Shown here one piece after another: positions 1 to 64,000 of a stretch of 64,000 nucleotides of DNA (its first letter is position 1; each line of letters begins with the position of its first letter). This stretch comes from Bacteroidales bacterium (GTDB lineage: Bacteria > Bacteroidota > Bacteroidia > Bacteroidales > UBA12077). Where the stretch lies: assembly GCA_016342685.1 (NCBI GenBank), contig JAEINU010000001.1, positions 824,169-888,168 of the forward strand, given 5' to 3'. Made by a program: the position numbers and the translations under genes. Below the pieces are notes generated by a model. That model had not been told where the DNA came from. It did not search any database and saw only the letters and a list, made by a program, of their open reading frames with translations.

Positions 1-2
1 TT

Positions 3-608
3 AAAATTAAAAAATCGTATGCCTCATATTTGAATGAATCCATTGAGTTGGGAAGATCATTTATTGTTAAAGATTACCAACGAAAACCGCTACCTTTATT
101 TCTTTTATGGAAAGGATTGTTATTCTTTTTACTAAAAAATAGCGATTATAGATATCTAATAGGACCTGTTAGTATTAGCAACGATTTTTCGAAATTTTCA
201 AAATCCCTAATTGTTGAATTTGTAAAACGATATCATTTTGATAATGAATTAGCAAATCATATCAAACCACGAAAAAAGTTTGTTGTTAAACCCGATAAAA
301 TAGTTGATCGTGATTTATTAACCGAATCTGAAAAGGGTGATGTTTCTAAACTTGATAAGCTTATTTATGATATTGAGTGTACGTACAAATTTCCAATTTT
401 GTTAAAAAAATATCTGCAGTTAAACGCAAAAATTATAGGATTTAATATCGACCCTAAATTTAATGATGCTCTTGATGGACTTTTAATGCTTGATATATTA
501 GATGTGCCGCAGAACTTTATAAAAGCTCTCTCAAAAGAATTAAATGATGAATCGCTGCTTGACAGATTTAATTTTTCAACAACTATTTTAGAAGAGGACA
601 AAGCATAA
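3..608 (+). CDS. C-terminal part of an acyltransferase-like protein (tentatively GNAT/hemolysin-like N-acyltransferase family); the 5' end is outside the window
   Basis: The reading frame is open back to the window edge. The listed TTG start at 30 is arbitrary. Weak resemblance only. Confidence 0.3.
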   Translation, partial: KIKKSYASYLNESIELGRSFIVKDYQRKPLPLFLLWKGLLFFLLKNSDYRYLIGPVSISNDFSKFSKSLIVEFVKRYHFDNELANHIKPRKKFVVKPDKIVDRDLLTESEKGDVSKLDKLIYDIECTYKFPILLKKYLQLNAKIIGFNIDPKFNDALDGLLMLDILDVPQNFIKALSKELNDESLLDRFNFSTTILEEDKA

Positions 609-715
609 AAAATCTATTTAGTAATTTATTCTTTTTGTTTTTTTGAACTTGTGGTACAATTGCATGTTAATCAATAGAACTAATATTTTTAATAAATTAA
701 TCTTTTTTTTATTAT

Positions 716-1849
716 ATGTCTACAAAATATGCATCTGAAGAAAGACTAGAAGAGAGCCAAATAGATAATCAATTTACAGAAATTTCTAACGTAAATTTTA
801 TTAATAGTCTTTTTGATTCTTTGCCGTACATCGCTGCAGTTTTAAACGAACAACGTCAGGTAATATTTTCCAATAAAGTTTTACTAGAACAGTTAGGTGT
901 TAATTCCATTAGCGACGTGTTGGGGTTGCGTACTGGAGAAATGCTTAATTGCATAAATTCGGCAAAAGAGGAGGGCGGGTGTGGAACTTCTGAAGATTGT
1001 AAATATTGTGGTGCAATAAATGCTATAATTAAAAGTCAAACCCAAAATGTAAAGGTTAATTCTGAGTGCACAATTCGCTCAAATAACAATGGTGAAATGT
1101 TTACTTATGAATTTGGATTGGCTGTAAATCCCTTCGATTTGCAAAATGAAAGATTTTATATTCTTACTTTATTTGATATTTCGGATTCAAAAAGACGATT
1201 GTTCTTAGAGAAAATATTTTTTCATGATATCATTAATAAAGCAGGTAGTTTAAATGGTTTTTTGCAATTAGTTAAGGCTATTAATGATCCATCAAAATTG
1301 GACGAATATATTGAAATACTTGACGATATTAGTCAGCAATTAATAAAGGAGATATTTTCGCAACAGCAATTAATGGAGGCCGAAAATGGAACCTTGGTTG
1401 TTAATAAAGAACTTATTGAGTCTAAGTCTTTTTTGCAATCATTGATTGTCCAAATTTCTGAACACAAAGTTGCAAAACAAATAAAGGTTGTTTTGTCTGA
1501 AAGTGCAGAATTGATAAGCTTTTTTTCTGATTCATCTTTGCTTGGTCGAATTGTCCTTAATATGTTAAAGAATGCGGTTGAGGCATCATCAGATGGCGAT
1601 ATTGTGACCGTTAATTGTACGAAAATAGAGAACAAAATACAAATAGCTGTTAATAATCCTGTTTTAATGTCTGAGGAGGTTAAGTCACGTATTTTTAATA
1701 GATCTTTTTCTACCAAAGGCACGGGGCGAGGATTAGGAACCTATAGCATGAAAGTACTTGCTGAGAATTATTTAAAAGGTAAGATATATTTTGAATCCAT
1801 AGAAAAAGTAGGAACAACTTTTTTTCTTGAATTAGCAATCGATCAATAA
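716..1849 (+). CDS. Cytoplasmic sensor histidine kinase with a PAS-like N-terminal domain carrying a 4-Cys insertion
   Basis: H-box FHDIINKAGSLNGFLQL; C-terminal HATPase_c G-boxes (GTGRGLGTYSMK); no TM segments; cysteine cluster CINSAKEEGGCGTSEDCKYCG. Confidence 0.8.
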   Translation: MSTKYASEERLEESQIDNQFTEISNVNFINSLFDSLPYIAAVLNEQRQVIFSNKVLLEQLGVNSISDVLGLRTGEMLNCINSAKEEGGCGTSEDCKYCGAINAIIKSQTQNVKVNSECTIRSNNNGEMFTYEFGLAVNPFDLQNERFYILTLFDISDSKRRLFLEKIFFHDIINKAGSLNGFLQLVKAINDPSKLDEYIEILDDISQQLIKEIFSQQQLMEAENGTLVVNKELIESKSFLQSLIVQISEHKVAKQIKVVLSESAELISFFSDSSLLGRIVLNMLKNAVEASSDGDIVTVNCTKIENKIQIAVNNPVLMSEEVKSRIFNRSFSTKGTGRGLGTYSMKVLAENYLKGKIYFESIEKVGTTFFLELAIDQ

Positions 1850-1867
1850 TACAGTTTTAGATCAAAC

Positions 1868-2707
1868 CTACTCTGTTCTAATAAAATTCTTTATTTCAGA
1901 TACAACAAGTTTGTTGCTTACGAAATTCTTTAAAACCATTCTGTGATCTGCTTTTTCAATAATTTTAATGTCTTTTTTTGCAGAAGGGCTTAAATTGTGA
2001 AGAGTATAACTCATCGATGGAGGAATAAAATCATCCGATTCTCCATGTATAAACAAAATTGGCTTTGTGTTATGTTTTACCAATGAATTGTTATCAAGTT
2101 TATAGATGGATTCATCTATTTCTAATTTTAAAAATGGTCTAATTATTCCAGGTAAAGCTTCTTTCAATAAATATGCTTGTAATTCTTCCAATGAACTAAA
2201 TGAAGATAGAATAACTCCCGAATTAACAATATCTTTTTTAATCATATTTAAGGCTACAAATCCCCCTAAAGAATAACCTAAAATTATGGTTGGTAAATCT
2301 TTATTTCCAATCTCATCTTTAAAAAAATCTAAAGCAATATCTCCATCTTCTATAATACCATCAATACTTGGTGTGCCATCACTTAATCCGTAGCCTCGAT
2401 AATTAAACGAGAAAATATTTAAATCTAACTGTCTGCCTAGTTCATTAAAGAAAGGTATTGCAGATCTAATATTACTGGCATTTCCCGATAAGTAAATCAA
2501 ATTTATTTGGGCATTTGTTTCAGATAAATACCATGATTCCAATCTTGAGGTATCCGAAGAAGGTATATAATATCTTTTAAATGTAAAGTTCTCTGTTAAT
2601 TCAAATTCCTTTGTGGGATTAAATACATCGCTTTGTGTAAACTTTTGATTAATGCAAGCGGTAAACGTGAATATTAAAATTGAAAGAGTTACTAATTTTC
2701 TAAACAT
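1868..2707 (-). CDS. Alpha/beta-hydrolase-fold lipoprotein (esterase/lipase-like)
   Basis: Signal peptide with lipobox (LSILIFTFTAC); nucleophile elbow GYSLGG; downstream Asp/His region (FIHGESDDF ... ADH). Confidence 0.7.
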   Translation of the reverse strand: MFRKLVTLSILIFTFTACINQKFTQSDVFNPTKEFELTENFTFKRYYIPSSDTSRLESWYLSETNAQINLIYLSGNASNIRSAIPFFNELGRQLDLNIFSFNYRGYGLSDGTPSIDGIIEDGDIALDFFKDEIGNKDLPTIILGYSLGGFVALNMIKKDIVNSGVILSSFSSLEELQAYLLKEALPGIIRPFLKLEIDESIYKLDNNSLVKHNTKPILFIHGESDDFIPPSMSYTLHNLSPSAKKDIKIIEKADHRMVLKNFVSNKLVVSEIKNFIRTE

Positions 2708-2854
2708 CGTATTGTTTTATTAATGAAGATAAAATATAAACATGAATGTTGAGAAATTGTTTATTCTCACATTCTATTTTTGATTATTCGTTTTATGTAC
2801 TAGTTTTGGAGTAGAACTTTTGAGAATTAAATAATCACAATTTGAATAGTACGT

Positions 2855-3256
2855 ATGGAGTTAATTAAATGGACAGATCAGTACTCTGTTGGAATTACAG
2901 AAATTGATAATCAACATAAAGGACTTGTTATAATTATTAATGAGTTGTTTTCGTATATGTCGAACGGAAAAGCTAAGGAACATTTAAACAATATTTTTGA
3001 TCATTTAACCGACTATACAGAGAAACATTTTTTAGTTGAAGAAACGATGCTCATAAAATATGCATATCCAGATTACGATCAACACAAATTTGAACATTCG
3101 AAATTTATTGAAAAGTTAAAAAGTTTAAAACTAGAGTTCGAATCCGGAAAAATCACAATTTCTTTAGAAATATTAAATTTCTTAAAGGATTGGTTATTAA
3201 ATCATATTTTGAATACAGATAAAAAATATAGCGCTCATATCGAGAAATATCAGTAA
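2855..3256 (+). CDS. Bacteriohemerythrin (hemerythrin-like metal-binding protein)
   Basis: Typical N-terminus (W-D-YSVGI-EID-QHK-L) and His/Glu/Asp ligand spacing of the hemerythrin HHE cation-binding fold; 133 aa. Confidence 0.8.
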   Translation: MELIKWTDQYSVGITEIDNQHKGLVIIINELFSYMSNGKAKEHLNNIFDHLTDYTEKHFLVEETMLIKYAYPDYDQHKFEHSKFIEKLKSLKLEFESGKITISLEILNFLKDWLLNHILNTDKKYSAHIEKYQ

Positions 3257-3360
3257 TAGTTTTAAGCCGTAGAGCCAAATTTGATAAAGCCTTCTGCTTT
3301 ATTCTTAGTTATTTTTTATAAGTTTGGTTTTAGATTATCACAAAACCGAATACGAAATTT

Positions 3361-4503
3361 ATGAAAGAGATTCAATCTCCGTACAATATAATGGTGACAA
3401 TGGTTGATCGATTGCAAGAACACTATCCAAATCATAACGAACGATCCGATGGTACAATCCAATTTCATTTTACACACGAAAAAACAAAGATCGATTGTTA
3501 TATTGAATCTAATAATGATCTACTTCAATTAAGAAATGGAATAGCCCCAAATCCTACTGTAACTGTAAAATCCTCATTTTATAATTGGTTAAAATTAGCA
3601 GGTGGAAAGCTAAATCCAGTTCTGGGAGTTATGCTTGGTAAATTAAAATTTAAAGGTGATTTATCCTTTTTTAAAATTCTACCGCGAAAATTTACAAATG
3701 ATGAATTAGGAATACCAAAAGATCCAATTTCAAAGTTCGAAAAAAATCCAGTAAAATTCTGGGAGAAACCCAAAAAGGTTATTGTTTTAAATGCATCGCC
3801 AAGGGGCGAAAAGGGATATACCGATTTTTATTTGAAACCTTTTATTAAAGGAATGGAGAGTAAAACGGAGGTTGAACATATCTATTTAAAAGATTTTAAA
3901 ATCAACCCATGTATTGGATGTTTTTCTTGTTGGATGGATAAGCCTGGCGTTTGTATTTATCACGATAAAGATGGCTTTCATGAATTAGCCGAAAAGATGT
4001 ACAAAGCAAATCTTATTGTTTATGCTTTTCCTATATATACAGACCATATTCCTGGTATACTGAAAAATTATTTCGACAGATCAGTCAGTAGAGCTTATCC
4101 TTACATGATCAATGGAATTAATGGGGTGCGTCATCCAAGGAAATTTATTCAGGAAAAGCAGTCGATGTTTATTTTTTCGATTTGTGGTTTTTTCGAAAAG
4201 AAAAATTTTAATTCCGTTAGAGAATACTTTAAGGCTTTAGCTCATAATAGACATTGTCCTGTTGTTGGAGAGGTGTATAGAACTACTGCAATTGGATTAT
4301 ATGGAAGTCCGTTTCATTTCCAGAAACTAAATACAATTATTAGATCTTTGGAAAAAGCTGGAGAGCAGATTATCCAAACAGGTAAGCTTAATAGAAATGT
4401 AAATAAATTAATACATCAAAAGATAAAAACTACCGAGGATGATTTGGTAAAAGTCAATCAGTGGTGGAACGATAAAAAAGGAAGTAAAGACCTTAATTAT
4501 TAG
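3361..4503 (+). CDS. Fusion protein: N-terminal SCP2 sterol-carrier-like domain plus C-terminal iron-sulfur flavoprotein (Isf / NADPH-dependent FMN reductase-like)
   Basis: SCP2-like segment LNPVLGVMLGKLKFKGDLSFF. Flavodoxin-fold start VIVLNASPRGEKGYT. Compact Cys motif CIGCFSCWMDKPGVC (C-x2-C-x2-C-x7-C) as in Isf proteins. Confidence 0.6.
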   Translation: MKEIQSPYNIMVTMVDRLQEHYPNHNERSDGTIQFHFTHEKTKIDCYIESNNDLLQLRNGIAPNPTVTVKSSFYNWLKLAGGKLNPVLGVMLGKLKFKGDLSFFKILPRKFTNDELGIPKDPISKFEKNPVKFWEKPKKVIVLNASPRGEKGYTDFYLKPFIKGMESKTEVEHIYLKDFKINPCIGCFSCWMDKPGVCIYHDKDGFHELAEKMYKANLIVYAFPIYTDHIPGILKNYFDRSVSRAYPYMINGINGVRHPRKFIQEKQSMFIFSICGFFEKKNFNSVREYFKALAHNRHCPVVGEVYRTTAIGLYGSPFHFQKLNTIIRSLEKAGEQIIQTGKLNRNVNKLIHQKIKTTEDDLVKVNQWWNDKKGSKDLNY

Positions 4504-4509
4504 TAAGTA

Positions 4510-5262
4510 TTAATCCTTCTCGTATTTTTCTTGATGATATTCTTTTAAAGGATCAATATTCAAATATTTAGAAAGCCACTTAACACCAAGATAGAAAGGA
4601 ATGGTATCTAAAAGAGCCGAAGTCATTTTAAACATGTAGTTCGAAGCAATAAGCATGATCAAAAATGAAAATACGTGAGTGTCTGGATGTAATTCAATTG
4701 CTTTTGCACCATAGTAGGTGATAAGTACAACTGCAATAGAATCAATTAACTGACTTGTTAAAGTTGATACATTATTTCGTAACCACAAATGCTTTCCTTT
4801 TGTAAGTTTTTTAAGAAAATGGAAAATATGAACATCAACAAATTGTGCAGTCAAATATGCGATCATTGAAGAAGCTGTTGCTCCAAAAGTTAATTCTCTA
4901 ATTCTAAAAAAAGCGTCGCTATTCATTTGCGGACTTTCAGGTAATTTACCTGCAAACCATAAAATAAATAAAACCCAACCATTCATTAATAAACCAACCC
5001 AAACTACCATATTTGCTCTTCTTCTACCATATAACTCACTAATGAAATCGGTACATAAAAAAGTAATTGGATAGGGTAAAACACCTACGAAAACCATAAA
5101 TGGTACTCTTGTACCATTTACATTAAAAGACAAATCAATTAGTCGTGATAAGCCTAAGATATTTAACATGGCTAATGATCCAACAAATAATCCGGCAAGC
5201 AATATAAAAACGGCTTCTCTTCGGAATGTGTATTTATCTTCAGAACTTGTATTCGAGAACAT
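4510..5262 (-). CDS. yhhQ: Queuosine precursor transporter, YhhQ/VUT (DUF165) family
   Basis: Multi-TM protein; conserved stretch PYPITFLCTDFISELYG matches the YhhQ family core. Confidence 0.7.
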   Translation of the reverse strand: MFSNTSSEDKYTFRREAVFILLAGLFVGSLAMLNILGLSRLIDLSFNVNGTRVPFMVFVGVLPYPITFLCTDFISELYGRRRANMVVWVGLLMNGWVLFILWFAGKLPESPQMNSDAFFRIRELTFGATASSMIAYLTAQFVDVHIFHFLKKLTKGKHLWLRNNVSTLTSQLIDSIAVVLITYYGAKAIELHPDTHVFSFLIMLIASNYMFKMTSALLDTIPFYLGVKWLSKYLNIDPLKEYHQEKYEKD

Positions 5263-5577
5263 ATCTTATAATTAATTAACATAAAGATATATACATTTTA
5301 ATTAATTAGCAATTAGTAATTTGTTAAATCTAATTTAATACATTGTTTAAATAATCTTTATAACTATCGAGATATTCGATGGATATGATTCTTCAAGACT
5401 TCGATAATTATTGTAATTACTTATTAACAAAGTACTTTTAATATCTTATGCCTAAAATATACTATATTGTTCTAAAGATTTTATATTTTTAAGGGTTAAT
5501 AGGCTAGGTTAATTTGCTAAAAAAAACTGAATAATAGGAATTTAGTTTTTACATTAACACATTAAAATAAGGAATCT

Positions 5578-8500
5578 ATGAGGAAATACTTTTACTCTAT
5601 TTTTAATCTTGAAGATAACGAAGGTTTAAGTGTATTTTTATTCCTCACTCAATCAATATTTCTGGGAATATTTTATGGTGCTTTTGATGTTGGAGCACAT
5701 GCTTTGTTTTTAACTGTATATCCAGCTTCAATGATTCCTAAAGCCTATATTGTTTCAGGTATTGCTGGTATCATTTTAACATCCTTGTATGCACGAATAC
5801 AGAACCGATTGCCATTTTCAAAATTGGCAATTTTAAATTTGATTTTCATTTCTATCTCAACAGCTATCCTAAGATTGTTATTTCAATTTACTGAAAGCAA
5901 TTGGCTTATTTTTCTAATTTTTATAATGATGGGGCCATTAAATATTATTGCTTTGTTAGGATTTTGGGGTGCCGTTGGTCGAATATTTTCTTTGCGTCAG
6001 GGGAAAAGATTATTTGGATTAATTGATAGCGGGCAAATTTTTGGTGCAATACTCAGTACTTTTGCTATTCCTGTATTGGTAGCAGTTGGATTTCAACAAA
6101 AAAACTTATTGTTTTTAAGTTCTGTAAGTATTGTAGGTGCTTTAATTATGCAATTAATAATATCTGTAAAATTTAACTTAAATCAGGTAATTAGTAAGGC
6201 TACAAAAAAACAAAAAAGACTACCTGTATTGTTAAAAAATAAGTACATCTTATTTATGTCTGTTTTTGTTGTGATGTCGATGTTTACAGCGTTCTTTATT
6301 CAATATTCTTTTCTTTCTGTAACAAAGGAGAATTATCCCGATCACAATGATTTAACTGAGTTCTTGGGAGCATTTACCGGAAGTCTTTTATTGTTTACTT
6401 TCTTGTTTAAAACCTTTTTGTATAGTAAGCTAATGAAAGCTTATGGACTGAAAATAAGTATGATTATATCGCCATTTTTACTTGGAATTTTTACATTATT
6501 AGCTGTTGGTATTGGTTCGCTTTGGGGGTATACCTCAGCATCAGCAAGCTTTATCTTTTTCTTTTTAATAATATCGTTAAGTCGCCTTTTCTCAAAAGCA
6601 CTAAAAGATGGAGTTGAGTATCCTTCTTTTAAAATATTGTATCAATCTTTAAAAGTAGATATAAGGCATGATGTTCAGGCTTATGTTGATGGAACTATTA
6701 ACGAAATTGCAGCATTAGCATCAGGACTCCTTTTGGCAGTTCTTGGATTGTTTGAATTTTTCACTCTTATACATTTTTCGTATGCTTTACTTATTATTTT
6801 AGTTATTTGGTTTTTTATCGCAAGAAAACTTTATTTCGAATATAAAACAACACTTCAGGAATCGCTGGCAGAATTCAAAGTTAAAGAAGAAAGTGTAAAT
6901 GATTTTTCCGAATATATAACAGATAATCTTTGTAATGATTTATCTAAAGATCCAAAATTTATAACTGGTATTGAGTTTAATTCGAAAATACATCCACTGG
7001 AATTCGAGCAAAATATTGATCAGTTAATTAGCCATTCAAATTCACAAATTGAAGAATATGCTATTAGTAAAGTTTCAGATCTTAAGTTAATTGAAAAGTA
7101 TATTAATATAAATAGCTTAAAGGAAGTTCACATTGAAAATGAAAATCTGAAAGAGGTTATTCATCGAGCTCAGAAAACTATAGAAACACCAGGTAATACA
7201 GAATTAATAAAATTATCGAAAGCACGAAGCACCGACGAAAGAGTTTTGGCAGCTTTTTTAATTGGTAAATTTTATAACAAAGAGTTATTTGTTTATTTAA
7301 AAGCTTTAATAAGAGATAATCAATCAACTGTTAAAATTGCTACAATTAGATCTGCAACCAAATTACAATTAGAAAGTCTTTGTCCATATATAATTGATTA
7401 TTTAGATTCTGAAGATATATATTCTTATGCCTATGATTCCATTCTTTTGTTCAAACAAAAGGCCTTGAGTTATTTAGATCTAGTATTTTATAAGTCTGGA
7501 ACAAATCATAGAGTGTTGCTTCGAATTGTTAAGTTAATTGCAGAGATAGGAGGAAATGAAGCAAAAGAGCTCTTAGTTAAAAAACTTGATCATCCGAATG
7601 AAGAGATTCTAAACTTTATATTACTCGGATTGCAAAAGTGTAATTTTGAGGCTGATGAAAACAATATTAATCAAGTCCATCAAATAATTGAAAAGCATAT
7701 TGGTCTTATAGGATGGAATATTGCTGCAAAACAAACTTTGTCTGAATACGATATTTTTGAGGAACTTGAGACTGCATTTAATGAGGAGATAACAGCTAAC
7801 TTTGAAATGTTGTATTTACTTCTTTCGCTTGCTTACGACGCGCAATCTGTTCTACATGTAAAAGAAAATATTGAAAGTGGAACTTCAGAAGGAGCTAGTT
7901 ATGCATTAGAACTTCTTGATTTATTTGTGTCTGAAGAGATTAAACCAAAATTATTTCCAGTTGTTGAGGATATTTCTTTATTAGAAAAAATTAGATTATT
8001 ACAAGATTTTTATCCTATAAAAAAACTGGAAATAGAAGAATTACTATTAGATACAATTAATAGAGATATAAATTTTATAAGTCTTTGGACTAAAGCATGT
8101 GCTATAAAAGCGATTAAAAACTTAAAGAATTCAAAAGTAACAGATGATTTGGTTGCGCATTTATTTAATCCAAATCAGCTATTAAGACAATCTGCTGCCG
8201 TAGTAATATACGAGTTGGATAAAGAAAATTATTATTCAATAGAAAAACGATTAAGTGATACTTATAAAGAGGAACTTGAAGATACATTAGATGAGCGCGA
8301 GGGTTCTGAGAATCATTTGTTATTTGAGAAAACACAATTTTTGAAATCCATTGAGCATTTTGAAAATGTGCCAAGTAAATATTTGTTTTTATTGGCTGAT
8401 GTAATGACAGAGTATAAAACAGAGGATGAGAATTTTTCTTTTTATAATGATTTAGAACTAAACGATAAGCTATTGTTAATAAAAGGAGATAGTGTTAGTT

Positions 8501-8721
8501 TAAAAGATGAATCGGCAAGTACATTATTGTTGCCAAATAAATTATATGTGATTGACGATTTAAAGGTAAAATCAAATCATTTTACTTTTGAAAACACCAT
8601 GAATAGCACTGTTTATTTAATTGATAAAAAAGATTTAATGTATAATGTATTTGATTATTATGAGATTGAAGTTTGTGTATTAAAGTGGTTTAGTAATGAA
8701 CTTCAGGCTGAACACATTTAG
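5578..8721 (+). CDS. Large membrane protein: N-terminal MFS/ATP:ADP-translocase-like 11-12 TM domain, central HEAT/PBS-lyase-like repeats, C-terminal degenerate cNMP-binding-like domain
   Basis: About 420 aa of hydrophobic helices at the N-terminus. Roughly 450 aa of leucine-rich alpha-helical repeats. The terminal ~120 aa is a beta-rich module resembling CAP effector domains but lacking a clear phosphate-binding cassette. First gene of a tightly packed co-directional cluster. Confidence 0.5.
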   Translation: MRKYFYSIFNLEDNEGLSVFLFLTQSIFLGIFYGAFDVGAHALFLTVYPASMIPKAYIVSGIAGIILTSLYARIQNRLPFSKLAILNLIFISISTAILRLLFQFTESNWLIFLIFIMMGPLNIIALLGFWGAVGRIFSLRQGKRLFGLIDSGQIFGAILSTFAIPVLVAVGFQQKNLLFLSSVSIVGALIMQLIISVKFNLNQVISKATKKQKRLPVLLKNKYILFMSVFVVMSMFTAFFIQYSFLSVTKENYPDHNDLTEFLGAFTGSLLLFTFLFKTFLYSKLMKAYGLKISMIISPFLLGIFTLLAVGIGSLWGYTSASASFIFFFLIISLSRLFSKALKDGVEYPSFKILYQSLKVDIRHDVQAYVDGTINEIAALASGLLLAVLGLFEFFTLIHFSYALLIILVIWFFIARKLYFEYKTTLQESLAEFKVKEESVNDFSEYITDNLCNDLSKDPKFITGIEFNSKIHPLEFEQNIDQLISHSNSQIEEYAISKVSDLKLIEKYININSLKEVHIENENLKEVIHRAQKTIETPGNTELIKLSKARSTDERVLAAFLIGKFYNKELFVYLKALIRDNQSTVKIATIRSATKLQLESLCPYIIDYLDSEDIYSYAYDSILLFKQKALSYLDLVFYKSGTNHRVLLRIVKLIAEIGGNEAKELLVKKLDHPNEEILNFILLGLQKCNFEADENNINQVHQIIEKHIGLIGWNIAAKQTLSEYDIFEELETAFNEEITANFEMLYLLLSLAYDAQSVLHVKENIESGTSEGASYALELLDLFVSEEIKPKLFPVVEDISLLEKIRLLQDFYPIKKLEIEELLLDTINRDINFISLWTKACAIKAIKNLKNSKVTDDLVAHLFNPNQLLRQSAAVVIYELDKENYYSIEKRLSDTYKEELEDTLDEREGSENHLLFEKTQFLKSIEHFENVPSKYLFLLADVMTEYKTEDENFSFYNDLELNDKLLLIKGDSVSLKDESASTLLLPNKLYVIDDLKVKSNHFTFENTMNSTVYLIDKKDLMYNVFDYYEIEVCVLKWFSNELQAEHI

Positions 8722-8758
8722 TCTTAAAAAAAGAAATATAGGCGAAAAATAAATAATT

Positions 8759-10765
8759 ATGTTAACCAAACTTGTTACAAGAATAAAAAGATATTATATG
8801 CGAAAAACAACCATTTTTAAGCAACTAATTTTAAATGTAGTAATTCCAGCAGTTTCAGCTTTGCTTATACTGGGCGTATTTAATTATAATCAAACAAAAT
8901 CGAATATTGTAAATTCTATAAATACAAAGAATAAGATAATTTCTCAGGAAATTATTCACATAATGGAATTTCAGGACGTTGCTCTTGAGGTTATTGAGCA
9001 GAGTTTAAATCCTGTAATGCAAACCTATAGTAGTCAGCTAGTAAATAATTATTTCAGAAACACAGACAATATAGATTTTGCCGATCTAAACAAGATTAGA
9101 AGAGAGTTGGGAATGGATATGGATATGGAAGATATTTATATTATCAATAAGGAAGGAATCGTTGTAAATACCACTTTTGAAAAGGATTTAGGATTGAATA
9201 TATTTTCGTTTGGAGATGATCATAAGGAATTACTTCTGGATATTTTTAAAGAAGGAAAGTTTGTAAACGAAAGATTTACAGTCGAATCAAGTACAAAGCG
9301 CCTGAAGAAGTACACCTATCAAACAACATTAGATGGCGAATATATAATTGAATTGGGAATTTATTCTAGACGTGCCGACGACATTATTAATTTTATAAAA
9401 ACAACCGTTAATAAGCTATCAAAAGATCAACCATCAATTGTAGATGTTGATTTATTTATAAGTAAAGATTACCCAATATCATTAAATAAAGATATTAACT
9501 TAAGTGATGAAGAAATTGTTTTCATGAAGGAACGATTCGAGCAACAAGATTCGACTCAGGTTTTTAAGAAAAGAAACAAACAAAAATTATATTACACATA
9601 TCTGTATATTAAAAGGTCAAATACAGATTTATATGAAGGAGCAGTAGTTCGCATAATTGCAGATCGATCTGGCGAAGACAAATTATTAAGGCGTGAAATG
9701 TTAAAGTTTTTAGCCGTTTTTGGATTAACCCTTGTAGTAGTAGTAGTTTTACTGTACCGAAAAACGAGAGTAATAACACATCCAATTAAGAAACTGGTTG
9801 ATAAAGTAAATAGAGTTACAGATGGACATTTGAATGAGCGAGCAGAAGTAATTGGTAACAATGAGATAGCAACGCTTTCGCAAAAATTCAATTCGATGAT
9901 TGAAGAGTTGGAGAGCTATTACAATGAACTGGAACAAAAAGTAAAAGATAGAACAGCTGAGGTGGTTCAACAGAAAGAATTAATAGAAATTAAGAATAAG
10001 CATATTATGGATAGTATCCATTATGCAAAACGAATTCAGAATGCGATTTTACCTCCCGATACTTATGTTAAACAATTACTTCCAAAATCATTTATTCTAT
10101 ATAAGCCGAAAGATGTTGTTAGTGGTGATTTCTACTGGATGACAAAAAAGAATAATCTGGCAATTTACGCTGCGGTTGATTGTACTGGGCATGGTGTTCC
10201 TGGAGCATTTATGTCAATTGTAGGGCATAATCAATTAAATTATGCTGTTGATGTTAAGAAAGCGCGAAGTGCAAATGTTATTCTGGACTATTTAAATGAA
10301 GGTGTTGTGGAGACATTGCGAGAAAAAGGTCAAGTTGGTAAAATAGCAGTAAAAGATGGAATGGATTTAGCTCTTTGTATAATTGATTATAAAAACATGA
10401 AGCTTCAGTTTGCAGGAGCAAACAACCCATTATGTCTGGTTCGAAATAATGAAATGATTCAGATAAAGGGAAACAAGCAGGCTATTGGGGGAGGATTCGA
10501 TGATGAGCTGCCTAAATTCACAAATCATGAAATGGATTTACAAAAAGGTGATGTGATATACACATTCTCTGATGGATATCCAGATCAGTTTGGAGGGCAC
10601 GATGGACGTAAATTTATGGTTAAAAAGTTTAGAGAATTATTGTTAAAAATTCATAGTCATCCGATTGAAGAGCAGGAAAAAATATTAGAAGATATTTTGG
10701 AAGAATGGAGAGGCAAAGAGGAACAAGTGGATGATATATTGATTATTGGAGTAAAAATTGAATAA
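8759..10765 (+). CDS. Membrane-bound PP2C-type (SpoIIE family) serine phosphatase with extracytoplasmic sensor domain and HAMP linker
   Basis: TM1 (LILNVVIPAVSALLILGVF); ~270-aa periplasmic region; TM2 (LAVFGLTLVVVVVLLY); HAMP; coiled coil; PP2C motifs (SGDFYW, DCTGHGVPGAFMS, DGYPDQFGG). Confidence 0.8.
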   Translation: MLTKLVTRIKRYYMRKTTIFKQLILNVVIPAVSALLILGVFNYNQTKSNIVNSINTKNKIISQEIIHIMEFQDVALEVIEQSLNPVMQTYSSQLVNNYFRNTDNIDFADLNKIRRELGMDMDMEDIYIINKEGIVVNTTFEKDLGLNIFSFGDDHKELLLDIFKEGKFVNERFTVESSTKRLKKYTYQTTLDGEYIIELGIYSRRADDIINFIKTTVNKLSKDQPSIVDVDLFISKDYPISLNKDINLSDEEIVFMKERFEQQDSTQVFKKRNKQKLYYTYLYIKRSNTDLYEGAVVRIIADRSGEDKLLRREMLKFLAVFGLTLVVVVVLLYRKTRVITHPIKKLVDKVNRVTDGHLNERAEVIGNNEIATLSQKFNSMIEELESYYNELEQKVKDRTAEVVQQKELIEIKNKHIMDSIHYAKRIQNAILPPDTYVKQLLPKSFILYKPKDVVSGDFYWMTKKNNLAIYAAVDCTGHGVPGAFMSIVGHNQLNYAVDVKKARSANVILDYLNEGVVETLREKGQVGKIAVKDGMDLALCIIDYKNMKLQFAGANNPLCLVRNNEMIQIKGNKQAIGGGFDDELPKFTNHEMDLQKGDVIYTFSDGYPDQFGGHDGRKFMVKKFRELLLKIHSHPIEEQEKILEDILEEWRGKEEQVDDILIIGVKIE

Positions 10766-10767
10766 TT

Positions 10768-12141
10768 ATGACGGATAAAAATCTGGATGTTTTGTTTTAT
10801 GTTCCATCTAAAAAGGAAAATGTAGATGAGCCTGAAAAACAATGGATTAATAATTTGAAATATATCCTTGAAATTAGTCTAAATCAGGTTTTAAAACGAA
10901 AAGCGAATTGTAACTTAGCATATGAAAACGATCCCATTCAAAATTCTGAAATCTATATTCAATGCTTTTTAGGAACAAATTTTTCTAAAGAAAAAACAAT
11001 TCAGAGTATATATAAAAGCGAAGATTTAAATATCTATCATGTATTAATTAACACTAATTCACTTGAGTTTTCGAATGCATTAATCAACTTAAAAACATAT
11101 CGTTTTTATAATGATCAAACCAGTAAGATTCTTGATTTAACATTGAAGTTAGAAGATATTTTAAATACTACGTGGCTTAAAATATCTGATCTTTCGTTTG
11201 AAATAGGAAAGGTTCTAAGAAAAAGGGATAAAAAGATACCTACAAACAATAAAATATTTATTGCAGAAACGAGTCCTGATCAGACATTGAATAGAAATTA
11301 TTTAGTGCGAGAGTTTAAGCATCAGGGTTACACTGTAGTTCCTGAAGATCAACTTCCTAATGATATTGTAAGTTTTAGTGATCAGGTTCAGAATCTTATG
11401 GAAGAATCGCTTATATCGATACATCTAATTGGGAATAATTATGCTCCTTTGCTTAACAATATTGAGATTTCGAAAGTAGAGTTGCAAAATGATATTTTTA
11501 ATGAAGTTATTGTAAAACCTGAATCTTTAAAACGGAATTTGCAGAGATTAGTACTTATTCCTCCTGCTTTAAAACCAAAATCTGACAAGCAAAAAAAGTA
11601 TATTGATAGTTTTAAACTAAATATTGAACTTCAAAAAAATACAGAGATAATACAATCGCCACTCGAAGATTTTAAATCTATAATTCAGAAAAAAGTAGAT
11701 GGATTTTTTAACGAGAATACTAAGCAAAAAGACGTCTCTATAAACAAATCAAAAAAAAGAACCATTTATATTATTGGCAATGGTACAAATGTAAATGCTA
11801 TAAAGGGTTTGAAAGAAGTACTTAATGAAAAAGGGTTTGATTTTGCTGAAACTATAAATTCTAAAAATAAAATTGAATTAATTAAAGATCATCAAAGAAA
11901 TTTAACTCATTGTGACGGTGTAATTGTTTATTATTCATCAAAAAATGAACAATGGTTAAATAGCAAATTGAGCGACATTGTTAAATCTCCTGGTATTGGA
12001 AGAAACATTCCATTTTTACTAAAAGCTATTTTGATAGATGGATTGCAGGAGCCAAAAATAGAAATGAATATTCGAGATTTACTGATTGTTAATACAAATA
12101 AACCCGATTATCTGAATCATTTATTGGAAAAAATAAAATAA
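10768..12141 (+). CDS. Hypothetical protein with two predicted flavodoxin-fold TIR/SLOG-like modules
   Basis: Beta-alpha-beta patterns KIFIAETSPDQ..GYTVVPEDQ..ISIHLIG and KRTIYIIGNGT..GFDF..CDGVIVYYSS. Start codon is 2 bp after the phosphatase stop, 4 bp before the STAND gene. Domain assignment is tentative. Confidence 0.35.
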   Translation: MTDKNLDVLFYVPSKKENVDEPEKQWINNLKYILEISLNQVLKRKANCNLAYENDPIQNSEIYIQCFLGTNFSKEKTIQSIYKSEDLNIYHVLINTNSLEFSNALINLKTYRFYNDQTSKILDLTLKLEDILNTTWLKISDLSFEIGKVLRKRDKKIPTNNKIFIAETSPDQTLNRNYLVREFKHQGYTVVPEDQLPNDIVSFSDQVQNLMEESLISIHLIGNNYAPLLNNIEISKVELQNDIFNEVIVKPESLKRNLQRLVLIPPALKPKSDKQKKYIDSFKLNIELQKNTEIIQSPLEDFKSIIQKKVDGFFNENTKQKDVSINKSKKRTIYIIGNGTNVNAIKGLKEVLNEKGFDFAETINSKNKIELIKDHQRNLTHCDGVIVYYSSKNEQWLNSKLSDIVKSPGIGRNIPFLLKAILIDGLQEPKIEMNIRDLLIVNTNKPDYLNHLLEKIK

Positions 12142-12145
12142 GATC

Positions 12146-15100
12146 ATGGCAGCTAGCAAAAATAAAAATATCAATGACTTAAATAACCCTTTCCCCGGTT
12201 TACGACCCTTTAAGGTCGAGGAAAGTCATTTGTTTTTTGGAAGAGAAGGTCAAAGTGAGGAAATATTAAATAAACTCTCCGACGAAAAGTTTGTTGCTGT
12301 TATCGGTGCATCTGGTAGTGGTAAATCTTCACTAATTTATTGTGGTTTGGTACCTGTATTATTTGGTGGGTTTGTTGGGGATGCAAATTCAACATGGAAA
12401 ATTATAGCTTCAAGACCTGGTAATTCTCCAATAGATAACCTTGCAAATGCAATTATTGGAAATTCAGAGAATGAAGATAACTCGGAAAACAATTTAATAA
12501 AGCAAAAGTTAAATGCTTCTATCTTACGAAGTAGTTCGAATGGTTTAGTAGAAGCTCTTGATCAAAATTACAATCTTGAAAAAGAAAATGTATTAATAAT
12601 AATTGATCAGTTTGAGGAACTGTTTAGATATAAATCGAGTAAAGGTGATCAATCAACATACAATGAATCGGAAGCTTTTGTAAAACTTTTAATCTCTGCA
12701 AATAAGGCAAAAGATGTTCCAGTTTACATTGTTTTAACGATGCGTTCTGATTTTATTGGCGAATGTTCTCAGTTTCATGAGTTAACTGAGTTAATAAATG
12801 AATCCAATTATTTAGTACCGCAAATGACGCGTGATGATTTTAAAAGCGCAATTGAAGGTCCTGTAGCAGTAGGCGGTGCAGAGATAGAAACACAATTAGT
12901 TCAGCAACTTTTAAATGAAGTAGGCGATAATCCCGATCAGCTTCCAATTTTGCAACATGCGCTAATGCGAACATGGAATTATTGGACAGAACATTCCGAC
13001 ACAGAGCAAGCAATTAGTATTTCGGATTATGCTGCAATTGGAAAAATGGAAAAAGCTTTGTCGGAACATGCGAATGAAGCATTTGATGAACTTAACGAAG
13101 ACGAAAAATTCATATGCGAAAGCATGTTTAAAACAATTACCGAAAAAGGTAATGATAATCGTGGTATTCGTCATCCTACAAGTATTAGTGATATTGCTAT
13201 AATTGCAAAAACTTCTACCGATAAGGTAAAGAAAGTTATAGATCCTTTTAGAGCAGCAGGAAGATCGTTTATTACACCATCGTTTGAAATAGAACTCGAA
13301 AATGATAGTATAATTGATTTATCGCATGAAAGTTTAATGCGTATCTGGAATAAACTACGAATTTGGGTTGAGGAGGAATGGAATGCAGTTCAAATGTATT
13401 CTCGATTATCAGAGGCATCGGAGATGTATCAACTTGGAAAAACTAGTTTATGGCGTCCGCCGGATTTACAATTAGCTTTAAATTGGAGAGATAAACAAAA
13501 GCCTACACTAGCTTGGGCTAAGAGATATAATCCTGCTTTTGAACGAGCAATGGTTTATTTAAAAACCAGCGATAAAGAGTTTAAAGCAGAAGAGGAAAAT
13601 AAGGTTAAGCTTCAGAAGAGACAACTTCGTCGTTCTAAGATATTTGCTATCGTATTGGGATCAGCTGCAATTATTGGAGTGGGTTTAACGATTTATTCAC
13701 AAATGCTTAAAGGAAGAGCCTTAAAACAAGAAAAAATAGCAACAGAGCAAAAGATAGAAGCGGATAAGCAAAAGGAAATTGCTGAAGAACAGACAATTAT
13801 CGCAAAAGAGAAGGAAAAGGAAGCCCTTGAACAGAAGGAAGAAGCGGAAAAACAAAAGTTAATTGCAGAGCAAAAGCAAAAAGAAGCAACACGGAATGCT
13901 GAGATTGCAGAAAGACAAACACAAATAGCAATACAACGGCAAGAAGAAGCAAATCAACAAAGAACTCTTGCAGAAAAGAATGCCGAAGAGGCAAGAAAAC
14001 AAACAGTGGAGGCAGAAAAGGCGCGGCAAGAAGCCTTAAGGAGAAGAATGCTGTCGATTTCGCAAAGTATGGCTGTTAAATCGCAACAAATATCCGACAA
14101 TACACAATTGAAGGCCTTGGTAGCGTATCAGTCTTATTTATTTAATAAAGATTATGATGGACCTAAGCATAACCCAGATGTGTATTTAGGTTTGTATTAT
14201 GCTTTAAAAGGATTAGAAGGTCAGTACTTTAATGCGCTCAATGGACATGAAGGATCTGTTATGGATATTGTTTTTGCACCCGAATCGAATGTCATGTATA
14301 GTACGGGTGGTGATGGAAAAATATTAAAATGGGATATTGGAAGTGATAATAAAAAGTTTGAGGTGATTGCTGAAAATCCATTCGTTCAAAGAGCGTTAGA
14401 AGTTACCAAAGATGGTAAATGGTTGATCTGTGCAACCGATCAAGCGAAGATATTATTGTTTAATCTGGAAAATAATGTTGAACAAAATCAAGAATTAATT
14501 GGGCATACTTCATTTGTAACAGGATTAGCGGTTGCTCCCGATAATTCATTCTTTATTTCATCGAGTAATGATAAGACAATTCGTAAATGGAATTTAAAAA
14601 CATTAGAAAGCGAAGTTCTTGTTACAAGCGATTCAAAAATAAATTCAATAGAAATATCTCCCGATTCAAAAAAAATTGTAGCAGGAACTCAAGATGGAAA
14701 AATTAGTATTTATGATTCTAATAACGAGAATTCTCCTATTGTTATTGAATCAAATTCAAAAAATGCAATATCATCAATATGTTATAATAAAAAAGGAGAC
14801 TGGATTGTTTCAGGTGATTCGAAAGGGAATGTTCAAGTTTGGGATGCAAATAATTATACTCAGATAAAAAATCTGCAAGGGCATAAATCAAGAATTTACG
14901 ATATTGCTTTTAACCCTAACGATTGTTTGCTTGCAACATCAAGTTTAGACGGTACCGTTCGGGTATGGGATTGTACAAATTTAAATAATCAGCCAATAGA
15001 GTTAAGAGATCATGAATCTTGGGTATTATCAATTTCTTTTACCCCAGACGGAAACAAATTAGTTACTTCTAGTAATAAAAAAGATAGAATCTTAATTTGG

Positions 15101-15238
15101 GATACTAAGCCAAATGCAATTGCAAGTAAAATCTTAAATAAATTAGAGCGTAATATGTCTGAAGATGAGTGGAATACTTATGTTGCCGAAGATATAGATT
15201 ATATCAAAACAATAGCTGAACAAATTAACACCAAATAA
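12146..15238 (+). CDS. Membrane-anchored STAND-class P-loop NTPase with coiled-coil stalk and C-terminal WD40 beta-propeller
   Basis: N-terminal PGLRPF..FFGRE motif followed by Walker A GASGSGKSS and Walker B IIIDQFEELF (AAA_16/NACHT-like, as in WD40/TPR-coupled STAND proteins). Single TM IFAIVLGSAAIIGVGLTIYS near residue 500. ~110-aa EKQK-rich coiled coil. At least 7 WD40 blades (GHEGSVMDIVF.., GHTSFVTGLAV.., GHKSRIYDIAF.. ending WD/WN). Confidence 0.75.
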   Translation: MAASKNKNINDLNNPFPGLRPFKVEESHLFFGREGQSEEILNKLSDEKFVAVIGASGSGKSSLIYCGLVPVLFGGFVGDANSTWKIIASRPGNSPIDNLANAIIGNSENEDNSENNLIKQKLNASILRSSSNGLVEALDQNYNLEKENVLIIIDQFEELFRYKSSKGDQSTYNESEAFVKLLISANKAKDVPVYIVLTMRSDFIGECSQFHELTELINESNYLVPQMTRDDFKSAIEGPVAVGGAEIETQLVQQLLNEVGDNPDQLPILQHALMRTWNYWTEHSDTEQAISISDYAAIGKMEKALSEHANEAFDELNEDEKFICESMFKTITEKGNDNRGIRHPTSISDIAIIAKTSTDKVKKVIDPFRAAGRSFITPSFEIELENDSIIDLSHESLMRIWNKLRIWVEEEWNAVQMYSRLSEASEMYQLGKTSLWRPPDLQLALNWRDKQKPTLAWAKRYNPAFERAMVYLKTSDKEFKAEEENKVKLQKRQLRRSKIFAIVLGSAAIIGVGLTIYSQMLKGRALKQEKIATEQKIEADKQKEIAEEQTIIAKEKEKEALEQKEEAEKQKLIAEQKQKEATRNAEIAERQTQIAIQRQEEANQQRTLAEKNAEEARKQTVEAEKARQEALRRRMLSISQSMAVKSQQISDNTQLKALVAYQSYLFNKDYDGPKHNPDVYLGLYYALKGLEGQYFNALNGHEGSVMDIVFAPESNVMYSTGGDGKILKWDIGSDNKKFEVIAENPFVQRALEVTKDGKWLICATDQAKILLFNLENNVEQNQELIGHTSFVTGLAVAPDNSFFISSSNDKTIRKWNLKTLESEVLVTSDSKINSIEISPDSKKIVAGTQDGKISIYDSNNENSPIVIESNSKNAISSICYNKKGDWIVSGDSKGNVQVWDANNYTQIKNLQGHKSRIYDIAFNPNDCLLATSSLDGTVRVWDCTNLNNQPIELRDHESWVLSISFTPDGNKLVTSSNKKDRILIWDTKPNAIASKILNKLERNMSEDEWNTYVAEDIDYIKTIAEQINTK

Positions 15239-15239
15239 A

Positions 15240-16274
15240 ATGAATAGATCTAAATCTTATATATTATTATGTATCCTTATTTTAGCGGGATTCATATCTA
15301 ACGCTCAGCAAACAAATTGTGCATTGAAACTCGACGAAGCTGAAAATCTATATGAAATGGGTGTTTTAGATTCGATACCCGCAATGTTAAGATCATGTAT
15401 AGATGATGGATTTGAGAATGAGGAACTTGCGCGAGCATATAAATTGCTTATTAGAACATATCTATTTGAAGATTATCAGGAAATGGCTGAATTAACAATG
15501 ATGAAATTTCTGAAAAAATTTCCTGAATACGAAATCAAAGCGAATGATCCGATTGAGTTCACATATTTATATAAATCGTATAAAACAGTTCCCTTATATT
15601 CAATAGGTATAATCGGCGGTGTTAATAATTCTTTTATAAGAATTATTGAACCTTATAGCCTAGATAATGCAGAAGATTATTCAGGAGAGTATTCTGTTTT
15701 GGGAGTTGGCTATCAGTTTGGAATCCAGATAAAAAGATATATAAATGATGAGATTGAAATAAACTTGGATGCCTTATTTGTAAATAAGAAGTTTGAGTAT
15801 AATAATGAACAATTAGATTCAAAAGTAAATTATAAAGAGAGTCAATCTCATTTATCATTCCCAATTACTGGAACATATGATTTGGAATATAAAAATGTTA
15901 GACCATTTGTTAGATTTGGTTTTAGTATCGATTATTTGTTAGCGTCGACAGCAAGTGTAGAAAGGTCTTTTACAGGACCTACCTCATTGGAAGCCTTAAC
16001 AGGTCCAGATCTAGATGTTGTTGAGGATAGAAACCCTCTGGATTTTTCTTTACTATTCGGTGTTGGATTAAAATACAATGTAAAAAAGGGATATGTCATT
16101 TTTGATGCGCGATACAATTTAGGTTTAACCAATACTGTGAATAGCGAAAATAGATATGCAAATCCTGAGAAAACATGGTATTATAATTATGTTGATGATG
16201 ATTTTGCTATTAATAATGTATATGTTTCAATTGGATATGTTTATCCATTTTATAGAACCAGAAAACAAAAATAG
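15240..16274 (+). CDS. Outer-membrane beta-barrel protein with N-terminal TPR-like helical segment
   Basis: Signal peptide (ILILAGFISNAQQ); helical hairpin; then alternating-hydrophobic beta strands typical of the Bacteroidota OMP_b-brl family. Start is 1 bp after the STAND gene stop. Confidence 0.5.
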   Translation: MNRSKSYILLCILILAGFISNAQQTNCALKLDEAENLYEMGVLDSIPAMLRSCIDDGFENEELARAYKLLIRTYLFEDYQEMAELTMMKFLKKFPEYEIKANDPIEFTYLYKSYKTVPLYSIGIIGGVNNSFIRIIEPYSLDNAEDYSGEYSVLGVGYQFGIQIKRYINDEIEINLDALFVNKKFEYNNEQLDSKVNYKESQSHLSFPITGTYDLEYKNVRPFVRFGFSIDYLLASTASVERSFTGPTSLEALTGPDLDVVEDRNPLDFSLLFGVGLKYNVKKGYVIFDARYNLGLTNTVNSENRYANPEKTWYYNYVDDDFAINNVYVSIGYVYPFYRTRKQK

Positions 16275-16279
16275 AAGCC

Positions 16280-17473
16280 ATGAATAAATCAAAATATATA
16301 ATACTTTTAATATACATTTTAACCTGCTATGCATGTGATAATTTAGACATCAAGTCAGGTCAATCAGAGTCTTTTATAAAAATATTTGGTTCGTATAGTG
16401 ATGATTATGGTGTAGATATAAAGGAATACGATAATGGTTATTTGATATTAGCAACAGTAAGTCCTAATAATGAAAATACAACAGACATTGCTATTATTAA
16501 AACTGATAAATATGGAAATCAAACAAATATTGAAACAATAGAGAAAAGTGGAAATGATCGTGCTTCAAAACTATTAATAACAAATGATGGAGGTTTTGTT
16601 ATTTTGGGAACATGTGAAGATACTGTTAACAATAACAAAGATATCTATGCTGCTAAGTACACCTCTACTTTAGAAAAAGAATGGACTAAGTCTATTGGTA
16701 AGGTCAGTGAAAATGAGGAAGGAATTTCAATTGCTAAACTATCAGATGGGTATTTAATTGCTGGTAATTCGGACGAAGCCAATGTGGCCAATGGAAATCC
16801 AAGTGGTGTGCAAGATATTGTTTTAATAAAAATAAACGAATCTGGAGATACACAATGGATAAATAGTTTTGGAGGAGTTGCCAAAGATATTGCAGTAGAT
16901 GTAATTGTTACCGATAATGGATTTGTTATAATTGGAACAACAGCAAGTTTTAGTGAACACGGACAGGACAAAGAAAACATAATTGTTATTAAAACAAATT
17001 CGGAAGGAAACGAAACGGATAAGTTAACATATGGAGGTTCATTCGACGACAAAGGTATTGCACTTATAGAATCAGATGCAGGTTATATTCTTCTTGGAAC
17101 CAAAGAGATATTATCAGGAGGAAACTCAGATATTTATTTAGTGTATTTAGGAAATGATATATATGATATTATTGATGAAAAAACATATGGCAGTTCAGGG
17201 GCAAACAATATTGGATCAGCTTTATATTATACAGGTAATAACCTTGTAGTTGCAGGAAGTAATGAAGAAGGAGGTGTAACTTCTGCCTATTTCTTAAAAC
17301 TAGATATTGAAGGAAATATTCTTATTGAAAATACTTTTGGTGGTTACGATGCACAAGTAATAAATGCTATTGAAAAGACAAGCGATGGTGGTTATATTAT
17401 GGTAGGTGTTAGTGGTTTCGGAGGAAATAATCAAATATGCTTATTAAAAGTAAGCTCTGAAGGGGAATTGTAA
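16280..17473 (+). CDS. Beta-propeller lipoprotein with ~50-aa degenerate blade repeats
   Basis: Lipoprotein signal (LTCYACDN). Repeated motifs DGGFVILGT / DGYLIAGNS / DNGFVIIGTT / DAGYILLGTK / DGGYIMVGVS. Confidence 0.5.
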   Translation: MNKSKYIILLIYILTCYACDNLDIKSGQSESFIKIFGSYSDDYGVDIKEYDNGYLILATVSPNNENTTDIAIIKTDKYGNQTNIETIEKSGNDRASKLLITNDGGFVILGTCEDTVNNNKDIYAAKYTSTLEKEWTKSIGKVSENEEGISIAKLSDGYLIAGNSDEANVANGNPSGVQDIVLIKINESGDTQWINSFGGVAKDIAVDVIVTDNGFVIIGTTASFSEHGQDKENIIVIKTNSEGNETDKLTYGGSFDDKGIALIESDAGYILLGTKEILSGGNSDIYLVYLGNDIYDIIDEKTYGSSGANNIGSALYYTGNNLVVAGSNEEGGVTSAYFLKLDIEGNILIENTFGGYDAQVINAIEKTSDGGYIMVGVSGFGGNNQICLLKVSSEGEL

Positions 17474-17516
17474 TTTCTTATATGTTGTTATTATTGGAAA
17501 TGAAAAGTAAAAAGCT

Positions 17517-20500
17517 ATGAAAAAGAGATATCAAATATTCTATATATTATTGTTTGTACTAATATCCAATCTGGGATTTGCACAATTAACTATAGTTAAT
17601 GCACTAGCTGTTGATGGCGATTCAAATGGATTTTATGGAACAGTGGAGATAGAATTTTCTACTGGAGTTAACGATGCTGAAATGCAAACAAGTGCATTGC
17701 CGCGAGACGATTGGGAGTTTTCTGAAGACCCAGAATTTACAACTTTTATTAGACCTAATAGCTTTAGTACAGAAGTTTTTGATATCGCAGTGGCAAATGT
17801 AGCAAATGATAAATATATTCGATTAACATTTCCATCTGAATTTTCTTCGAGTACTGGAACAATTTATTATAGATATATAAATGGTAATCTAGGTTCAGAT
17901 GATGTAACAGATTTTACTACAGGAACAGATGTGTTAGCTGATTTTGCAATTAAAAGTGCCACTGATGGTGCACCGCCTGTTATTTCTGGCGTTGTTTCAA
18001 ATGCAACAGATGCTGGAGTTTTAAAAGTTGGTGAATCGATTGTATTTACCGTCGATTTTGAAGATACTACTAATGATCCTAATTTAACAATACTACCTGC
18101 TCAATATAATAGTGAAGATTTAAACTGGATTACATCAAATGGTGGAGATACTTATACTGGAACGTATACTGTTACAGAAGGAAATGCAGATCAAACCACG
18201 GAATTACAATTAACAGGAGTAACAGCTACAGATGAGTATGGCAATGTGAGTGCATCTTTTAACGGAACTGATGTAGATAAAACGATTGATGCAAATACAC
18301 CTACTATTTCTTCAGTAACATCTGATGCAACTGCTGCTGACACATTAATTGTTGGAGAAACGATTACATTTACTGTTGATACAGAAACAGGACTTACAAT
18401 ATTACCCTTACAGTATAATGGACAAAACTTAAATTGGACAGCTATTAGTGGTGGAGATACCTATCAGGGTATATATACAGTAATGGAAGGTGATCAAGAT
18501 AGAATAACACCATTGCAGTTAACAGGAGTAACAGCTGAAGATGCTGCTGGGAATATTAGCAATACTGAAGATGGTAGTGATGTAGTAAAATCTATCGATG
18601 CAAATACACCATCGATAGTGACAGTTAAATCTGATGCAACAGCAGCTGGAATTTTAAAAGTTGGTGATAAAATAACTTTTACAATTGATGTTGCCACTCC
18701 AGATGGGAACTTAAGTGTAAATCCTTCCAATTATAATGGAGAAACCTTAAGTTGGTCTACGAGTGATGGAGGTGATTCATACATTGGAATATACACTGTA
18801 GTGGATAATGGTGTGGATCAGACTTCAGATTTGCAACTAACAGGAGTAACTTTAACAGATGCTGCAGGTAATGTTAGTAGTTCCGTTGATGGTGTTGATA
18901 TAGAGAAAACAATAGATTCAAATATACCTACTATTTCTTCAGTAACCTCCGATGCAACTGCTGCTGACACATTAATTGTTGGAGAAACGATTACGTTTAC
19001 CGTTGATGTTGTTGATACAGAAACAGGACTTACAATATTACCCTTACAGTATAATGGACAAAACTTAAATTGGACTGACATCAGTAGTGGTGATACTTAT
19101 CAGGGTATATATACCGTAATGGAAGGTGATCAGGATAGAATAACACCATTGCAGTTAACGGGAGTAACAGCTGAAGATGCTGCTGGGAATATTAGCAATA
19201 CTGAAGATGGTAGTGATGTAGTAAAATTAATCGATGCAAATACACCATCGATAGTGACAGTTAAATCTGATGCAACAGAAGCTGGGATTTTAAAAGTCGG
19301 TGATAAAATAACCTTTACAATTGATGTCGCTACTCCAGATGGGAACTTAAGTGTAAATCCTTCCAATTATAATGGAGAAACCTTAAGTTGGTCTACGAGT
19401 GATGGAGGTGATTCATACATTGGAATATACACTGTAGTGGATAATGGTGTGGATCAGACTTCAGATTTGCAACTAACAGGAGTAACTTTAACAGATGCTG
19501 CAGGTAATGTTAGTAGTTCCTTTGATGGTGTTGATATAGTGAAAACAATAGATTCAAATATACCTACTATTTCTTCAGTAACATCTGATGCAACTGCTGC
19601 TGATACATTAATTGTTGGAGAAACAATTACATTTACTGTTGATGTTGAAGATACAGAAACAGGACTTACAATATTACCCTTACAGTATAATGGACAAAAC
19701 TTAAATTGGACTGAGGTTAGTAGTGGTGATACCTATCGGGGTATATATACAGTAATGGAAGGTGATCAAGATAAAATAACACCATTGCAGTTAACAGGAG
19801 TAACAGCTGAAGATGCTGCTGGGAATATTAGCAACACTGAAGATGGTAGTGATGTAGTAAAATCTATCGATGCAAATACACCATCGATAGTGACAGTAAC
19901 ATCTGATGCAACCTTACTAGGAGTTCTAAAAGTTGGAGATAAAATTACATTTACTATAGATGTGGTTACTTCTGATGGAAACCTAACAGTTAATCCTACA
20001 AGCTATAATGGCAGAGCTTTAAATTGGTTTACAGATGATGGAGGCAGCACTTATACAGGAATATACAATGTTACAGAAGGAGATCCAGATCAATCTTCAG
20101 CTTTGCCTTTTACAGGAGTGACCTTAACTGATGTAGCAGGTAATGTAAGTGCAATATATAGTGCAAGTGATGTTGTAAAGACGATTGATGCGAATTCTCC
20201 ATTTATAAATAATTTTGTTGTACCTCAAATTAATATGACAATAGGAAACACTTATACAGCCACGATAAGTGTTAGTTCAGATCCTGATACTTATACTCTT
20301 ACTTCTGGTGAACTATCTGGATTTACGTTACATTCTTTAACAAAAGATGCTGATGATTCTTATTCGGTTGATTTTACTATTACCGATTTAGGATACGACA
20401 TATTAAGTGATAATTCATATTTGATTTCTAATTTGGTGATGTCAGATGCCTCTGGTAATATTTCAAATACTTATTCAAGTTCAATAAGTCAAATAAATGA

Positions 20501-23500
20501 TCCTATTTATACAATTTCTCCTTCGGCAAAAGTTTCAGGAAATTATGATATTTGTGATAAAGATTCAGCAACACTTTTATTTCAGTTAACAGGTAATTCA
20601 CCTTGGGATATTGAGCTAGATACTGGAGTAGGAATAACCACTATTTCAAGTATAAATGCCTCGCCTTATATTTATAAAGTACAAGCGAATGATTTAAATA
20701 ATTTGGTTGATCCTGATACTGCAATATATAAAATTACACAGGTTACAGATGTAAATGGGATTATTGTCAGTGTAGGTTCACCAATCGATAGTGCTACGGT
20801 ATTTGCTTATAAATTACCTGTAGTTGATATTACATATCCTGCGGGAGATCAAACATATAATATAAGTGCAAGTGAAGATACTTTAGTTGGAAATCCTCTT
20901 AATGGGATTTTTACTGGAGCAGGAATTGTATCCTCAAATAACACATTTCATCCTTCATCAGCAGGTCTTGGAGAGCATAATATAGAATATACTTATACAG
21001 ACCCAACCTCAGGATGTTCAAATTTAGACTCAGTAGAGTTAACCGTTATAGAATCAGCAGCAGAAATTGTTTTTCAAAATAACGATACATGGTGGTGTGA
21101 TTATGAAACATCGTTTACTTTAACAGGAGCTGTAGTCGGGAAACCGTCAATAGTTGGAACTTTTTCTTTAGATAAAGATGGAGGCGCAATTAGCTCGACA
21201 GCTGATAATGCTGCCATAATTGATATTAGTTTATTAGTTAGCGGGGGGTCTTACATTGTTAGTTATAGTTATTTTGATGGTGTTCCAATTACATTCATAA
21301 AAAGTTTTACTATTGAATCTGTAAATACAGATATTGGTATTCCAGTTATTAATGATATGTGTGAAGATTATGATACAGTATTTGTAAATGCTTATAATCT
21401 TGCTCCATTAGGAGGTAGTGGTACTTTTACCTTTTCAGGCAGTAGTAGTGACTATTTTATAAATGACCCTAACAATAATAAACTTTATTTTTATCCTGAT
21501 TCGATTGCTCCCGGGGATTATAATTTGAAATATTACTACACAACTCCAAATGGATGTAATAGCGTTGAAACATCACGAGATTTTAAAGTAAATGCCTTAC
21601 CAATTGTTGATATTGTAATGGATAATCTTTATAATATTGAGGGTGGAGTTGAAATTATTTCTGGAACTCCAAATACACCAGCAGGTATATTCTCACCTAG
21701 TTTCATGATTGACAATAGTAACGGAACAGCGAACTTTAACCCATCTATAGTGGGTTTAGGTATTGATACTGCATATTATACTTATACAGATGTTAATGGT
21801 TGTGTTAATCAAGATACCGCAATATTTGAAGTTGATAAAGCAAAAGGACAATTCTATGGATTAGATAAGTTTGATTCTAAAAATCAATATTGTTATTTTA
21901 ATAGTTTATCCGATACAATTAGTGTAATTCCTTTAAATGGGAGTGGTTTTCCAGGTTCATTTTATATTGATAATATATTATTTACTAATAATGTTGGTAA
22001 TGATAGTATAGCATTTTCACCTTCAGATATAATTTCAGGAAACCATGATTTGAGATTTACATATACCAGAGATGGAGTTGAATTTAATCTCGATACAGTC
22101 TTTAATATTGATTCCATTGGGAGTTTAAGTGTTGTTGGACTTGATAGTGAATATTGTCAAGATGATGATAGAAGCATTAATCTTACGGGGATTTCAGATG
22201 GCGCTGGATCAGGTTTAAGTATTTTTGGAGGGGATGGTATTACTGATGTAAATGGAATATTTAAACCAGCTGATGCTAATATAGGAACAAATACGATCTC
22301 ATACACATTTACAAGAGATGATTCTGGGTGCCAAAAGAGTGTTAGTGTAAATAGCCTAATAAATAAAGTGCCAGATATCGGATTTATTCTTGAAAAGACT
22401 TGTATTTCTAGCATTCAAGATTCTGTTTTATTTACTTCAGATACTTTATCATCTGATAATGTGATTAACTGGAATTGGTCTGTAACAGCACTTGGAAATA
22501 GCAGATTAAGTAATGAAATCAATCCTAAATTTTCGTTAACAAAGCAAGAGAAAAACTTTATTTCATTAACTGTTGAAACAGATAAAGCGTGTTCTTCTTC
22601 TCTAGATAGTAGTATTTTTATAGGTTCTGTTGTAGATATAGATTTCTCTTGGGATAAGGAATGCTTTGGCGAAACAGTTACATTCAAGGTTTTAGAAAAA
22701 ACGGATGAGCTAGGGGTCGACAGTGTTCGATGGAATTTTGGAGGAGATGGTTTTTCCGATTTAACAGATATTTATAATCCGCAATATACATATGATGTTC
22801 ATGGAGGGTATGATGTTACATACGAAGAGTTTACAAAATCTTGTGGACTTATTTCAGAAACCCTAAAGATAAATATTCGTCCTTCCATTAGTTTAAGTTC
22901 TGGGGCATATTTCGAAGATTTTGAAGAAGAATCAGATGTGACTGGATGGGCTGTTGATATTTTAGAAAGTACTTCGAACTCATCATGGGAATGGGGTGTT
23001 CCGAATGGAACGCTTATCAATACAGCAGCAGATGGAACTAGTGCGTTTGTTACAAATTTGGATGGGAATTATGCAAATGACGAGAAATCTATTATTTCAA
23101 GTCCTTGTTTTGATTTGTCGGGACTTGAACGACCAATGATATCGTTTGATTTTATTTCTGATCTTCAAGAAGATAGAGATGGAGTTGTAATTGAATATGC
23201 TGTTGATAAAGAAAACTGGAAGATATTAGGATTTGCAGATCAAGGTGTTGATTGGTTTAATACAAACACAAATTACGATGCTATTTTAGGTTCTTCTAGA
23301 GCTTGGACTGGCGATGGCGAAGGTGAATCATTTTCAAGTGAGGATGTAGAATGGAGAAAAGCGAAATATTGGCTCGAAGATGTAGTTGGAGAAGCAGGAG
23401 TAAGGTTTAGGTTTACTCTGGGAACTGATGATGCCGGAGTGAATGAAGGTTTTGGATTTGATAATTTGCGAATTGGTGATAGAAACAGAATGGTATTATT

Positions 23501-24428
23501 AGAGCATTTTGCAAATCCTTCAGAAGAAGATTTTATTAATACTCAGAATATAATCAACAATATTGTAAGTGATAACCCATTAGATGTTATATCAGTTCAG
23601 TTTTTCACAAGTTTCCCTGAAATAAATGATTTAAGTAGTTTTTATACTGCTGGACCAAGTGCAAGATCTTTATATTATGGTGTATCACAAGTTCCTTATT
23701 CTATTGTTGATGGGGGCGATAGAAAATTTAATTATTCTAGTACAAATACTTTAGGAACAGTTGATATTCAGAAAAGAATGCTTGAAGAATCTAAATTTGA
23801 AATAAATGTTAAGCAAGATAATCAAAATGATAAATTAGTTGTTTCTGGATCAATCAAAGCAAAGGAAAATATTTCAGGAATTGGAATAAGTGCAAGAATT
23901 GCAATAGTTGAAAAGACAATTCGTTATGAAGAAAATACTATTCATAATGTACTTAGAGCTATGCTGCCAGATCCGGCAGGGAAGCTAATAGAGAGAGAGT
24001 GGCTAGCTAATGATTCGGTAATGGTATATCAATCTTGGGATTTGCCAGAATTAGTAAATAAAGATAGCTTAATGGCAATCCTTTTCATTCAGGATGAATT
24101 AACAAATGAAATATATCAGGCTGGATTTACTGATAAATTTTCAATTGTTACGTCAAATGAATCAGATTTTATTCAGAATGAAAATACATATAGTATATAC
24201 CCAAATCCAATGTCAGATTATTTTACAATAGTGTTTGGGGTTGAACAAAAAGAAGATCTAGTAATAGACTTATATAATAATATTGGTGTACTTGTTAAAA
24301 CAATGAAGTTAGAGCAAGGTCTTAGTATGATTGAGGTAAATACAGATGACTTGCCTATAGGTATTTATTATGTACAGGTTAAATATCCTAATTATATAAG
24401 TTCACAAAAAATTGTAAAGAGTAATTAA
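17517..24428 (+). CDS. Giant (2303 aa) cell-surface adhesin-like protein: signal peptide, ~8 Ig-like ~105-aa modules, beta-rich region, MAM-like domain, T9SS type-A C-terminal sorting domain
   Basis: Signal peptide. Repeated module TP.I..V.SDAT.AG.LKVG..ITFT.D ... LTGVT..D.AGN.S. MAM-like block GWAVDILESTSNSSWEWGVP...SPCFDL. C-terminus YSIYPNPMSDYFTIVF...GIYYVQVKY matches the Por_Secre_tail pattern. Confidence 0.8.
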   Translation: MKKRYQIFYILLFVLISNLGFAQLTIVNALAVDGDSNGFYGTVEIEFSTGVNDAEMQTSALPRDDWEFSEDPEFTTFIRPNSFSTEVFDIAVANVANDKYIRLTFPSEFSSSTGTIYYRYINGNLGSDDVTDFTTGTDVLADFAIKSATDGAPPVISGVVSNATDAGVLKVGESIVFTVDFEDTTNDPNLTILPAQYNSEDLNWITSNGGDTYTGTYTVTEGNADQTTELQLTGVTATDEYGNVSASFNGTDVDKTIDANTPTISSVTSDATAADTLIVGETITFTVDTETGLTILPLQYNGQNLNWTAISGGDTYQGIYTVMEGDQDRITPLQLTGVTAEDAAGNISNTEDGSDVVKSIDANTPSIVTVKSDATAAGILKVGDKITFTIDVATPDGNLSVNPSNYNGETLSWSTSDGGDSYIGIYTVVDNGVDQTSDLQLTGVTLTDAAGNVSSSVDGVDIEKTIDSNIPTISSVTSDATAADTLIVGETITFTVDVVDTETGLTILPLQYNGQNLNWTDISSGDTYQGIYTVMEGDQDRITPLQLTGVTAEDAAGNISNTEDGSDVVKLIDANTPSIVTVKSDATEAGILKVGDKITFTIDVATPDGNLSVNPSNYNGETLSWSTSDGGDSYIGIYTVVDNGVDQTSDLQLTGVTLTDAAGNVSSSFDGVDIVKTIDSNIPTISSVTSDATAADTLIVGETITFTVDVEDTETGLTILPLQYNGQNLNWTEVSSGDTYRGIYTVMEGDQDKITPLQLTGVTAEDAAGNISNTEDGSDVVKSIDANTPSIVTVTSDATLLGVLKVGDKITFTIDVVTSDGNLTVNPTSYNGRALNWFTDDGGSTYTGIYNVTEGDPDQSSALPFTGVTLTDVAGNVSAIYSASDVVKTIDANSPFINNFVVPQINMTIGNTYTATISVSSDPDTYTLTSGELSGFTLHSLTKDADDSYSVDFTITDLGYDILSDNSYLISNLVMSDASGNISNTYSSSISQINDPIYTISPSAKVSGNYDICDKDSATLLFQLTGNSPWDIELDTGVGITTISSINASPYIYKVQANDLNNLVDPDTAIYKITQVTDVNGIIVSVGSPIDSATVFAYKLPVVDITYPAGDQTYNISASEDTLVGNPLNGIFTGAGIVSSNNTFHPSSAGLGEHNIEYTYTDPTSGCSNLDSVELTVIESAAEIVFQNNDTWWCDYETSFTLTGAVVGKPSIVGTFSLDKDGGAISSTADNAAIIDISLLVSGGSYIVSYSYFDGVPITFIKSFTIESVNTDIGIPVINDMCEDYDTVFVNAYNLAPLGGSGTFTFSGSSSDYFINDPNNNKLYFYPDSIAPGDYNLKYYYTTPNGCNSVETSRDFKVNALPIVDIVMDNLYNIEGGVEIISGTPNTPAGIFSPSFMIDNSNGTANFNPSIVGLGIDTAYYTYTDVNGCVNQDTAIFEVDKAKGQFYGLDKFDSKNQYCYFNSLSDTISVIPLNGSGFPGSFYIDNILFTNNVGNDSIAFSPSDIISGNHDLRFTYTRDGVEFNLDTVFNIDSIGSLSVVGLDSEYCQDDDRSINLTGISDGAGSGLSIFGGDGITDVNGIFKPADANIGTNTISYTFTRDDSGCQKSVSVNSLINKVPDIGFILEKTCISSIQDSVLFTSDTLSSDNVINWNWSVTALGNSRLSNEINPKFSLTKQEKNFISLTVETDKACSSSLDSSIFIGSVVDIDFSWDKECFGETVTFKVLEKTDELGVDSVRWNFGGDGFSDLTDIYNPQYTYDVHGGYDVTYEEFTKSCGLISETLKINIRPSISLSSGAYFEDFEEESDVTGWAVDILESTSNSSWEWGVPNGTLINTAADGTSAFVTNLDGNYANDEKSIISSPCFDLSGLERPMISFDFISDLQEDRDGVVIEYAVDKENWKILGFADQGVDWFNTNTNYDAILGSSRAWTGDGEGESFSSEDVEWRKAKYWLEDVVGEAGVRFRFTLGTDDAGVNEGFGFDNLRIGDRNRMVLLEHFANPSEEDFINTQNIINNIVSDNPLDVISVQFFTSFPEINDLSSFYTAGPSARSLYYGVSQVPYSIVDGGDRKFNYSSTNTLGTVDIQKRMLEESKFEINVKQDNQNDKLVVSGSIKAKENISGIGISARIAIVEKTIRYEENTIHNVLRAMLPDPAGKLIEREWLANDSVMVYQSWDLPELVNKDSLMAILFIQDELTNEIYQAGFTDKFSIVTSNESDFIQNENTYSIYPNPMSDYFTIVFGVEQKEDLVIDLYNNIGVLVKTMKLEQGLSMIEVNTDDLPIGIYYVQVKYPNYISSQKIVKSN
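18300..20198 (+). repeat. Three tandem near-identical coding repeats (627, 636, 636 bp; each encodes two Ig-like modules) inside the adhesin gene
   Basis: Identical antisense ORFs at 18494-18730 and 19130-19366 (offset 636). Direct reading shows >90% nucleotide identity between units starting at 18300, 18927 and 19563. Unit 3 diverges after ~19900. Confidence 0.85.
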
Positions 24429-24431
24429 TAA

Positions 24432-24463
24432 AACAAGGGCATCTAAGTGGATGCCCTTGTTTT
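24432..24463. terminator. Bidirectional rho-independent terminator between convergent genes
   Basis: Perfect 12-bp stem AACAAGGGCATC / GATGCCCTTGTT with 6-nt loop, flanked by A-run upstream and T-run downstream. Confidence 0.7.
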
Positions 24464-24464
24464 A

Positions 24465-25019
24465 TTATCTGTTATCTCTTCTTCGATAATGCTTTTCTTG
24501 GTTTTCCCTTCGATGAGAATTTCGTCTAGGCTCTTTATCTTGAACAGAAATCATTCGAATAAATAATTTCTTTAAGACTTCTTGTTGTTCTTCATTGCAA
24601 ATTTCTTTTAGTCCAAGAAAATGATCCGAAGTAAGTAATTTTAGTTCATAATGCAAATTGCCAATTTGTCTTGAAATTGAATCTATATTTTTCAGATTCG
24701 GATCTTTATTAGCAATTTCATCTATTAATAAATGCCTGTATTTATTGAGTGCATCACTTTTATTTCGTGTTTTCACTGCATACTCTCTATTGATATTTTT
24801 AAACGCATTAAATTGCTCATCTGATAATTTTAATTCATTTCTAAAATAATCATACATTCCTGATCTTCTAATTTCTTCTTTCTGAATATTTATCTTATCT
24901 ATCTTTTTAGCTTTAATTTTACTATTGTAATAAATAGTACCTAATGCCGATACATTTATTATTACAAGTAAAGTAATTAGAATAATTAGAAGTCTTTTTT
25001 TATTAATACTATTCATCAT
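24465..25019 (-). CDS. Periplasmic Spy/CpxP-family (LTxxQ-like) protein, likely envelope-stress chaperone
   Basis: Signal/anchor helix; helical repeats with LSDEQFNAFK and LTSDHFLGLKEI motifs; last gene of the ECF sigma operon. Confidence 0.5.
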   Translation of the reverse strand: MMNSINKKRLLIILITLLVIINVSALGTIYYNSKIKAKKIDKINIQKEEIRRSGMYDYFRNELKLSDEQFNAFKNINREYAVKTRNKSDALNKYRHLLIDEIANKDPNLKNIDSISRQIGNLHYELKLLTSDHFLGLKEICNEEQQEVLKKLFIRMISVQDKEPRRNSHRRENQEKHYRRRDNR

Positions 25020-25030
25020 TAATAAGTTTA

Positions 25031-25513
25031 TTATTTTTGAATTAAACTGTCATTATTTATTAGAGTATTTTCTATACTTTCAATTTCAAAATCATTTAAG
25101 TATTTATTTTCAGAAAAGACTTTAATATAATCTTGCTCTTCAATATTTAATTCAGAGTATTGTTCTGAATTTCCGGAATATGAACCAATTTGTATTCCAA
25201 TAAATACTGCTATTATAACAGAAGAGAGATACAGGGCTGGTTGCATTATTTTATTATTATATAATCTTGTTAAAACAGAAGTTTTTTGAATAAGATTGCT
25301 TTCTATTTTCTGTTTTAATCTTGTATAATAAAATGCGTGTTCTTCAATATTTTTTGTTGGCTTTAACAAATTAAGCGTATTAATAACGCTGGTATATTTA
25401 CTGTAACATAACGTACAATTATCAAGATGTAATTCAATTGCCTTTCTGTTCTCATCTGATAATGATCCATCAATGTACTTGGATAATATTTTATTTACAT
25501 CTTTACATCTCAT
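25031..25513 (-). CDS. Anti-sigma factor (zf-HC2 type) with single TM
   Basis: N-terminal H-x3-C-x2-C motif (LHLDNCTLC); central TM (LYLSSVIIAVFIGIQIG); located immediately downstream of the ECF sigma gene. Confidence 0.7.
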   Translation of the reverse strand: MRCKDVNKILSKYIDGSLSDENRKAIELHLDNCTLCYSKYTSVINTLNLLKPTKNIEEHAFYYTRLKQKIESNLIQKTSVLTRLYNNKIMQPALYLSSVIIAVFIGIQIGSYSGNSEQYSELNIEEQDYIKVFSENKYLNDFEIESIENTLINNDSLIQK

Positions 25514-25566
25514 TGGTCTATTTTTTGTTATATGACACTTATAATGTGCTTATTATTACAAATTGT

Positions 25567-26136
25567 TTAGTTTTTTTTGTAATAATCAAGTATTAATTTT
25601 TGTAATTTCTTTTTACCTCTATTAATTAAAACTCCAACTTCTGATACAGAAATTTCCATTACTTCTGATATTTCTTTGTACGATAAATCTTCAAAATTAT
25701 TCAGAGTTATAGCTATTCTTTGTTTTTCAGGGAGCTTATTAAGTGCAAAATACAATGCTTTTTTATTTTCGTTACGCTCAAGATCTTCACCAGGCTTTAG
25801 CGCTGTATCTTCAGGATCATTTTTTTTTGAGTCATCATTAAAAAGAACATCTAAACTCGAAAATAATCTATTTTTTTTCTTTGATCTTAAGTAGTTTAAA
25901 GATTTATTAACTGATATTCTGTACAACCAAGTTGTTATTTTAGAATCGCCTCTAAACGATTCGATTGATTCGTAGAACTGAATAAAAACCTCCTGTGAAA
26001 CATCCATAGAATCATCATAGTTGTTTAAAATGTTGTTGCAAATATTTAGTACAAGATGATGATGCATTTCAACAAAGGTTTGAAACGCTTTTTCATCTTT
26101 ATTTGCAATTTTATCTATTAGGATTCTTTCGTCCAT
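25567..26136 (-). CDS. RNA polymerase ECF-type sigma-70 factor
   Basis: Region 2 (FQTFVEMHHHLVLNICNNIL ... WLYRISVNKSLNYLR) and region 4 HTH (LSYKEISEVMEISVSEVGVLINRGKKKL). Confidence 0.85.
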   Translation of the reverse strand: MDERILIDKIANKDEKAFQTFVEMHHHLVLNICNNILNNYDDSMDVSQEVFIQFYESIESFRGDSKITTWLYRISVNKSLNYLRSKKKNRLFSSLDVLFNDDSKKNDPEDTALKPGEDLERNENKKALYFALNKLPEKQRIAITLNNFEDLSYKEISEVMEISVSEVGVLINRGKKKLQKLILDYYKKN

Positions 26137-26288
26137 TCAGGAATTTCGTAATCGTTTTTATTATGACACAAAAAAAGAAATTTTATTACACTTTGCGACT
26201 TTTATGTATAAGAATTTTCAAAATATAAATAATAAGTCTATTTAAGTTTAATCGTATTTCTTTCAGTTATATGATCGCTATATATAGT

Positions 26289-28373
26289 TTATTCTTTATT
26301 TGTTAAATATTCATAAATGTAACCATAAAATTGAGCTGTTTCTCTTACATTATTGAATAAACCAACAGATCCATTATGACCTGCTCTTTTAATTGTTTTT
26401 AGTAAAATTGGATTTTTTTGAGCAGCTCTATTCTGTAATTTTGCTGCGAATTTGTATGAATGAAAAGGAGGCACCCTTTCGTCATTTTCTGATGTAATAA
26501 TAAGCATCCCAGGATAATTAATATTCTCTTTGACATTGTGAAGAGGTGAATAACTTAACAGATTAACAAAATCAGTAGAATCAGAAACAGTACCAAATTC
26601 ATCAATGTGGAAGTTTCCTACGGTAAATTTTTCAAAACGAAGCATATCAAATACTCCAACAACAGGAACGGCAAGTTTAAATAAATCAGGACGCTGAATA
26701 GCTGAGGCGCCAACGACTAAACCACCATTAGATCCTCCGGTTATAGCTAATTTATTTGGATTGGTATATTTATTTTGGATTAGATATTCGGCTGCAGAAA
26801 TAAAATCATCAAAGGAATTCTGTTTGTTTTCGCCACGTCCATCTTGATGCCATGAATAACCATTATCGCCACCTCCTCTAACATTTGCATATGCTATTAC
26901 TCCACCTTTATTTAAAAAATAAACTATGCCAGGATCAAAATGGGGTTGTACAATAGAACCAAATCCTCCATACGCTTTTAATATAGTTGGATTATTTCCA
27001 TCAAGTTTAATATCATTATTGTGAATCAAAAACATTGGTACTTTAGTACTGTCTTTAGAATAATATTCAATTTCGGTATATTCAATATTGTCAGAATCGA
27101 AAGTCGCATAAGGGTTCTGTATTAGAGTTCTTTCATAGTCATTTATATCTAGTTTGTAAACTATAGGTGGAATCGTATAGGATGTAAAATAAAAGATTAA
27201 CTCATTATCATTAAAATTGCCATAAAATCCACTTACGGAGGTTGCAATTGGCAATTCCAAAGTGTAAAGTGGATTTCTATTGTAATCATAAACAATAATT
27301 ATTGGACGTTGATTATACTGATATATTGCAATTATTTTTTCTTTTAAAGGTTTTATATCTAATAGAATTGCTTTTTCATATTCGGGAATAAGAACCTTTA
27401 AATTATAGGGCTCCATTGGATTCAGTTCAATTACATAATTGTTGTTGGAATTTAAATTCGTAGTTGCAATTAGTTTTCCATTTCTGCTTTCAACTATATT
27501 TAAATTATCTGATAGGTTCATTAATAACGGTTTTAAATCCGCATTTGGAGATGCATAGTCGATATAGAAAATATTTATTTTACCTGATTTTTCATTAATC
27601 TCTTTTAAGATAAAGAACCTTTCATCGGAAGTAACAGTATATTTAAACTGAGTTTGATGATTTTTTCTTTCAAAGATCAATTTATCTTCACTTTGATTAG
27701 TTCCAATTTTATGATAAAAAATTTTCTCTCCGAATGTTGGAGAAAATTTATCTAATTTTGGGTATTTAGAATAAAAAAAACCATTTTCTTTCCATACTAT
27801 ATTTGAAAATTTTATGTTTATTAGATGATCTTTTAATTCTTTTTTAGTATCTAGATTTACAATTTTAATTTCGGTCCAGTCACTTCCGTTTCGGTTAAAT
27901 TGATACGATAAATATTCTGAATTTTTAGATACCCAATATCCTTTGATTCTTATTTTATCTTTACTCGATATGAAGTTAGGGTCAATTAGAAGTTTTAACC
28001 GTTGATTTATTTTGGCCTTGTAAAATAATGCTGGCACACCTAAATTATCATAATACGCATATGTAAAGTAATATTTTCCCTTTTTTATTGGTGTTGTGTA
28101 TTTAGTATCAAAATATTTATCTATTGTATTAAATGCCTTATTTTTTGTACTACCTTTTTTTAATTCCTTTTTTGATAGTTTGTTTTGGGAATTAATCCAA
28201 TTTCTTACTTCTATATTATCAATATCTTCAAGCCAACGGTACTCATCTTTAATAATAAAATCCTTATAAAAAGTATCTATTACTGAAACTTTTTTTGTTG
28301 TTGGATATTGGTTTTCTTGACAATTAGAATTGAGGAATGTAAATAGAAGGGCTAATAAAAATAGGTTTCTCAT
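26289..28373 (-). CDS. S9A prolyl oligopeptidase family serine peptidase (secreted), paralogue 1
   Basis: Signal peptide; beta-propeller N-domain; catalytic GGSNGGL nucleophile motif; Asp and His (AGHNG) in the C-terminal alpha/beta-hydrolase domain. Confidence 0.85.
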   Translation of the reverse strand: MRNLFLLALLFTFLNSNCQENQYPTTKKVSVIDTFYKDFIIKDEYRWLEDIDNIEVRNWINSQNKLSKKELKKGSTKNKAFNTIDKYFDTKYTTPIKKGKYYFTYAYYDNLGVPALFYKAKINQRLKLLIDPNFISSKDKIRIKGYWVSKNSEYLSYQFNRNGSDWTEIKIVNLDTKKELKDHLINIKFSNIVWKENGFFYSKYPKLDKFSPTFGEKIFYHKIGTNQSEDKLIFERKNHQTQFKYTVTSDERFFILKEINEKSGKINIFYIDYASPNADLKPLLMNLSDNLNIVESRNGKLIATTNLNSNNNYVIELNPMEPYNLKVLIPEYEKAILLDIKPLKEKIIAIYQYNQRPIIIVYDYNRNPLYTLELPIATSVSGFYGNFNDNELIFYFTSYTIPPIVYKLDINDYERTLIQNPYATFDSDNIEYTEIEYYSKDSTKVPMFLIHNNDIKLDGNNPTILKAYGGFGSIVQPHFDPGIVYFLNKGGVIAYANVRGGGDNGYSWHQDGRGENKQNSFDDFISAAEYLIQNKYTNPNKLAITGGSNGGLVVGASAIQRPDLFKLAVPVVGVFDMLRFEKFTVGNFHIDEFGTVSDSTDFVNLLSYSPLHNVKENINYPGMLIITSENDERVPPFHSYKFAAKLQNRAAQKNPILLKTIKRAGHNGSVGLFNNVRETAQFYGYIYEYLTNKE

Positions 28374-28405
28374 TTTCTCATTTTTTATACTAAAATAACT
28401 AAAAA

Positions 28406-28972
28406 TTACATCATTTCAGATTTTTTATTTTGAGAACATCTATCAATAACAATAGCAATCCTTTTTTCTCTAGTTTCTATTCGTTTAGCATTTGTTACCC
28501 AGTTTATGTATTGGTTCTGATATGATTTAGCGAAATTCGAAAAGTTCATCCATGCTTTTTCATCTGCTTTTAATGCTTTTTCCAAATAACTTGGTAATTC
28601 AACATCTTTTTGAGTTGTATATGCTTTTTCCCACTGACCATTCTTTTTGGCAATATCAACTTGTTCCATTCCAGCCTTTGTCATTTTATTTTCACTTATC
28701 AGTTTTTTAACCCGATTCTTATTTATAAGTGACCACATGCTTTTAGCTTTTCTTGGAGTGTATTTTTGCATATATGTTTCCTTATCAATACTTTTTACGG
28801 TACTATCAATCCATCCATAACATAAAGCTTCTTCAACGGCATCGTTGTAAGAGACAGTTTCCTTTTTCGTGTGTTTTTTGAAATAGATGAGCCAAATAAT
28901 ATTGGTTGATTTATAATTTTGTTCTAACCAAGCCCTCCACTCATCTCTATTTTTACAGTATATTGTTTCCAC
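28406..28972 (-). CDS. YdeI/OmpD-associated (bacteriocin-protection) family protein
   Basis: Conserved N-terminus W..WL..N......IWL.YFKK and EEALCYGWIDS motif; 188 aa. Confidence 0.65.
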   Translation of the reverse strand: METIYCKNRDEWRAWLEQNYKSTNIIWLIYFKKHTKKETVSYNDAVEEALCYGWIDSTVKSIDKETYMQKYTPRKAKSMWSLINKNRVKKLISENKMTKAGMEQVDIAKKNGQWEKAYTTQKDVELPSYLEKALKADEKAWMNFSNFAKSYQNQYINWVTNAKRIETREKRIAIVIDRCSQNKKSEMM

Positions 28973-29068
28973 AATTTAAATGATTATTAGTGATCCAAAT
29001 TATGAAATTTGAATCACTAAAAAAAGCGCAACCAGTAATTGTTGCGCTTAGATTTAATTTGAAATTAA

Positions 29069-31153
29069 TTAGTTATGTTCAGTCAGATATTTATAAATAT
29101 ATCCATAAAACTCCGAAGTCTCCTTAACATCTTTAAATATTCCTATTGAACCAGAATGCCCGGCATTTTTTATTACTTTCAATAATATTGGATTTTTTTG
29201 GGCATCTCGATTCTGAAGTTTTGCAACAAATTTGTACGAATGAAAAGGAGGCACCCTTTCGTCATTTTCTGAAGTAATAATAAGCATCCCAGGATAATTA
29301 ATATTCTCTTTGATATTATGAAGAGGTGAATAACTTAACAGATTAACAAAATCAGTAGAATCAGAAACAGTACCAAATTCATCAACATGTAAATTACCTA
29401 CGGTGAATTTTTCAAATCTTAACATATCGAATACACCTACAACTGGCACTACCAGCTTGTACAGCTCAGGTCTTTGAATTGCTGATGCAGCAACAATTAA
29501 ACCACCATTTGATCCTCCAGTTATAGCTAATTTATTTGAATTTGTATAATTATTTTTTATTAAGTATTCAGCCGCAGAGTTAAAATCATTAAAAGAATTT
29601 TGTTTATTTTCTCTTCTTCCCTTATTATGCCATTCATGTCCAAAAACACCACTACCTCTTATTTTGGTATACGCCAAAACACCACCATTCTTAATAAAAT
29701 AAATAATACCTGGCTCATAATGTGGCTGAACAATTGATCCAAAACCTCCATATGTTTTAAGTAAAGTTGGATTATCACCATTCAATTCTAAATCTTTATG
29801 ATAGATTAGAAACATGGGAATAACTGTACTATCAGAAGAAAGGTATTCAACTTCTTTGTAAACGATATCTTCGAAATCAAATGTTACCGAGGTATGTTGA
29901 AGCAATTTCCTTTCGAACGTTTGTATGTTAAATTTATAAACTACTGGGGGAAGAGTGTAAGAAGTAAAATAAAACAAAAGTTCAGTATCATCTATATTTC
30001 CATTGAAACCACCTATGGAAGTTGCAATGGGCATTTCAAGAGAGTATAATAAATTTCCATCAAAATCATACACGGTAATAATTGGTCTTTGATTTTTTTG
30101 ATAAATGGCTATAATCTTTTCCTGTAGAATTTTAGTTTCTATTAATACGGATTTCTCGTAAGGTGGTATTATCTCTTTTATATTAAAAGGATTTAATGGA
30201 TCAATTTCGACAATAAAACCTGTATTTGAATTTAAATTTGTACTTGCAATTAGCTTCCCATTTCTACTTTCAAGAATATTAAAATCATCCTTTAAATTCA
30301 TTAAAAGTGGTTTTAATGTAGGATTATCTGATTTATAATCAATGTAAAATATATTTCTTTTTCCTAGGTCTTCATAATCTTCTTTAAGAATAAAGAATCT
30401 TTCATTCGAACTTACGGTAAATTGAAAATCAATTTTAGGATTATTTCTTTTGAAAATTAATTTATCTTCATCTTGATGTTTACCTATTTCATGATAGTAT
30501 ATTTTTTCTCCCAGTGTTGGAGAAAATTTATCTGCTTTGGGATATTTTGAATAGAAAAATCCATTTCCTAACCATTCAATATTTGAGAATTTTATATCTG
30601 TTAAATGATCTTTTAAGTGTATTCCTGTTTTTAGGTTTATAACTTTAACTTCAGCCCAATCACTGCCATTTCTGTCAAATTGATAAGCTAAATATTTTGA
30701 ATCTTTAGACACCGAATAAGCCTTTAATGTAATTTGGTCTTGTTTTGAGATAAAATTTGGATCAACTAAAATTTCTCCAGGTTGATTTAAGTTTGTTTTG
30801 TAAAATAAAGCAGGTAACCCGACCACATTATAATATGCATAGGAGAAATAATACTTACCTTTTTTAACTGGTCTTGAATATTTTGTGTATGAATATTTAT
30901 CGATATTTTTAAAAGCTTGATTTTTATTTATAGCCTTTTGTAACTGTTTTTTAGATATTTTATTTTGCTCATTTATCCAAATTTTAACTTCTTCATTATT
31001 TATATCTTCCATCCATCTGAATCCATCTTCTACAATATAAGCATTAAAAAATGTATCAATAACAGGAATTTCTCTAGCAAAAGGAAATTCAATTTCTTGG
31101 CTAAATATATTATTTGCAATTAATAATAAGGTAAACAAAAATATTTTTCTCAT
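29069..31153 (-). CDS. S9A prolyl oligopeptidase family serine peptidase (secreted), paralogue 2
   Basis: About 65% identical to 26289-28373 over the full length; GGSNGGL motif; signal peptide. Confidence 0.85.
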   Translation of the reverse strand: MRKIFLFTLLLIANNIFSQEIEFPFAREIPVIDTFFNAYIVEDGFRWMEDINNEEVKIWINEQNKISKKQLQKAINKNQAFKNIDKYSYTKYSRPVKKGKYYFSYAYYNVVGLPALFYKTNLNQPGEILVDPNFISKQDQITLKAYSVSKDSKYLAYQFDRNGSDWAEVKVINLKTGIHLKDHLTDIKFSNIEWLGNGFFYSKYPKADKFSPTLGEKIYYHEIGKHQDEDKLIFKRNNPKIDFQFTVSSNERFFILKEDYEDLGKRNIFYIDYKSDNPTLKPLLMNLKDDFNILESRNGKLIASTNLNSNTGFIVEIDPLNPFNIKEIIPPYEKSVLIETKILQEKIIAIYQKNQRPIITVYDFDGNLLYSLEMPIATSIGGFNGNIDDTELLFYFTSYTLPPVVYKFNIQTFERKLLQHTSVTFDFEDIVYKEVEYLSSDSTVIPMFLIYHKDLELNGDNPTLLKTYGGFGSIVQPHYEPGIIYFIKNGGVLAYTKIRGSGVFGHEWHNKGRRENKQNSFNDFNSAAEYLIKNNYTNSNKLAITGGSNGGLIVAASAIQRPELYKLVVPVVGVFDMLRFEKFTVGNLHVDEFGTVSDSTDFVNLLSYSPLHNIKENINYPGMLIITSENDERVPPFHSYKFVAKLQNRDAQKNPILLKVIKNAGHSGSIGIFKDVKETSEFYGYIYKYLTEHN

Positions 31154-31274
31154 TTTATTTAGTTTTTTAAATTAACGTGAATTTAAAAAAAGATAGACAG
31201 TTTACAAGGACAAAAAACAATAAAAAAAAGTGCAACTGTTTAGTTGCACTTTTTTTATCAATGACGATTATTAA

Positions 31275-32726
31275 TTAGTCTTTTTTATCATTCTTCTTTT
31301 TCGGAATCTCTTTTATTTCTTCTTGCTTTATTTCCTGAACATCAGAAATTGTTTCATCCTTCTTTTTTGTTCCTTTTAAATAATCAGGTAATTCCATACC
31401 AGCCATTTTAAATAGTTCTTCGAAAGGAGGAATTGATCCAAGCATTCCAGATAGGAAGTTAGCCGAAGTAGGAGAGTTTCCATCTTTTCCACCACTCATG
31501 TTATCCCAAACAGTAATCTTATCAATTTTAAGATTCTTAATAGCTTCGACTTGAGTTTTAACTAATTCAGGTAATTTGTCAGCAATCATCATCATTACTG
31601 CACTTTGAGCATCGTCACCAGTAGCATTTACAAGTTTCTGGAAACCTTCTGCTTGTTTACTAAGAATCTCATACATACCTTTACCTTCAGCTGCCATTTT
31701 CATAAATATTGCATCTGCATCACCTTTAGCATGACGACGGGTTTGTTCAGCTATTGCTTCAGCCGCAATCTCAATCTTTTCTTTATCGATTTGAGCTGGT
31801 ACAACAATGTTTGCTGTTTGTGTTGCTTTATCCCTTTGTGCTCTTACTTCTTCGGCTTTTCTTTCCGCAGAATAAGCTTCTTCTAATGCTTTCGCCTGAG
31901 TTACTTTTTCAGCGGCTACAGCTTTACGTTCTGCTTCAGCTTCCATCTCACGACGCGTAGCGTCTGAGTTGGCGATTGTAATTTTCGCATTATTTTCACC
32001 TTCAACAGCAGTAGCATCTGCAGCAGCAACGTTTACACGTTGATCCTGATGAGCATTTGCTTCACCAATTGCTCCATCACGATTCTTCTCAGATACACTT
32101 TTCTTTGCATCATTTATCGCTTTTGCGGCAGCCTCTTTACCTAAAGCTTCAATATAACCCGATTCATCGTTAATGTCGGTTACGTTTACGTTAATAAGCT
32201 TTAAACCAATTTTCTTAAGTTCAGCTTCAACGTTCGAAGAAACGGCAGCTAAGAATTTATCTCTATTACTGTTAATTTCTTCAATATCCATTGTTGCAAC
32301 TACTAAACGCAACTGACCAAAGATGATATCTTTTGCTAAATTGTTAACATCATCTTGTGAGAGTCCTAATAAACGTTCAGCAGCATTGGTCATTACTCCG
32401 GGTTCTGTTGAAATACCAACAGTAAATCTCGAAGGAACATCAACACGAATATTTTGCTTACTTAAAGCGCTTGTTAAGTTAATTTCAATAGAAATAGGAG
32501 TAAGGTCAAGATATGAATAATCTTGAATTATTGGCCATATAAATGCCGCTCCACCATGAATACATTTTGCTGAACGAGATTCGGCATCAATACCTTTACC
32601 GACTTTACCATAAATAACTAAAATCCTGTCCGAAGGGCAACGTCTATATCTCCTAAAAAAGGAAACGATTAGTACGAAAACGAAAATGACTGCCGCAACG
32701 ACAAGTAAAACAATGTATTGTCCCAT
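31275..32726 (-). CDS. Flotillin-like SPFH/band-7 domain membrane protein
   Basis: N-terminal TM (YIVLLVVAAVIFVFVLIVSFF); SPFH domain; long Ala/Glu-rich coiled-coil flotillin region; partnered with the NfeD-like gene. Confidence 0.8.
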   Translation of the reverse strand: MGQYIVLLVVAAVIFVFVLIVSFFRRYRRCPSDRILVIYGKVGKGIDAESRSAKCIHGGAAFIWPIIQDYSYLDLTPISIEINLTSALSKQNIRVDVPSRFTVGISTEPGVMTNAAERLLGLSQDDVNNLAKDIIFGQLRLVVATMDIEEINSNRDKFLAAVSSNVEAELKKIGLKLINVNVTDINDESGYIEALGKEAAAKAINDAKKSVSEKNRDGAIGEANAHQDQRVNVAAADATAVEGENNAKITIANSDATRREMEAEAERKAVAAEKVTQAKALEEAYSAERKAEEVRAQRDKATQTANIVVPAQIDKEKIEIAAEAIAEQTRRHAKGDADAIFMKMAAEGKGMYEILSKQAEGFQKLVNATGDDAQSAVMMMIADKLPELVKTQVEAIKNLKIDKITVWDNMSGGKDGNSPTSANFLSGMLGSIPPFEELFKMAGMELPDYLKGTKKKDETISDVQEIKQEEIKEIPKKKNDKKD

Positions 32727-32878
32727 AATTTTTTTATTTGATTAAATGATTAATTTATACTTAATAAGTACTTAGTTTAAAGTTTCCGAAGTGCCTAAAT
32801 ATTATGAAATTGGTTTTGTTCATTATTTCTTAAACTCTAGGTATTCTAAACTTTGATTCACTCTAAGTATTCTTATCT

Positions 32879-33472
32879 CTATTTACTACTAGGTTTAACA
32901 ACTAGTATTTCATTATTTAAGATTTCTATTACTTCAACAACAGCTCCTGTTTTAATTTCTTCATCATAGTCAGTCATTGCATCTAAGGTTTGTAAGCCTT
33001 GAACTTTAATTTGCACTTTCCCAAAACCATCTCTTTTTGCAGGTATTGGTAGATAAACACTGCCAACTTTTCCAATTGCATTATTCATATTTAAGGTTCC
33101 ATTATCAGTTAATTTACCCATGAAGTAAACTATAGATGCCATAATCGACATCATTACTAAACCAGAAATTGAAGAGATAAGAACTGATTTACCAACACTT
33201 AATCCTCCATCTAAACAAGCAACTCCTGCCCAACCAAAGATTGTGAAAAAAGCAACCAGATTTTTTAAGGTGATAAACTGAAAATCAATTCCGTGATCAC
33301 TGTCAACGGAAACGTCTGAATCTCCATCAGCTTCAATATCATCAATATCTCCCCCAAAAAAGGTTAGAATGATTTGAAGAACAAATAATACCGAAAAGGG
33401 CACTGCAATACACCAATATATCTTTTCAATAAGCTCTAGTGATTGCCATGATTCTGTAATAGTTAATAACAT
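32879..33472 (-). CDS. NfeD/YqiJ-like membrane protein with C-terminal OB-fold (flotillin partner)
   Basis: Two N-terminal TMs, acidic linker, C-terminal beta-rich domain; conserved synteny with the flotillin gene. Confidence 0.6.
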   Translation of the reverse strand: MLLTITESWQSLELIEKIYWCIAVPFSVLFVLQIILTFFGGDIDDIEADGDSDVSVDSDHGIDFQFITLKNLVAFFTIFGWAGVACLDGGLSVGKSVLISSISGLVMMSIMASIVYFMGKLTDNGTLNMNNAIGKVGSVYLPIPAKRDGFGKVQIKVQGLQTLDAMTDYDEEIKTGAVVEVIEILNNEILVVKPSSK

Positions 33473-33574
33473 AGTATATAAGTTAGATTTTGAAGAAGCA
33501 AATTACTATAAATTGCTGAGAATTCAAGGCGTAGTGGAGTTAATAATTGTTAAAATCAGATTAATGTTTTTATT

Positions 33575-33967
33575 TTAGATTTTCTTCGAATCATTCATTG
33601 TTGTTTTTAGCCAATTTAACGCATTGTTTTTTGAGTAAAAGATCTCAATGTGGTAATTAGGCGCTTTAACTAATTCTTTAAAAATCATACTGTAAGCAGT
33701 TTCAATTGGAGCGGTCTGAATAATTGCTACATGAATGAAAGTATACTGTTTAACTATTCTATTTATTAATTCAATTGCCTTAGAAATATTAACATTTGAG
33801 TCTTCAAATTGAGCTTCAATTTCATCTTGAATAATGTATAAAACCTTTGGTAGATTTTTGTTTGAGTAAAGTTTTTCGAAAAAATCAATAATGTCAGAAG
33901 GTCCTATTGTACCTGTATATTTGACATGCAAGATGTTGTCGGACTTATGGAAATGAAAACTTATCAT
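33575..33967 (-). CDS. Hypothetical small protein (possibly STAS/SpoIIAA-like fold)
   Basis: 130-aa ORF with good coding periodicity; no strong motif. Confidence 0.25.
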   Translation of the reverse strand: MISFHFHKSDNILHVKYTGTIGPSDIIDFFEKLYSNKNLPKVLYIIQDEIEAQFEDSNVNISKAIELINRIVKQYTFIHVAIIQTAPIETAYSMIFKELVKAPNYHIEIFYSKNNALNWLKTTMNDSKKI

Positions 33968-33978
33968 TTATTTGGTGT

Positions 33979-34770
33979 TTAATTATTTTTCTTATCAATA
34001 GAAAGTTGCTTGTTCATTATATTTTTAAATCGAGTATTACTTATTGGATTTTCAGCAACCAACAAACCGTTATATAAAATACAGAATGTTCCGAATGCAC
34101 TTGGACTATTTTGGGCATCTGTATAATTTTTCAATTCAATAATTGTTGGTTTGATCTTATATTCTTTTACGGCAGTTTCCGAAATTTCGCTAATCGCTTT
34201 CGTGGTATATGGACACTGATCTGAAGTGATTAGAAATAAGCCCTTTGCATATTTCGAAGCTCTTTTTTTGCAATTGTCATTAAAAGTGGGGGGCTCAGCA
34301 TTATTATTAAATGATTTGAACAATAATTCAAAGTCAGGTTTGGCTGAATCCGCAATCACAAATCCATTCTTAATAAACAAATCTCTGCTTGCCATCCAAG
34401 TTCCTTTTCTTGTAACAACGGCAACTCCAAGCATATTTTGATTTTTAGTATCCTCAATACACGAATCAAGAAGCATTTGTCCAAATCCTTTTCCTTTCAG
34501 ATTCTTAGGTAGAATAAATAAACAGTGAATAAACATATATTTCTTTGCATTTACAGGTCTCCATGCGTAATCACCAGGAATGTATTCAATAGCTCCAACA
34601 GCACCTTTCTCTTCGGAATAAAGAACATTGTATCTCATTCCTTCCTTCATTCTTTCTTGGGTCCATTTAATCTTACGTTGGAAACCTTCAATTTTCGGAT
34701 TTTTGTAACCACACATTCCAAATTCTTTGAGATTTTCAGGATTTGCTTCTATAATTTTTAGCTTTGACAT
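33979..34770 (-). CDS. GNAT family N-acetyltransferase with C-terminal YoaP-like domain
   Basis: GNAT acetyl-CoA motif (LPKNLKGKGFGQMLL). C-terminal Cys-containing module (SDQCPYTT...FGTFCILYNG) resembling the B. subtilis YoaP C-domain. Confidence 0.6.
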   Translation of the reverse strand: MSKLKIIEANPENLKEFGMCGYKNPKIEGFQRKIKWTQERMKEGMRYNVLYSEEKGAVGAIEYIPGDYAWRPVNAKKYMFIHCLFILPKNLKGKGFGQMLLDSCIEDTKNQNMLGVAVVTRKGTWMASRDLFIKNGFVIADSAKPDFELLFKSFNNNAEPPTFNDNCKKRASKYAKGLFLITSDQCPYTTKAISEISETAVKEYKIKPTIIELKNYTDAQNSPSAFGTFCILYNGLLVAENPISNTRFKNIMNKQLSIDKKNN

Positions 34771-34889
34771 TTTATTTAAAGATATTTTTGTATTTTTTTC
34801 TTGAAGCTAGAAGCTAATTGCAAGTAGCTTCTGGCAAGTTCTTCAATAGTTTAAATTATTGGTCAATATTTCACAGATAATTACAAAGC

Positions 34890-35780
34890 TTATTTAACTA
34901 TTTTTCCGCAACATTTTTTATATTTTTTCCCGCTTCCGCAAGGGCAAGGATCATTTCTGTTTATTTCTCCTTTTGATGATTTCTTTAACTTATTTGCCAT
35001 GTTTTGATTAAAGATTTCTTCGAGGAGCAAATATAATTTGGGATGTTTTTGCTTTAATAATTTCGGACGTTCAAAAAAATACTCGCTTATTACTGCAAAG
35101 AATTCTGTTTTATTTGTTGCACCATATGGGTTTATATCGGATTCTCCTTCGTAAATATCTTCAATTTTTTTCTGGATTAAATCAATCCAAGGTAAGGTGT
35201 ATTGTTTGTCGAGCAATAATTCAGGAATACCATCGGTATTCCCATCTGCTTTATCTATTAAATGCACAAACTCATGAATAGCAGTGTTTTTCTTATCTGA
35301 CTCATTCCTAAAACCTAAATGCAGTGCTTGTTTAGAAAGAATCATTTTTCCTTCCATGTAACCAGTTCCTACCATTCCAGCAATTGAACGATTTTCGCCA
35401 TCTGTATCAAAGTTCTCGTTAAATAAACTAGGGTAGAGTAATACTTCTTTTAAATTAAAATATTTCCATTCAGGAAAGGCAAAAATTGGAATAATGGCAC
35501 TAGCTGCAACCAAAATCTTATCAGATTCAACAACAGAAGTATTTACTCCTGTTATTCTAATATTTAATATAAACTCTTGAACTTTAAATTCAAAAAGTAG
35601 CTTTTCTTCAGGAGCCAAACTTTTATAAAAACTAACGTTTTCTAATAAGGTTTTTTTCCAATTTTCCGGAATTTTTTTTGAAGGTTTTCTCCATGTGGTT
35701 CTTTTTTTTAATTTTTTACCTAAAAATATTAAAAATAGTATAATACAGAGTATTATCAGTATAGCAAATAGCTTATTCAT
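34890..35780 (-). CDS. M90 (MtfA-like) zinc metallopeptidase with N-terminal TM and C-terminal SEC-C metal-binding motif
   Basis: TM anchor; HEFVHLID HExxH motif; C-terminal NDPCPCGSGKKYKKCCG identical in pattern to the SecA C-terminal zinc motif. Confidence 0.6.
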   Translation of the reverse strand: MNKLFAILIILCIILFLIFLGKKLKKRTTWRKPSKKIPENWKKTLLENVSFYKSLAPEEKLLFEFKVQEFILNIRITGVNTSVVESDKILVAASAIIPIFAFPEWKYFNLKEVLLYPSLFNENFDTDGENRSIAGMVGTGYMEGKMILSKQALHLGFRNESDKKNTAIHEFVHLIDKADGNTDGIPELLLDKQYTLPWIDLIQKKIEDIYEGESDINPYGATNKTEFFAVISEYFFERPKLLKQKHPKLYLLLEEIFNQNMANKLKKSSKGEINRNDPCPCGSGKKYKKCCGKIVK

Positions 35781-35884
35781 ATTGTGAAATTAAATAATTT
35801 TTTATAATAGATAACTTTTTTGTCTTTTAATAAATAAAAAAATCGGAATTTTGGATTCTGTTTGAATCGCGTAATAATTATTTT

Positions 35885-37888
35885 ATGAGAATTTTTGATG
35901 GATTATTCAAGAGGATTGTTATAATTTTTTTGATTATTATTTTGCTGTGGTTTTTGTTTTCTAATGTTATAATATTCTCATTATTTACAGAAGTAGAAAA
36001 TTATAATCTTATTAAAGAGCATGTTGATTGGGCTTTTGTAATTTTTTCATTTATTCTAATCTATTTTTTAATAAATAGAGAATTTATTAAAAGGAATTAT
36101 AGAAAAGCAGTCATAGCAGCAGAGCAAAATCTGTACAAAACAATATTCGAAACTGCTCATGATGCAATTTATCTATTAAATGATCAATATGAATTTGTTG
36201 ACTGTAATAAGGAAACACTTGACATGTTTCAATGTACAAAAGAGCAAATTATAGGTAAAAAACCTTTTGATGTTTCTCCTTATTTTCAGTTTGGTGAGGT
36301 GAAATCAGAAATGCTATCAACTGAAAAAATGAGTCAAGCAAAAAATGGAAAACCTCAATTTTTTGAATGGTTACATACTAATTTAAAAAAGGATAAATTA
36401 TTTTTTACAGAGGTTTCACTTAATAGATTGGTAATTTCAGGTGAAATTTTTTTATTAGCAGTTATCAGAGATATTTCTAAAAGAAAAAAGGCTGAAAGTA
36501 CATTAACAGAAAGCGAAAAAAAATATCGTCGATTAACTGAAAATTCTCCCAATATAACTTACATTTTTTCAGTAAAAAGAGGTGCTTTATATTGGTCTTC
36601 TAAAGTAAAGGATATTCTTGGTTTTGATTCTGAGAATTTATTAAACAATACACTAAAATGGGGGAATTCAATACATCTAGAAGATAGACCTAAAATAAAA
36701 CTTTTTTTTACAAATATTCAAGTTGGAAAAACATACGAAATAGAATATAGAATATATGATATTCATAAAAAGATACATTGGTTTTATGACAGGATATTTA
36801 ATGTGAGGGAAGAAGATGGAGATATTATTTTAGAAGGTATAATATCAGATATTACGAAACAAAAGGAAACAGAACATATTCTAAAAATAAGTGAAGAAAA
36901 ATATAAGGCACAATATGATTATTTCCCTATACCAATATATACTTTTAAAAAGCAAGGCAAAGACTTATATATCACAGATGTAAATAACGCAGCAAAAAAT
37001 TATCCTTTTGTTAAAGCCGAAGAAATAATAGGAAGGAATGTGACTGACTTTGTTGAAAATAAAGAAGAAATGGTGCTTCTTGATGTTTTAAATGAAACGT
37101 TCAAAATAAAACAAGACCAGAAATTAGAAATGGCCTATAGGTTTAAAACAACAGGTGTAAAAAGAAATATAACTGCCGTTATTGGATTTGTTCCACCCGA
37201 TTCTGTGTTGTTATCTACAATTGATGTAACAGATAAAAGAAATGCACAGCAAAAGGTTTATCATGCAATGATTAATGCGGAGGAACGAGAAAGAAGTCGA
37301 ATTGCTAAAGAATTACATGATGGTGTTTCTCCAATATTGTCGGCTACTAAGCTTTATATACAAACCTTATTGAATTTGAAAGATGAAAAAACAAGGGGTG
37401 AAATATCTAATAAGATTAATAATACAATAAATGAGGCGATTCAAAGTGTATCCGATATCTCAAATAAGCTGAGTCCTCACATTCTTCAAAATTTTGGTTT
37501 ATCTACGGCAATACAATCTTTTTTTGATAAGATAACTGAGATTGCAAATATTCATCATAGTTTTTTTTATAATATTAATAGTAAGCTTGATGAAGATATT
37601 GAAGTTAATATTTATCGAATATTAGTTGAACTTATTAATAATACTGTAAAGTATGCCAATGCAAAAAACATTATCATTAATATTCAAGAAAAGGGAGATG
37701 TAATTAAGATATTTTTTGAACATAACGGTAAGGGTTTTAATATTGAAGAAGTTAGAAGTAAATCTAGGGGCATGGGCTTATATAATTTAGATAATAGAAT
37801 AAATTTATTAAATGGTGATTTCGATATTGAATCTGATATTAAAACTGGACTGAAAGTAAAAATTACTTTTCCTTTAAATATAGAATAA
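35885..37888 (+). CDS. Membrane sensor histidine kinase with three PAS domains and HisKA_3/HATPase_c core (NarL-partner type)
   Basis: Two N-terminal TMs; PAS repeats; H-box ERERSRIAKELHDGVSPIL (HisKA_3); C-terminal ATPase G-boxes. Confidence 0.8.
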   Translation: MRIFDGLFKRIVIIFLIIILLWFLFSNVIIFSLFTEVENYNLIKEHVDWAFVIFSFILIYFLINREFIKRNYRKAVIAAEQNLYKTIFETAHDAIYLLNDQYEFVDCNKETLDMFQCTKEQIIGKKPFDVSPYFQFGEVKSEMLSTEKMSQAKNGKPQFFEWLHTNLKKDKLFFTEVSLNRLVISGEIFLLAVIRDISKRKKAESTLTESEKKYRRLTENSPNITYIFSVKRGALYWSSKVKDILGFDSENLLNNTLKWGNSIHLEDRPKIKLFFTNIQVGKTYEIEYRIYDIHKKIHWFYDRIFNVREEDGDIILEGIISDITKQKETEHILKISEEKYKAQYDYFPIPIYTFKKQGKDLYITDVNNAAKNYPFVKAEEIIGRNVTDFVENKEEMVLLDVLNETFKIKQDQKLEMAYRFKTTGVKRNITAVIGFVPPDSVLLSTIDVTDKRNAQQKVYHAMINAEERERSRIAKELHDGVSPILSATKLYIQTLLNLKDEKTRGEISNKINNTINEAIQSVSDISNKLSPHILQNFGLSTAIQSFFDKITEIANIHHSFFYNINSKLDEDIEVNIYRILVELINNTVKYANAKNIIINIQEKGDVIKIFFEHNGKGFNIEEVRSKSRGMGLYNLDNRINLLNGDFDIESDIKTGLKVKITFPLNIE

Positions 37889-37889
37889 A

Positions 37890-38543
37890 ATGAGCAAAAT
37901 AATTAATATAATTATTGTTGATGACCATGCAATTTTTAGAGATGGTTTGAAATCATTATTATCACAGATCCCAAATTTTTATGTTTTGGATGAAGCAAAA
38001 ACGGGATTGGATTTTTTGAATATTTTACAAAATAGAAAGCCAGATATTGTATTGATGGATATCTCGATGCCCGAGTTAGATGGGGATGAAGCCACAGAAA
38101 AGGCTTTACTACAATATCCAGATCTTAAAATAATAGCACTTTCCAGTTATAGTGATCATATTTATTACTACAAAATGATTAGAGCTGGAGTACAGGGGTT
38201 TGTATTAAAGAAATCGGGTAGAGAAGAACTTGAAGAAGCAATAAATACCGTTTTTAAGGGTGAAAACTATTTTCCTCAGGATATCTTAAGAAATTTAATA
38301 TTTAAATTAGGAAATACAGGAATTGAATCCGTTTTAGATGATCATGTTTCTCTTTCAAAAAGAGAAAAAGAAGTGTTACAATTAATTTGTCAGGGATTTA
38401 CAAATATTGAGATTGCTGAAAAACTTCACATTAGTCCTAAAACCGTAGATAATCACAGAACCAAATTGTTGTCAAAAACCAATACTAAGAATTCAGCTCA
38501 TCTTGTTATGTTTGCTATCAAGAATCACTTAATAGAAGTCTAG
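37890..38543 (+). CDS. NarL/FixJ-family response regulator (REC + LuxR-type HTH)
   Basis: REC domain (IIVDDH ... VLMDISMP ... ALSSY); LuxR HTH (REKEVLQLICQGFTNIEIAEKLHISPKTVDNHRTKL). Start is 2 bp after the kinase stop. Confidence 0.85.
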   Translation: MSKIINIIIVDDHAIFRDGLKSLLSQIPNFYVLDEAKTGLDFLNILQNRKPDIVLMDISMPELDGDEATEKALLQYPDLKIIALSSYSDHIYYYKMIRAGVQGFVLKKSGREELEEAINTVFKGENYFPQDILRNLIFKLGNTGIESVLDDHVSLSKREKEVLQLICQGFTNIEIAEKLHISPKTVDNHRTKLLSKTNTKNSAHLVMFAIKNHLIEV

Positions 38544-38585
38544 AAATTAAGTGATTTATAGTTATATCTCTAGTTTTTTAAAGTA

Positions 38586-38630
38586 AAATTAGGGGATTTA
38601 CCCTATCGATTTAGTGTTTTCCCCTCTTAT
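38586..38630 (+). promoter_or_regulatory. Conserved 45-bp element with inverted repeat (AGGGGA..24 bp..TCCCCT, inner GGGGAtttACCC), 46 bp upstream of the cheY-like gene; copy 1
   Basis: 42/45 identical to the copy at 42770-42814. Same spacing to the start codon in both copies. Lies just downstream of the NarL-type regulator gene. Confidence 0.55.
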
Positions 38631-38676
38631 TACTTATTGAATAGTAAATTATTTTTGGCATTAAAATATTAGTGCC

Positions 38677-39090
38677 GTGAAAATAATAATTGTTGATGAC
38701 AATAAAACTTTTAGAGAAAGCCTGAAATATTATGTGGAAGACGAACTTTTGCATGAAGTTATCGCTATGGCGGTAGATGGACTGGAGTTTCTAAAAATTG
38801 AAAATATTCATAAAGCCGACATCGTTTTAATGGATATAGAAATGCCTAATTTAAATGGCATTGAAACTACAAAAAGAGCTTTGAATGATTACCCTGCTTT
38901 AAAAATTGTGGCAATTACAAATTATACCGATAGAGCTTATCTTATTGACTTGTTAAGTGCTGGATTTAAGGGCTGTGTTTTTAAGAATAGTGTTTACGAT
39001 GATCTTAAGAATGCTCTTTCTAATTTGTTTTCTAACAAGTTATATTTTCCAAATAACATATTAACAATAAGGAATATAGTAAACAAATAA
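38677..39090 (+). CDS. cheY: CheY-like single-domain response regulator (GTG start), module A
   Basis: Receiver residues present: DD (7-8), D in LMDIEMP, T in AITNY, K in FKGCVFK; no output domain. Confidence 0.7.
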   Translation: MKIIIVDDNKTFRESLKYYVEDELLHEVIAMAVDGLEFLKIENIHKADIVLMDIEMPNLNGIETTKRALNDYPALKIVAITNYTDRAYLIDLLSAGFKGCVFKNSVYDDLKNALSNLFSNKLYFPNNILTIRNIVNK

Positions 39091-39100
39091 TATATTATAT

Positions 39101-39574
39101 ATGGAGATAGACAGCAAAACACAAATTAACTCCTATTTAACGTTTAAAATTGGAGTTGAAGAGTTCGGAATTCAAGTAAATAAAGTACTAAATATTCTTG
39201 AATTGCAAGAAATTACAAATGTTCCAAAATCTCCTGAGTATATGAAAGGAGTTATTAATTTAAGAGGAACAATTCTTCCAATAATTGATACTCGGATTAA
39301 ATTTGAAATGACTCCAACTGAGTTTACAGATGATACATGTATTGTGGTGATGGATTTAGTAGTAGAAGATGAGATAATGCATGTTGGAGCCTTGGTCGAT
39401 TCTGTTGTTGCAGTTCGTGAAATTGATGAAAGTCAAATTAATCCATCTCCGAATATTGGTAAAAGTTATAAATCAGAATTTATTTCTGGACTCGTTAAAA
39501 TTAATGAAAGCTTTGTCATGATTTTGGATGTAATTAAGCTTTTTACAGGTGAAGATTTAAAGGATTTAAATTAA
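39101..39574 (+). CDS. cheW: Chemotaxis coupling protein CheW, module A
   Basis: Classic CheW core LTFKIGVEEFGIQVNKVLNILE...PKSPEYMKGVINLRGTILPIIDTR. Confidence 0.85.
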   Translation: MEIDSKTQINSYLTFKIGVEEFGIQVNKVLNILELQEITNVPKSPEYMKGVINLRGTILPIIDTRIKFEMTPTEFTDDTCIVVMDLVVEDEIMHVGALVDSVVAVREIDESQINPSPNIGKSYKSEFISGLVKINESFVMILDVIKLFTGEDLKDLN

Positions 39575-39631
39575 AAAAGGAATTATAAAATGACGTTTAA
39601 TAATTAAAAATTAGTAATAACACAATTAATT

Positions 39632-40378
39632 ATGAAAAGAAGAATAGTTTTAATAATTGTATTAATACTAATAAGCTTTAGCGGTTTTTCACAGGATATA
39701 ACATTAGTCAATAAGGATTCTAAATCTTATACCGATATAGGAGCCGATATTGTAAGTAGTTATGTTTGGAGAGGTTTGCAAGTTGATGCATCTCCTAATA
39801 TTCAAGGATGGGGAGAGTTTGGTAATAATTTTTTTAATTTTGGTGTTTGGGCTTCTAGTAATTTTAATGGAAGTTATGTAGAAGCAGATGTTTATGCAGG
39901 ATTCACAATCGGAGGATTTAACGCTTTACTAACGGATTATTTTGTGGGATCGGATGATTTTTTCAACTTTGATAAAAATACAACTACTCATGTAGCAGAA
40001 TTAGCTCTACAATACACAATAAGTGATAATTTCCCTTTGCAATTTACATTTGGAACATTAATTTTTGGAGACGATAAACAAATTGCTTCAGTTGATTTAA
40101 ATGATGATCCTGTTTTTAATAATAAGAATAATTTTTCTTCTTACATCGAACTTATGTACACAATTACACATCGAAATACTGAAATTTCATTTGTTGCTGG
40201 CGGAGTAACTCATGAAAGTTATTATTATTCCAGCGAAAGAGCTTCCATTATAAATTTGGGAGTTGTAGCTTCTAAAGAAATAAAAATTACAGATAATTTT
40301 AGTTTACCTATATCTTTTGGATTGACAGTAAATCCAGAGCTTGAGAGTATATATACTGTTGTAGGTATCACATTATAA
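39632..40378 (+). CDS. Outer-membrane beta-barrel protein, possibly TorF-like putative porin, module A
   Basis: Signal peptide; YVWRGLQVD motif resembling the TorF/Gcw_chp family; alternating beta-strand pattern; C-terminal aromatic-rich strand. Confidence 0.45.
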   Translation: MKRRIVLIIVLILISFSGFSQDITLVNKDSKSYTDIGADIVSSYVWRGLQVDASPNIQGWGEFGNNFFNFGVWASSNFNGSYVEADVYAGFTIGGFNALLTDYFVGSDDFFNFDKNTTTHVAELALQYTISDNFPLQFTFGTLIFGDDKQIASVDLNDDPVFNNKNNFSSYIELMYTITHRNTEISFVAGGVTHESYYYSSERASIINLGVVASKEIKITDNFSLPISFGLTVNPELESIYTVVGITL

Positions 40379-40401
40379 ATCATTAGATTAATTAATAAGT
40401 T

Positions 40402-42474
40402 ATGAGAACAAATTCAATAAAAACAAAACTTTCTCTTGTTTTAGGAGTGATAATATTAATTGCAATAGCAATAATAATTACGGTGTCAAGCATTAATGGA
40501 AACAAAGTTGCCATTGAGAATGCAGAAAACAAGATGGTATCTACTTTAGAGAATTCCACACAAAAACTCGAAAATATTATTAATAAAAATATTTTGGAAA
40601 TGGAAGCTCATTGGAATGATTTAAAAGTTTTGATTCAATATGAAAATTTTGATAGAACACAAGTTCAGGATATTTATAAAAATATGCTGAAAAAAGATGC
40701 TTCTGCCATTGGATATACAATATGTCTTAAGCCTGGTTGTTTTGATGGCAAATCTGATGATTATAAAGGATATCCAGGTTATTATTCTGATGGACGTTTT
40801 AGTGAGTATTTATATAAGGAAGGTAATCAAATCTTAAGAGATGAATTGACCATTTCTTTTGAACAGGATCTTCAAGAGGCAGGTTCTGATTGGTGGAGAA
40901 TACCGGAAAAGACAAAAGAAAACTTTATCTATATGGATATATACAATGTTGGTGGGAAAGACGTATTAATGGTTTCTGTTACATATACAATACTTCGTAA
41001 CAACGAATTTATTGGAGTAATATGTAAAGATTTTATTAGTGAATTTATACAGCAAGAAGCTATAGAAGCAAATAGTAAACTTTTTAAAGGTCAAGGTAAT
41101 ATAGAAATATACGATCAGGATGGAAATATAGCTGCAGATACTAAAAATGCAGAAAATGTAGGGAAGGATCTCAAAACTATATCAAATGAAAATTACTCAG
41201 AAATTATAAGTTCAATAAAACAGGGAGAAGAAAGAACTTATAAAGAAAATGGTAATTACTACTGTGTAGTTCCTATTAAATTTAATGGAAGTACATCGAA
41301 TTGGCAAATGAGAGTAGAGATTCCTGAAAATGTAATAAAAGAAAAAGCAATGTTGCTAATGAGAAATCAGCTTATAATTGGATTATTTTCAATTTGTATA
41401 AGTATTCTTATTATATTTTTAATTGTAAAAAGAATGCTTAATCCATTAAACAGTTTAACCGCCTTTTCTGAAAAAGTAGCACAAGGTATTCTTTATGAAA
41501 ATATTAATATTGACAGGGATGACGAAATAGGTCAGTTAGCTAAAGCATTTTCTATAATGATGAGTAGAATTAGAGAAGTAGTTAATGGAGTAAAAGATAA
41601 TGCCGATAATCTTGTTAGTGCTAGTCAACAATTGAGTTCAAGTTCAGAAGAAATGTCCCAAGGTGCATCCGAACAAGCATCGTCAACAGAAGAAGTTTCT
41701 TCATCAATGGAAGAGATGTCGTCTAATATTCAACAAAATACAGATAATGCACAGGAAACAGAAAAAATATCTGTTGTGGCTGCAAAAGGAATATCGGAGG
41801 TTGAAAAGGCTGCTAAAGAAAGTTTAACATCAATTAAGCAAATTGCAGATAAAATAACCATTGTTAACGACATTGCATTTCAAACGAATATTTTAGCATT
41901 AAATGCTGCTGTCGAAGCTGCTAGGGCAGGAGAGCACGGTAGAGGTTTTGCTGTTGTTGCTGCCGAAGTAAGAAAATTAGCAGAGCGTAGTAAAATTGCT
42001 GCCGACGAAATAGTTTCCTTATCTACTTATAGTGTTAAAGCAACTGCAGACGCAGGAGAACTAATGTCAAAAATAATTCCGGAGGTTGAAAAAACTGCAA
42101 GATTAGTGCAGGAGATTACTGCTGCTAGCTTAGAGCAAAATTCAGGTGCCGATCAAATAAATAGTGCGATACAGCAATTAAATCAGGTAACTCAGCAAAA
42201 TGCTGCGGCAAGCGAAGAAATGTCTACAAGTTCAGAAGAGCTTTCTAGTCAAGCTGAACAACTTAAGGATATGGTGAGTTTCTTCAAGGTAGATAATTCT
42301 GAAAATTATATGGGCGTTAGGTCTAATACTTTACAACAGTTTAATCAAGATTCAAAATTTGTAAAAACTGCAGGATCAAACGGTAGTAAGAACAAAAAGG
42401 TTCTTGATGAAAAAGGGTTTGATCTTAATTTAAATGAATCTAATAAAATAGATAATGAATTTGAATCATTTTAG
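40402..42474 (+). CDS. Methyl-accepting chemotaxis protein with periplasmic double-Cache-like sensor, HAMP and MCP signalling domain (MCP1)
   Basis: TM1/TM2 flank a ~285-aa extracytoplasmic domain; HAMP; highly conserved MCP signalling core ([40 protein letters not shown]); C-terminal NEFESF. Confidence 0.9.
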
Positions 42475-42502
42475 ATAAGGGTAGGTTTTTTTAGTTTGTA
42501 GA

Positions 42503-42534
42503 AAAGGAGGACATTATATTGTTCTCCTTTTTTA
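42503..42534 (+). terminator. Rho-independent terminator after MCP1
   Basis: AGGAGGACA / TGTTCTCCT stem followed by a T6 run. Confidence 0.55.
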
Positions 42535-42769
42535 ATTTCTAAATAATTCTGTCTGAACTTATAACTCTAAAGGTGATTTATGGTATTATCAATATGTCAA
42601 TCAATTCTATTTAAAAAGAGCAGGCTGGTATCGAATAGCAGAACCAATTTATTGTAAAAAACAATTCAAAGAATGAAGCTTATCCGATTATGTTTATTAT
42701 CTAACATTATTTACTACAGACGCATAAATTAGAAAATATTTAATTAGATCTCTCCTCGTTTTTAAAATG

Positions 42770-42814
42770 AAATTAGGGTATTTACCCTATCAATTTAGTG
42801 TTTTCCCCTCTTAT
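42770..42814 (+). promoter_or_regulatory. Conserved 45-bp inverted-repeat element, copy 2, 46 bp upstream of the cheY-like gene of module B
   Basis: Near-identical to 38586-38630; contains perfect GGGTA-TT-TACCC palindrome. Confidence 0.55.
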
Positions 42815-42860
42815 ATTTTTTCGACCATTAAGTTATTTTTGATATTTAAATAAGAAAGCT

Positions 42861-43265
42861 TTGAAAATAATAATTGTTGATGATAGTAATGTTTTTAAGG
42901 AAAGTATAAAATATTATTTGGAAAAAATGCTTTCGCATGAAGTTATTAATATGGCAGGAAATGGAGTTGAGTTTCTAAAAATAGAAGATTCATATGAGGC
43001 AGATGTTATTTTAATGGATATAGAGATGCCCCTTTTAAATGGTTTTGAAACTGCGAAAAGAGCATTGTATGAAAATCCCGCCTTGAAACTAATAGCCATA
43101 ACAAATTATTCAGATAGAGTTTATCTTGTAGATCTAATTAGTGCCGGTTTTAAGGCTTGTGTTTTTAAAAGCAATATTTACCAAGAGCTTGAAAAAGTTT
43201 TTTCCAAATTGCATTCAAAAAAGTTGTGCTTCCCCAAAAACATAATGTTAATGAATAATCAATAA
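42861..43265 (+). CDS. cheY: CheY-like single-domain response regulator (TTG start), module B
   Basis: About 60% identical to module A CheY; conserved receiver residues. Confidence 0.7.
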   Translation: MKIIIVDDSNVFKESIKYYLEKMLSHEVINMAGNGVEFLKIEDSYEADVILMDIEMPLLNGFETAKRALYENPALKLIAITNYSDRVYLVDLISAGFKACVFKSNIYQELEKVFSKLHSKKLCFPKNIMLMNNQ

Positions 43266-43283
43266 CCAAATAATATTCGAATT

Positions 43284-43787
43284 ATGGAAATAGAAACTAA
43301 AATAAAAATTGATTCTTATTTAACTTTTAAGATCGGTGATGAAGAATTTGGAGCACATGTAAATAAAGTGCTTAATATTCTTGAGTTACAAAATATTACG
43401 AAAGTTCCTAAATCTCCGGAGTATATGAAAGGAATTATTAACTTGAGAGGAAAAGTGCTTCCAGTTATTGATACTCGGATCAAATTTAATATGAATCCAA
43501 CTGAGTTTACCGATGATACCTGCATTGTAGTTATGGATCTAGAAATTGAAGATGATGTTATACATATAGGGGCTCTAGTCGATTCTGTTGTTGCTGTTCG
43601 AGAAATTGATGAAAATCAAATTAATCCTCCACCAAGTATTGGGAAAAGTTATAAGTCCGAATTTATTACAGGAATAGTTAAAGTTAATGAAAGGTTTGTG
43701 CAGATTTTGGATTTAGTAAAGCTTTTTACTGGTACAGAATTGAGTGAATTAAAGAAATCACAAAACAAGGTAAATGAAGAAGATTAA
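43284..43787 (+). CDS. cheW: Chemotaxis coupling protein CheW, module B
   Basis: About 75% identical to module A CheW. Confidence 0.85.
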   Translation: MEIETKIKIDSYLTFKIGDEEFGAHVNKVLNILELQNITKVPKSPEYMKGIINLRGKVLPVIDTRIKFNMNPTEFTDDTCIVVMDLEIEDDVIHIGALVDSVVAVREIDENQINPPPSIGKSYKSEFITGIVKVNERFVQILDLVKLFTGTELSELKKSQNKVNEED

Positions 43788-44772
43788 AATTCTATTTACG
43801 GTTTATTTACTGATTTTAACTGCAACTATGTTTGCTAATGATTCAGATTCTGTTGATATCTATCCTAAAACAAAACCAATTATTAAGGTTTTTGGGAATT
43901 ATCATTTTGGATTAAACGATTATTCAACCGTGAATGCTTTTGAACTAACAAGGGCATATTTGGGTTATGATGTAAAAGTATCCGAAAATATTAGTTTTAA
44001 AACCAATATAGACATGGGTCGACCAACATCCGATAGCAAATATGATTATGTTGCATACTTAAAAACTGCTGCTTTAAAATATCATAAAGGCAAAATACAG
44101 ATTAACGCTGGATTGATTGGTTTAAAGCAATTTAAATTGCAAGAAAAAATATGGGGACACAGATATGTTTATAAATCTCTTCAAGATGAGCATAAGTTTG
44201 GACATAGTGCAGATTTAGGTGTTATGCTAGAGTATAAACTAATTGATGGTTTATTTATAGATGCAACGATAAGGAACGGAGAAGGATATAAAAAATTACA
44301 ATCAGACGAAACCTTTAATGGAGCGCTGGGAATTACGTATCACGTTTGGAAAAATATTGTTGTAAGAGGTTCATATGAACATTCAGAGAAATCTATAAAT
44401 CAATCTGTTTATTCTGGGTTAATAGGATTTCAAATGAAAGATGTAATACTTATGGGAGTTGAATATAATTATATGCAAAACTCTTCATATATCAAAAATC
44501 ATAATTTAACTGGTTATTCTGCTTACCTAACATTTATTATGAATGATAAGTTTCAGTTATTTGGGCGATACGATAATTTGAAATCAAACAAAATAAATGA
44601 TGAAATTATTTCATGGAACGAATCAAATGATGGAGAAGCAATAATCGCAGGTGTACAATATAAATTAGAGAAGAATTTAAAGGTATCTACTAATTTACAA
44701 TATTGGGCGCCCGATAAAAATAGTTTAAATAAAGAAGTTTACGCTTTTATAAGTTTAGAGTATAAATTATAA
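43774..44772 (+). CDS. Outer-membrane beta-barrel porin-like protein, module B (family differs from the module A barrel)
   Basis: Signal peptide; ~16 amphipathic beta strands; C-terminal strand ISLEYKL; overlaps CheW-B stop by 14 bp (translational coupling). Confidence 0.45.
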   Translation: MKKIKILFTVYLLILTATMFANDSDSVDIYPKTKPIIKVFGNYHFGLNDYSTVNAFELTRAYLGYDVKVSENISFKTNIDMGRPTSDSKYDYVAYLKTAALKYHKGKIQINAGLIGLKQFKLQEKIWGHRYVYKSLQDEHKFGHSADLGVMLEYKLIDGLFIDATIRNGEGYKKLQSDETFNGALGITYHVWKNIVVRGSYEHSEKSINQSVYSGLIGFQMKDVILMGVEYNYMQNSSYIKNHNLTGYSAYLTFIMNDKFQLFGRYDNLKSNKINDEIISWNESNDGEAIIAGVQYKLEKNLKVSTNLQYWAPDKNSLNKEVYAFISLEYKL

Positions 44773-44784
44773 AAATTATAAAAA

Positions 44785-46782
44785 ATGAAAAATTTAAGAA
44801 TAGGTACAAAACTAGCTATTGGATTTATTATTGTAATTGGTATTAGTGTAGTTATTGGTCTTGTCGGTTATACAGGCATGCATTCTTTAAACGACAGAAT
44901 TGATAAAACAGAAGATGCGCACTCTGTTAGTAAAATGGCTTTAGATTTAAGAAGATATGAAAAGGACTTTATGCTTCGTCATGATGAAAAATCGATACAA
45001 GGCGGAACTAAAACCCTAGAGTCTATTTATGGTCAAATAGAAGAGTCTAAGTTGAAGTTTAAAGATCAAAAGGATTTAGATGATCTTGATGTATTAAAAC
45101 AAAAAGGAGATAATTATAAAGATGCTCTAACTGAGTATGTTAGAATTTACCAAGAAGACTATACTTTTAATATAGAGAAAACCATAAAAGAAGGAGAAAA
45201 AGCCATTGAGTTAGCTAAGGCGCTTCAATTATCTCAAAAACAACAAATGATCGATGAATTAGCAAAAGAAGTAAATAAGAATTTCTTGCTTAAACGTTTT
45301 GAAAAAAATGAACTGTCAAATGATATTCTAGAATCTTTTGCTGTAATACGTATAGATGCTAAAGGTTTTGTAATTAGTCGTGATCAAAAAGACGGCGCAA
45401 AAGTTATTGAGCAATTGGATCTTTTACTTGATAAAATTGACTATACAAAGAAGTTGATGAAAAAGAAAGTTGATATTCAGCAGCTTGAAGAGATGTATAA
45501 TGCGGTTGATGTTTATAAAAACGCTTTTGAAAAATCAGTTGAAGTTGTTGCTTTACAGGAAGATGAAGCCGATGTGATGGTAAGTTCAGCTCATGAATTT
45601 ATTGCTGTTGCTGATAAGTTAAAAGATGGTCAGTCTTTAAAAATGGTAAAAGAAGAACAGCGAGCTAGTTCTATGATTATAAGTTTTATGATTCTTGGAA
45701 TTATTTTAGGTGTTGTTATGGCATATATAATTACTCGAGGGATTATAACCGGACTTAGAAAAGGAGTCGATTTTGCAACTGCTATTGCAAAGGGAGATTT
45801 AACAGCAGAAATTGATATTGATCAGAAAGATGAAATAGGTTTATTAGCAAGATCATTAAAGATCATGGTTTTAAAACTTAAAGAGATTGTTTCTGATATA
45901 ACATCTGGAGCTGAAAATATTGCATCTGCAAGTCAGCAATTAAGTTCTGGATCAGAGGAAATGTCGCAAGGTGCATCAGAACAAGCATCATCTACAGAAG
46001 AAGTTTCATCATCAATGGAAGAAATGACTTCAAATATTCAACAAAATACTGATAATGCACAAGAAACGGAAAAGATATCAGTTATGGCAGCCAAAGGAAT
46101 CTCAGATGTTGAAAAGGCAGCTAAAGAAAGTTTAACATCGATTAAACAAATTGCAGAAAAAATTACAATTGTTAATGATATTGCATTTCAAACAAATATT
46201 TTAGCTTTAAATGCTGCTGTCGAAGCTGCTAGAGCAGGAGAGCATGGTAGAGGTTTTGCAGTTGTTGCAGCTGAGGTTCGCAAATTAGCCGAACGAAGTA
46301 AAGTGGCAGCTGATGAAATAATTTCATTATCGACATATAGTGTTAAGGCAACCGAAGAATCTGGTGAATTAATGTCTAAAATAATACCTGAAATTGATAA
46401 AACAGCAAGATTGGTGCAAGAGATTACGGCTTCTAGTTTAGAACAAAATTCAGGTGCCGATCAAATAAATGGTGCGATACAGCAATTAAATCAGGTAACT
46501 CAACAAAATGCAGCTGCCAGCGAAGAAATGTCTACAAGTTCAGAAGAACTATCTAGTCAAGCAGAACAACTTAAAGATGTTGTAAGTTTTTTCACCTTGA
46601 ATGATAAAACAAGAAATTTTAAGGGTAGTAAAAACACTTTAAAAGAATTTAAATTTGAAAAGCAAGACACACGCACAGATCGTATTAAAAAAGAATCTGC
46701 TGGTCATAGTGAAAATGCTAAAGGCTTTGATTTAAAATTGAATACAAACGACAATATGGATAAAGATTTTGAATCGTTTTAG
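44785..46782 (+). CDS. Methyl-accepting chemotaxis protein with all-helical periplasmic sensor (4HB/HBM-like), HAMP and MCP signalling domain (MCP2)
   Basis: Two TMs flank a ~265-aa helical domain; signalling domain ~90% identical to MCP1; C-terminal KDFESF. Confidence 0.9.
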
Positions 46783-46811
46783 GTAAGTAAAAATATTTTT
46801 TTAGTTTGAGT

Positions 46812-46842
46812 AAAAAGGGGCTGTTTAAAAAGCCCCTTTTTT
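46812..46842 (+). terminator. Rho-independent terminator after MCP2
   Basis: AAAAAGGGGCT / AGCCCCTTTTTT hairpin. Confidence 0.65.
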
Positions 46843-47000
46843 AATGTGTACACTCGACATGTTTAGTGTAGGGTGTTGGTAATTAGCTGTTTGTAATATT
46901 GATTTTATCAAAATATGAATAGCTTTTTTACTTTTTGGACAGTTCCTTCCTTATTTAAATAATAAAATAAAAATTAACATTTATTACATTATAAATGAAG

Positions 47001-47065
47001 AAAGGGCGTTTTACTTTTTCAATTACTTATTGTTCGAAACTTTAATATTGTCGTTAGACGATAGT
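47001..47065 (+). promoter_or_regulatory. Conserved ~65-bp non-coding element (copy 1) upstream of MCP3
   Basis: About 80% identical to 49786-49857. Contains TTTACTTTTTCAA, TATTGTTCGAAAC and a TCGTTAGACGA near-palindrome. Confidence 0.45.
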
Positions 47066-47356
47066 TACAACAATATGCTTTCTTCTGCTGATGAATTAAC
47101 TTCAAAAACCGCATTAATAAGATGAAGTTACTAACAGGTTCATATACAGAATCCTGTCTTTTTTTGTTTAAAAAAAGTATGTAAAACCCGAACTTTATCG
47201 AAAAAATGCAGTAAGAATAAACATTAATTCAATATTACAAATACAATATACATATTATACTTAATCGATAATTTGGAATTAATTAAAATATTATTGCAAA
47301 TAACTATCCTTCAAATGGGTAGTGCATAAGTTTATGAAAATTAAGTCGCTATTTCT

Positions 47357-49420
47357 ATGAAAAGAACACTTTCTATTCGGTCCAAACTAATTTATTTGGT
47401 TTTGATTACATGCATGCTTATATACTCTATAACAATTGCATACTTAATAATTAATTTAAAGTCATCATCACTAGAAGATGCTAAAAGACTGGTAGAAGAA
47501 TCAATTAAAACAGGAGCAAAAGAAATTGAAGCTGAATTGAACTTGCATATGGGGGTTGCTCGCAGTTTGGCTTATACCATGTCCGATTTCGAAAATATAT
47601 CTATTGAGAATAGAAGCCAATTTTACAATCCTATTTTAAGTAAAACATTAGATGCTAATCCGAATTACATTGGTACATATTTCACAATGGAATTAAGTGC
47701 ATACGATCCAGAATGGGGAAATGCTCCTGGCAGGGAATCAAAAATATTTTACAAAGATAAAGGAACAATTCATTACAATGAAGTTATACATGATGTTGGA
47801 GGAGTTAAGAAAAGAACAGGATATCATAAGGTAAAAGATACCATGAAGGAAGCAATATGGGAGCCATACTGGTGTGATACATATTCAACCGAAGCAGGAA
47901 GAGTACTCGAAACAACACTTGGTGTACCAATTATTATAGAAGGTCAATTCATGGGACTAGCAGGAATTGATATTGAGCTTAGTGTTTTTAAAGAATTAAT
48001 TGCTAAGATACAGCCTTTTAAGGATGGTTATGCCTTTCTACTATCGAATGAATCAACCTATGTTGCTCACCCTGATCCTGCTTGCATAGCAAAAAAATTC
48101 GATGAAGAAAATCCGGATGAAGAGCAATTGTACCATATAAGTGAAAAAATTAAAAATGGCGAAAGTTTTTCTTTTGAGGCAATACATACAGATTCAAACA
48201 ATGATTTATATGTAAAATTTGTGCCAGTGCATATCGCAAGTACTACAACACCTTGGTCACTTGGAATATTAGTTCCTATTAATTCAATTATGGTGAATTC
48301 GAACCGAATTATAAAAATCACGCTCATTGCAGGTTTTATTGGATTACTCATTCTGTTTTTAGTTATCTCAAATGTTAGCCGTAGCATTATTAAACCCATT
48401 AAGGATAGTGTTGATTTTGCTGAAAAAATTAGCCAAGGTGATTTGAATGCTAAATTAGATTTCGATTCAAATGACGAAATTGGCATTTTGGCTAAACATT
48501 TAATGAGTATGACCGAAAAGTTTAAAGAAGTTGTTGAGCAAATAAAGCAAAGCGGTGATGAAATAAATCAGGCCAGTATAAGGATTTATAAAAACTCAGA
48601 TCAACTTGCTTCAGGAGCCAATAGTCAGGTGGCAGCAACCGAGGAAGTTTCTTCTTCAATGGAAGAAATGATTGCTAATATTCAACAGAATACAGATAAT
48701 GCTCAGTTAACTGAGAAAATTACTTTGGTTGCAGCAGACGGTATAAATAAGGGAAATGCATCAACTGAAATTTCTGTAAAGTCGATGAGAAAGATTGCAG
48801 AAAAAATAACAATTATAAATGATATTGCATTCCAAACTAATATTTTAGCGCTAAATGCGGCTGTTGAAGCAGCAAGAGCAGGAGAACATGGTAAAGGATT
48901 TGCAGTTGTGGCTGCCGAAGTAAGAAAATTAGCTGAAAGAAGTAAAATTGCTTCGGATGAAATAAATCAACTTTCGCGTGAAGGAGTTCTAATTTCTGAA
49001 GAAGCTGGAGAACAATTGGCAGAAATTGTTCCAGAAATCGAGAAAACGTCAAAATTAGTTCAAGAAATTGCTGCAGCTAGTATGGAGCAAAATAGTGGTG
49101 CTGATCAAATTAATAGTGCAATACAACAATTAAATAAAATAACTCAACAAAACGCCGCTGCTAGTGAAGAAATGGCAACTAGCTCGGAAGAGCTTACTCA
49201 TCAGGCAGATCAATTAAATCATGTTGTAAGTTTCTTTAAAATTAGTGATGATTCAAAAATATACAATAGGAAAAAGTCTTTAAAACAACCTAAAGCTGAA
49301 AATTATTACAAAAACACAAATATTAAAAATGAAGATTCTATTCAAAGTAAAAATGTTAAAGGTTTTGATTTAAAGCTAAATACAACTGATAATATGGATA
49401 AGGATTTTGAATCGTTTTAG
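47357..49420 (+). CDS. Methyl-accepting chemotaxis protein with periplasmic double-Cache-like sensor (MCP3)
   Basis: Two TMs; Cache-like ~285-aa sensor; HAMP; MCP core; C-terminal KDFESF. Confidence 0.9.
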
Positions 49421-49445
49421 CAACAAAAAATAATTTTCAATTTTG

Positions 49446-49484
49446 GAAAAAAGGAGAACATATATAACATGCTCTCCTTTTTTT
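49446..49484 (+). terminator. Rho-independent terminator after MCP3
   Basis: AGGAGAACAT / ATGCTCTCCT stem plus T8. Confidence 0.55.
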
Positions 49485-49785
49485 ATTTTCTAGTTAATGG
49501 TTAAAACCCTGCAATTTCAATGTAGCTACTCTAGTTTCTATAAATTTCAATTAAAATTAAATCTACAATGTTCAAGTTTAAAGTAAATCACAAAACGTAA
49601 TATTCAAAGTCCAATATTTAGGTTTGGGTCATTAATGTGTAATGTTTTTATATTTTGAATATTGGATATTATTTGATATTTGTTAATTGTTATCTGGTGC
49701 TTGCTAAAGGAATTTTATTTGTAATCTATAGTGGTTAAGTTAAATGATGAAATAAGAATGAACAATTATTAAATTATAACTGATT

Positions 49786-49857
49786 AAAGGAAACTTTACT
49801 TTTTCAAATGCGTATTGTTCGATACTTTAATTTTATCGTTAAACGATAAATGTAATT
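49786..49857 (+). promoter_or_regulatory. Conserved ~65-bp non-coding element (copy 2) ending 19 bp upstream of MCP4; contains perfect palindrome ATCGTTaAACGAT
   Basis: Alignment with 47001-47065; palindrome read directly. Confidence 0.45.
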
Positions 49858-49875
49858 TGTAAAATATGTATATAT

Positions 49876-51900
49876 ATGAAATGGAAAAATTTAAAATTAG
49901 GAAGAAAGTTTCTTATCTCTTTTGGTTTAATCATAATGCTTCTGGTTGTTGTTGCTTTTTGGTCAATTAATGGTATAGGAGGAATTGTAAATGATGCCGA
50001 AGAAGTAATCGAAGGAAATAAACTTAGAGCGGATTTGGAAAATAAATATGTTCAACATCTTCAGTGGGCATCTAAAGTAAATAAATTATTAACTGATGAG
50101 AATGAAACGGTGCTCAATGTTCAAACCGATCCACATAAATGTGATTTTGGTAAGTGGTATTATAGTGAAGGGAGAAAACATGCAGAATCGCTAGCTCCTG
50201 AATTAAAATCTCTATTCGATGAGATTGAAGAACCTCACTTACATTTGCATGAATCAGCAACAAAGATAAATAATGTTTTTCATCAGGCCGACGTAACATT
50301 TGGAGACAAGCTTAGGGATGTAAAGAGTGCTCATTTGTTATGGGCACATTCAATTAAAGATGCTTTATTGCAACAAAAAAAGACCCTTGCTGTACAAACT
50401 GATCATCATAAATGTGAATTTGGGATATGGTTGGATTCGGATGAAATTATTCAAATGAGAAAAGAAGATCCAGAGTTAGACAGGTTATTAGTTAAGATCA
50501 TAGAACCTCATGAAAAACTTCACACAAGTGCTGTTCAGATACAAAATTATCTTTCACAAAGAAACTTTAATGCAGCTTATAATTATTATAATAACAATAC
50601 AAATAATTATGCGATAGCAACTTTAGATTTAATAGATGATGTCATTGCTTGGAATGATAAACATGTCCAAGGTATGAAGGAAGCCAATGCAATTTATAAT
50701 AATGAAACATTAGTTAACCTAGAACAAGTTGGAGATTTATTTTCTAAGATAGTTGAAAAATCAAAGGAGTATATTCTTACTGAAGATGTAATGCTTCAAC
50801 AAGCGGGAATTACAAGGGTAGGAGTAATTATTTTTAGTGTAATTGCCTCATGTATAGCAATTGTAGTGGCATTTTTTATTACACGTGGAATTGTAAATCC
50901 TGTAAAAAAATCAGTTGAATTTGCAAAAAAAGTAGCAAATGGTGATTTAACTGCTACTGTTGAAATTGATCAAAAAGACGAAATAGGAGTTCTAGCAAGT
51001 TCATTGAAAGATATGGTAGGTGAGTTGCGCAAAATTGTTGTAAATATTCAGGATGGTGCAGCCAATATCACTAGTGCAAGTTTAGAGATGAGTTCAACTT
51101 CTCAACAGATGTCACAAGGTGCTTCGGAGCAGTCTACTTCAACCGAGGAAGTTTCTTCATCAATGGAAGAAATGACATCTAATATTCAACAGAATACTGA
51201 TAATTCAAAGCAAACTGAAAAAATATCATTAGCTGCTGCAGAAGGAATTACGAATGTTGCAAATGCTGCGGATGAGAGTTTAATATCTATTAAACAAATT
51301 GCAGAAAAAATTACAATAGTCAATGATATTGCATTTCAAACAAATATTTTAGCATTAAATGCTGCAGTAGAAGCTGCTCGTGCAGGAGAACATGGAAAAG
51401 GTTTTGCAGTTGTTGCTGCTGAGGTTAGAAAGCTTGCAGAGCGAAGTAAAATTGCTGCCGATGAAATTAACGATCTTTCAAGAAGTAGTTTAGACGTTAC
51501 TAATGAAACAAGTGCATTAATGAAGAATATTATTCCTGAAATTGAAAAAACAGCTAGTTTGGTGCAGGAAATTACAGCATCTAGCTTGGAACAAAATTCA
51601 GGAGCGGATCAAATTAATAGTGCTATTCAACAATTAAACCTAGTAACGCAGCAAAATGCCGCAGCAAGCGAAGAAATGGCTACAAGTTCAGAAGAGTTAT
51701 CAAGCCAAGCTGAACAGTTAAAAGATATCTTAGGTTTCTTTAAGGTTGATAGAAAAAATATAAATAAATTGGAAAGATCTTATTCTTTAAAGCCAAGCTT
51801 GTCAAAAAGTGCTTTAGGGAAAAAATCAAAGATTGATATAGTTAAGAATCAAGGCCTTGATTTAAAAGATAATCTCGATAGTGAATTTGAATCGTTTTAG
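49876..51900 (+). CDS. Methyl-accepting chemotaxis protein with two tandem periplasmic CZB (chemoreceptor zinc-binding)-like domains (MCP4)
   Basis: Between TM1 (res 12-31) and TM2 (res 313-333): HLQW...[12 protein letters not shown]...EEPHLHLH and HLLW...[12 protein letters not shown]...EPHEKLH. This matches the CZB H-x3-C ... H ... H zinc site twice. HAMP; MCP core; C-terminal SEFESF. Confidence 0.85.
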
Positions 51901-51932
51901 ATAAAAATTAGTTTGTTTAAAATTTGTGTTTT

Positions 51933-51965
51933 AAAAAAGGAGAATGGTTCTATTCTCCTTTTTTA
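51933..51965. terminator. Bidirectional terminator between MCP4 and the convergent VOC gene
   Basis: GGAGAAT / ATTCTCC stem with flanking A and T runs; overlaps the last codons of the minus-strand gene. Confidence 0.5.
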
Positions 51966-52324
51966 AATTCCATAAGTTCAATAGGCGTTCCATTATGTTT
52001 TATCATAGCCACTCTTAGGCCTTCCATAGGCGAGTTGGGTGCATTTAAAATTTCGAAATTCTTAGCAGCCTTGTCAATATCTGGAACAACAAATGCAAGG
52101 TGTGGAACCGTTTTTATAAGTTCATCAAAAGGAGAATCTTTATCAAAGCGCATATATTCAATACCAAATGGGCTTATGTCAAAGCCTTTTACATAAAATT
52201 CTAAATGGGGAATATAGTGTTCTCCCGGGATTGGTTCTTTAATTGGGATGCCAATATGATGATATTTCCATCCCCATTTTTCCGTGGCTAATGGTAATTC
52301 GTGTTCTTTTCTTTTGTACTCCAT
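51950..52324 (-). CDS. VOC (glyoxalase/bleomycin-resistance/dioxygenase) family protein
   Basis: 124 aa; beta-alpha-beta-beta-beta module pattern with conserved His/Glu positions (HHIGIP.., HLAFVV). Confidence 0.55.
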   Translation of the reverse strand: MEYKRKEHELPLATEKWGWKYHHIGIPIKEPIPGEHYIPHLEFYVKGFDISPFGIEYMRFDKDSPFDELIKTVPHLAFVVPDIDKAAKNFEILNAPNSPMEGLRVAMIKHNGTPIELMEFKKGE

Positions 52325-52543
52325 AAAAATGTTTAAATATTTTTGGTGCTAACAAGATTAACAAATTTAATAATTTATTAAAAACAATGATAACTACTTA
52401 GATTAGTTGTACTATTCAATAATGATGATCTCATATAATAAAAATATTGAAGCTTGTAATTTATTGACATTGAGTTGATTTTGTAATAACTTTGTATGTT
52501 CACATCTTGATTTTAGGGTTTAATTTAAAAATAGGAGGAGAAA

Positions 52544-52759
52544 ATGCCAAACACTGTTTACAAAATTATTGAACTTGTTGGAACAAGTCCAGAATCATGG
52601 GAAAAAGCAGCATCAAATGCTGTGGCTAAAGCAGCTGAAAGTCTACGTGATCTTCGAATTGCAGAAGTTTCGCAGTTGGACATGCAACTTAATGATGGGA
52701 AAATTGAAGCTTATCGTGCAAAAGTAAAAGTATCATTTAAATTTGAAGGACATCAGTAA
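52544..52759 (+). CDS. Dodecin family flavin-binding protein
   Basis: 71 aa; YKIIELVGTSPESWEKAASNAV.KA closely matches the dodecin signature; good RBS GGAGGAG 6 bp upstream. Confidence 0.8.
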   Translation: MPNTVYKIIELVGTSPESWEKAASNAVAKAAESLRDLRIAEVSQLDMQLNDGKIEAYRAKVKVSFKFEGHQ

Positions 52760-52763
52760 TATA

Positions 52764-52794
52764 GATCAGGCATTTTATTGCCTGATTTTTTTTA
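52764..52794. terminator. Bidirectional terminator between dodecin and the convergent LtaS-family gene
   Basis: ATCAGGCA / TGCCTGAT stem followed by T8. Confidence 0.65.
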
Positions 52795-52800
52795 ATGCAG

Positions 52801-54699
52801 TTATTCTAGTGTCAATTTATTATGAATCATTCTTTCTTGGTAGGATTGAATTATTGCCTTTATTTTATTTTCAATAGATGTATAATCTAAACCACTATTT
52901 ATAAGGTTGTTTTTTAATTGTTTATCTTCCTTTGTATAGTATACTCCAATTGTATTATTTCCATCAAATTGAATCGTGTAATCTCCTTCTATAAGCTGAT
53001 AAATTCCATTTATATAGTTTATCGAAAAGTGCGAAGTAGAATCATTTAAAAGACTATTACCAAAACAAATAAAAGGTTCCTTGTAAGAGATATAATCTAA
53101 AATCGTTGGAAATATATCTGTTTGTTGTGCTACATATTCACTGTTTCCCAGAAATATAGTATCCGTTGGATGATAAAAGAAAATTGGAATAGAATACATC
53201 CCCAATTTATTTTTATATTCAGCTTTTTCAACCTGAGCAGTATGGTCAGCAACAAATATAAATAGCGTATTTTTAAACCATTCTGTTTTTTTTGCAGATT
53301 TAAAAAATTGCTTTAATGCAAAATCTGTATAACCAATAGTTTCATGGATTTTCAGATTTCCTTTAGGAAATCGATCTTTGTATTTTTCAGGAATAGGATA
53401 AGGGTGGTGCGATGTTAAAGTGAATATTGTACTAAAAAAAGGTTTTTTAAATTCAGTTAATTTATCTTCCCAAAATGATAAAAACTCTTCATCAAAAATT
53501 CCCCATTGACCATCAAAATAGGCAGGATTATCAAACTCCGACATACCATAATATTCTTTGTATCCAGAAAGTCGAGCAAATTGATCAAACCCCATGGTGC
53601 CATTTTTTCCTCCATGAAAAAAACTGGTATGATAACCCAAATTATTTAAAATTTCGGGTAATCCTTTAATTGTATTCGACGAATATTTTGATGTAATATA
53701 AGGATTGTTTTGTAAAGATGGAATTCCTGCAGCAATCGATGTAATTGCCTCAATCGATTTCTTCCCATTAGCATATGCATTCGGAAAAACTAGGCTTTTA
53801 TTCATTAAAGAGTCTAAAAAAGGCGTATACCCAAATCCGTTATTTAAATAACCTATATATTCTTTAGAAAAACTTTCAAGTATAACAACTACAATATTGG
53901 TATTATGATTATTCTTAGGGCTATTAAGTACATGAATAGGATTGTAAATTGAATCTAGGGCATCTTTTTTTAAGTAATTTTTAGAAATCAAGGATTGTGA
54001 ACCAAACGATTTCATAATTGTAAATGGAGAATTCAAAACTAAGGGTATGTTTCGAGCCGAAGCGTGATCAGTTGCATGAATTGTTCGTAAAGGTTTTAAT
54101 TGAAATCCACCTCGCCCCCCTAATAAACCAAAACCGAGAATTAAGATAAAAATACCTATTTGAATTGTCAGTTGCTTAAAACCTTTTGATTTTTTTGATA
54201 AACTCTTCTCTTTTAATTTAGGATAGACCTTTACAATAAGGTAAGTTGAAAGTATCCATAATATAATTAAGTACCAGTAATCTTTTATAAATTGAGGAAG
54301 AAGTGTTTTGAAATCTTCTCCAAGCCAAACACCTGAAAAAATATCACTCGTAAGTCGTTTATTTTCGAAATCGAAAAATTTAGTATCTATAAAGTTTGTT
54401 GCTAATAAAAGAATATTGATAATCAAAAAGAAAGAAAATAGGATTTTTTGGTAAATCTTGTTGTTTTTAAAATCTCCAGGAATCAAACTTAGGAGTATAA
54501 AAATAATGTTAAAATAAAATAGAGCAGAAATATCAAATCTTATCCCTCCAAGAAGAATTCTTATAAATTCAAAAAAACCAATGCTATTGAAATAATTGAT
54601 GTTAAAACAATAAAATAGAATACGTGAAATGCTGAAAATTGCAATTAAAATTAGAAAACGTTGAAAAAATAATTTTATATGATAAAGGTAATTTTTCAT
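52801..54699 (-). CDS. LTA synthase / phosphoglycerol-transferase family protein (sulfatase-fold, MdoB/LtaS-like)
   Basis: Five N-terminal TMs; C-terminal alkaline-phosphatase/sulfatase superfamily domain (VVILESFS..., HGG..GT). Confidence 0.75.
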   Translation of the reverse strand: MKNYLYHIKLFFQRFLILIAIFSISRILFYCFNINYFNSIGFFEFIRILLGGIRFDISALFYFNIIFILLSLIPGDFKNNKIYQKILFSFFLIINILLLATNFIDTKFFDFENKRLTSDIFSGVWLGEDFKTLLPQFIKDYWYLIILWILSTYLIVKVYPKLKEKSLSKKSKGFKQLTIQIGIFILILGFGLLGGRGGFQLKPLRTIHATDHASARNIPLVLNSPFTIMKSFGSQSLISKNYLKKDALDSIYNPIHVLNSPKNNHNTNIVVVILESFSKEYIGYLNNGFGYTPFLDSLMNKSLVFPNAYANGKKSIEAITSIAAGIPSLQNNPYITSKYSSNTIKGLPEILNNLGYHTSFFHGGKNGTMGFDQFARLSGYKEYYGMSEFDNPAYFDGQWGIFDEEFLSFWEDKLTEFKKPFFSTIFTLTSHHPYPIPEKYKDRFPKGNLKIHETIGYTDFALKQFFKSAKKTEWFKNTLFIFVADHTAQVEKAEYKNKLGMYSIPIFFYHPTDTIFLGNSEYVAQQTDIFPTILDYISYKEPFICFGNSLLNDSTSHFSINYINGIYQLIEGDYTIQFDGNNTIGVYYTKEDKQLKNNLINSGLDYTSIENKIKAIIQSYQERMIHNKLTLE

Positions 54700-54987
54700 G
54701 AACTTTAAAATAAATGGAAGCCATTTTTATTCCAATTTGCTAAAATATAACCAAGTTCTTTAAACACCAAATAACTGACAAAAGTCATGTCGATGCTGAT
54801 TCGAACAAAAAACGTTTTTATGCTGTTGATATGCAGTACATTGTTTTATAACTTGTGTCATTATTCGATAAAAGTGTGAAAAAAAAAGTTTTATGTTAAA
54901 GAACAATATTTTATAGCATAAAATAATACCATAAATAATTAGTCTGTTATATTGATTATAAATACTTTTGCAAGAAATCTTTATATT

Positions 54988-55398
54988 ATGAAACCTTCAC
55001 ATATAGAACATATTGGAATAGCCGTAAAAAATCTTGAAGAATCGATCAAGTATTACGAAGAAGTATTAGGTCTTGAATGTTATAACATTGAAGAAGTTAA
55101 AGATCAGAAAGTTAAAACTGCTTTTTTTAAAGTGGGCGATACAAAGATCGAATTGTTAGAGTCAACTGATCCAGAAGGACCAATTGGTAAATATGTTGAG
55201 AAAAAAGGTGAAGGTATACATCACATCGCTTTTGCTGTTAAAGATATCGACAATCAACTTAAGAAAGCAGAAGAAAAAGGGATTCGGGTTATCGATAAAA
55301 CTTCACGAAGTGGGGCAGAAGGATTAAGTATTGGATTTTTACACCCAAAATCAACTTTTGGTGTTTTAACAGAATTATGCGAAGACAAAAATAAATAA
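54988..55398 (+). CDS. mce: Methylmalonyl-CoA epimerase (VOC fold)
   Basis: HIEHIGIAV and [10 protein letters not shown] metal-ligand motifs. Upstream of the mmd operon. Start moved to the internal Met, because the first 12 codons of the listed ORF lack conservation. Confidence 0.75.
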
Positions 55399-55433
55399 TA
55401 ATCTACTTCAAATATAATTTTCATTCATACCAA

Positions 55434-56993
55434 ATGAGTAAACAAGACAAAATTAAGCAACTTATTGACTTAAGAGCCGAAGCCAAATTAGGCGGTGGCG
55501 AAAAAAGAATTGAATCGCAGCATGCAAAAGGGAAAATGACTGCTCGTGAGCGTATCGAAATTTTACTAGACGAAGGTAGTTTCGAAGAATACGATATGTT
55601 TGTAACACATCGTTGTACAAATTTTGGTTTAGAAAAAACTAAAGTTTTAGGTGATGGAGTTGTTACAGGTTCTGGTACTATTGATGGCCGTGTAGTATAT
55701 GTATACGCACAAGATTTCACTGTTTTCGGTGGATCTTTATCTGAAACTTTTGCAAAAAAGATTTGCAAGGTAATGGATATGGCAATGAAAGTTGGAGCTC
55801 CAATTATCGGAATTAACGATAGTGGTGGTGCTCGTATTCAAGAAGGTGTTACCAGTTTAGCTGGTTATGCTGATATTTTCCAAAGAAACATTATGGCCTC
55901 GGGTGTTATTCCCCAAATATCCGCAATTTTTGGACCATGCGCTGGTGGTGCAGTTTATTCTCCTGCATTAACAGATTTTATTATGATGACAGAGAATTCC
56001 AGTTATATGTTTGTTACAGGTCCAAAAGTTGTTAAAACAGTAACTGGTGAAGAAATTACAACCGAAGATCTTGGTGGAGCAAATATTCACTCTTCAAAAT
56101 CTGGTGTTTCGCATTTCTTATTAGAAGACGAAGAAGAAGGTTTATTATTAATAAGAAAATTACTTAGCTATTTACCTCAAAATAACTTGGAAGAAGCTCC
56201 GGTTGTTGAATGTAATGATCCAATTGATCGTTTAGACGATGCTTTGAACGAGATTATTCCTGAAAATGCAAATCAGCCTTATGATGTAAAGGATGTAATT
56301 TACTCAATGGTTGACAATAGTGAATTTTTAGAAATTCATCGTCATTATGCTAAAAATATAGTTTGTGGTTTTGCTAATTTCGACGGAATGTCTGTTGGTA
56401 TTGTTGCAAATCAGCCTAATTTCTTAGCAGGTGTTTTAGATATTGATGCATCAAGAAAAGCAGCTCGCTTTGTTCGATTCTGTGATGCATTTAATGTGCC
56501 TATTCTTACTTTGGTTGATGTTCCTGGATTTTTACCTGGAAGTAATCAAGAATATGGTGGAATTATTACTCATGGTGCGAAATTAATGTTTGCTTATGGC
56601 GAGGCTACAGTTCCTAAAGTAACAATTACTCTTCGTAAATCATATGGTGGTGCACATGATGTAATGAGTTCAAAACAATTACGTGGTGATATTAATTATG
56701 CTTGGCCATCAGCTGAAATAGCTGTTATGGGTGCATCTGGAGCTGTTGAGGTTCTTTATGGACGCGAATTATCGAAAATAGAAGATGCCGACGAAAGAGC
56801 TAAATTTGTAGCTGAAAAAGAAGCAGAATATAAAGAGAAATTTGCAAATCCTTATCAAGCAGCTAGCTTGGGATATATTGATGATGTAATTGAACCACGA
56901 AACTCAAGATTTAGAATAATTCGTGCGTTTGAAATGCTTCAGACAAAAAAGGATACAAATCCACCAAAGAAACATTCAAATATTCCATTGTAA
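55434..56993 (+). CDS. mmdA: Methylmalonyl-CoA decarboxylase alpha subunit (carboxyltransferase)
   Basis: Strong propionyl-CoA carboxylase beta / MmdA family similarity over 519 aa; followed by delta, gamma (biotin) and beta (Na+ pump) subunit genes. Confidence 0.85.
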
Positions 56994-57003
56994 ATATTTA
57001 ATT

Positions 57004-57378
57004 ATGATTTCAGTTATAGCTAAAACAGGAACAGATTTCTCGATGGTTGCGGGATTTGGAGTTACTACCGCTATTGTTGGTTGGCTGATAGTTTTTGCGG
57101 CTTTAGTATTATTGGTTATTGTTTTTACACAAATACCAAAATTGATATACTATAATACTCGCAAAAAGCTAAAAGTTAAAAACAAAAGCGCAGTTGTTAC
57201 AGACGATGAATTGCATATTACAGGAGATGTTAATGCTGCCATTGCAATGGCATTATACATGTTTTTCGATGAAATGCACGACGAAGAAAGTAATGTAATA
57301 ACTATTAAACGTGTGAGAAAAACATATTCTCCATGGAGTTCAAAAATTTATGGATTAAGAGTTTGGCCAAGAAAATAA
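57004..57378 (+). CDS. mmdD: Methylmalonyl-CoA decarboxylase delta subunit (OadG-like small membrane protein)
   Basis: Single TM (VGWLIVFAALVLLVIVF) right after mmdA. Start set at the internal ATG, because the listed ORF overlaps mmdA by 70 bp in another frame. Confidence 0.55.
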   Translation: MISVIAKTGTDFSMVAGFGVTTAIVGWLIVFAALVLLVIVFTQIPKLIYYNTRKKLKVKNKSAVVTDDELHITGDVNAAIAMALYMFFDEMHDEESNVITIKRVRKTYSPWSSKIYGLRVWPRK

Positions 57379-57387
57379 TAAGCAAAA

Positions 57388-57813
57388 ATGAAAAAATTCA
57401 AATTTACAATAAGAGGTAACGAATACGATGTCGATATAAAAGACTTCGATGGAGATCTCGCTAAGATAGAAGTTAATGGCACTGATTATGATGTTGAAGT
57501 ACATCAAGAAGTTAAAGCTACTAAAACTCCTACATTAGTTCGCCCAAGAGTTTCTATTGACAGAAAGGATAGTAAAATTAAAAAATCTGTTAGTAACCGC
57601 TCATATGAACTTAAAGCTCCACTTCCAGGAAGTATTTTCAAAATACTTATGAACGAAGGTGATGAAGTTAAAAAAGGTGATACCATTATGATTATGGAAG
57701 CTATGAAAATGGAGAACAATATTCAATCTGAAAAAGATGGTAAAATTGTTACCATGAAAGTAAAAGAAGGTGATTCTGTTCTTCAGAATGATGTATTAGT
57801 TGAAATCGAATAG
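57388..57813 (+). CDS. mmdC: Biotin carboxyl carrier protein (decarboxylase gamma subunit)
   Basis: C-terminal biotinyl-lysine motif IMEAMKMEN. Confidence 0.8.
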   Translation: MKKFKFTIRGNEYDVDIKDFDGDLAKIEVNGTDYDVEVHQEVKATKTPTLVRPRVSIDRKDSKIKKSVSNRSYELKAPLPGSIFKILMNEGDEVKKGDTIMIMEAMKMENNIQSEKDGKIVTMKVKEGDSVLQNDVLVEIE

Positions 57814-57819
57814 TTTCTA

Positions 57820-59346
57820 ATGAAGACAATACTTAAAAATAATATGAAAAAACTTTGCTTAGTCATAGTAGCTTTTGTTTTTCTTCTTGGAAATTACTCT
57901 TTTGCCAATACTTCAGAAACCACAGATGCTCTGGTTACGGGCAAATGGGTTAATAAATCTGATGGATACAAAGTTAGAGCAGGCAGTGATGAAACAGTTG
58001 AAAGATATAAAGGAATAAAATTTGAAAAAAATCAGACATTCGTTTTAGATTCAGTTAAAATGAAATTTTCTGGTGAATGGAAAGTAATTGATAATATATT
58101 ATATCTTGAATTTAATGATCACAATATTGATCCAAAGATTGCAAGTTTCAGCGATGAAGGACTTATAATTGGAAACGATTTATATAAAAGTTATTCAGGC
58201 GCAGTTGCGGGCTTATTAAATTTTTATGAGTTTACAGGAGTGCCTAATGCTACTCCAGGCCATTTGCTTATGGTTCTGGTTGGAGTGTTCTTTATATTCT
58301 TGGCAATAAGATATAATTACGAACCTTTATTATTAATTCCGATTGGATTTGGTATCATCATTGGAAATATTCCATTTTATCAAGCCGAAGGATTTAATTT
58401 AAAATTAGGAATTTACGAAGAAGGAAGTGTAATGAGTTATTTATACTTTGGAGTTCGCCAAGGTATTTATCCTCCACTTATTTTCTTGGGAATTGGGGCA
58501 ATGACAGATTTTTCTTCATTAATTTCAAATCCAAAATTGATGATTTTAGGTGCAGCGGCTCAAATAGGTATCTTCTTAACGTTCCTTGGAGCTCTATATC
58601 TTGGATTTTCTCCAGCAGAAGCAGGAGCAATTGGAATTATTGGTGGAGCAGATGGTCCAACAGCTATTTTCTTATCGTCTAAATTGGCTCCGCATTTGAT
58701 CGGACCTATTGCGATTGCAGCATATTCATATATGGCATTGGTTCCAATTATTCAACCACCATTCATGAAATTGATTGTAACTAAAAAGGAACGATTAATT
58801 CGAATGAAACCACCACGTGCAGTTTCTAAATTGGAGAAAATTATGTTCCCGGTAGTTGGCTTGTTATTGACAGCGTATATTTCACCAAGTGCATTGCCAC
58901 TTTTAGGAATGTTGTTCTTTGGTAATTTATTAAAAGAATCAACTGTAACAAAGCGTTTAGCCGATACTGCAAGTAATGCATTAATCGATATTGTAACTAT
59001 ATTATTAGGAATAACTGTTGGAGCATCAACTCAGGCAGATATCTTTTTAACTCCACAATCTTTAAAGATTTTTGGATTAGGTGCTTTATCATTTATTATA
59101 GCTACTTGTGGTGGATTATTTTTCGCTAAACTAATGAATGTATTCTTGAAAGGCGATAATAAAATTAATCCATTAATTGGTGCAGCGGGTGTTTCTGCTG
59201 TTCCCGATAGTGCGCGTGTTGTTCAGCACGAAGGATTAAAAGCCGATCCTACAAATCACTTATTAATGCATGCAATGGCACCAAATGTTTCTGGTGTAAT
59301 TGGATCTGCAGTAGGAGCAGGTATTTTATTAAGTTTCTTAATGTAA
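57820..59346 (+). CDS. mmdB: Na+-translocating decarboxylase beta subunit (OadB/MmdB) with a ~140-aa N-terminal secreted extension
   Basis: Residues ~145-508 align with OadB (EPLLLIPIGFGIIIGNIP...). The N-terminal 140 aa have a signal peptide and a soluble beta-rich domain not typical for OadB. Confidence 0.75.
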   Translation: MKTILKNNMKKLCLVIVAFVFLLGNYSFANTSETTDALVTGKWVNKSDGYKVRAGSDETVERYKGIKFEKNQTFVLDSVKMKFSGEWKVIDNILYLEFNDHNIDPKIASFSDEGLIIGNDLYKSYSGAVAGLLNFYEFTGVPNATPGHLLMVLVGVFFIFLAIRYNYEPLLLIPIGFGIIIGNIPFYQAEGFNLKLGIYEEGSVMSYLYFGVRQGIYPPLIFLGIGAMTDFSSLISNPKLMILGAAAQIGIFLTFLGALYLGFSPAEAGAIGIIGGADGPTAIFLSSKLAPHLIGPIAIAAYSYMALVPIIQPPFMKLIVTKKERLIRMKPPRAVSKLEKIMFPVVGLLLTAYISPSALPLLGMLFFGNLLKESTVTKRLADTASNALIDIVTILLGITVGASTQADIFLTPQSLKIFGLGALSFIIATCGGLFFAKLMNVFLKGDNKINPLIGAAGVSAVPDSARVVQHEGLKADPTNHLLMHAMAPNVSGVIGSAVGAGILLSFLM

Positions 59347-59368
59347 TTTAATAACACAATTATAGATT

Positions 59369-59400
59369 CAAGGGCTGACTTTTTTAGTCGGCCCTTTTTA
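59369..59400 (+). terminator. Rho-independent terminator after the mmd operon
   Basis: AGGGCTGAC / GTCGGCCCT stem plus T run. Confidence 0.6.
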
Positions 59401-59499
59401 TTAAAATAATGTTGTTGAAAATAGCATTCAAAGCATAAAAACAAGAAACGATTATTATATTTGTATTGTAATGAATAGACATCCTAAAAATTATTAAAT

Positions 59500-60732
59500 A
59501 TGAGTAATAAAATTGCTAACGCCGGAAACATTGGCAAAAAAGTTAGATCAGATTGCTATGTTACTCTTGAATTAAAAGATTCGGGAGGAATAGTAATCAA
59601 TCAAAAGAGCAAGGTGCAGGTTCTTTATGGCGATTCTAATAATGAATTATGTAAAGATGTATTAAGCTTTTTCGGAATTGAAAATGCAATTCTAACACTT
59701 GAAGATCGCGGAGCTCTTCCTTTGGTAATTGCTGCAAGAATTGAAGCTGCAATTAAAACTCTAATTGATACGGATAAAGAATATCTTCTTGATTTTATCG
59801 ATGAAAATAATTACACATCAGAAAAAGAACAATTTCGTTTTTCAAGATTATACTTGCCAGGTAATAGTCCTAGCATGATGTTAAATGCAGGTATTCACGA
59901 GCCAAATGGTATTATTTTGGATTTAGAAGATTCTGTAGCATACAACAAAAAAACAGAAGCGCAGCATTTAGTGCGTAATGCGCTTCGTGGAATTAATTTT
60001 TATGGTGCTGAACGTATGGTGCGTATTAATCAGTTTCCTAAAGGGTTAGAAGATTTAAAATACCTTATTCCACATAATGTTCATATGTTGTTGGTTCCAA
60101 AATGTGAAGGTGCCGATCAAATTAAACAACTCGAAAAAAAGATAGTAGAATTAAAATCACAACATAAAGTTACTCATTCAATTTTCTTAATGCCAATTAT
60201 TGAAAGTGCATTAGGTGTTGAGAAAGCATTTGAAATTGCTACAGCATCAGAAAATGTTGTTGCTTTGGCAATTGGTCTTGAAGATTATACTGCTGACCTA
60301 GGTACTCGTCGTACAAATGAGGCAACGGAATCTTTCTATGCAAGAAGCAGAATGGTTAATGCATGTAAGGCAGCAGGTATTCAGGCAATTGATTCTGTTT
60401 TTTCTGATGTTGGAGATATGGAAGCATTAAAAGCAAATGTAAAGGTTTCTAAAGGATTAGGATTTGAAGGAATGGGATGTATTCATCCTCGCCAGATAAA
60501 AGTTATTCATGAGAGTTTTGCTCCTGAAGCGGCAGCGATTGATAAAGCAATGAAAATTGTTAATGCATTTATCATTGCAACAGAAAAAGGTTTGGGAGTT
60601 GTTTCATTAGGAACAAAAATGATTGATCCACCTGTAGTAAAAAGAGCAGAAAAGACAATCAATTTAGCAATTAGTTTAGGTTTAATATCTGAAAATTGGA
60701 GAGAGGATTTTTTAAATGAGCAAGCAGGTTAA
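59500..60732 (+). CDS. citDE: Fused citrate lyase acyl-carrier (gamma, CitD) and citryl-CoA lyase (beta, CitE) subunits
   Basis: N-terminal ~95 aa resemble CitD (CYVTLELKDSGGIVIN...ALPLVIAARIEAAI). Remainder is HpcH/CitE family (RLYLPGNSP...EDSV). 3' end overlaps citF by 17 bp. Confidence 0.7.
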   Translation: MSNKIANAGNIGKKVRSDCYVTLELKDSGGIVINQKSKVQVLYGDSNNELCKDVLSFFGIENAILTLEDRGALPLVIAARIEAAIKTLIDTDKEYLLDFIDENNYTSEKEQFRFSRLYLPGNSPSMMLNAGIHEPNGIILDLEDSVAYNKKTEAQHLVRNALRGINFYGAERMVRINQFPKGLEDLKYLIPHNVHMLLVPKCEGADQIKQLEKKIVELKSQHKVTHSIFLMPIIESALGVEKAFEIATASENVVALAIGLEDYTADLGTRRTNEATESFYARSRMVNACKAAGIQAIDSVFSDVGDMEALKANVKVSKGLGFEGMGCIHPRQIKVIHESFAPEAAAIDKAMKIVNAFIIATEKGLGVVSLGTKMIDPPVVKRAEKTINLAISLGLISENWREDFLNEQAG

Positions 60733-62269
60733 AAATGCTGTGGGACGTATGGTTCCTACAGAGATAAACGGAGAAGAAGTAATTCCTTTTAAGGGAATAG
60801 GAAAACATAAACCAACAGGACGTAAATATGCGCCGCCAATTCCAACGGTACTTGATTATCCCGAAGATGGAAATAAGGTTGTTGGATCATTAAAAGAAGC
60901 ATTAAAAAAGTGCGGTTTGTCTGATGGAATGACAATTTCTACGCATCACCATTTACGGAATGGTGATTTGGTTAGTAATACCATTTTTGATGCTGCAAAA
61001 GAAATGGGAGTCAAGGATTTAGTTTGGTTTCCATCAGCATCATTTCCATGTAACGAACCAATTATGGTGTACTTGGAAGATGGTACAGTAAATCGTATCG
61101 AAGGAAGTATGAACGGACCTTTAGGAAGGTTTGTATCACAAGGAAAGATGAAAGGAACTGCAGTTTTGCGTTCTCACGGTGGTCGTGCACAAGCAATTCA
61201 GGATGGTGAAGTGAAAATCGACATTGCTGTTTTAGCGGCTCCATCGTCTGATTTATTTGGTAATGCGAATGCTTTAAGCGGTCCTTCTGCATGTGGTGTA
61301 CTAGGTTATGCAACTACAGATTTTTTATATGCCGATAGAGTAATCGTAATAACAGATAATTTGGTTGATTTCCCAAATATGCCAATGGAAATCCAAGGTA
61401 ATTATGTTGATTTTGTTGTTGTTGTAGATAAAATTGGAATTCCTGAAAGAATTGTTTCTGGAACAACACAAATTACAAAAAGCCCTGATAGATTATTAAT
61501 TGCTGAGCTTACTGCTGACTTTTTACAAGAAAGTGAAATCTTGAAAGATGGTTGCTATATGCAAGCAGGAGCGGGTGGAACTTCATTGGCAATTGGTCAT
61601 TATCTTCATCAGATATTAAAGGAAAAAGGATGGAAATCGAAATTAGGTTTTGGCGGTAGTACAAAATATATGGTTCAAATGCTTGAAGAAGGCACTATGG
61701 AACATATCATGGATGCTCAGGCTTTTGATTTAGATGCTGTTGCTAGTATTGCAAATAATAAAAATCATCATCAATATCCCGTGTTCAATGCCTACAATTT
61801 TCATTCAAAAGGAAATTTAACATCTATGATGGATATTATGATTTTGGGTGCTACTGAAGTTGATGTAAATTTTAATGGAAATGTTGCCACACATTCCGAT
61901 GGTTACTTATTACATGGTATTGGTGGATGGCAAAATTGCTTGCATGCAAAGAATGTGATTTTACCAATTCCTTTATTTAGAGATCGTATTTCTGTTATTA
62001 AAGATGAAGTTACTACGATTTGCGGACCAGGTGAAATGATTGATATTATTGTTACTGAACGTGGTATTGCAATTAATCCACGACGTAAAGATTTAATTGA
62101 GAAGATGAAAAATAGTTCATTGCCAATTAAAACAATCGAAGAATTAAAAGCAGAAGCAGAAGCTATTTGCGGACCTGCTCAGAAACCAAATATTTCTGAT
62201 GAAGTGGTTGCTGCAATTAAATGGGTTGATGGAACTGTAATTGATGTAGTTCGAAAAGTGATTGATTAG
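60716..62269 (+). CDS. citF: Citrate lyase alpha subunit (citrate CoA-transferase), paralogue 1
   Basis: Full-length CitF similarity (GRMVPTEINGEE...ISTHHHLRNGD...). Confidence 0.85.
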   Translation: MSKQVKNAVGRMVPTEINGEEVIPFKGIGKHKPTGRKYAPPIPTVLDYPEDGNKVVGSLKEALKKCGLSDGMTISTHHHLRNGDLVSNTIFDAAKEMGVKDLVWFPSASFPCNEPIMVYLEDGTVNRIEGSMNGPLGRFVSQGKMKGTAVLRSHGGRAQAIQDGEVKIDIAVLAAPSSDLFGNANALSGPSACGVLGYATTDFLYADRVIVITDNLVDFPNMPMEIQGNYVDFVVVVDKIGIPERIVSGTTQITKSPDRLLIAELTADFLQESEILKDGCYMQAGAGGTSLAIGHYLHQILKEKGWKSKLGFGGSTKYMVQMLEEGTMEHIMDAQAFDLDAVASIANNKNHHQYPVFNAYNFHSKGNLTSMMDIMILGATEVDVNFNGNVATHSDGYLLHGIGGWQNCLHAKNVILPIPLFRDRISVIKDEVTTICGPGEMIDIIVTERGIAINPRRKDLIEKMKNSSLPIKTIEELKAEAEAICGPAQKPNISDEVVAAIKWVDGTVIDVVRKVID

Positions 62270-62294
62270 ACAGTAATTAATTAGATAGATTATT

Positions 62295-62326
62295 AAGCTC
62301 CGAAGAACTTCTTCGGAGCTTTTTAT
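62295..62326 (+). terminator. Rho-independent terminator between the two citF paralogues
   Basis: Perfect palindrome AGCTCCGAAGAA-c-TTCTTCGGAGCT followed by TTTTTATTT. Confidence 0.7.
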
Positions 62327-62439
62327 TTGATCGTTTTTAAAGGATGAATTAGGATACTACTTTTTAGGTATTTTCTATAAATCTAAATAATTGTATATTT
62401 ACCTTTATCATAAACGAACAAACAAAAGAACTAAATTAC

Positions 62440-64000
62440 ATGGGAAACAAATATTCTGGTCTTGTTACTAATGCTGTTGGTCGACTTGTCCCGACAGAAG
62501 TTAACGGCGAAAAGCAAGTTCCTTTTCAAGGGGTAGGGAAATTTAAACCCAATGCTTCAAAACACGGACCTAAAATTAATTCTTGTGCCGATTTTCCAGA
62601 AGATGGGAATAAACAAGTAAAATCTTTAAAAGAGGCTTTAGTAAAAGCTGGCTTGAAAGATGGAATGACTATCTCCACTCATCATCATTTTCGTAATGGA
62701 GATTTGGTGGCAAATCAGATTTTTGATGTTGCAAAAGAACTAGGTGTAAAAAATTTACGGTGGGTTCCATCGGCATCGTTTCCATGCCACGAGCATTTAA
62801 TTCAATATCTTGAAGATGGAACAATTCATCATATAGAAGGAAGTATGAATGGACCATTAGGACGTTTTGCATCTCATGGAAATATGAAAGGAATGGGAGT
62901 TTTGCGATCACATGGAGGGCGTTATCAAGCAATTCAAGATGGTGAAGTTAAGATTGACATAACAGTAATTGGAGCCGCATGTGCCGATGAATTTGGTAAT
63001 GCAAATGGTTTACATGGCCCATCGGCGAGTGGATTATTGGGTTTTGCATTAGCTGATTCTCAATATGCCGATAAAGTTATTGTTGTTACCGATAATATGA
63101 TACCATTTCCATGCGTTCCTTGGCAAATTCAAGGAAATTATGTTGATTATACTGTTCAAATTGAGCAGGTTGGTGTTCCTGAGAAAATTGTTTCTGGAAC
63201 AACACAAATAACAAAAAGCCCAGATCGTTTATTATTAGCAGAAATGACAGCCCAATTTTGTTTGGAAGCTGGTATTATTCGCGATGGATTTTCTTTTCAA
63301 TCAGGGGCTGGGGGAACATCATTAGCAGTAGGCGATTATTTTGCTAAAATAATGCGCGAGAAAAATATAAAAGCTCGTTTTGCACGTGGTGGAAGTAATA
63401 AGTACTTGGTTAGTATGCTCGAAGAAGGTTTGGTCGATTATATTTTAGACGGACAAACATTCGACCTCGATGGAGTAAAATCAATGGCTGAAAATCCAAA
63501 TCATACATGGACAAGTCCGTTTACAAGTTATAATTATCATGGGAAAGGGAATTTTGCAGGATTGGTTGATGTTGTTATTCTTGGAGCAACCGAAGTAGAT
63601 GTTAATTTTAATGCAAATGTTGTAACGCATTCCGATGGATTATTATTACATGGAATTGGGGGTTGGCAAAATTGCTTATTCTCAAAAACTGTAATATTAC
63701 CAGTTCCACTATTTAGAGATCGTTTCCCTGTAATTCTTGATGAAGTTACTACCATTTGTGGTCCGGGAGAATTAATTGATGTTATTGTTACTGAGCGAGG
63801 TATTGCAATAAATCCTAAACGAAAAGATTTAATTGAGAAATTAAAAGATACGAATTTACCTATAAAATCAATTCAAGAATTAAAGGATGAAGCAGAGAAA
63901 ATTTGTGGTAAGCCAGCAAAGCCTGAGTTTGATGATGAATTAATTGCAGTAATTAAATGGGTTGATGGTACAATTATAGACGCTGTAAAAAAAGTAAAAT
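62440..64000 (+). CDS. citF: Citrate lyase alpha subunit paralogue 2 (3' end runs off the window)
   Basis: ATG at 62440. Frame is open to the window end. About 60% identical to paralogue 1 (GRLVPTEVNGEK...ISTHHHFRNGD...). Not in the ORF track because no stop is reached. Confidence 0.8.
   Translation, partial: MGNKYSGLVTNAVGRLVPTEVNGEKQVPFQGVGKFKPNASKHGPKINSCADFPEDGNKQVKSLKEALVKAGLKDGMTISTHHHFRNGDLVANQIFDVAKELGVKNLRWVPSASFPCHEHLIQYLEDGTIHHIEGSMNGPLGRFASHGNMKGMGVLRSHGGRYQAIQDGEVKIDITVIGAACADEFGNANGLHGPSASGLLGFALADSQYADKVIVVTDNMIPFPCVPWQIQGNYVDYTVQIEQVGVPEKIVSGTTQITKSPDRLLLAEMTAQFCLEAGIIRDGFSFQSGAGGTSLAVGDYFAKIMREKNIKARFARGGSNKYLVSMLEEGLVDYILDGQTFDLDGVKSMAENPNHTWTSPFTSYNYHGKGNFAGLVDVVILGATEVDVNFNANVVTHSDGLLLHGIGGWQNCLFSKTVILPVPLFRDRFPVILDEVTTICGPGELIDVIVTERGIAINPKRKDLIEKLKDTNLPIKSIQELKDEAEKICGKPAKPEFDDELIAVIKWVDGTIIDAVKKVK

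Follow-up and report, generated by a model that had tools for sequence, protein, structure and literature searches.

A short repeat upstream of two tandem chemoreceptor genes in an uncultured Bacteroidales genome: a probable promoter and operator region and its drifting duplicate

Two neighbouring chemoreceptor genes of an uncultured Bacteroidales MAG, here termed MCP3 and MCP4, are preceded by copies of one short non-coding sequence that lie at very different distances from the two start codons. The question raised by this locus is what such a sequence does: a preliminary description had seen in the unequal distances a portable regulatory site or a small structured RNA as opposed to a fixed promoter element, and the simplest reading of a short repeat before two tandem paralogues is a co-duplicated promoter. 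The answer bears on chemoreceptor gene regulation in the Bacteroidota, a group that to our knowledge is not known for flagellar chemotaxis, and neither fliA nor flagellar genes were noted in the window, the whole 64-kb stretch of DNA that was analysed (~30% G+C).

The repeat and its gene setting

Four chemoreceptor genes (MCP1 to MCP4) were found in tandem on the plus strand, with MCP3 and MCP4 free-standing and each placed after a strong intrinsic terminator:

40402–42474, plus strand: MCP1, ending the first RR-CheW-MCP module
44785–46782, plus strand: MCP2, with an HBM sensor, ending the second RR-CheW-MCP module
46812–46841, plus strand: MCP2 intrinsic terminator (hairpin of −17.1 kcal/mol, z = −4.7, then a T-run), isolating the MCP3 unit
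47357–49420, plus strand: MCP3, a dCache-HAMP-MCPsignal chemoreceptor (Pfam)
49446–49484, plus strand: MCP3 intrinsic terminator (hairpin of −15.0 kcal/mol, z = −5.2, then a T-run), isolating the MCP4 unit
49876–51900, plus strand: MCP4, a CZB-HAMP-MCPsignal chemoreceptor (Pfam)

The MCP4 product is 100% identical to a protein from a 'Bacteroidales bacterium' MAG. The equivalent of the MCP3 terminator in the related metagenomic locus L001 has a hairpin of −19.2 kcal/mol (z = −6.6). The 3' signalling halves of the four MCP genes share 62–86% DNA identity, and the array is therefore prone to homologous recombination. The modules ending in MCP1 and MCP2 form a tandem duplication (38564–42474 and 42748–46782; 76–86% DNA identity in parts), each composed of a response regulator, CheW, one further gene, and the MCP. 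The further gene had no Pfam match in the first module and codes for an outer-membrane beta-barrel-like protein in the second, and we know of no such order, a duplicated chemotaxis-like module with a porin-like gene, for flagella. Directly upstream of the che cluster, in the same place as in the closely related locus L018, a PAS-HisKA_3 sensor kinase and a REC-GerE (NarL/LuxR-type) response regulator are encoded (35885–38543) and are candidate regulators of the cluster. Elsewhere in the window, two paralogous prolyl oligopeptidase (S9) genes, both of 694 aa, lie on the minus strand (26289–28373 and 29069–31153) with a YdeI/OmdA-like gene between them.

The two-copy repeat had been put at ~65 bp and ~80% identity, and all the strings quoted for it were found in their places. 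It proved longer than claimed, since a repeat finder gave a gapless repeat of 109 nt (46955–47063 against 49740–49848) with 82% identity, and ~140 nt of pairwise alignment between both stretches had 84% column identity. On the 3' side of 47063/49848 a 6-nt gap was needed and the similarity then faded, with a shared AATATG remaining. A core of 62 nt was used for both copies, which match each other at 51 of the 62 positions:

46955–47001, plus strand: A/T-rich upstream extension of copy 1, within the 109-nt repeat
47002–47063, plus strand: core, MCP3 copy, paralogous to the MCP4 copy and separated from the MCP3 ATG by 293 nt
49740–49786, plus strand: A/T-rich upstream extension of copy 2, within the 109-nt repeat
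49787–49848, plus strand: core, MCP4 copy (AAGGAAAC TTTACTTTTTCAA ATGCG TATTGTTCGATACTT TAATTTTAT CGTTAAACGATA), the proposed MCP4 promoter/operator

The distances to the start codons reported previously (292 and 19 nt) are correct for the end points then chosen and become 293 and 27 nt when counted from the end of the core. A 37-nt degenerate consensus (TTTACTTTTTCAA-N5-TATTGTTCGA-N-ACTTTAAT) matched the 64-kb window exactly twice (0.00 matches expected from 100 shuffles), and no weaker copies of the consensus blocks were detected elsewhere in the window, giving two copies in total. The MCP3-copy core is bracketed by a perfect 8-nt inverted repeat (GAAGAAAG / CTTTCTTC at 46997–47004 and 47078–47085) that is partly kept in the MCP3 copies of L001 and L008 and absent from the MCP4 copies.

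Selection on the MCP4 copy and apparent drift of the MCP3 copy

Copy-by-copy comparison of orthologues reveals which copy is under selection. Both copies were also present in the metagenomic loci L001–L003 (MCP4 of 83% amino-acid identity) and L008/L022 (81%), and the copies compared amounted to nine sequences, seven of them independent, as both L022 copies equal those of L008. The four-fold degenerate sites of MCP4, used as the neutral benchmark, were 0.57 and 0.56 identical between the window and L001 and L008, respectively. The MCP4 core was identical at 58 of 62 positions in L001 (P = 1.4e-10 under the neutral rate) and at 60 of 62 in L008 (P = 3e-13). The 27-nt spacer between the core and the MCP4 ATG was of equal length and 81–85% identical in the same two comparisons, so that the core-to-ATG distance is 27 nt in all three MCP4-carrying lineages. 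These values, which rest on about three independent lineages and carry no base-by-base resolution, indicate that the MCP4 copy is under strong purifying selection, and this supports a cis-regulatory role.

The MCP3 copy behaved otherwise. The four-fold degenerate sites of MCP3 were 0.71 and 0.69 identical between the window and L001 and L008, and the MCP3-copy core matched its L001 orthologue at 43 of 62 positions (69%; P = 0.67 against the four-fold-site rate), which is comparable to the rest of the MCP3 leader (68%). Against L018, 59 of 62 positions were identical, including the whole downstream 37 nt, with flanks at 0.916 (P = 0.22). The MCP3 copies of the window and L001 each carry ~10 differences from the MCP4 copy at mostly non-overlapping positions, with one shared derived change, as expected of a recent duplicate drifting independently in each lineage. 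The blocks TTTACTTTT, TGTTCGA, and CGTTA-N-AC are intact in most MCP3 copies, although runs of such length are by our estimate statistically not unusual, and the MCP3 copy may retain a residual function. On these comparisons it has the look of a weakly constrained duplicate, drifting at a near-neutral rate, and this better explains the large distance at MCP3. The argument from unequal distances consequently fails, since the distant copy is the non-conserved one.

The MCP3 leader between the element and the gene (47064–47356 in the window; 7423–7766 in L001) is non-coding, 290–350 nt long with a 55-nt indel, and keeps the short blocks AATATGCTTTCTT, TTGTTTAAAAAA, and TTGGAATT between lineages; no conserved ORF and no Rfam match were found in it. 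Three candidates were rejected here. An ORF (MLSSADELTSK...) recalling an MCP C-terminal motif was considered as a pseudogene remnant, and blastn-short and tblastx searches of 47060–47360 against the rest of the window gave chance-level matches only. The small ORFs within and downstream of the element agree in neither frame nor length among the window, L001, and L018, and a terminator-like hairpin with T-run at 47134–47166 (−8.4 kcal/mol, z = −0.7) is absent from L001 and specific to the window lineage.

The space upstream of MCP4 places the promoter more closely. In L001 and L008 the end of the MCP3 terminator lies 108 nt from the MCP4 ATG, and the core occupies 62 of these 108 nt. Because the core fills most of this interval in L001, the element should contain the MCP4 promoter: on the layout of the locus, that promoter must lie in or overlap the element unless MCP4 expression depends entirely on transcripts that read through a strong terminator. 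A constant spacing before the ATG likewise fits a promoter role, and for MCP4 the contention that the element is not a fixed promoter is contradicted by the spacing constant in three lineages and by the mostly filled interval in L001. The A/T-rich ~46 nt upstream of the MCP4 core appear dispensable, as L001 and L008 are without the extension there, the MCP3 terminator standing in its place; the corresponding extension is partly kept in the MCP3 copies of these loci. Of the proposed regulatory site, then, the cis-regulatory role gained support from the selection on the MCP4 copy and the portability did not.

Based on this evidence, we consider it rather more probable than otherwise that the free-standing CZB chemoreceptor gene MCP4 has its promoter and operator region at 49787–49848 and that the MCP3 copy is a drifting duplicate of that region. 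The MCP4 upstream region would have been duplicated or converted in front of MCP3, within the tandem array, shortly before the lineages of the window and L001 split. The MCP4 copy would since have been held by selection while the MCP3 copy drifted approximately neutrally.

Candidate promoter boxes and operator

The features discussed in this section are the following, every promoter assignment among them being a consensus match noticed after the fact:

47048–47064, no strand assigned: degenerate palindrome of the MCP3 copy (TTGTCGTT-A-GACGATAG)
47327–47334, plus strand: candidate MCP3 proximal promoter (TAAGTTTA), a sigma-A −7-like box with one mismatch, 30 nt upstream of the MCP3 start codon
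49789–49814, plus strand: ECF-sigma-like candidate promoter by consensus match (GGAAAC at 49789–49794, 16 nt, CGTA at 49811–49814)
49833–49849, no strand assigned: perfect 17-bp palindrome of the MCP4 copy (TTATCGTT-A-AACGATAA), a candidate operator to which a dimeric helix-turn-helix regulator would bind

Promoters of the Bacteroidota primary sigma factor (sigma-A / sigma-ABfr) carry TAnnTTTG at −7 and TTTG near −33 (PMC7366714, PMC9723704). An exact −7 box was found nowhere within the 150 nt upstream of MCP3 or MCP4, where only one-mismatch variants occur; two of them (TACTTTTT and TAATTTTA) lie inside the element and miss the conserved final G. The element resembles these promoters in its position within the last ~90 nt before the start codon of a Bacteroidales gene, but it differs from them in having no exact −7 box, whereas both neighbouring RR-CheW-MCP operons have one (TATTTTTG) 27 nt before their first gene.

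The closest formal resemblance was to promoters of ECF sigma factors, which in group 4 are characterized by AAC in the −35 box and CGT in the −10 box at a spacing of 16–17 nt (Staron et al. 2009, cited in PMC9723704) and which in Flavobacterium are marked by a CGT −10 box (motif SM6 of Flavobacterium psychrophilum; PMC9723704). Boxes of this type at this spacing are present at 49789–49814. The string GGAAAC-N16-CGTA was found in 5/7 independent copies, comprising all MCP4 copies and the MCP3 copies of L001 and L008, and both boxes were lost jointly in the MCP3 copies of the window and L018 (GGGCGT / CTTA). The looser pattern GAAAC-N15-18-CGTA is expected by chance 0.72 times per window with both strands counted. 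The presence of the boxes in every MCP4 copy, upstream of a gene without a canonical sigma-A −7 box, is as in ECF promoters; in contrast, the 'spacer' of the element and 35 nt downstream are as conserved as the boxes themselves, which is untypical of a bare sigma site.

ECF sigma factors usually control their own expression through a promoter bearing the same motif. The sole ECF sigma gene of the window (25567–26136) has no GGAAAC-N16-CGTA upstream, and a link of the element to the ECF sigma/anti-sigma pair at 25031–26136 was rejected, as the region upstream of the sigma gene shares no motif with it. This gene apparently forms one unit on the minus strand (24465–26136) with a zf-HC2 anti-sigma (25031–25513) and a weak Metal_resist-like protein (24465–25019).

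Other sigma classes were set aside. Class III chemoreceptor-gene promoters of flagellated bacteria, recognized by sigma-28 (FliA), read TAAA-N15-GCCGATAA. The element is like them in being upstream of MCP genes and in containing CGATAA/CGATAC and unlike them in having no TAAA at the required spacing; TAAA-N14-17-CGATAA matched at two places in the window, neither of them in the element. The sigma-54 consensus did not fit by eye.

Downstream of the candidate boxes, the perfect palindrome noted previously in the second copy was confirmed and extends beyond the length then given (TTATCGTT-A-AACGATAA); the first copy has a degenerate version only. In copies other than the MCP4 copy of the window, 5–7 of the 8 positions per arm match; over all copies, 85% of cells are paired and 7/48 are broken. 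The MCP4 orthologues of L001 and L008 read CGTTAAACAAT, a G-to-A change in the palindrome core that breaks a C-G pair. Copy 2 holds four TATCG-type half-sites (TATCG/CGATA), of which two lie beyond the palindrome. Palindromic operators are typical of dimeric helix-turn-helix regulators such as those of the NarL/LuxR (GerE-type) family, and an inverted repeat of the usual ~16–20 bp is found near the candidate promoter, at 49833–49849. The likeness to such operators consists of the 17-bp perfect inverted repeat between the candidate promoter and the MCP4 ATG and of the REC-GerE regulator gene adjoining the cluster; the unlikeness is that the symmetry is imperfect in all copies but one. The palindrome and further half-sites would suit a dimeric helix-turn-helix protein, for which the REC-GerE regulator is a lead only.

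In the promoter and operator reading, RNA polymerase with an alternative ECF-type sigma would use GGAAAC-N16-CGTA and start near 49820, which would put both the palindrome and the TGTTCGATAC block between about +1 and +30, the usual location of an operator. The TGTTCGATAC block and TTATCGTT-A-AACGATAA would then serve as operator sites for a dimeric helix-turn-helix regulator, with the REC-GerE response regulator beside the che cluster (37890–38543) as a candidate. MCP3 would probably rely on its proximal TAAGTTTA box, which is identical in L018 and reads TAAGGTTA in L001, so that the MCP3 copy would be a remnant or, at best, an upstream site of auxiliary role. The element would work like an ordinary promoter/operator region, with its best formal resemblance to ECF-type promoters and a further one to palindromic helix-turn-helix operators, and it opens no new class. 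We know of few alternative-sigma motifs in the Bacteroidota, and if the promoter reading is right, this single lineage-specific promoter/operator offers a test case for non-canonical, possibly ECF-type, promoters of the group.

Other explanations and the distribution of the element

A distance-independent transcription-factor site was also weighed, in which both copies, with their TATCG / CGATA half-sites in alternating orientation, bind one regulator of MCP3 and MCP4 and the promoters lie elsewhere. The four half-sites and the perfect palindrome of copy 2 would suit it, as would the lack of any difference between the window and L018 in the last 37 nt of the MCP3 copy, the REC-GerE regulator and PAS kinase that flank the che cluster in L018 also, and the separate candidate proximal promoter at MCP3. 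However, between the window and L001 the MCP3 copy was conserved no better than neutral sites (43/62 against 0.71), its half-sites being the most altered parts in L001 and L008 (TAACCG, CGATTT). In addition, L001 leaves hardly any space outside the element for an MCP4 promoter, and no further sites were found in the window and related loci. We regard this explanation as unlikely, though worth keeping in view.

A bolder extension of the promoter and operator reading, for which we see only a slim chance, is a dedicated two-part switch, an ECF-type promoter combined with a palindromic operator, that would travel with the CZB chemoreceptor cassette (promoter, gene, and terminator) and be gained and lost among closely related, apparently non-flagellated Bacteroidales. 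If true, expression of a zinc- or oxidant-sensing chemoreceptor would be linked both with the neighbouring PAS kinase / REC-GerE system and with an envelope- or stress-responsive sigma factor. In L018/L019, the closest relative (98% identical in MCP3), only the MCP3 copy is present, because MCP4 is missing altogether, together with its upstream element and terminator. The MCP4 cassette (upstream region, gene, and terminator; window 49421–51960, ~2.5 kb) is absent from L018, where ~170 nt are found instead (12008–12180). This replacement sequence includes a ~130-nt segment bounded by 16-nt inverted repeats (AGAGGGTGTCCAAAAA ... TTTTTGGACACCCTCT) that looks like a miniature inverted-repeat element.

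An RNA element in the 5' UTR or a small RNA, for instance with alternative CGAUA/UAUCG/CGAUA hairpins, had been among the readings first proposed and fared poorly. UAUCG is able to pair with CGAUA on either side of it, the palindrome helix has two pairs that are changed on both sides, and 5' UTRs longer than 100 nt occur in 13.5% of B. thetaiotaomicron mRNAs (PMC7366714). No stable fold was found, however, with z from −1.43 to +1.21 against shuffled sequences for both strands, and the copies do not share a minimum-energy fold. The consensus fold of six copies reached −4.76 kcal/mol with a covariation term of +0.64, which is of unfavourable sign. The analysis of covariation that had been proposed as a check was unconvincing: among copies from some three independent lineages, 7/48 cells of the palindrome helix are broken, and the broken cells include the C-G pair of the MCP4 orthologues, which are under constraint. 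A search of Rfam at E up to 10 gave a best match of E = 0.33, and no weak match covers the core; the hairpin and T-run of the MCP3 leader are weak and missing in L001. A long-range pairing of TTTACTTTTT with AAAAAGTGAAG ~190 nt downstream, predicted by RNAalifold, was rejected, as it rests on three A/T-rich sequences and ACTTTTTYAA-like words are no more frequent than by chance (61 found, 65 expected). Nothing favours a structured RNA, a result that is not final at about three independent lineages, and we give this explanation little credence.

A remnant of gene duplication or gene conversion without function at either place would be compatible with a recombining tandem array of MCP genes, with a closest relative that has neither MCP4 nor its element, and with the near-neutral rate of the MCP3 copy. 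It does not account for an MCP4 copy that is 94–97% identical where neutral sites are 56–57% identical, unless exactly that segment had been transferred very recently, and is accordingly very improbable.

The distribution of the element was determined with an exact 23-base pattern in 185,579 species genomes (GTDB) and the JGI metagenome collection, which returned orthologous loci only, plus three matches in unrelated contexts. These three were rejected as chance matches: one just upstream of a metallo-beta-lactamase gene in L006 (4969–4996; contig RDOE01000008.1, labelled Promethearchaeota archaeon), attributable to the A/T-rich pattern, one at a gene end in L007, and one inside a GNAT ORF in L010. 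A second pattern had no match in viral contigs, and a similarity search of plasmids matched only the A/T-rich low-complexity flank. The portability proposed in the preliminary description is thus opposed by the confinement of the two window copies to one tandem MCP array and by the lack of dispersed copies in the genome, metagenome, viral, and plasmid collections. Of the two signs on which that description was to stand or fall, further copies elsewhere were not found in the collections and conservation in relatives was (L001–L003, L008/L022). By these scans, which for the source genome covered the 64-kb window, the element is confined to a pair of neighbouring genes in a narrow clade and not portable. 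A mobile repeat (MITE- or REP-like) inserted before two genes, to which the two similar intergenic copies, the internal palindrome of a short non-coding repeat, and the 8-nt inverted repeat flanking the MCP3 copy would correspond, is very unlikely and the least credible explanation, since there are only two copies in the window and collections scanned, at equivalent places in one paralogous array with similar 3' gene ends, and neither terminal inverted repeats with target-site duplication nor, at the MCP4 copies, the 8-nt flank were found.

Distant MCP3/MCP4 homologues of 56–72% identity (L004, L005, L011–L017, L020, and L021) yielded no detectable copy; in L011 a weak, gapped resemblance precedes cheW. 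The CZB-MCP gene of distant relatives usually follows RR and/or CheW genes, mostly within ~40 nt. In L004 (10001–12043), L005 (10001–12046), and L011 (6001–8037) the CZB receptor lies 11–37 nt after CheW, as part of a larger cheA/cheR/cheD/cheB cluster. A free-standing MCP4 with a promoter of its own may be the derived arrangement.

Follow-up and report, generated by a model that had tools for sequence, protein, structure and literature searches.

A Bacteroidota chemoreceptor with two tandem CZB domains in a probably periplasmic, putatively stacked sensor

Work on CZB domains has so far dealt with cytoplasmic proteins, able to see the outside of the cell only indirectly, and it is debated whether these domains sense zinc, bleach or, via zinc availability, the external redox state. 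In the cytoplasmic protein DgcZ of E. coli (structures 3T9O and 4H54), a single CZB controls a GGDEF domain, the CZBs lying side by side as the dimer interface. It is located at the N-terminus, and not at the C-terminus as the original prediction on our locus had assumed; the enzyme is inhibited by zinc, bound with sub-femtomolar affinity, and is released from inhibition when HOCl oxidizes the Cys (PMC8262984). The CZBs of DgcZ, TlpD and McpA signal in a Zn2+- and Cys-dependent manner, the Cys of TlpD and McpA being required for taxis toward oxidants (PMC8262984; 10.64898/2026.07.03.735341), and a 2026 preprint presents CZBs as readers of the external redox state via the bioavailable Zn2+ pool (10.64898/2026.07.03.735341). 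Two surveys concern CZBs in other positions. Perkins et al. (2021, mBio) described a putative periplasmic CZB subgroup of membrane-bound chemoreceptors, whose Cys motif is little conserved at its second position (PMC8262984), and Ortega & Krell (2020) found an N-terminal CZB in 61% of 184 pentapeptide-bearing CZB chemoreceptors, the pentapeptide of these N-terminal-CZB receptors sitting on the signalling domain (PMC7390727). A periplasmic placement, which the original prediction regarded as unusual, had therefore already been noted. By contrast, an architecture in which CZBs are nested and can be stacked, giving from one to five putative Zn sites, appears to be undescribed: the literature searched, which did not cover the original 2011 CZB paper, contained no description of tandem or multiple periplasmic CZBs or of their arrangement.

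The receptor studied here is encoded in a window of 64,000 nucleotides from a Bacteroidales genome (GenBank assembly GCA_016342685.1, contig JAEINU010000001.1, positions 824,169 to 888,168), the whole stretch of DNA that was analysed. Judged by its sequence, the 674-aa product listed among the ORFs of the window is a two-pass (class I) transmembrane chemoreceptor from a Bacteroidota bacterium, since Pfam and hydropathy place its sensor between two TM helices that are followed by HAMP and MCP domains (Table 1). The protein ends, after a linker, in EFESF, in agreement with the pentapeptide motif x[W/F]xxF, whose consensus has aromatics at positions 2 and 5 (PMC7390727). Pfam recognizes CZB (PF13682) in the whole protein in two stretches (E=5.3e-27, 94.4 bits), while residues 229-314, scanned separately, gave no Pfam match. 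HBM (PF16591) did not match this receptor at E up to 1, in contrast with another MCP of the window (44785..46782), and 4HB_MCP_1 (PF12729) remained below its gathering score (12.8 bits versus 27, E=0.09), the match covering only residues 5-46, that is, the TM1 region. A scan for sigma-70 promoters returned more matches in shuffled sequences and was uninformative for a Bacteroidota genome.

Table 1. Positions in the window of the double-CZB receptor gene, its predicted parts and the chemotaxis genes upstream of it.
Feature	Position	Strand	Basis or remark
cheW	39101..39574		Upstream of the double-CZB MCP
MCP, PDC-type sensor	40402..42474	+	
cheW	43284..43787		Upstream of the double-CZB MCP
MCP, HBM sensor	44785..46782	+	Pfam
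MCP, dCache sensor	47357..49420	+	
Transmembrane methyl-accepting chemotaxis protein (MCP), double-CZB sensor	49876..51900	+	ORF list; Pfam CZB x2, HAMP, MCPsignal
TM1, residues ~12-34	49909..49977	+	Kyte-Doolittle peak 2.75; kept in homologues; AlphaFold2 helix 8-73 spans TM1 unbroken
Proximal CZB unit, α1-α3, residues ~45-134	50008..50277	+	Pfam CZB 62.4 bits; AlphaFold2
Proximal putative Zn ligands H61, C89, H121, H125	50056-50058, 50140-50142, 50236-50238, 50248-50250	+	Invariant, 21 sequences
Distal CZB unit, α1'-α3', residues ~142-227	50299..50556	+	Pfam CZB 46.3 bits; AlphaFold2
Distal putative Zn ligands H153, C180, H212, H216	50332-50334, 50413-50415, 50509-50511, 50521-50523	+	Conservation, 21 homologues
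Return helix, residues 231-299	50566..50772	+	AlphaFold2, block pLDDT 93-98; halves homologous by hhalign
TM2, residues ~315-337	50818..50886	+	Kyte-Doolittle peak 3.08; AlphaFold2 helix 303-344; position kept in 79 homologues
HAMP, residues 334-385	50875..51030	+	Pfam PF00672, E=1.8e-9, 38.2 bits
MCP signalling domain, residues 442-609, canonical hairpin tip	51199..51702	+	Pfam PF00015, E=3.2e-31, 108.9 bits
C-terminal pentapeptide EFESF, putative CheR/CheB tether	51883..51897	+	Sequence; aromatic positions 2 and 5

The two tandem CZB copies anticipated by the original prediction are confirmed. Each repeat alone (residues 61-131 and 152-221) exceeds the CZB gathering score of 29.4 bits, and the signature motifs occur where they had been indicated: HLQW at 61, HKCDFGKW at 87 (with Cys89) and PHLHLH at 120 in the first repeat, HLLW at 153, HKCEFGIW at 178 (with Cys180) and PHEKLH at 211 in the second. 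The repeats are 41% identical to each other (39/95), and a profile-profile comparison based on 172 homologues aligns them with E=3.5e-39; as a sequence pattern, the double CZB is far above chance level. Both contain a complete set of three His and one Cys, H61/C89/H121/H125 and H153/C180/H212/H216. A degenerate second CZB was considered and is ruled out by the conservation of all four ligands of repeat 2.

The location of this CZB pair can be deduced from several lines of evidence. The protein has two hydrophobic segments, with hydropathy peaks at residues 13-31 and 317-335, the first being a stretch of 23 hydrophobic residues preceded by five Lys/Arg among residues 1-12, and TM1 and TM2 are found at the same positions in 79 two-CZB homologues from many phyla. 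HAMP and signalling domains need a cytoplasmic location to meet CheW and CheA. As TM2 leads directly into the cytoplasmic HAMP, residues ~35-314 should therefore lie across the membrane from it. It is very improbable that the TM1 segment fails to insert into the membrane, leaving the CZB pair in the cytoplasm as in TlpD. The marginal 4HB_MCP_1 match over the TM1 region could be taken in favour of such a location, already disfavoured by the strength of the TM1 hydropathy peak behind the Lys/Arg-rich N-terminus, by the necessarily cytoplasmic domains directly after TM2 and by the fixed positions of both segments in the homologues; moreover, an inserted TM2 would place the N-terminal region on the opposite side regardless of TM1. 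The sequence thus argues strongly for a periplasmic CZB pair between two TM helices, as originally predicted. The term periplasmic is apt because the host can be considered a diderm: its closest relatives are Bacteroidales MAGs and the protein of a neighbouring gene carries a type IX secretion (T9SS) sorting domain.

How two CZBs may be accommodated in one sensor is suggested by an AlphaFold2 model of residues 1-345, computed from a 21-sequence alignment of two-CZB homologues (pLDDT 88.6, pTM 0.70); chemoreceptors are dimers, whereas the model is that of a monomer. The predicted CZB fold is a four-helix bundle like that of the DgcZ CZB. In the model, TM1 runs on into α1 as a single helix (residues 8-73) that bears H61, two short helices (90-95 and 98-106) begin immediately past C89, and helix 108-134 is α3, bearing H121 and H125. 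The same succession is found in the second unit, with helix 142-165 bearing H153, helices 181-186 and 189-197 coming after C180, and helix 199-227 bearing H212 and H216. The chain is then predicted to return along an unbroken helix of 69 residues, followed by helix 303-344, which contains TM2. Of the two CZBs, the first would lie close to the membrane (proximal) and the second away from it (distal).

Homologues with one to five CZB units provide a series in which this arrangement can be followed. The median distance from TM1 to TM2 is 182 aa for one unit (39 proteins), 306 aa for two (171 proteins) and 430 aa for three (39 proteins), and it reaches 551 aa and 680 aa in the single proteins with four (P0071) and five units (P0064). 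In parallel, the stretch between the last HxxxH and TM2 lengthens from medians of 70 to 105 and 141 aa, and then to 174 and 206 aa in these two proteins. Each extra unit thus comes with ~91 residues of α1-α3 and ~35 residues of tail. In the AlphaFold2 model of a three-unit receptor (P0007), the return helix extends unbroken over 105 residues (322-426, pLDDT 94-98). Within this family, one half of the return helix (~232-264) is homologous to the other (~268-300), hhalign giving a Prob of 96.9% and E=1.4e-10, versus a Prob of 1.9% in the control comparison of the return helix with a CZB unit, and in the five-unit protein five full ligand sets are followed by five return-helix-type segments. Three independent observations, namely length scaling, the long return helix at n=3 and the homology between the halves of the two-unit return helix, therefore lead to a layout of the form (α1α2α3)n(α4)n with stacked bundles. 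The prediction of a continuous return helix, of 69 aa for two units and 105 aa for three, implies stacked four-helix bundles, the halves in our receptor probably serving in turn as helix four of the distal bundle and of the proximal one. Both the stacking and the ligand geometry are judged from the lengths of the helices, the confidence scores of the model and the length scaling, and not from distances measured in the model.

Conservation in the sensor is concentrated on the putative metal sites. In 21 two-CZB homologues, H61, W64, D85, C89, G92, W94, H121 and H125 are invariant, together with H153, C180, G183, H212, P108, L124 and L215, as well as G33 and I37 at the end of TM1 that faces the periplasm; H216 is conserved in at least 90% of them. 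The His/Cys signature of the original prediction is in this way borne out for all eight putative Zn ligands. W64, D85, G92, W94, G183, L124 and L215 lie within or beside the ligand motifs, and position 2 of the Cys motif is variable in this alignment (CxFGxW). The four ligands are also invariant across 29 aligned repeat units, and in most homologues the periplasmic region has exactly two Cys, which are the putative ligands.

Taking these observations together, we consider it fairly probable that the protein is a stacked double-CZB periplasmic receptor with putative Zn2+ sites, the signal being Zn2+ occupancy or oxidation of the thiolate. Its most likely function would be the direct sensing of periplasmic Zn2+ availability or of oxidants and, by analogy with characterised CZBs, each bundle would most likely hold one Zn2+ by its three His and one Cys. 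The chain would run from TM1 through α1-α3 of the proximal bundle and α1'-α3' of the distal bundle, and come back to TM2 as a single long helix. The Zn site would join the Cys turn and α3 to α1, the helix that prolongs TM1, while the return helix, continuous with TM2, would contribute no Zn ligand. Gain or loss of periplasmic Zn2+ at the sites, or oxidation of the Zn-bound thiolate, might alter the packing of α1 and α3 on the return helix; this would displace TM2 and HAMP, act on the signalling hairpin and change the control of CheW/CheA, with adaptation enzymes recruited by the C-terminal EFESF. A periplasmic CZB would in this manner sample extracellular Zn2+ or redox conditions directly, and cytoplasmic CZB receptors indirectly. 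If the sub-femtomolar affinity of DgcZ were shared, the sites might stay filled and Zn would then not be the variable signal.

The same sites could instead be purely structural staples of the helical stalk; the chemoeffector would then be a small molecule, or a periplasmic binding protein docking at some other place on the sensor, for instance the dimer interface, as is the case in Tar, or an interface of the TorS-TorT type. We regard this as unlikely, because invariance in the sensor falls on the Zn ligands and on positions in or beside their motifs, a second conserved patch is not evident in the 21-homologue alignment, no binding-protein gene is conserved beside the receptor at 80 loci, and characterised CZBs all signal via their Zn/Cys site (PMC8262984; 10.64898/2026.07.03.735341).

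In a neighbour-joining tree of the repeat units, the first units form one clade, which includes the sole unit of single-CZB receptors, and the second and third units a separate one. The duplication is therefore old and the positions are not interchangeable; a recent lineage-specific duplication is ruled out by these clades.

Receptors of this kind are widespread. When one genome per GTDB species was scanned, 514 relatives came to light. The best 80 of them all covered the whole sensor, and all 79 proteins recovered from these best 80 loci have two CZB units. These best 80 include Bacteroidales/Marinilabiliales (Carboxylicivirga, Saccharicrinis, Plebeiibacterium, Salinivirga), Desulfobacterota (Maridesulfovibrio, Pseudodesulfovibrio, Desulfuromonadales) and members of Spirochaetota, Planctomycetota, Zixibacteria, Latescibacterota, Nitrospirota, Fibrobacterota and more. 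Among 1.84 billion representative proteins, 1643 clusters gave a match at E≤1e-3, and 285 did so at E≤1e-30. The best sensor matches are 68-69% identical and come from Bacteroidales MAGs. Our receptor is one among hundreds of similar database entries, which are named only "CZB domain-containing protein" or "methyl-accepting chemotaxis protein".

Four MCP genes lie on the + strand of the window, the double-CZB gene coming last (Table 1). The cytoplasmic domains of the four proteins are 57-73% identical and all end in [DE]FESF, so that they look like sensor-swapped paralogues serving one pathway, to judge from their sequences. Neighbourhood clustering around the homologues at 80 loci retrieved chemotaxis partners and generic proteins, namely CheW (18/80 loci, adjacent), CheA (7/80) and PAS proteins (23/80); no zinc or metal-homeostasis gene, Zn transporter or binding-protein gene recurred there, and the lack of zinc-homeostasis genes counts against our main explanation. 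The window also contains genes for citrate lyase and Na+-oxaloacetate decarboxylase, enzymes typical of anaerobic citrate fermentation.

The lineages endowed with two-CZB receptors are mostly sediment anaerobes, and this bears on the identity of the stimulus. The 3His/1Cys sites might sense something other than Zn2+ or HOCl that is relevant to anoxic, sulfidic habitats, such as Fe2+, Co2+, Ni2+, Cu+ or Cd2+, or sulfide/polysulfide or O2/H2O2 acting on the metal-thiolate, and the receptor would then steer the cell along the oxic-anoxic interface. In line with this view, the family is concentrated in anaerobic and sediment lineages (Marinilabiliales-like Bacteroidales, Maridesulfovibrio/Pseudodesulfovibrio, Desulfuromonadales, Spirochaetota, Zixibacteria, Latescibacterota and Planctomycetota), the window contains the citrate-fermentation genes, and CZBs have been modelled as readers of external redox conditions via Zn speciation (10.64898/2026.07.03.735341). 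Nevertheless, all CZBs tested to date bind Zn2+ (PMC8262984; 10.64898/2026.07.03.735341) and no sequence feature tells metal preference. We judge this possibility slightly less likely even than that of purely structural sites; it overlaps with our main explanation, a receptor signalling through its 3His/1Cys sites, and differs from it only in the nature of the stimulus.

Extending the sensing of Zn2+ or oxidants to the whole series, we propose tentatively, as a conjecture somewhat less likely to hold than to fail, that receptors of the form (α1α2α3)n(α4)n, with n from 1 to 5, are poly-CZB rods serving as an external, possibly cooperative, Zn2+/redox gauge that steers anaerobes along oxic-anoxic gradients. 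Each module would provide one more Zn/Cys site and ~35 residues of return helix. If true, these rods would be the first chemoreceptor class shown to read extracellular metal at a dedicated periplasmic metal site. With a Zn/Cys site in the periplasm, it could be tested directly whether extracellular Zn2+ or oxidants are what CZBs read, and the series from one to five sites would be a natural experiment on site number versus sensitivity. The placement of several bundles on one predicted return helix would also represent an unusual route to a longer sensor.

Compared with known systems, the receptor resembles the periplasmic subgroup of Perkins et al. in its N-terminal CZB, located between the membrane segments of an MCP, and in the variable position 2 of its CxFGxW motif, and the N-terminal-CZB receptors of Ortega & Krell in the pentapeptide fused to the signalling domain. 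It differs from the receptors in both surveys by its tandem CZBs, their predicted stacking and the predicted shared return helix, all absent from their descriptions, as are multiple CZBs in general (PMC8262984; PMC7390727). Pairwise sequence similarity between the DgcZ CZB and our sensor was not detectable, and PDB sequence searches with the protein, its sensor and a 29-sequence repeat profile did not find a solved CZB structure; the link to DgcZ and TlpD is drawn from the Pfam model and the fold prediction. Over the whole length of the model, Foldseek gave its best matches with McpS HBM (2YFA/2YFB), TorS (3O1H) and PilJ (7ZJR), all weak (E about 0.1-0.3). These proteins share with the model an elongated periplasmic sensor made of proximal and distal four-helix bundles, but the helix order is different, as our receptor is predicted to have serial three-helix units and one return helix, and the known sensors of the McpS/TorS/PilJ type recognize organic ligands or a protein partner rather than a metal bound by His and Cys. 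The likeness to HBM sensors is one of overall shape only, as far as the model shows. Like H. pylori TlpD and Salmonella McpA, our receptor couples CZB to an MCP signalling domain, with a proposed Zn/redox sensing via the conserved Cys. However, the CZB of TlpD and McpA is single, cytoplasmic and C-terminal to the signalling domain, whereas the two CZBs of the Bacteroidota receptor would themselves make up a periplasmic ligand-binding domain that precedes TM2 and HAMP.

The four MCPs encoded at 40402..51900 (+) all terminate in a [DE]FESF pentapeptide and have cytoplasmic domains that are 57-73% identical, and each carries a different type of sensor (PDC, HBM, dCache and double CZB). The four resemble a group of paralogues whose sensors have been swapped. 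Their host belongs to the Bacteroidota, a phylum whose chemotaxis has, to our knowledge, been the subject of few studies. The last of them, the receptor with two CZB zinc-binding units predicted to be periplasmic, may have its own transcript. A hairpin with imperfect pairing and, after it, a T-run (aaaggagaacat...atgctctccttttttt, 49440..49495, +) lie directly 3' of the stop codon of the preceding dCache MCP gene; they were spotted by eye and are absent from the list produced by a consensus terminator scan. Such a feature at this place suggests separate transcription of the double-CZB gene, which has an upstream region of 455 bp.

Further upstream, a module composed of cheW, a gene of unknown function and an MCP gene occurs twice (39101..46782, +; see table). 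The order seen in the second copy, with an outer-membrane protein gene between cheW and the MCP gene, is an unusual arrangement. Additional signalling genes near the MCP set encode a HAMP-SpoIIE protein and a PAS-PAS histidine kinase with a LuxR-type response regulator. Elsewhere in the window, two S9-family prolyl oligopeptidase genes, paralogues of equal length (694-aa ORFs), flank a small YdeI/OmdA-family gene (26289..31153, -). The genes for citrate metabolism, in which citrate lyase is represented by an ACP-CitE fusion and CitF, suggest that the host ferments citrate anaerobically.

Signalling genes and other neighbours in the window
Feature	Position	Strand	Remark
HAMP-SpoIIE (PP2C phosphatase) membrane protein	8759..10765	+	
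1030-aa protein, nSTAND1 NTPase domain and WD40 beta-propeller	12146..15238	+	
Outer-membrane beta-barrel protein	15240..16274		next after nSTAND1/WD40 gene
397-aa ORF			unannotated; follows beta-barrel gene
2303-aa protein, Ig-like repeats and type IX secretion sorting domain	17517..24428		follows 397-aa ORF
PAS-PAS histidine kinase with LuxR-type response regulator	35885..38543	+	
CheW	39101..39574	+	first module
248-aa ORF	39632..40378	+	first module; without Pfam match
PDC-type MCP	40402..42474	+	first module
CheW	43284..43787	+	second module
Outer-membrane beta-barrel-like protein	43774..44772	+	second module; marginal Pfam score
HBM MCP	44785..46782	+	second module
Carboxyltransferase, Na+-translocating oxaloacetate decarboxylase beta subunit, citrate lyase subunits	55434..62269	+	

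Homologues of the double-CZB receptor include proteins with more repeats: three complete CZB units in P0007 (561 aa, partial), four in P0071 (899 aa) and five in P0064 (1028 aa). Along this series, the return helix, which leads from the last unit back to the second transmembrane segment, lengthens together with the number of units. In a five-unit stack it would reach ~200 residues and, if straight, would come close to or exceed the usual width of the periplasm.

Follow-up and report, generated by a model that had tools for sequence, protein, structure and literature searches.

Described carrier-dependent lyases

Classical citrate lyase (EC 4.1.3.6) of Klebsiella, E. coli, and lactic acid bacteria is assembled from three modules, a carrier of the CitD type, the lyase CitE, and the transferase CitF, and the same modules are encoded in the 64-kb stretch of Bacteroidales DNA analyzed here (the window). 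Conservation extends to the region around the carrier serine, to the residues that bind Mg2+ and the catalytic Asp, and to the motifs of CitF. Unlike the classical systems, the window has a fused carrier and lyase and two alpha genes, and lacks linked citC, citX, and citG, a citrate carrier gene, and oadA. In comparison with classical and other unfused examples from Streptococcus equi (L085), Gluconobacter albidus (L087), Secundilactobacillus (L088), and Fusobacterium (L084 and L090), all three parts branched outside the classical clade, with 37 to 45% identity for CitF and 33 to 37% for the CitE domain.

The fused design is known from the genome of Ignavibacterium album, in which IALB_1147 is a CitE-CitD fusion and IALB_1146 is CitF; the annotation given was that of an ATP-independent citrate lyase, and citrate fermentation or participation in a reverse TCA cycle was suggested by inference (Liu et al. 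2012, PMC3362086). Going by that description, the window shares the fused design with a separate CitF but carries two CitF genes, compared to one reported in I. album.

The same three-module carrier-dependent design is present in Peptoclostridium acidaminophilum (L089), where citD, a "CoA ester lyase" gene, and citF lie beside glmS, glmL, glmE, and the methylaspartate ammonia-lyase gene, and this gene context makes the set probably a citramalate lyase (EC 4.1.3.22). Its lyase was the closest match to the window CitDE in the plasmid collection (41 to 42% identity), and the window CitE domain was slightly more similar to this glm-linked beta subunit (42%) than to classical CitE. Unlike the window locus, the Peptoclostridium set is unfused and adjoins citX-citG and citC, and its CitF grouped with classical CitF and not with either window copy. 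No glm or mal genes of the glutamate mutase/methylaspartase/mesaconase pathway were found in the window or in the related fused loci.

Two further enzyme groups share single components with the locus. The carriers of malonate decarboxylase (Mdc/Mad) belong to the same family, PF06857, and have their prosthetic-group chemistry in common with CitD-type carriers; in Malonomonas, the malonate system works together with a Na+ pump that depends on biotin, and a pump of this kind is encoded upstream of citDE. Malonate decarboxylase was rejected as an identity for the locus, which has CitF in place of MdcA/MadA as its transferase, also encodes a CitE lyase domain, and is separated by a terminator from a pump with an MmdA-type carboxyltransferase. 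Human CLYBL, the malyl-CoA lyases, Mycobacterium tuberculosis CitE, and RipC have the same TIM-barrel fold with conserved metal and catalytic residues, but act on free CoA thioesters and have neither a fused carrier nor a partner CitF. Carrier-bound substrates are indicated for the window enzyme by the invariant serine of its carrier domain and by the adjacent CitF.

In our preferred reading, to which we assign a probability of about one half, the two alpha subunits would be alternative, separately regulated isoforms performing the same chemistry on one fused carrier-lyase, perhaps with different kinetic tuning.

The citDE fusion and the two CitF genes

The features of the locus are listed in Table 1. 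The first gene is a real gamma-beta fusion, as the sequence-only reading had proposed: residues 16 to 87 matched ACP (PF06857; E = 4e-14, 53 bits) and residues 117 to 330 matched HpcH_HpaI (PF03328; E = 2e-48, 165 bits) within a single ORF. A CitD-type carrier (residues ~1 to 90) is followed by a conserved linker (~91 to 112) and a CitE-type TIM barrel (~113 to 400), and the carrier is thus the N-terminal domain of the CitE protein instead of a separate ~10-kDa CitD gamma subunit. Full-length alignments were obtained between the fusion and CLYBL, malyl-CoA lyase, and classical CitE; Ser17 lay no more than one residue from the attachment serine of classical carriers, and Ser17, Glu235, Asp262, and Asp376 were invariant in 70 of 70 homologues. 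The best NCBIfam matches were citE (TIGR01588; 259 bits, cut-off of 443) and citD (TIGR01608; 54 bits, cut-off of 64).

Table 1. Coordinates of the cit locus features in the window
Feature	Position	Strand	Description
Intrinsic terminator after mmdB	59370..59396	+	11-bp stem and T-run
Promoter-like motif ACGATTATTATATTTGTAT	59448..59466	+	Conserved upstream of citDE
citDE	59500..60732	+	One 410-aa protein, assigned by Pfam and NCBIfam
citF1	60716..62269	+	Alpha subunit (acyl-carrier transferase), F1 clade, 517 aa
Intrinsic terminator between citF genes	62295..62331	+	Perfect 12-bp stem, 3-nt loop, T-run
Promoter-like 18-mer AAATAATTGTATATTTAC	62385..62402	+	Conserved ahead of citF2
citF2	62440..64000 (window end)	+	Second alpha subunit, F2 clade, 520 codons in window

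The 120 best database relatives all had the fused PF06857-PF03328 architecture, which is already known and is abundant in metagenome-assembled genomes of anaerobes. The window locus falls in the family with fused CitD-CitE and adjacent CitF of the I. album type, of which it is a real, mildly unusual member; the family is widespread and its function putative.

Both alpha genes were recognized by Pfam CitF (PF04223; E = 7e-136 for CitF1 and 1e-144 for CitF2) and narrowly passed the TIGR01584 cut-off of 501 bits (512 and 539 bits, respectively), in agreement with the earlier claim that the subunit occurs twice. Their identity was 66% (340/514, gap-free), instead of the ~60% given before. The first 17 nt of citF1 overlap the end of citDE, an arrangement suggestive of translational coupling. 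In contig L081 of the same species, 97.3% identical to the window, citF2 encodes 521 aa, and the window lacks only the last codon and the stop.

Terminators and promoter-like motifs

The strong palindromic terminator postulated between the citF copies was borne out at 62295-62321 by a folding energy of -18.5 kcal/mol (z = -5.1 versus shuffles), which none of 200 shuffled sequences reached. A hairpin with a U-run was located 3' of the first citF in six of seven related tandem loci (L001, L002, L004, L005, L010, and L032), structurally equivalent to that of the window and unrelated in sequence. The 18-mer was found once in the window and recurred ~40 to 60 nt upstream of the citF2 ATG in six genomes with otherwise diverged spacers, being identical in the window, L001, L002, L004, and L005 and having one mismatch in L010. 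It contains a -7-like box, TATATTTA (62394-62401), 38 nt upstream of the citF2 ATG. These structurally conserved terminators and the conserved 18-mer support the proposal that citF2 probably starts its own transcript.

At the 5' end, the terminator after mmdB marks the boundary between citDE and the methylmalonyl-CoA decarboxylase operon (54952-59346). A counterpart of this hairpin, GGGYCAG...CTGRCCC accompanied by a T-run, was present in L001, L002, L005, and L067. The motif ahead of citDE was kept in these four loci, in L003, and in the window despite diverged flanking spacers. Its part TATATTTG (59456-59463), 36 nt upstream of the citDE ATG, fits TAnnTTTG, reportedly the -7 consensus of Bacteroidetes (Bayley et al. 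2000).

Sister clades of CitF and the role of the second copy

In neighbor-joining trees, the only trees built, F1 and F2 were two old sister clades and mutual closest relatives, and their joint clade was sister to all unfused CitF. Members of one clade shared 77% identity and those of different clades 66%, whereas identity to classical and glm-linked CitF was 37 to 45%. Neither copy clustered with classical CitF, and the joint clade excluded the glm/mal-linked Peptoclostridium CitF as well, so the suggestion of a citrate-type and a citramalate-type isoform fails in its simple form. Among 518 aligned columns, 227 were conserved and identical between the clades and only 13 showed fixed differences; several of these adjoin universally conserved motifs (for example, F312R by the GG motif and L80F after HHH), so a specificity shift, perhaps a subtle one, is possible.

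Gene context was counted in 80 loci retrieved from species-representative genomes; in most of these loci, the fused CitDE is accompanied by a single CitF type. Since either type alone adjoins the same fusion, a second carrier is not needed, and the earlier suggestion that one alpha works with a different carrier was not upheld. We consider it highly improbable that citF2 serves another, unlinked carrier or acts as a free CoA-transferase. Its separate transcription would suit such a role, and orphan CitF exist, such as that of Rhizobium pRLG203, located beside a CaiB/BaiF CoA-transferase without citD or citE; against this, F2 was the sole CitF beside the fused CitDE in 46 of the 80 loci, its gene lies 34 nt after citDE in L067, and no second carrier or citE was seen downstream of citF2 in L081. 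That region holds, instead of a simple duplicate operon, a gene for a 51-aa rubredoxin 11 nt after citF2, a lipoprotein gene, a minus-strand TetR gene, and peptidase genes.

Within the group of the window, L003 retains F1 only and L067 retains F2 only, and close relatives have evidently lost one or the other copy. On the CitDE tree, the F type switched at least ~8 to 9 times, compared to ~18 for shuffled labels. These reciprocal losses and frequent switches would fit a second alpha without an adaptive role, left over as a redundant copy from duplication or horizontal transfer and now heading for loss, a reading that we nevertheless regard as distinctly improbable. The dN/dS ratios versus orthologues were 0.02 to 0.04 for citF1 and 0.03 to 0.05 for citF2, as low as for mmdA, with saturated dS; both copies are evidently under strong purifying selection and are predicted to be functional. 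Tandem order, terminator, and promoter motif were kept in at least six species-level genomes, and tandem F1 and F2 pairs have been retained over saturated synonymous divergence. L010, which has its own F2, appears to have gained citF1 in addition by recombination, along with the final ~250 nt of citDE. This gain argues for some non-redundant benefit.

Both CitF types are found in operons of the same types, alongside genes of the aconitase and IDH families and HDIG genes, and aconitase- and IDH-family neighbors were found in 17 to 19 of the 80 loci. In other phyla, the family is located near homoaconitase/IPM-isomerase-type, homoisocitrate/IPM-dehydrogenase-type, and PrpD-like genes; the substrates in these surroundings are not necessarily citrate or isocitrate.

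As the sequence-only reading had suggested, the benefit of two copies could lie in loading different hydroxy-acids, citrate together with citramalate or another 2-hydroxy-polycarboxylate, onto the same carrier, giving two lyase activities. The long retention of tandem pairs, the independent gain in L010, another F pair in L032, the few non-conservative clade-specific changes near conserved motifs, and the neighbors in other phyla count for this explanation. We nonetheless hold it to be unlikely: F1 and F2 are sisters, neither of which groups with glm-linked CitF, each is found by itself in operons of the same kinds, close relatives get by with one or the other, and cleavage of both acyl-carriers would fall to a single CitE domain. 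Under the preferred reading of two separately regulated isoforms, the two alphas would be expected to function equally.

Accessory genes, neighborhood, and substrate

As the sequence-only reading had noted, citC, citX, and citG are absent from the window, according to Pfam on 45 ORFs and to HMM and phmmer searches of the six-frame translation. Four-sequence HMMs run at maximum sensitivity on the window and the fetched loci detected none within ~10 kb of the lyase, in the window or in 83 other fused loci (L001 to L083; best E = 0.16), and matched six of six unfused control loci (E = 1e-34 to 1e-171).

The Na+ pump encoded upstream of citDE comprises an MmdA-type carboxyltransferase (TIGR01117, 816 bits) accompanied by methylmalonyl-CoA epimerase, which identifies it as a methylmalonyl-CoA decarboxylase set. 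Pfam and NCBIfam scans revealed no citrate carrier or transporter in the 64 kb, and no OadA-type oxaloacetate decarboxylase was found near the lyase, the neighboring carboxyltransferase being of the MmdA (acyl-CoA) type. The citrate transporter and OadA of a Klebsiella/Enterococcus-type citrate fermentation cluster are thus both missing here. The cit locus may be metabolically linked to the neighboring succinate-to-propionate genes.

Citrate is the presumed substrate, not a secure one because the similarity of the CitE domain to the glm-linked lyase slightly exceeds that to classical CitE. It is possible, though doubtful, that the whole fused system is not a citrate lyase and acts on a different 2-hydroxy acid, citramalate for instance, or stands at the end of a reductive 2-oxoacid-shortening route, in which IDH-like carboxylation and aconitase-like isomerization would precede cleavage. 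The CitE and CitD scores below the equivalog cut-offs, the Peptoclostridium lyase linked to glutamate mutase and methylaspartase as the nearest relative of the CitE domain, the branching of all three components outside the classical clade, and the lack of a nearby citrate transporter and OadA beside an MmdA-type carboxyltransferase would agree with this. On the other side, the best NCBIfam matches are still citE, citD, and citF, with both CitF above the citF cut-off; the aconitase- and IDH-family neighbors suit citrate or isocitrate at least as well; and the identity gap of the CitE domain is small and the trees are neighbor-joining only.

Proposed reaction and implications

Under the preferred reading of two alternative alpha isoforms, the locus would encode a variant citrate-lyase-type enzyme that depends on an acyl carrier. 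By homology, a thiol cofactor on Ser17 of the carrier domain would hold an acetyl group, which CitF would exchange for a hydroxy-acid, most likely citrate, freeing acetate. The CitE domain, with Mg2+ bound by Glu235 and Asp262 and with Asp376 as the catalytic residue, would then cleave the bound acyl group, releasing an oxo-acid (oxaloacetate in the case of citrate) and regenerating the acetyl-carrier. citDE and citF1 would form one translationally coupled transcription unit, and citF2 a second unit with its own promoter, including the rubredoxin gene in this species.

A further reading, quite unlikely in our estimate, is that the fused family is self-contained and works without CitC, CitX, and CitG, with the carrier serine primed in another way, the cleavage step belonging to a reductive pathway, and the two alphas conferring specificity for two different acyl groups or hydroxy-acids. 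Priming would then depend on another transferase, on a phosphopantetheine arm, or on acyl-CoA-dependent loading. Anaerobes of several phyla would convert a 2-oxoacid via a citrate- or isocitrate-like acid to acetate and a shorter oxo-acid, and in Bacteroidales this pathway would feed the Na+-pumping succinate-propionate route.

The fused CitDE protein and its relatives

Both a CitD/MdcC carrier family (residues 16 to 87) and the HpcH/CitE family (residues 117 to 330) were matched by Pfam in the 410-residue CitDE, which bears out the fusion of carrier (gamma) and lyase (beta) subunits proposed in the sequence-only reading. Ser17 of the carrier domain was invariant in 70/70 homologues. In an alignment with real CitD sequences, it falls on their ESSD serine pair, at most one residue from the attachment serine of Klebsiella CitD. 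Along its entire length, the lyase domain could be aligned with human CLYBL, malyl-CoA lyases, and classical CitE; its metal-binding Glu235 and Asp262 and its C-terminal Asp376 were invariant.

The carrier-plus-lyase architecture was present in all of the best 120 relatives in the protein database. Scanning one genome per species gave 80 loci with fused-type genes in Bacteroidales, Marinilabiliales, Lentimicrobiaceae, Chloroflexota/Anaerolineales, Cloacimonadota, Delongbacteria, and others; a complete fused CitDE adjoining CitF was recovered by our own ORF calls in 71 of them, most of the remaining loci being cut by contig ends. The fusion is already known from annotation: a CitE-CitD fusion beside CitF, as in the window, was described in the Ignavibacterium album genome paper, where a role in citrate fermentation or the reverse tricarboxylic acid (TCA) cycle was proposed (PMC3362086). 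Literature searches turned up neither biochemical work on the fused type nor a citramalate lyase verified at the sequence level, and the papers on Geobacter and Melioribacter concerned classical or ATP-dependent enzymes.

Gene layout and transcription units

The coordinates of the genes and hairpins are given in the table. The NCBI protein P0001 from a Bacteroidales MAG was 100% identical to the window CitDE, and exact-sequence look-ups for CitF1 and P0001 returned no matching record. Sequence past the window end was read from the same-species JGI contig L081 (reached via protein P0002, 99% identical), whose DNA was 97.3% identical to the window over 54001-64000. The apparent lack of CitF1 in locus L082 was rejected as a strain difference and reflected a start-codon call only.

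Features of the window and the adjoining sequence of contig L081
Feature	Position	Strand	Remark
nSTAND1 NTPase	12146-15238		fused to WD40 repeats, 1030 aa
Type IX secretion C-terminal sorting domain protein	17517-24428		2303 aa
S9 prolyl oligopeptidase paralogue	26289-28373	-	694 aa
S9 prolyl oligopeptidase paralogue	29069-31153	-	694 aa
Signaling cluster	37890-51900
Receiver + CheW-like gene pairs	38677-39574, 42861-43787
Methyl-accepting chemotaxis-type receptors	40402-42474, 44785-46782, 49876-51900
Methylmalonyl-CoA epimerase	54952-55398	+	Pfam/NCBIfam
MmdA-type carboxyltransferase	55434-56993	+	Na+-translocating decarboxylase
Small OadG-like subunit	ends 57378	+	same decarboxylase
Biotin carrier	57388-57813	+	same decarboxylase
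Membrane beta subunit	57820-59346	+	same decarboxylase, 508 aa
Hairpin terminator	59370-59396	+	between mmd genes and citDE
citDE	59500-60732	+	410 aa
citF1	60716-62269	+	517 aa, 17-nt overlap with citDE
Perfect 12-bp hairpin with T-run	62295-62331	+	between citF1 and citF2
citF2	62440 to window end	+	521 aa in full (L081)
Rubredoxin	L081:14518-14673		51 aa, 11 nt past citF2, just beyond window end

The hairpin between the citF genes, read earlier as a perfect-palindrome terminator, proved to be one (-18.5 kcal/mol, z = -5.1). A strong hairpin with a U-run followed the first citF in 6/7 tandem loci, the hairpin sequences being unrelated. Six genomes shared AAATAATTGTATATTTAC about 40 to 60 nt 5' of the citF2 start, and six shared ACGATTATTATATTTGTAT 5' of citDE, which contains TATATTTG, a fit to the Bacteroidetes -7 consensus TAnnTTTG. 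The 18-mer AAATAATTGTATATTTAC was rejected as a regulator site, since it recurred nowhere else in the window and so gave no shared site beyond the promoter. Rfam identified no regulatory RNA in 54600-64000 and no family matching the spacers; the sole, weak match was of the terminator hairpin to a microRNA model. The data fit three predicted units, namely, the mmd operon, citDE-citF1, and citF2 (with rubredoxin in this species), and a separate citF2 transcript, as had been suggested, is predicted.

The citF2 gene is followed in L081 by genes for rubredoxin, a lipoprotein, TetR (opposite strand), an S8 peptidase, asparaginase, and a sulfatase. No second citDE, citC, citX, or citG was found downstream in L081, and a more distant relative agreed, so that the locus does not continue as a simple duplicate operon. 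A citF2 serving a different carrier is a rival explanation that the comparative data weaken. Rubredoxin also follows the lone citF in three other Bacteroidales loci (L020, L021, and L030); its link to lyase chemistry is not obvious.

Other features were observed in the window. In the decarboxylase beta subunit, the OAD_beta profile spans residues 148-507 only, and the N-terminal extension of the first ~145 residues opens with a hydrophobic segment. The signaling cluster, unusual for Bacteroidales, includes at least three receptors and a LuxR-type response regulator, with no CheA among the ORFs scanned. A small OmdA/YdeI-like gene lies between the two S9 peptidase paralogues.

Two CitF clades

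Both window CitF proteins matched Pfam CitF end to end, confirming two alpha-subunit genes; their identity, estimated earlier at ~60%, was 66% without gaps. The neighbor-joining tree of 86 CitF from related loci separated two clades, F1 and F2, with 77% identity inside each and 66% between them. When unfused CitF were added, including Streptococcus mutans structure 2HJ0 and Peptoclostridium CitF, F1 and F2 formed a single clade, sister to all unfused CitF (37 to 45% identity). The neighbors of Peptoclostridium citF encode glutamate mutase and methylaspartase, which makes its product a probable subunit of citramalate lyase. Because the F1 plus F2 clade excludes both classical and Peptoclostridium CitF, the F1/F2 split, as placed by this tree, is not the citrate/citramalate split, and the earlier proposal, in its simple form of one citrate and one citramalate isoform, failed. 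The wider rival, that the two alphas handle different substrates, is likewise weakened by the comparative data: only 13/518 columns were fixed differences, 227 columns were conserved and identical, every recognizable CitF motif was common to both, and both types sit in the same kinds of operon. Simple redundancy of the second alpha is another rival; dN/dS of 0.02 to 0.05 indicated strong purifying selection on both citF1 and citF2, like that on mmdA.

Among the unfused loci, L089 (Peptoclostridium acidaminophilum NZ_CP007453.1:598510-617645) has a citXG fusion, one hypothetical gene, and citC divergent from a gene row that reads citD, "CoA ester lyase," citF, gntR, glmS, glmL, glmE, and methylaspartate ammonia-lyase; by context, these are strong candidates for citramalate lyase genes. 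In Fusobacterium vincentii, citDEF occurs as two separate sets, one with citG (L084) and one with citC (L090). An orphan citF of Rhizobium leguminosarum pRLG203 (L086, locus 7881-9407), with neither citD nor citE, neighbors genes for a CaiB/BaiF-family CoA-transferase, a LysR regulator, and fumarate hydratase, a context that points to a role for some CitF relatives outside lyase complexes.

Distribution and switching of CitF types

A single CitF type was present in most genomes of the 80 fetched loci (27 F1-like and 46 F2-like). The two types occurred together only in the window group (L001, L002, L004, L005, and L006), L010, and L032; within the window group, L003 retained F1 alone and L067 F2 alone, 34 nt 3' of citDE. 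The F1 plus F2 pair is a lineage-specific twist on a known fusion. The partner CitF type changed at least 8 to 9 times on the CitDE tree, versus about 18 with shuffled labels. Family-wide covariation of the CitE C terminus with CitF type was rejected, as every CitDE segment gave 8 to 9 switches, and the association was seen only as a single recombination block in L010. When L010:5389-9875 was compared with window 59500-64000, this block (the last ~250 nt of citDE and the whole citF1) was 76 to 87% identical at the DNA level, versus 54 to 67% for the rest of citDE and 65 to 75% for citF2. It looks as if a citF1 cassette, CitE C terminus included, was transferred or recombined into a citDE-citF2 lineage.

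The most economical reading, to which we give roughly even odds, is one fused carrier-lyase with two alternative alphas. The single CitDE would be served by either CitF1 or CitF2, both catalyzing the same chemistry but from separately regulated genes.

Activation genes

Citrate lyase is the textbook case of an enzyme that depends on a carrier, and to our knowledge its known forms are always accompanied by genes that build and load the unusual cofactor. The absence of citC (ligase), citX (holo-carrier synthase), and citG (cofactor synthase) noted in the sequence-only reading held, with no CitC, CitX, or CitG found by Pfam among 45 window ORFs; Escherichia coli CitX, CitG, and CitC sequences scored E values of 1e-53 to 2e-85 against the same database. 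Sequences taken from the annotation of unfused PLSDB loci (Streptococcus equi, Gluconobacter albidus, Secundilactobacillus paracollinoides, P. acidaminophilum, and two F. vincentii loci) were used in four-sequence HMMs with filters off. These matched CitX, CitG, and/or CitC in 6/6 unfused loci (E values of 1e-34 to 1e-171), whereas in the window and fused loci L001-L083 the best E value was 0.16. About 10 kb of flank was covered at related loci, so absence refers to linkage only. Since all unfused loci matched and the fused loci were blank, linked activation genes are missing throughout the fused family in the sequences searched, and their lack is not peculiar to this window. The fusion without nearby helper genes extends from the window to >80 genomes of Bacteroidota, Chloroflexota, Cloacimonadota, and other anaerobe lineages.

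Operon neighbors and metabolic context

The citDE-citF genes of Delongbacteria/UBP11, Chloroflexota, and several Bacteroidales run in the same direction as genes for homoaconitase/IPM-isomerase-family hydratases (a tandem pair in Delongbacteria/UBP11), an IDH-family dehydrogenase nearest to homoisocitrate/isocitrate dehydrogenases (Thermus homoisocitrate dehydrogenase closest), an HDIG protein of 182 aa whose HD motif is degenerate, and, in Chloroflexota, a PrpD-like dehydratase (L007-L011, L018-L031, L044-L050, and L069; e.g., L008:8228-16948 and L047:5120-12916). An XRE-cupin regulator gene also occurs in the operons of L007, L008, and L011. None of the aconitase-, IDH-, HDIG-, or PrpD-like or rubredoxin genes of other loci was found in the window. 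Further recurrent neighbors, read by eye, resemble LexA-, RecQ-, RecJ-, and LipB-type and lipoprotein genes, and a connection of any of them to the lyase is implausible. A rival explanation is that the whole fused family acts on a substrate other than citrate; the best NCBIfam matches of CitDE were citE and citD, yet both fell under the equivalog cut-offs. The lack of any linked citC, citX, or citG and the recurring aconitase/IDH-type neighbors are family-level oddities.

If the substrate is citrate, the oxaloacetate produced could enter the fumarate-succinate-propionate route, whose last steps (the epimerase and a Na+-pumping decarboxylase with all four subunits encoded) lie directly upstream of citDE. 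From these neighboring genes, we infer a link between the lyase and succinate-propionate metabolism. An epimerase-like VOC gene lies 22 to 80 nt upstream of citDE in L018, L021, L022, L025, L030, and L031, and is also present in L014; in several unrelated Bacteroidales loci, it passes the methylmalonyl-CoA epimerase equivalog cut-off. This echo of the window mmd operon suggests a recurring propionate-metabolism link.

Should the helper genes be absent genome-wide, the route of carrier activation would be an unexplained step. Metabolic reconstructions of many environmental anaerobes label fused-type genes plain "citrate lyase," sometimes to close a reverse TCA cycle, and, if the pattern of a fused carrier with no helper genes nearby holds, would rest on a provisional assignment. 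The two-alpha arrangement offers a natural experiment in how carrier-dependent lyase complexes exchange subunits.
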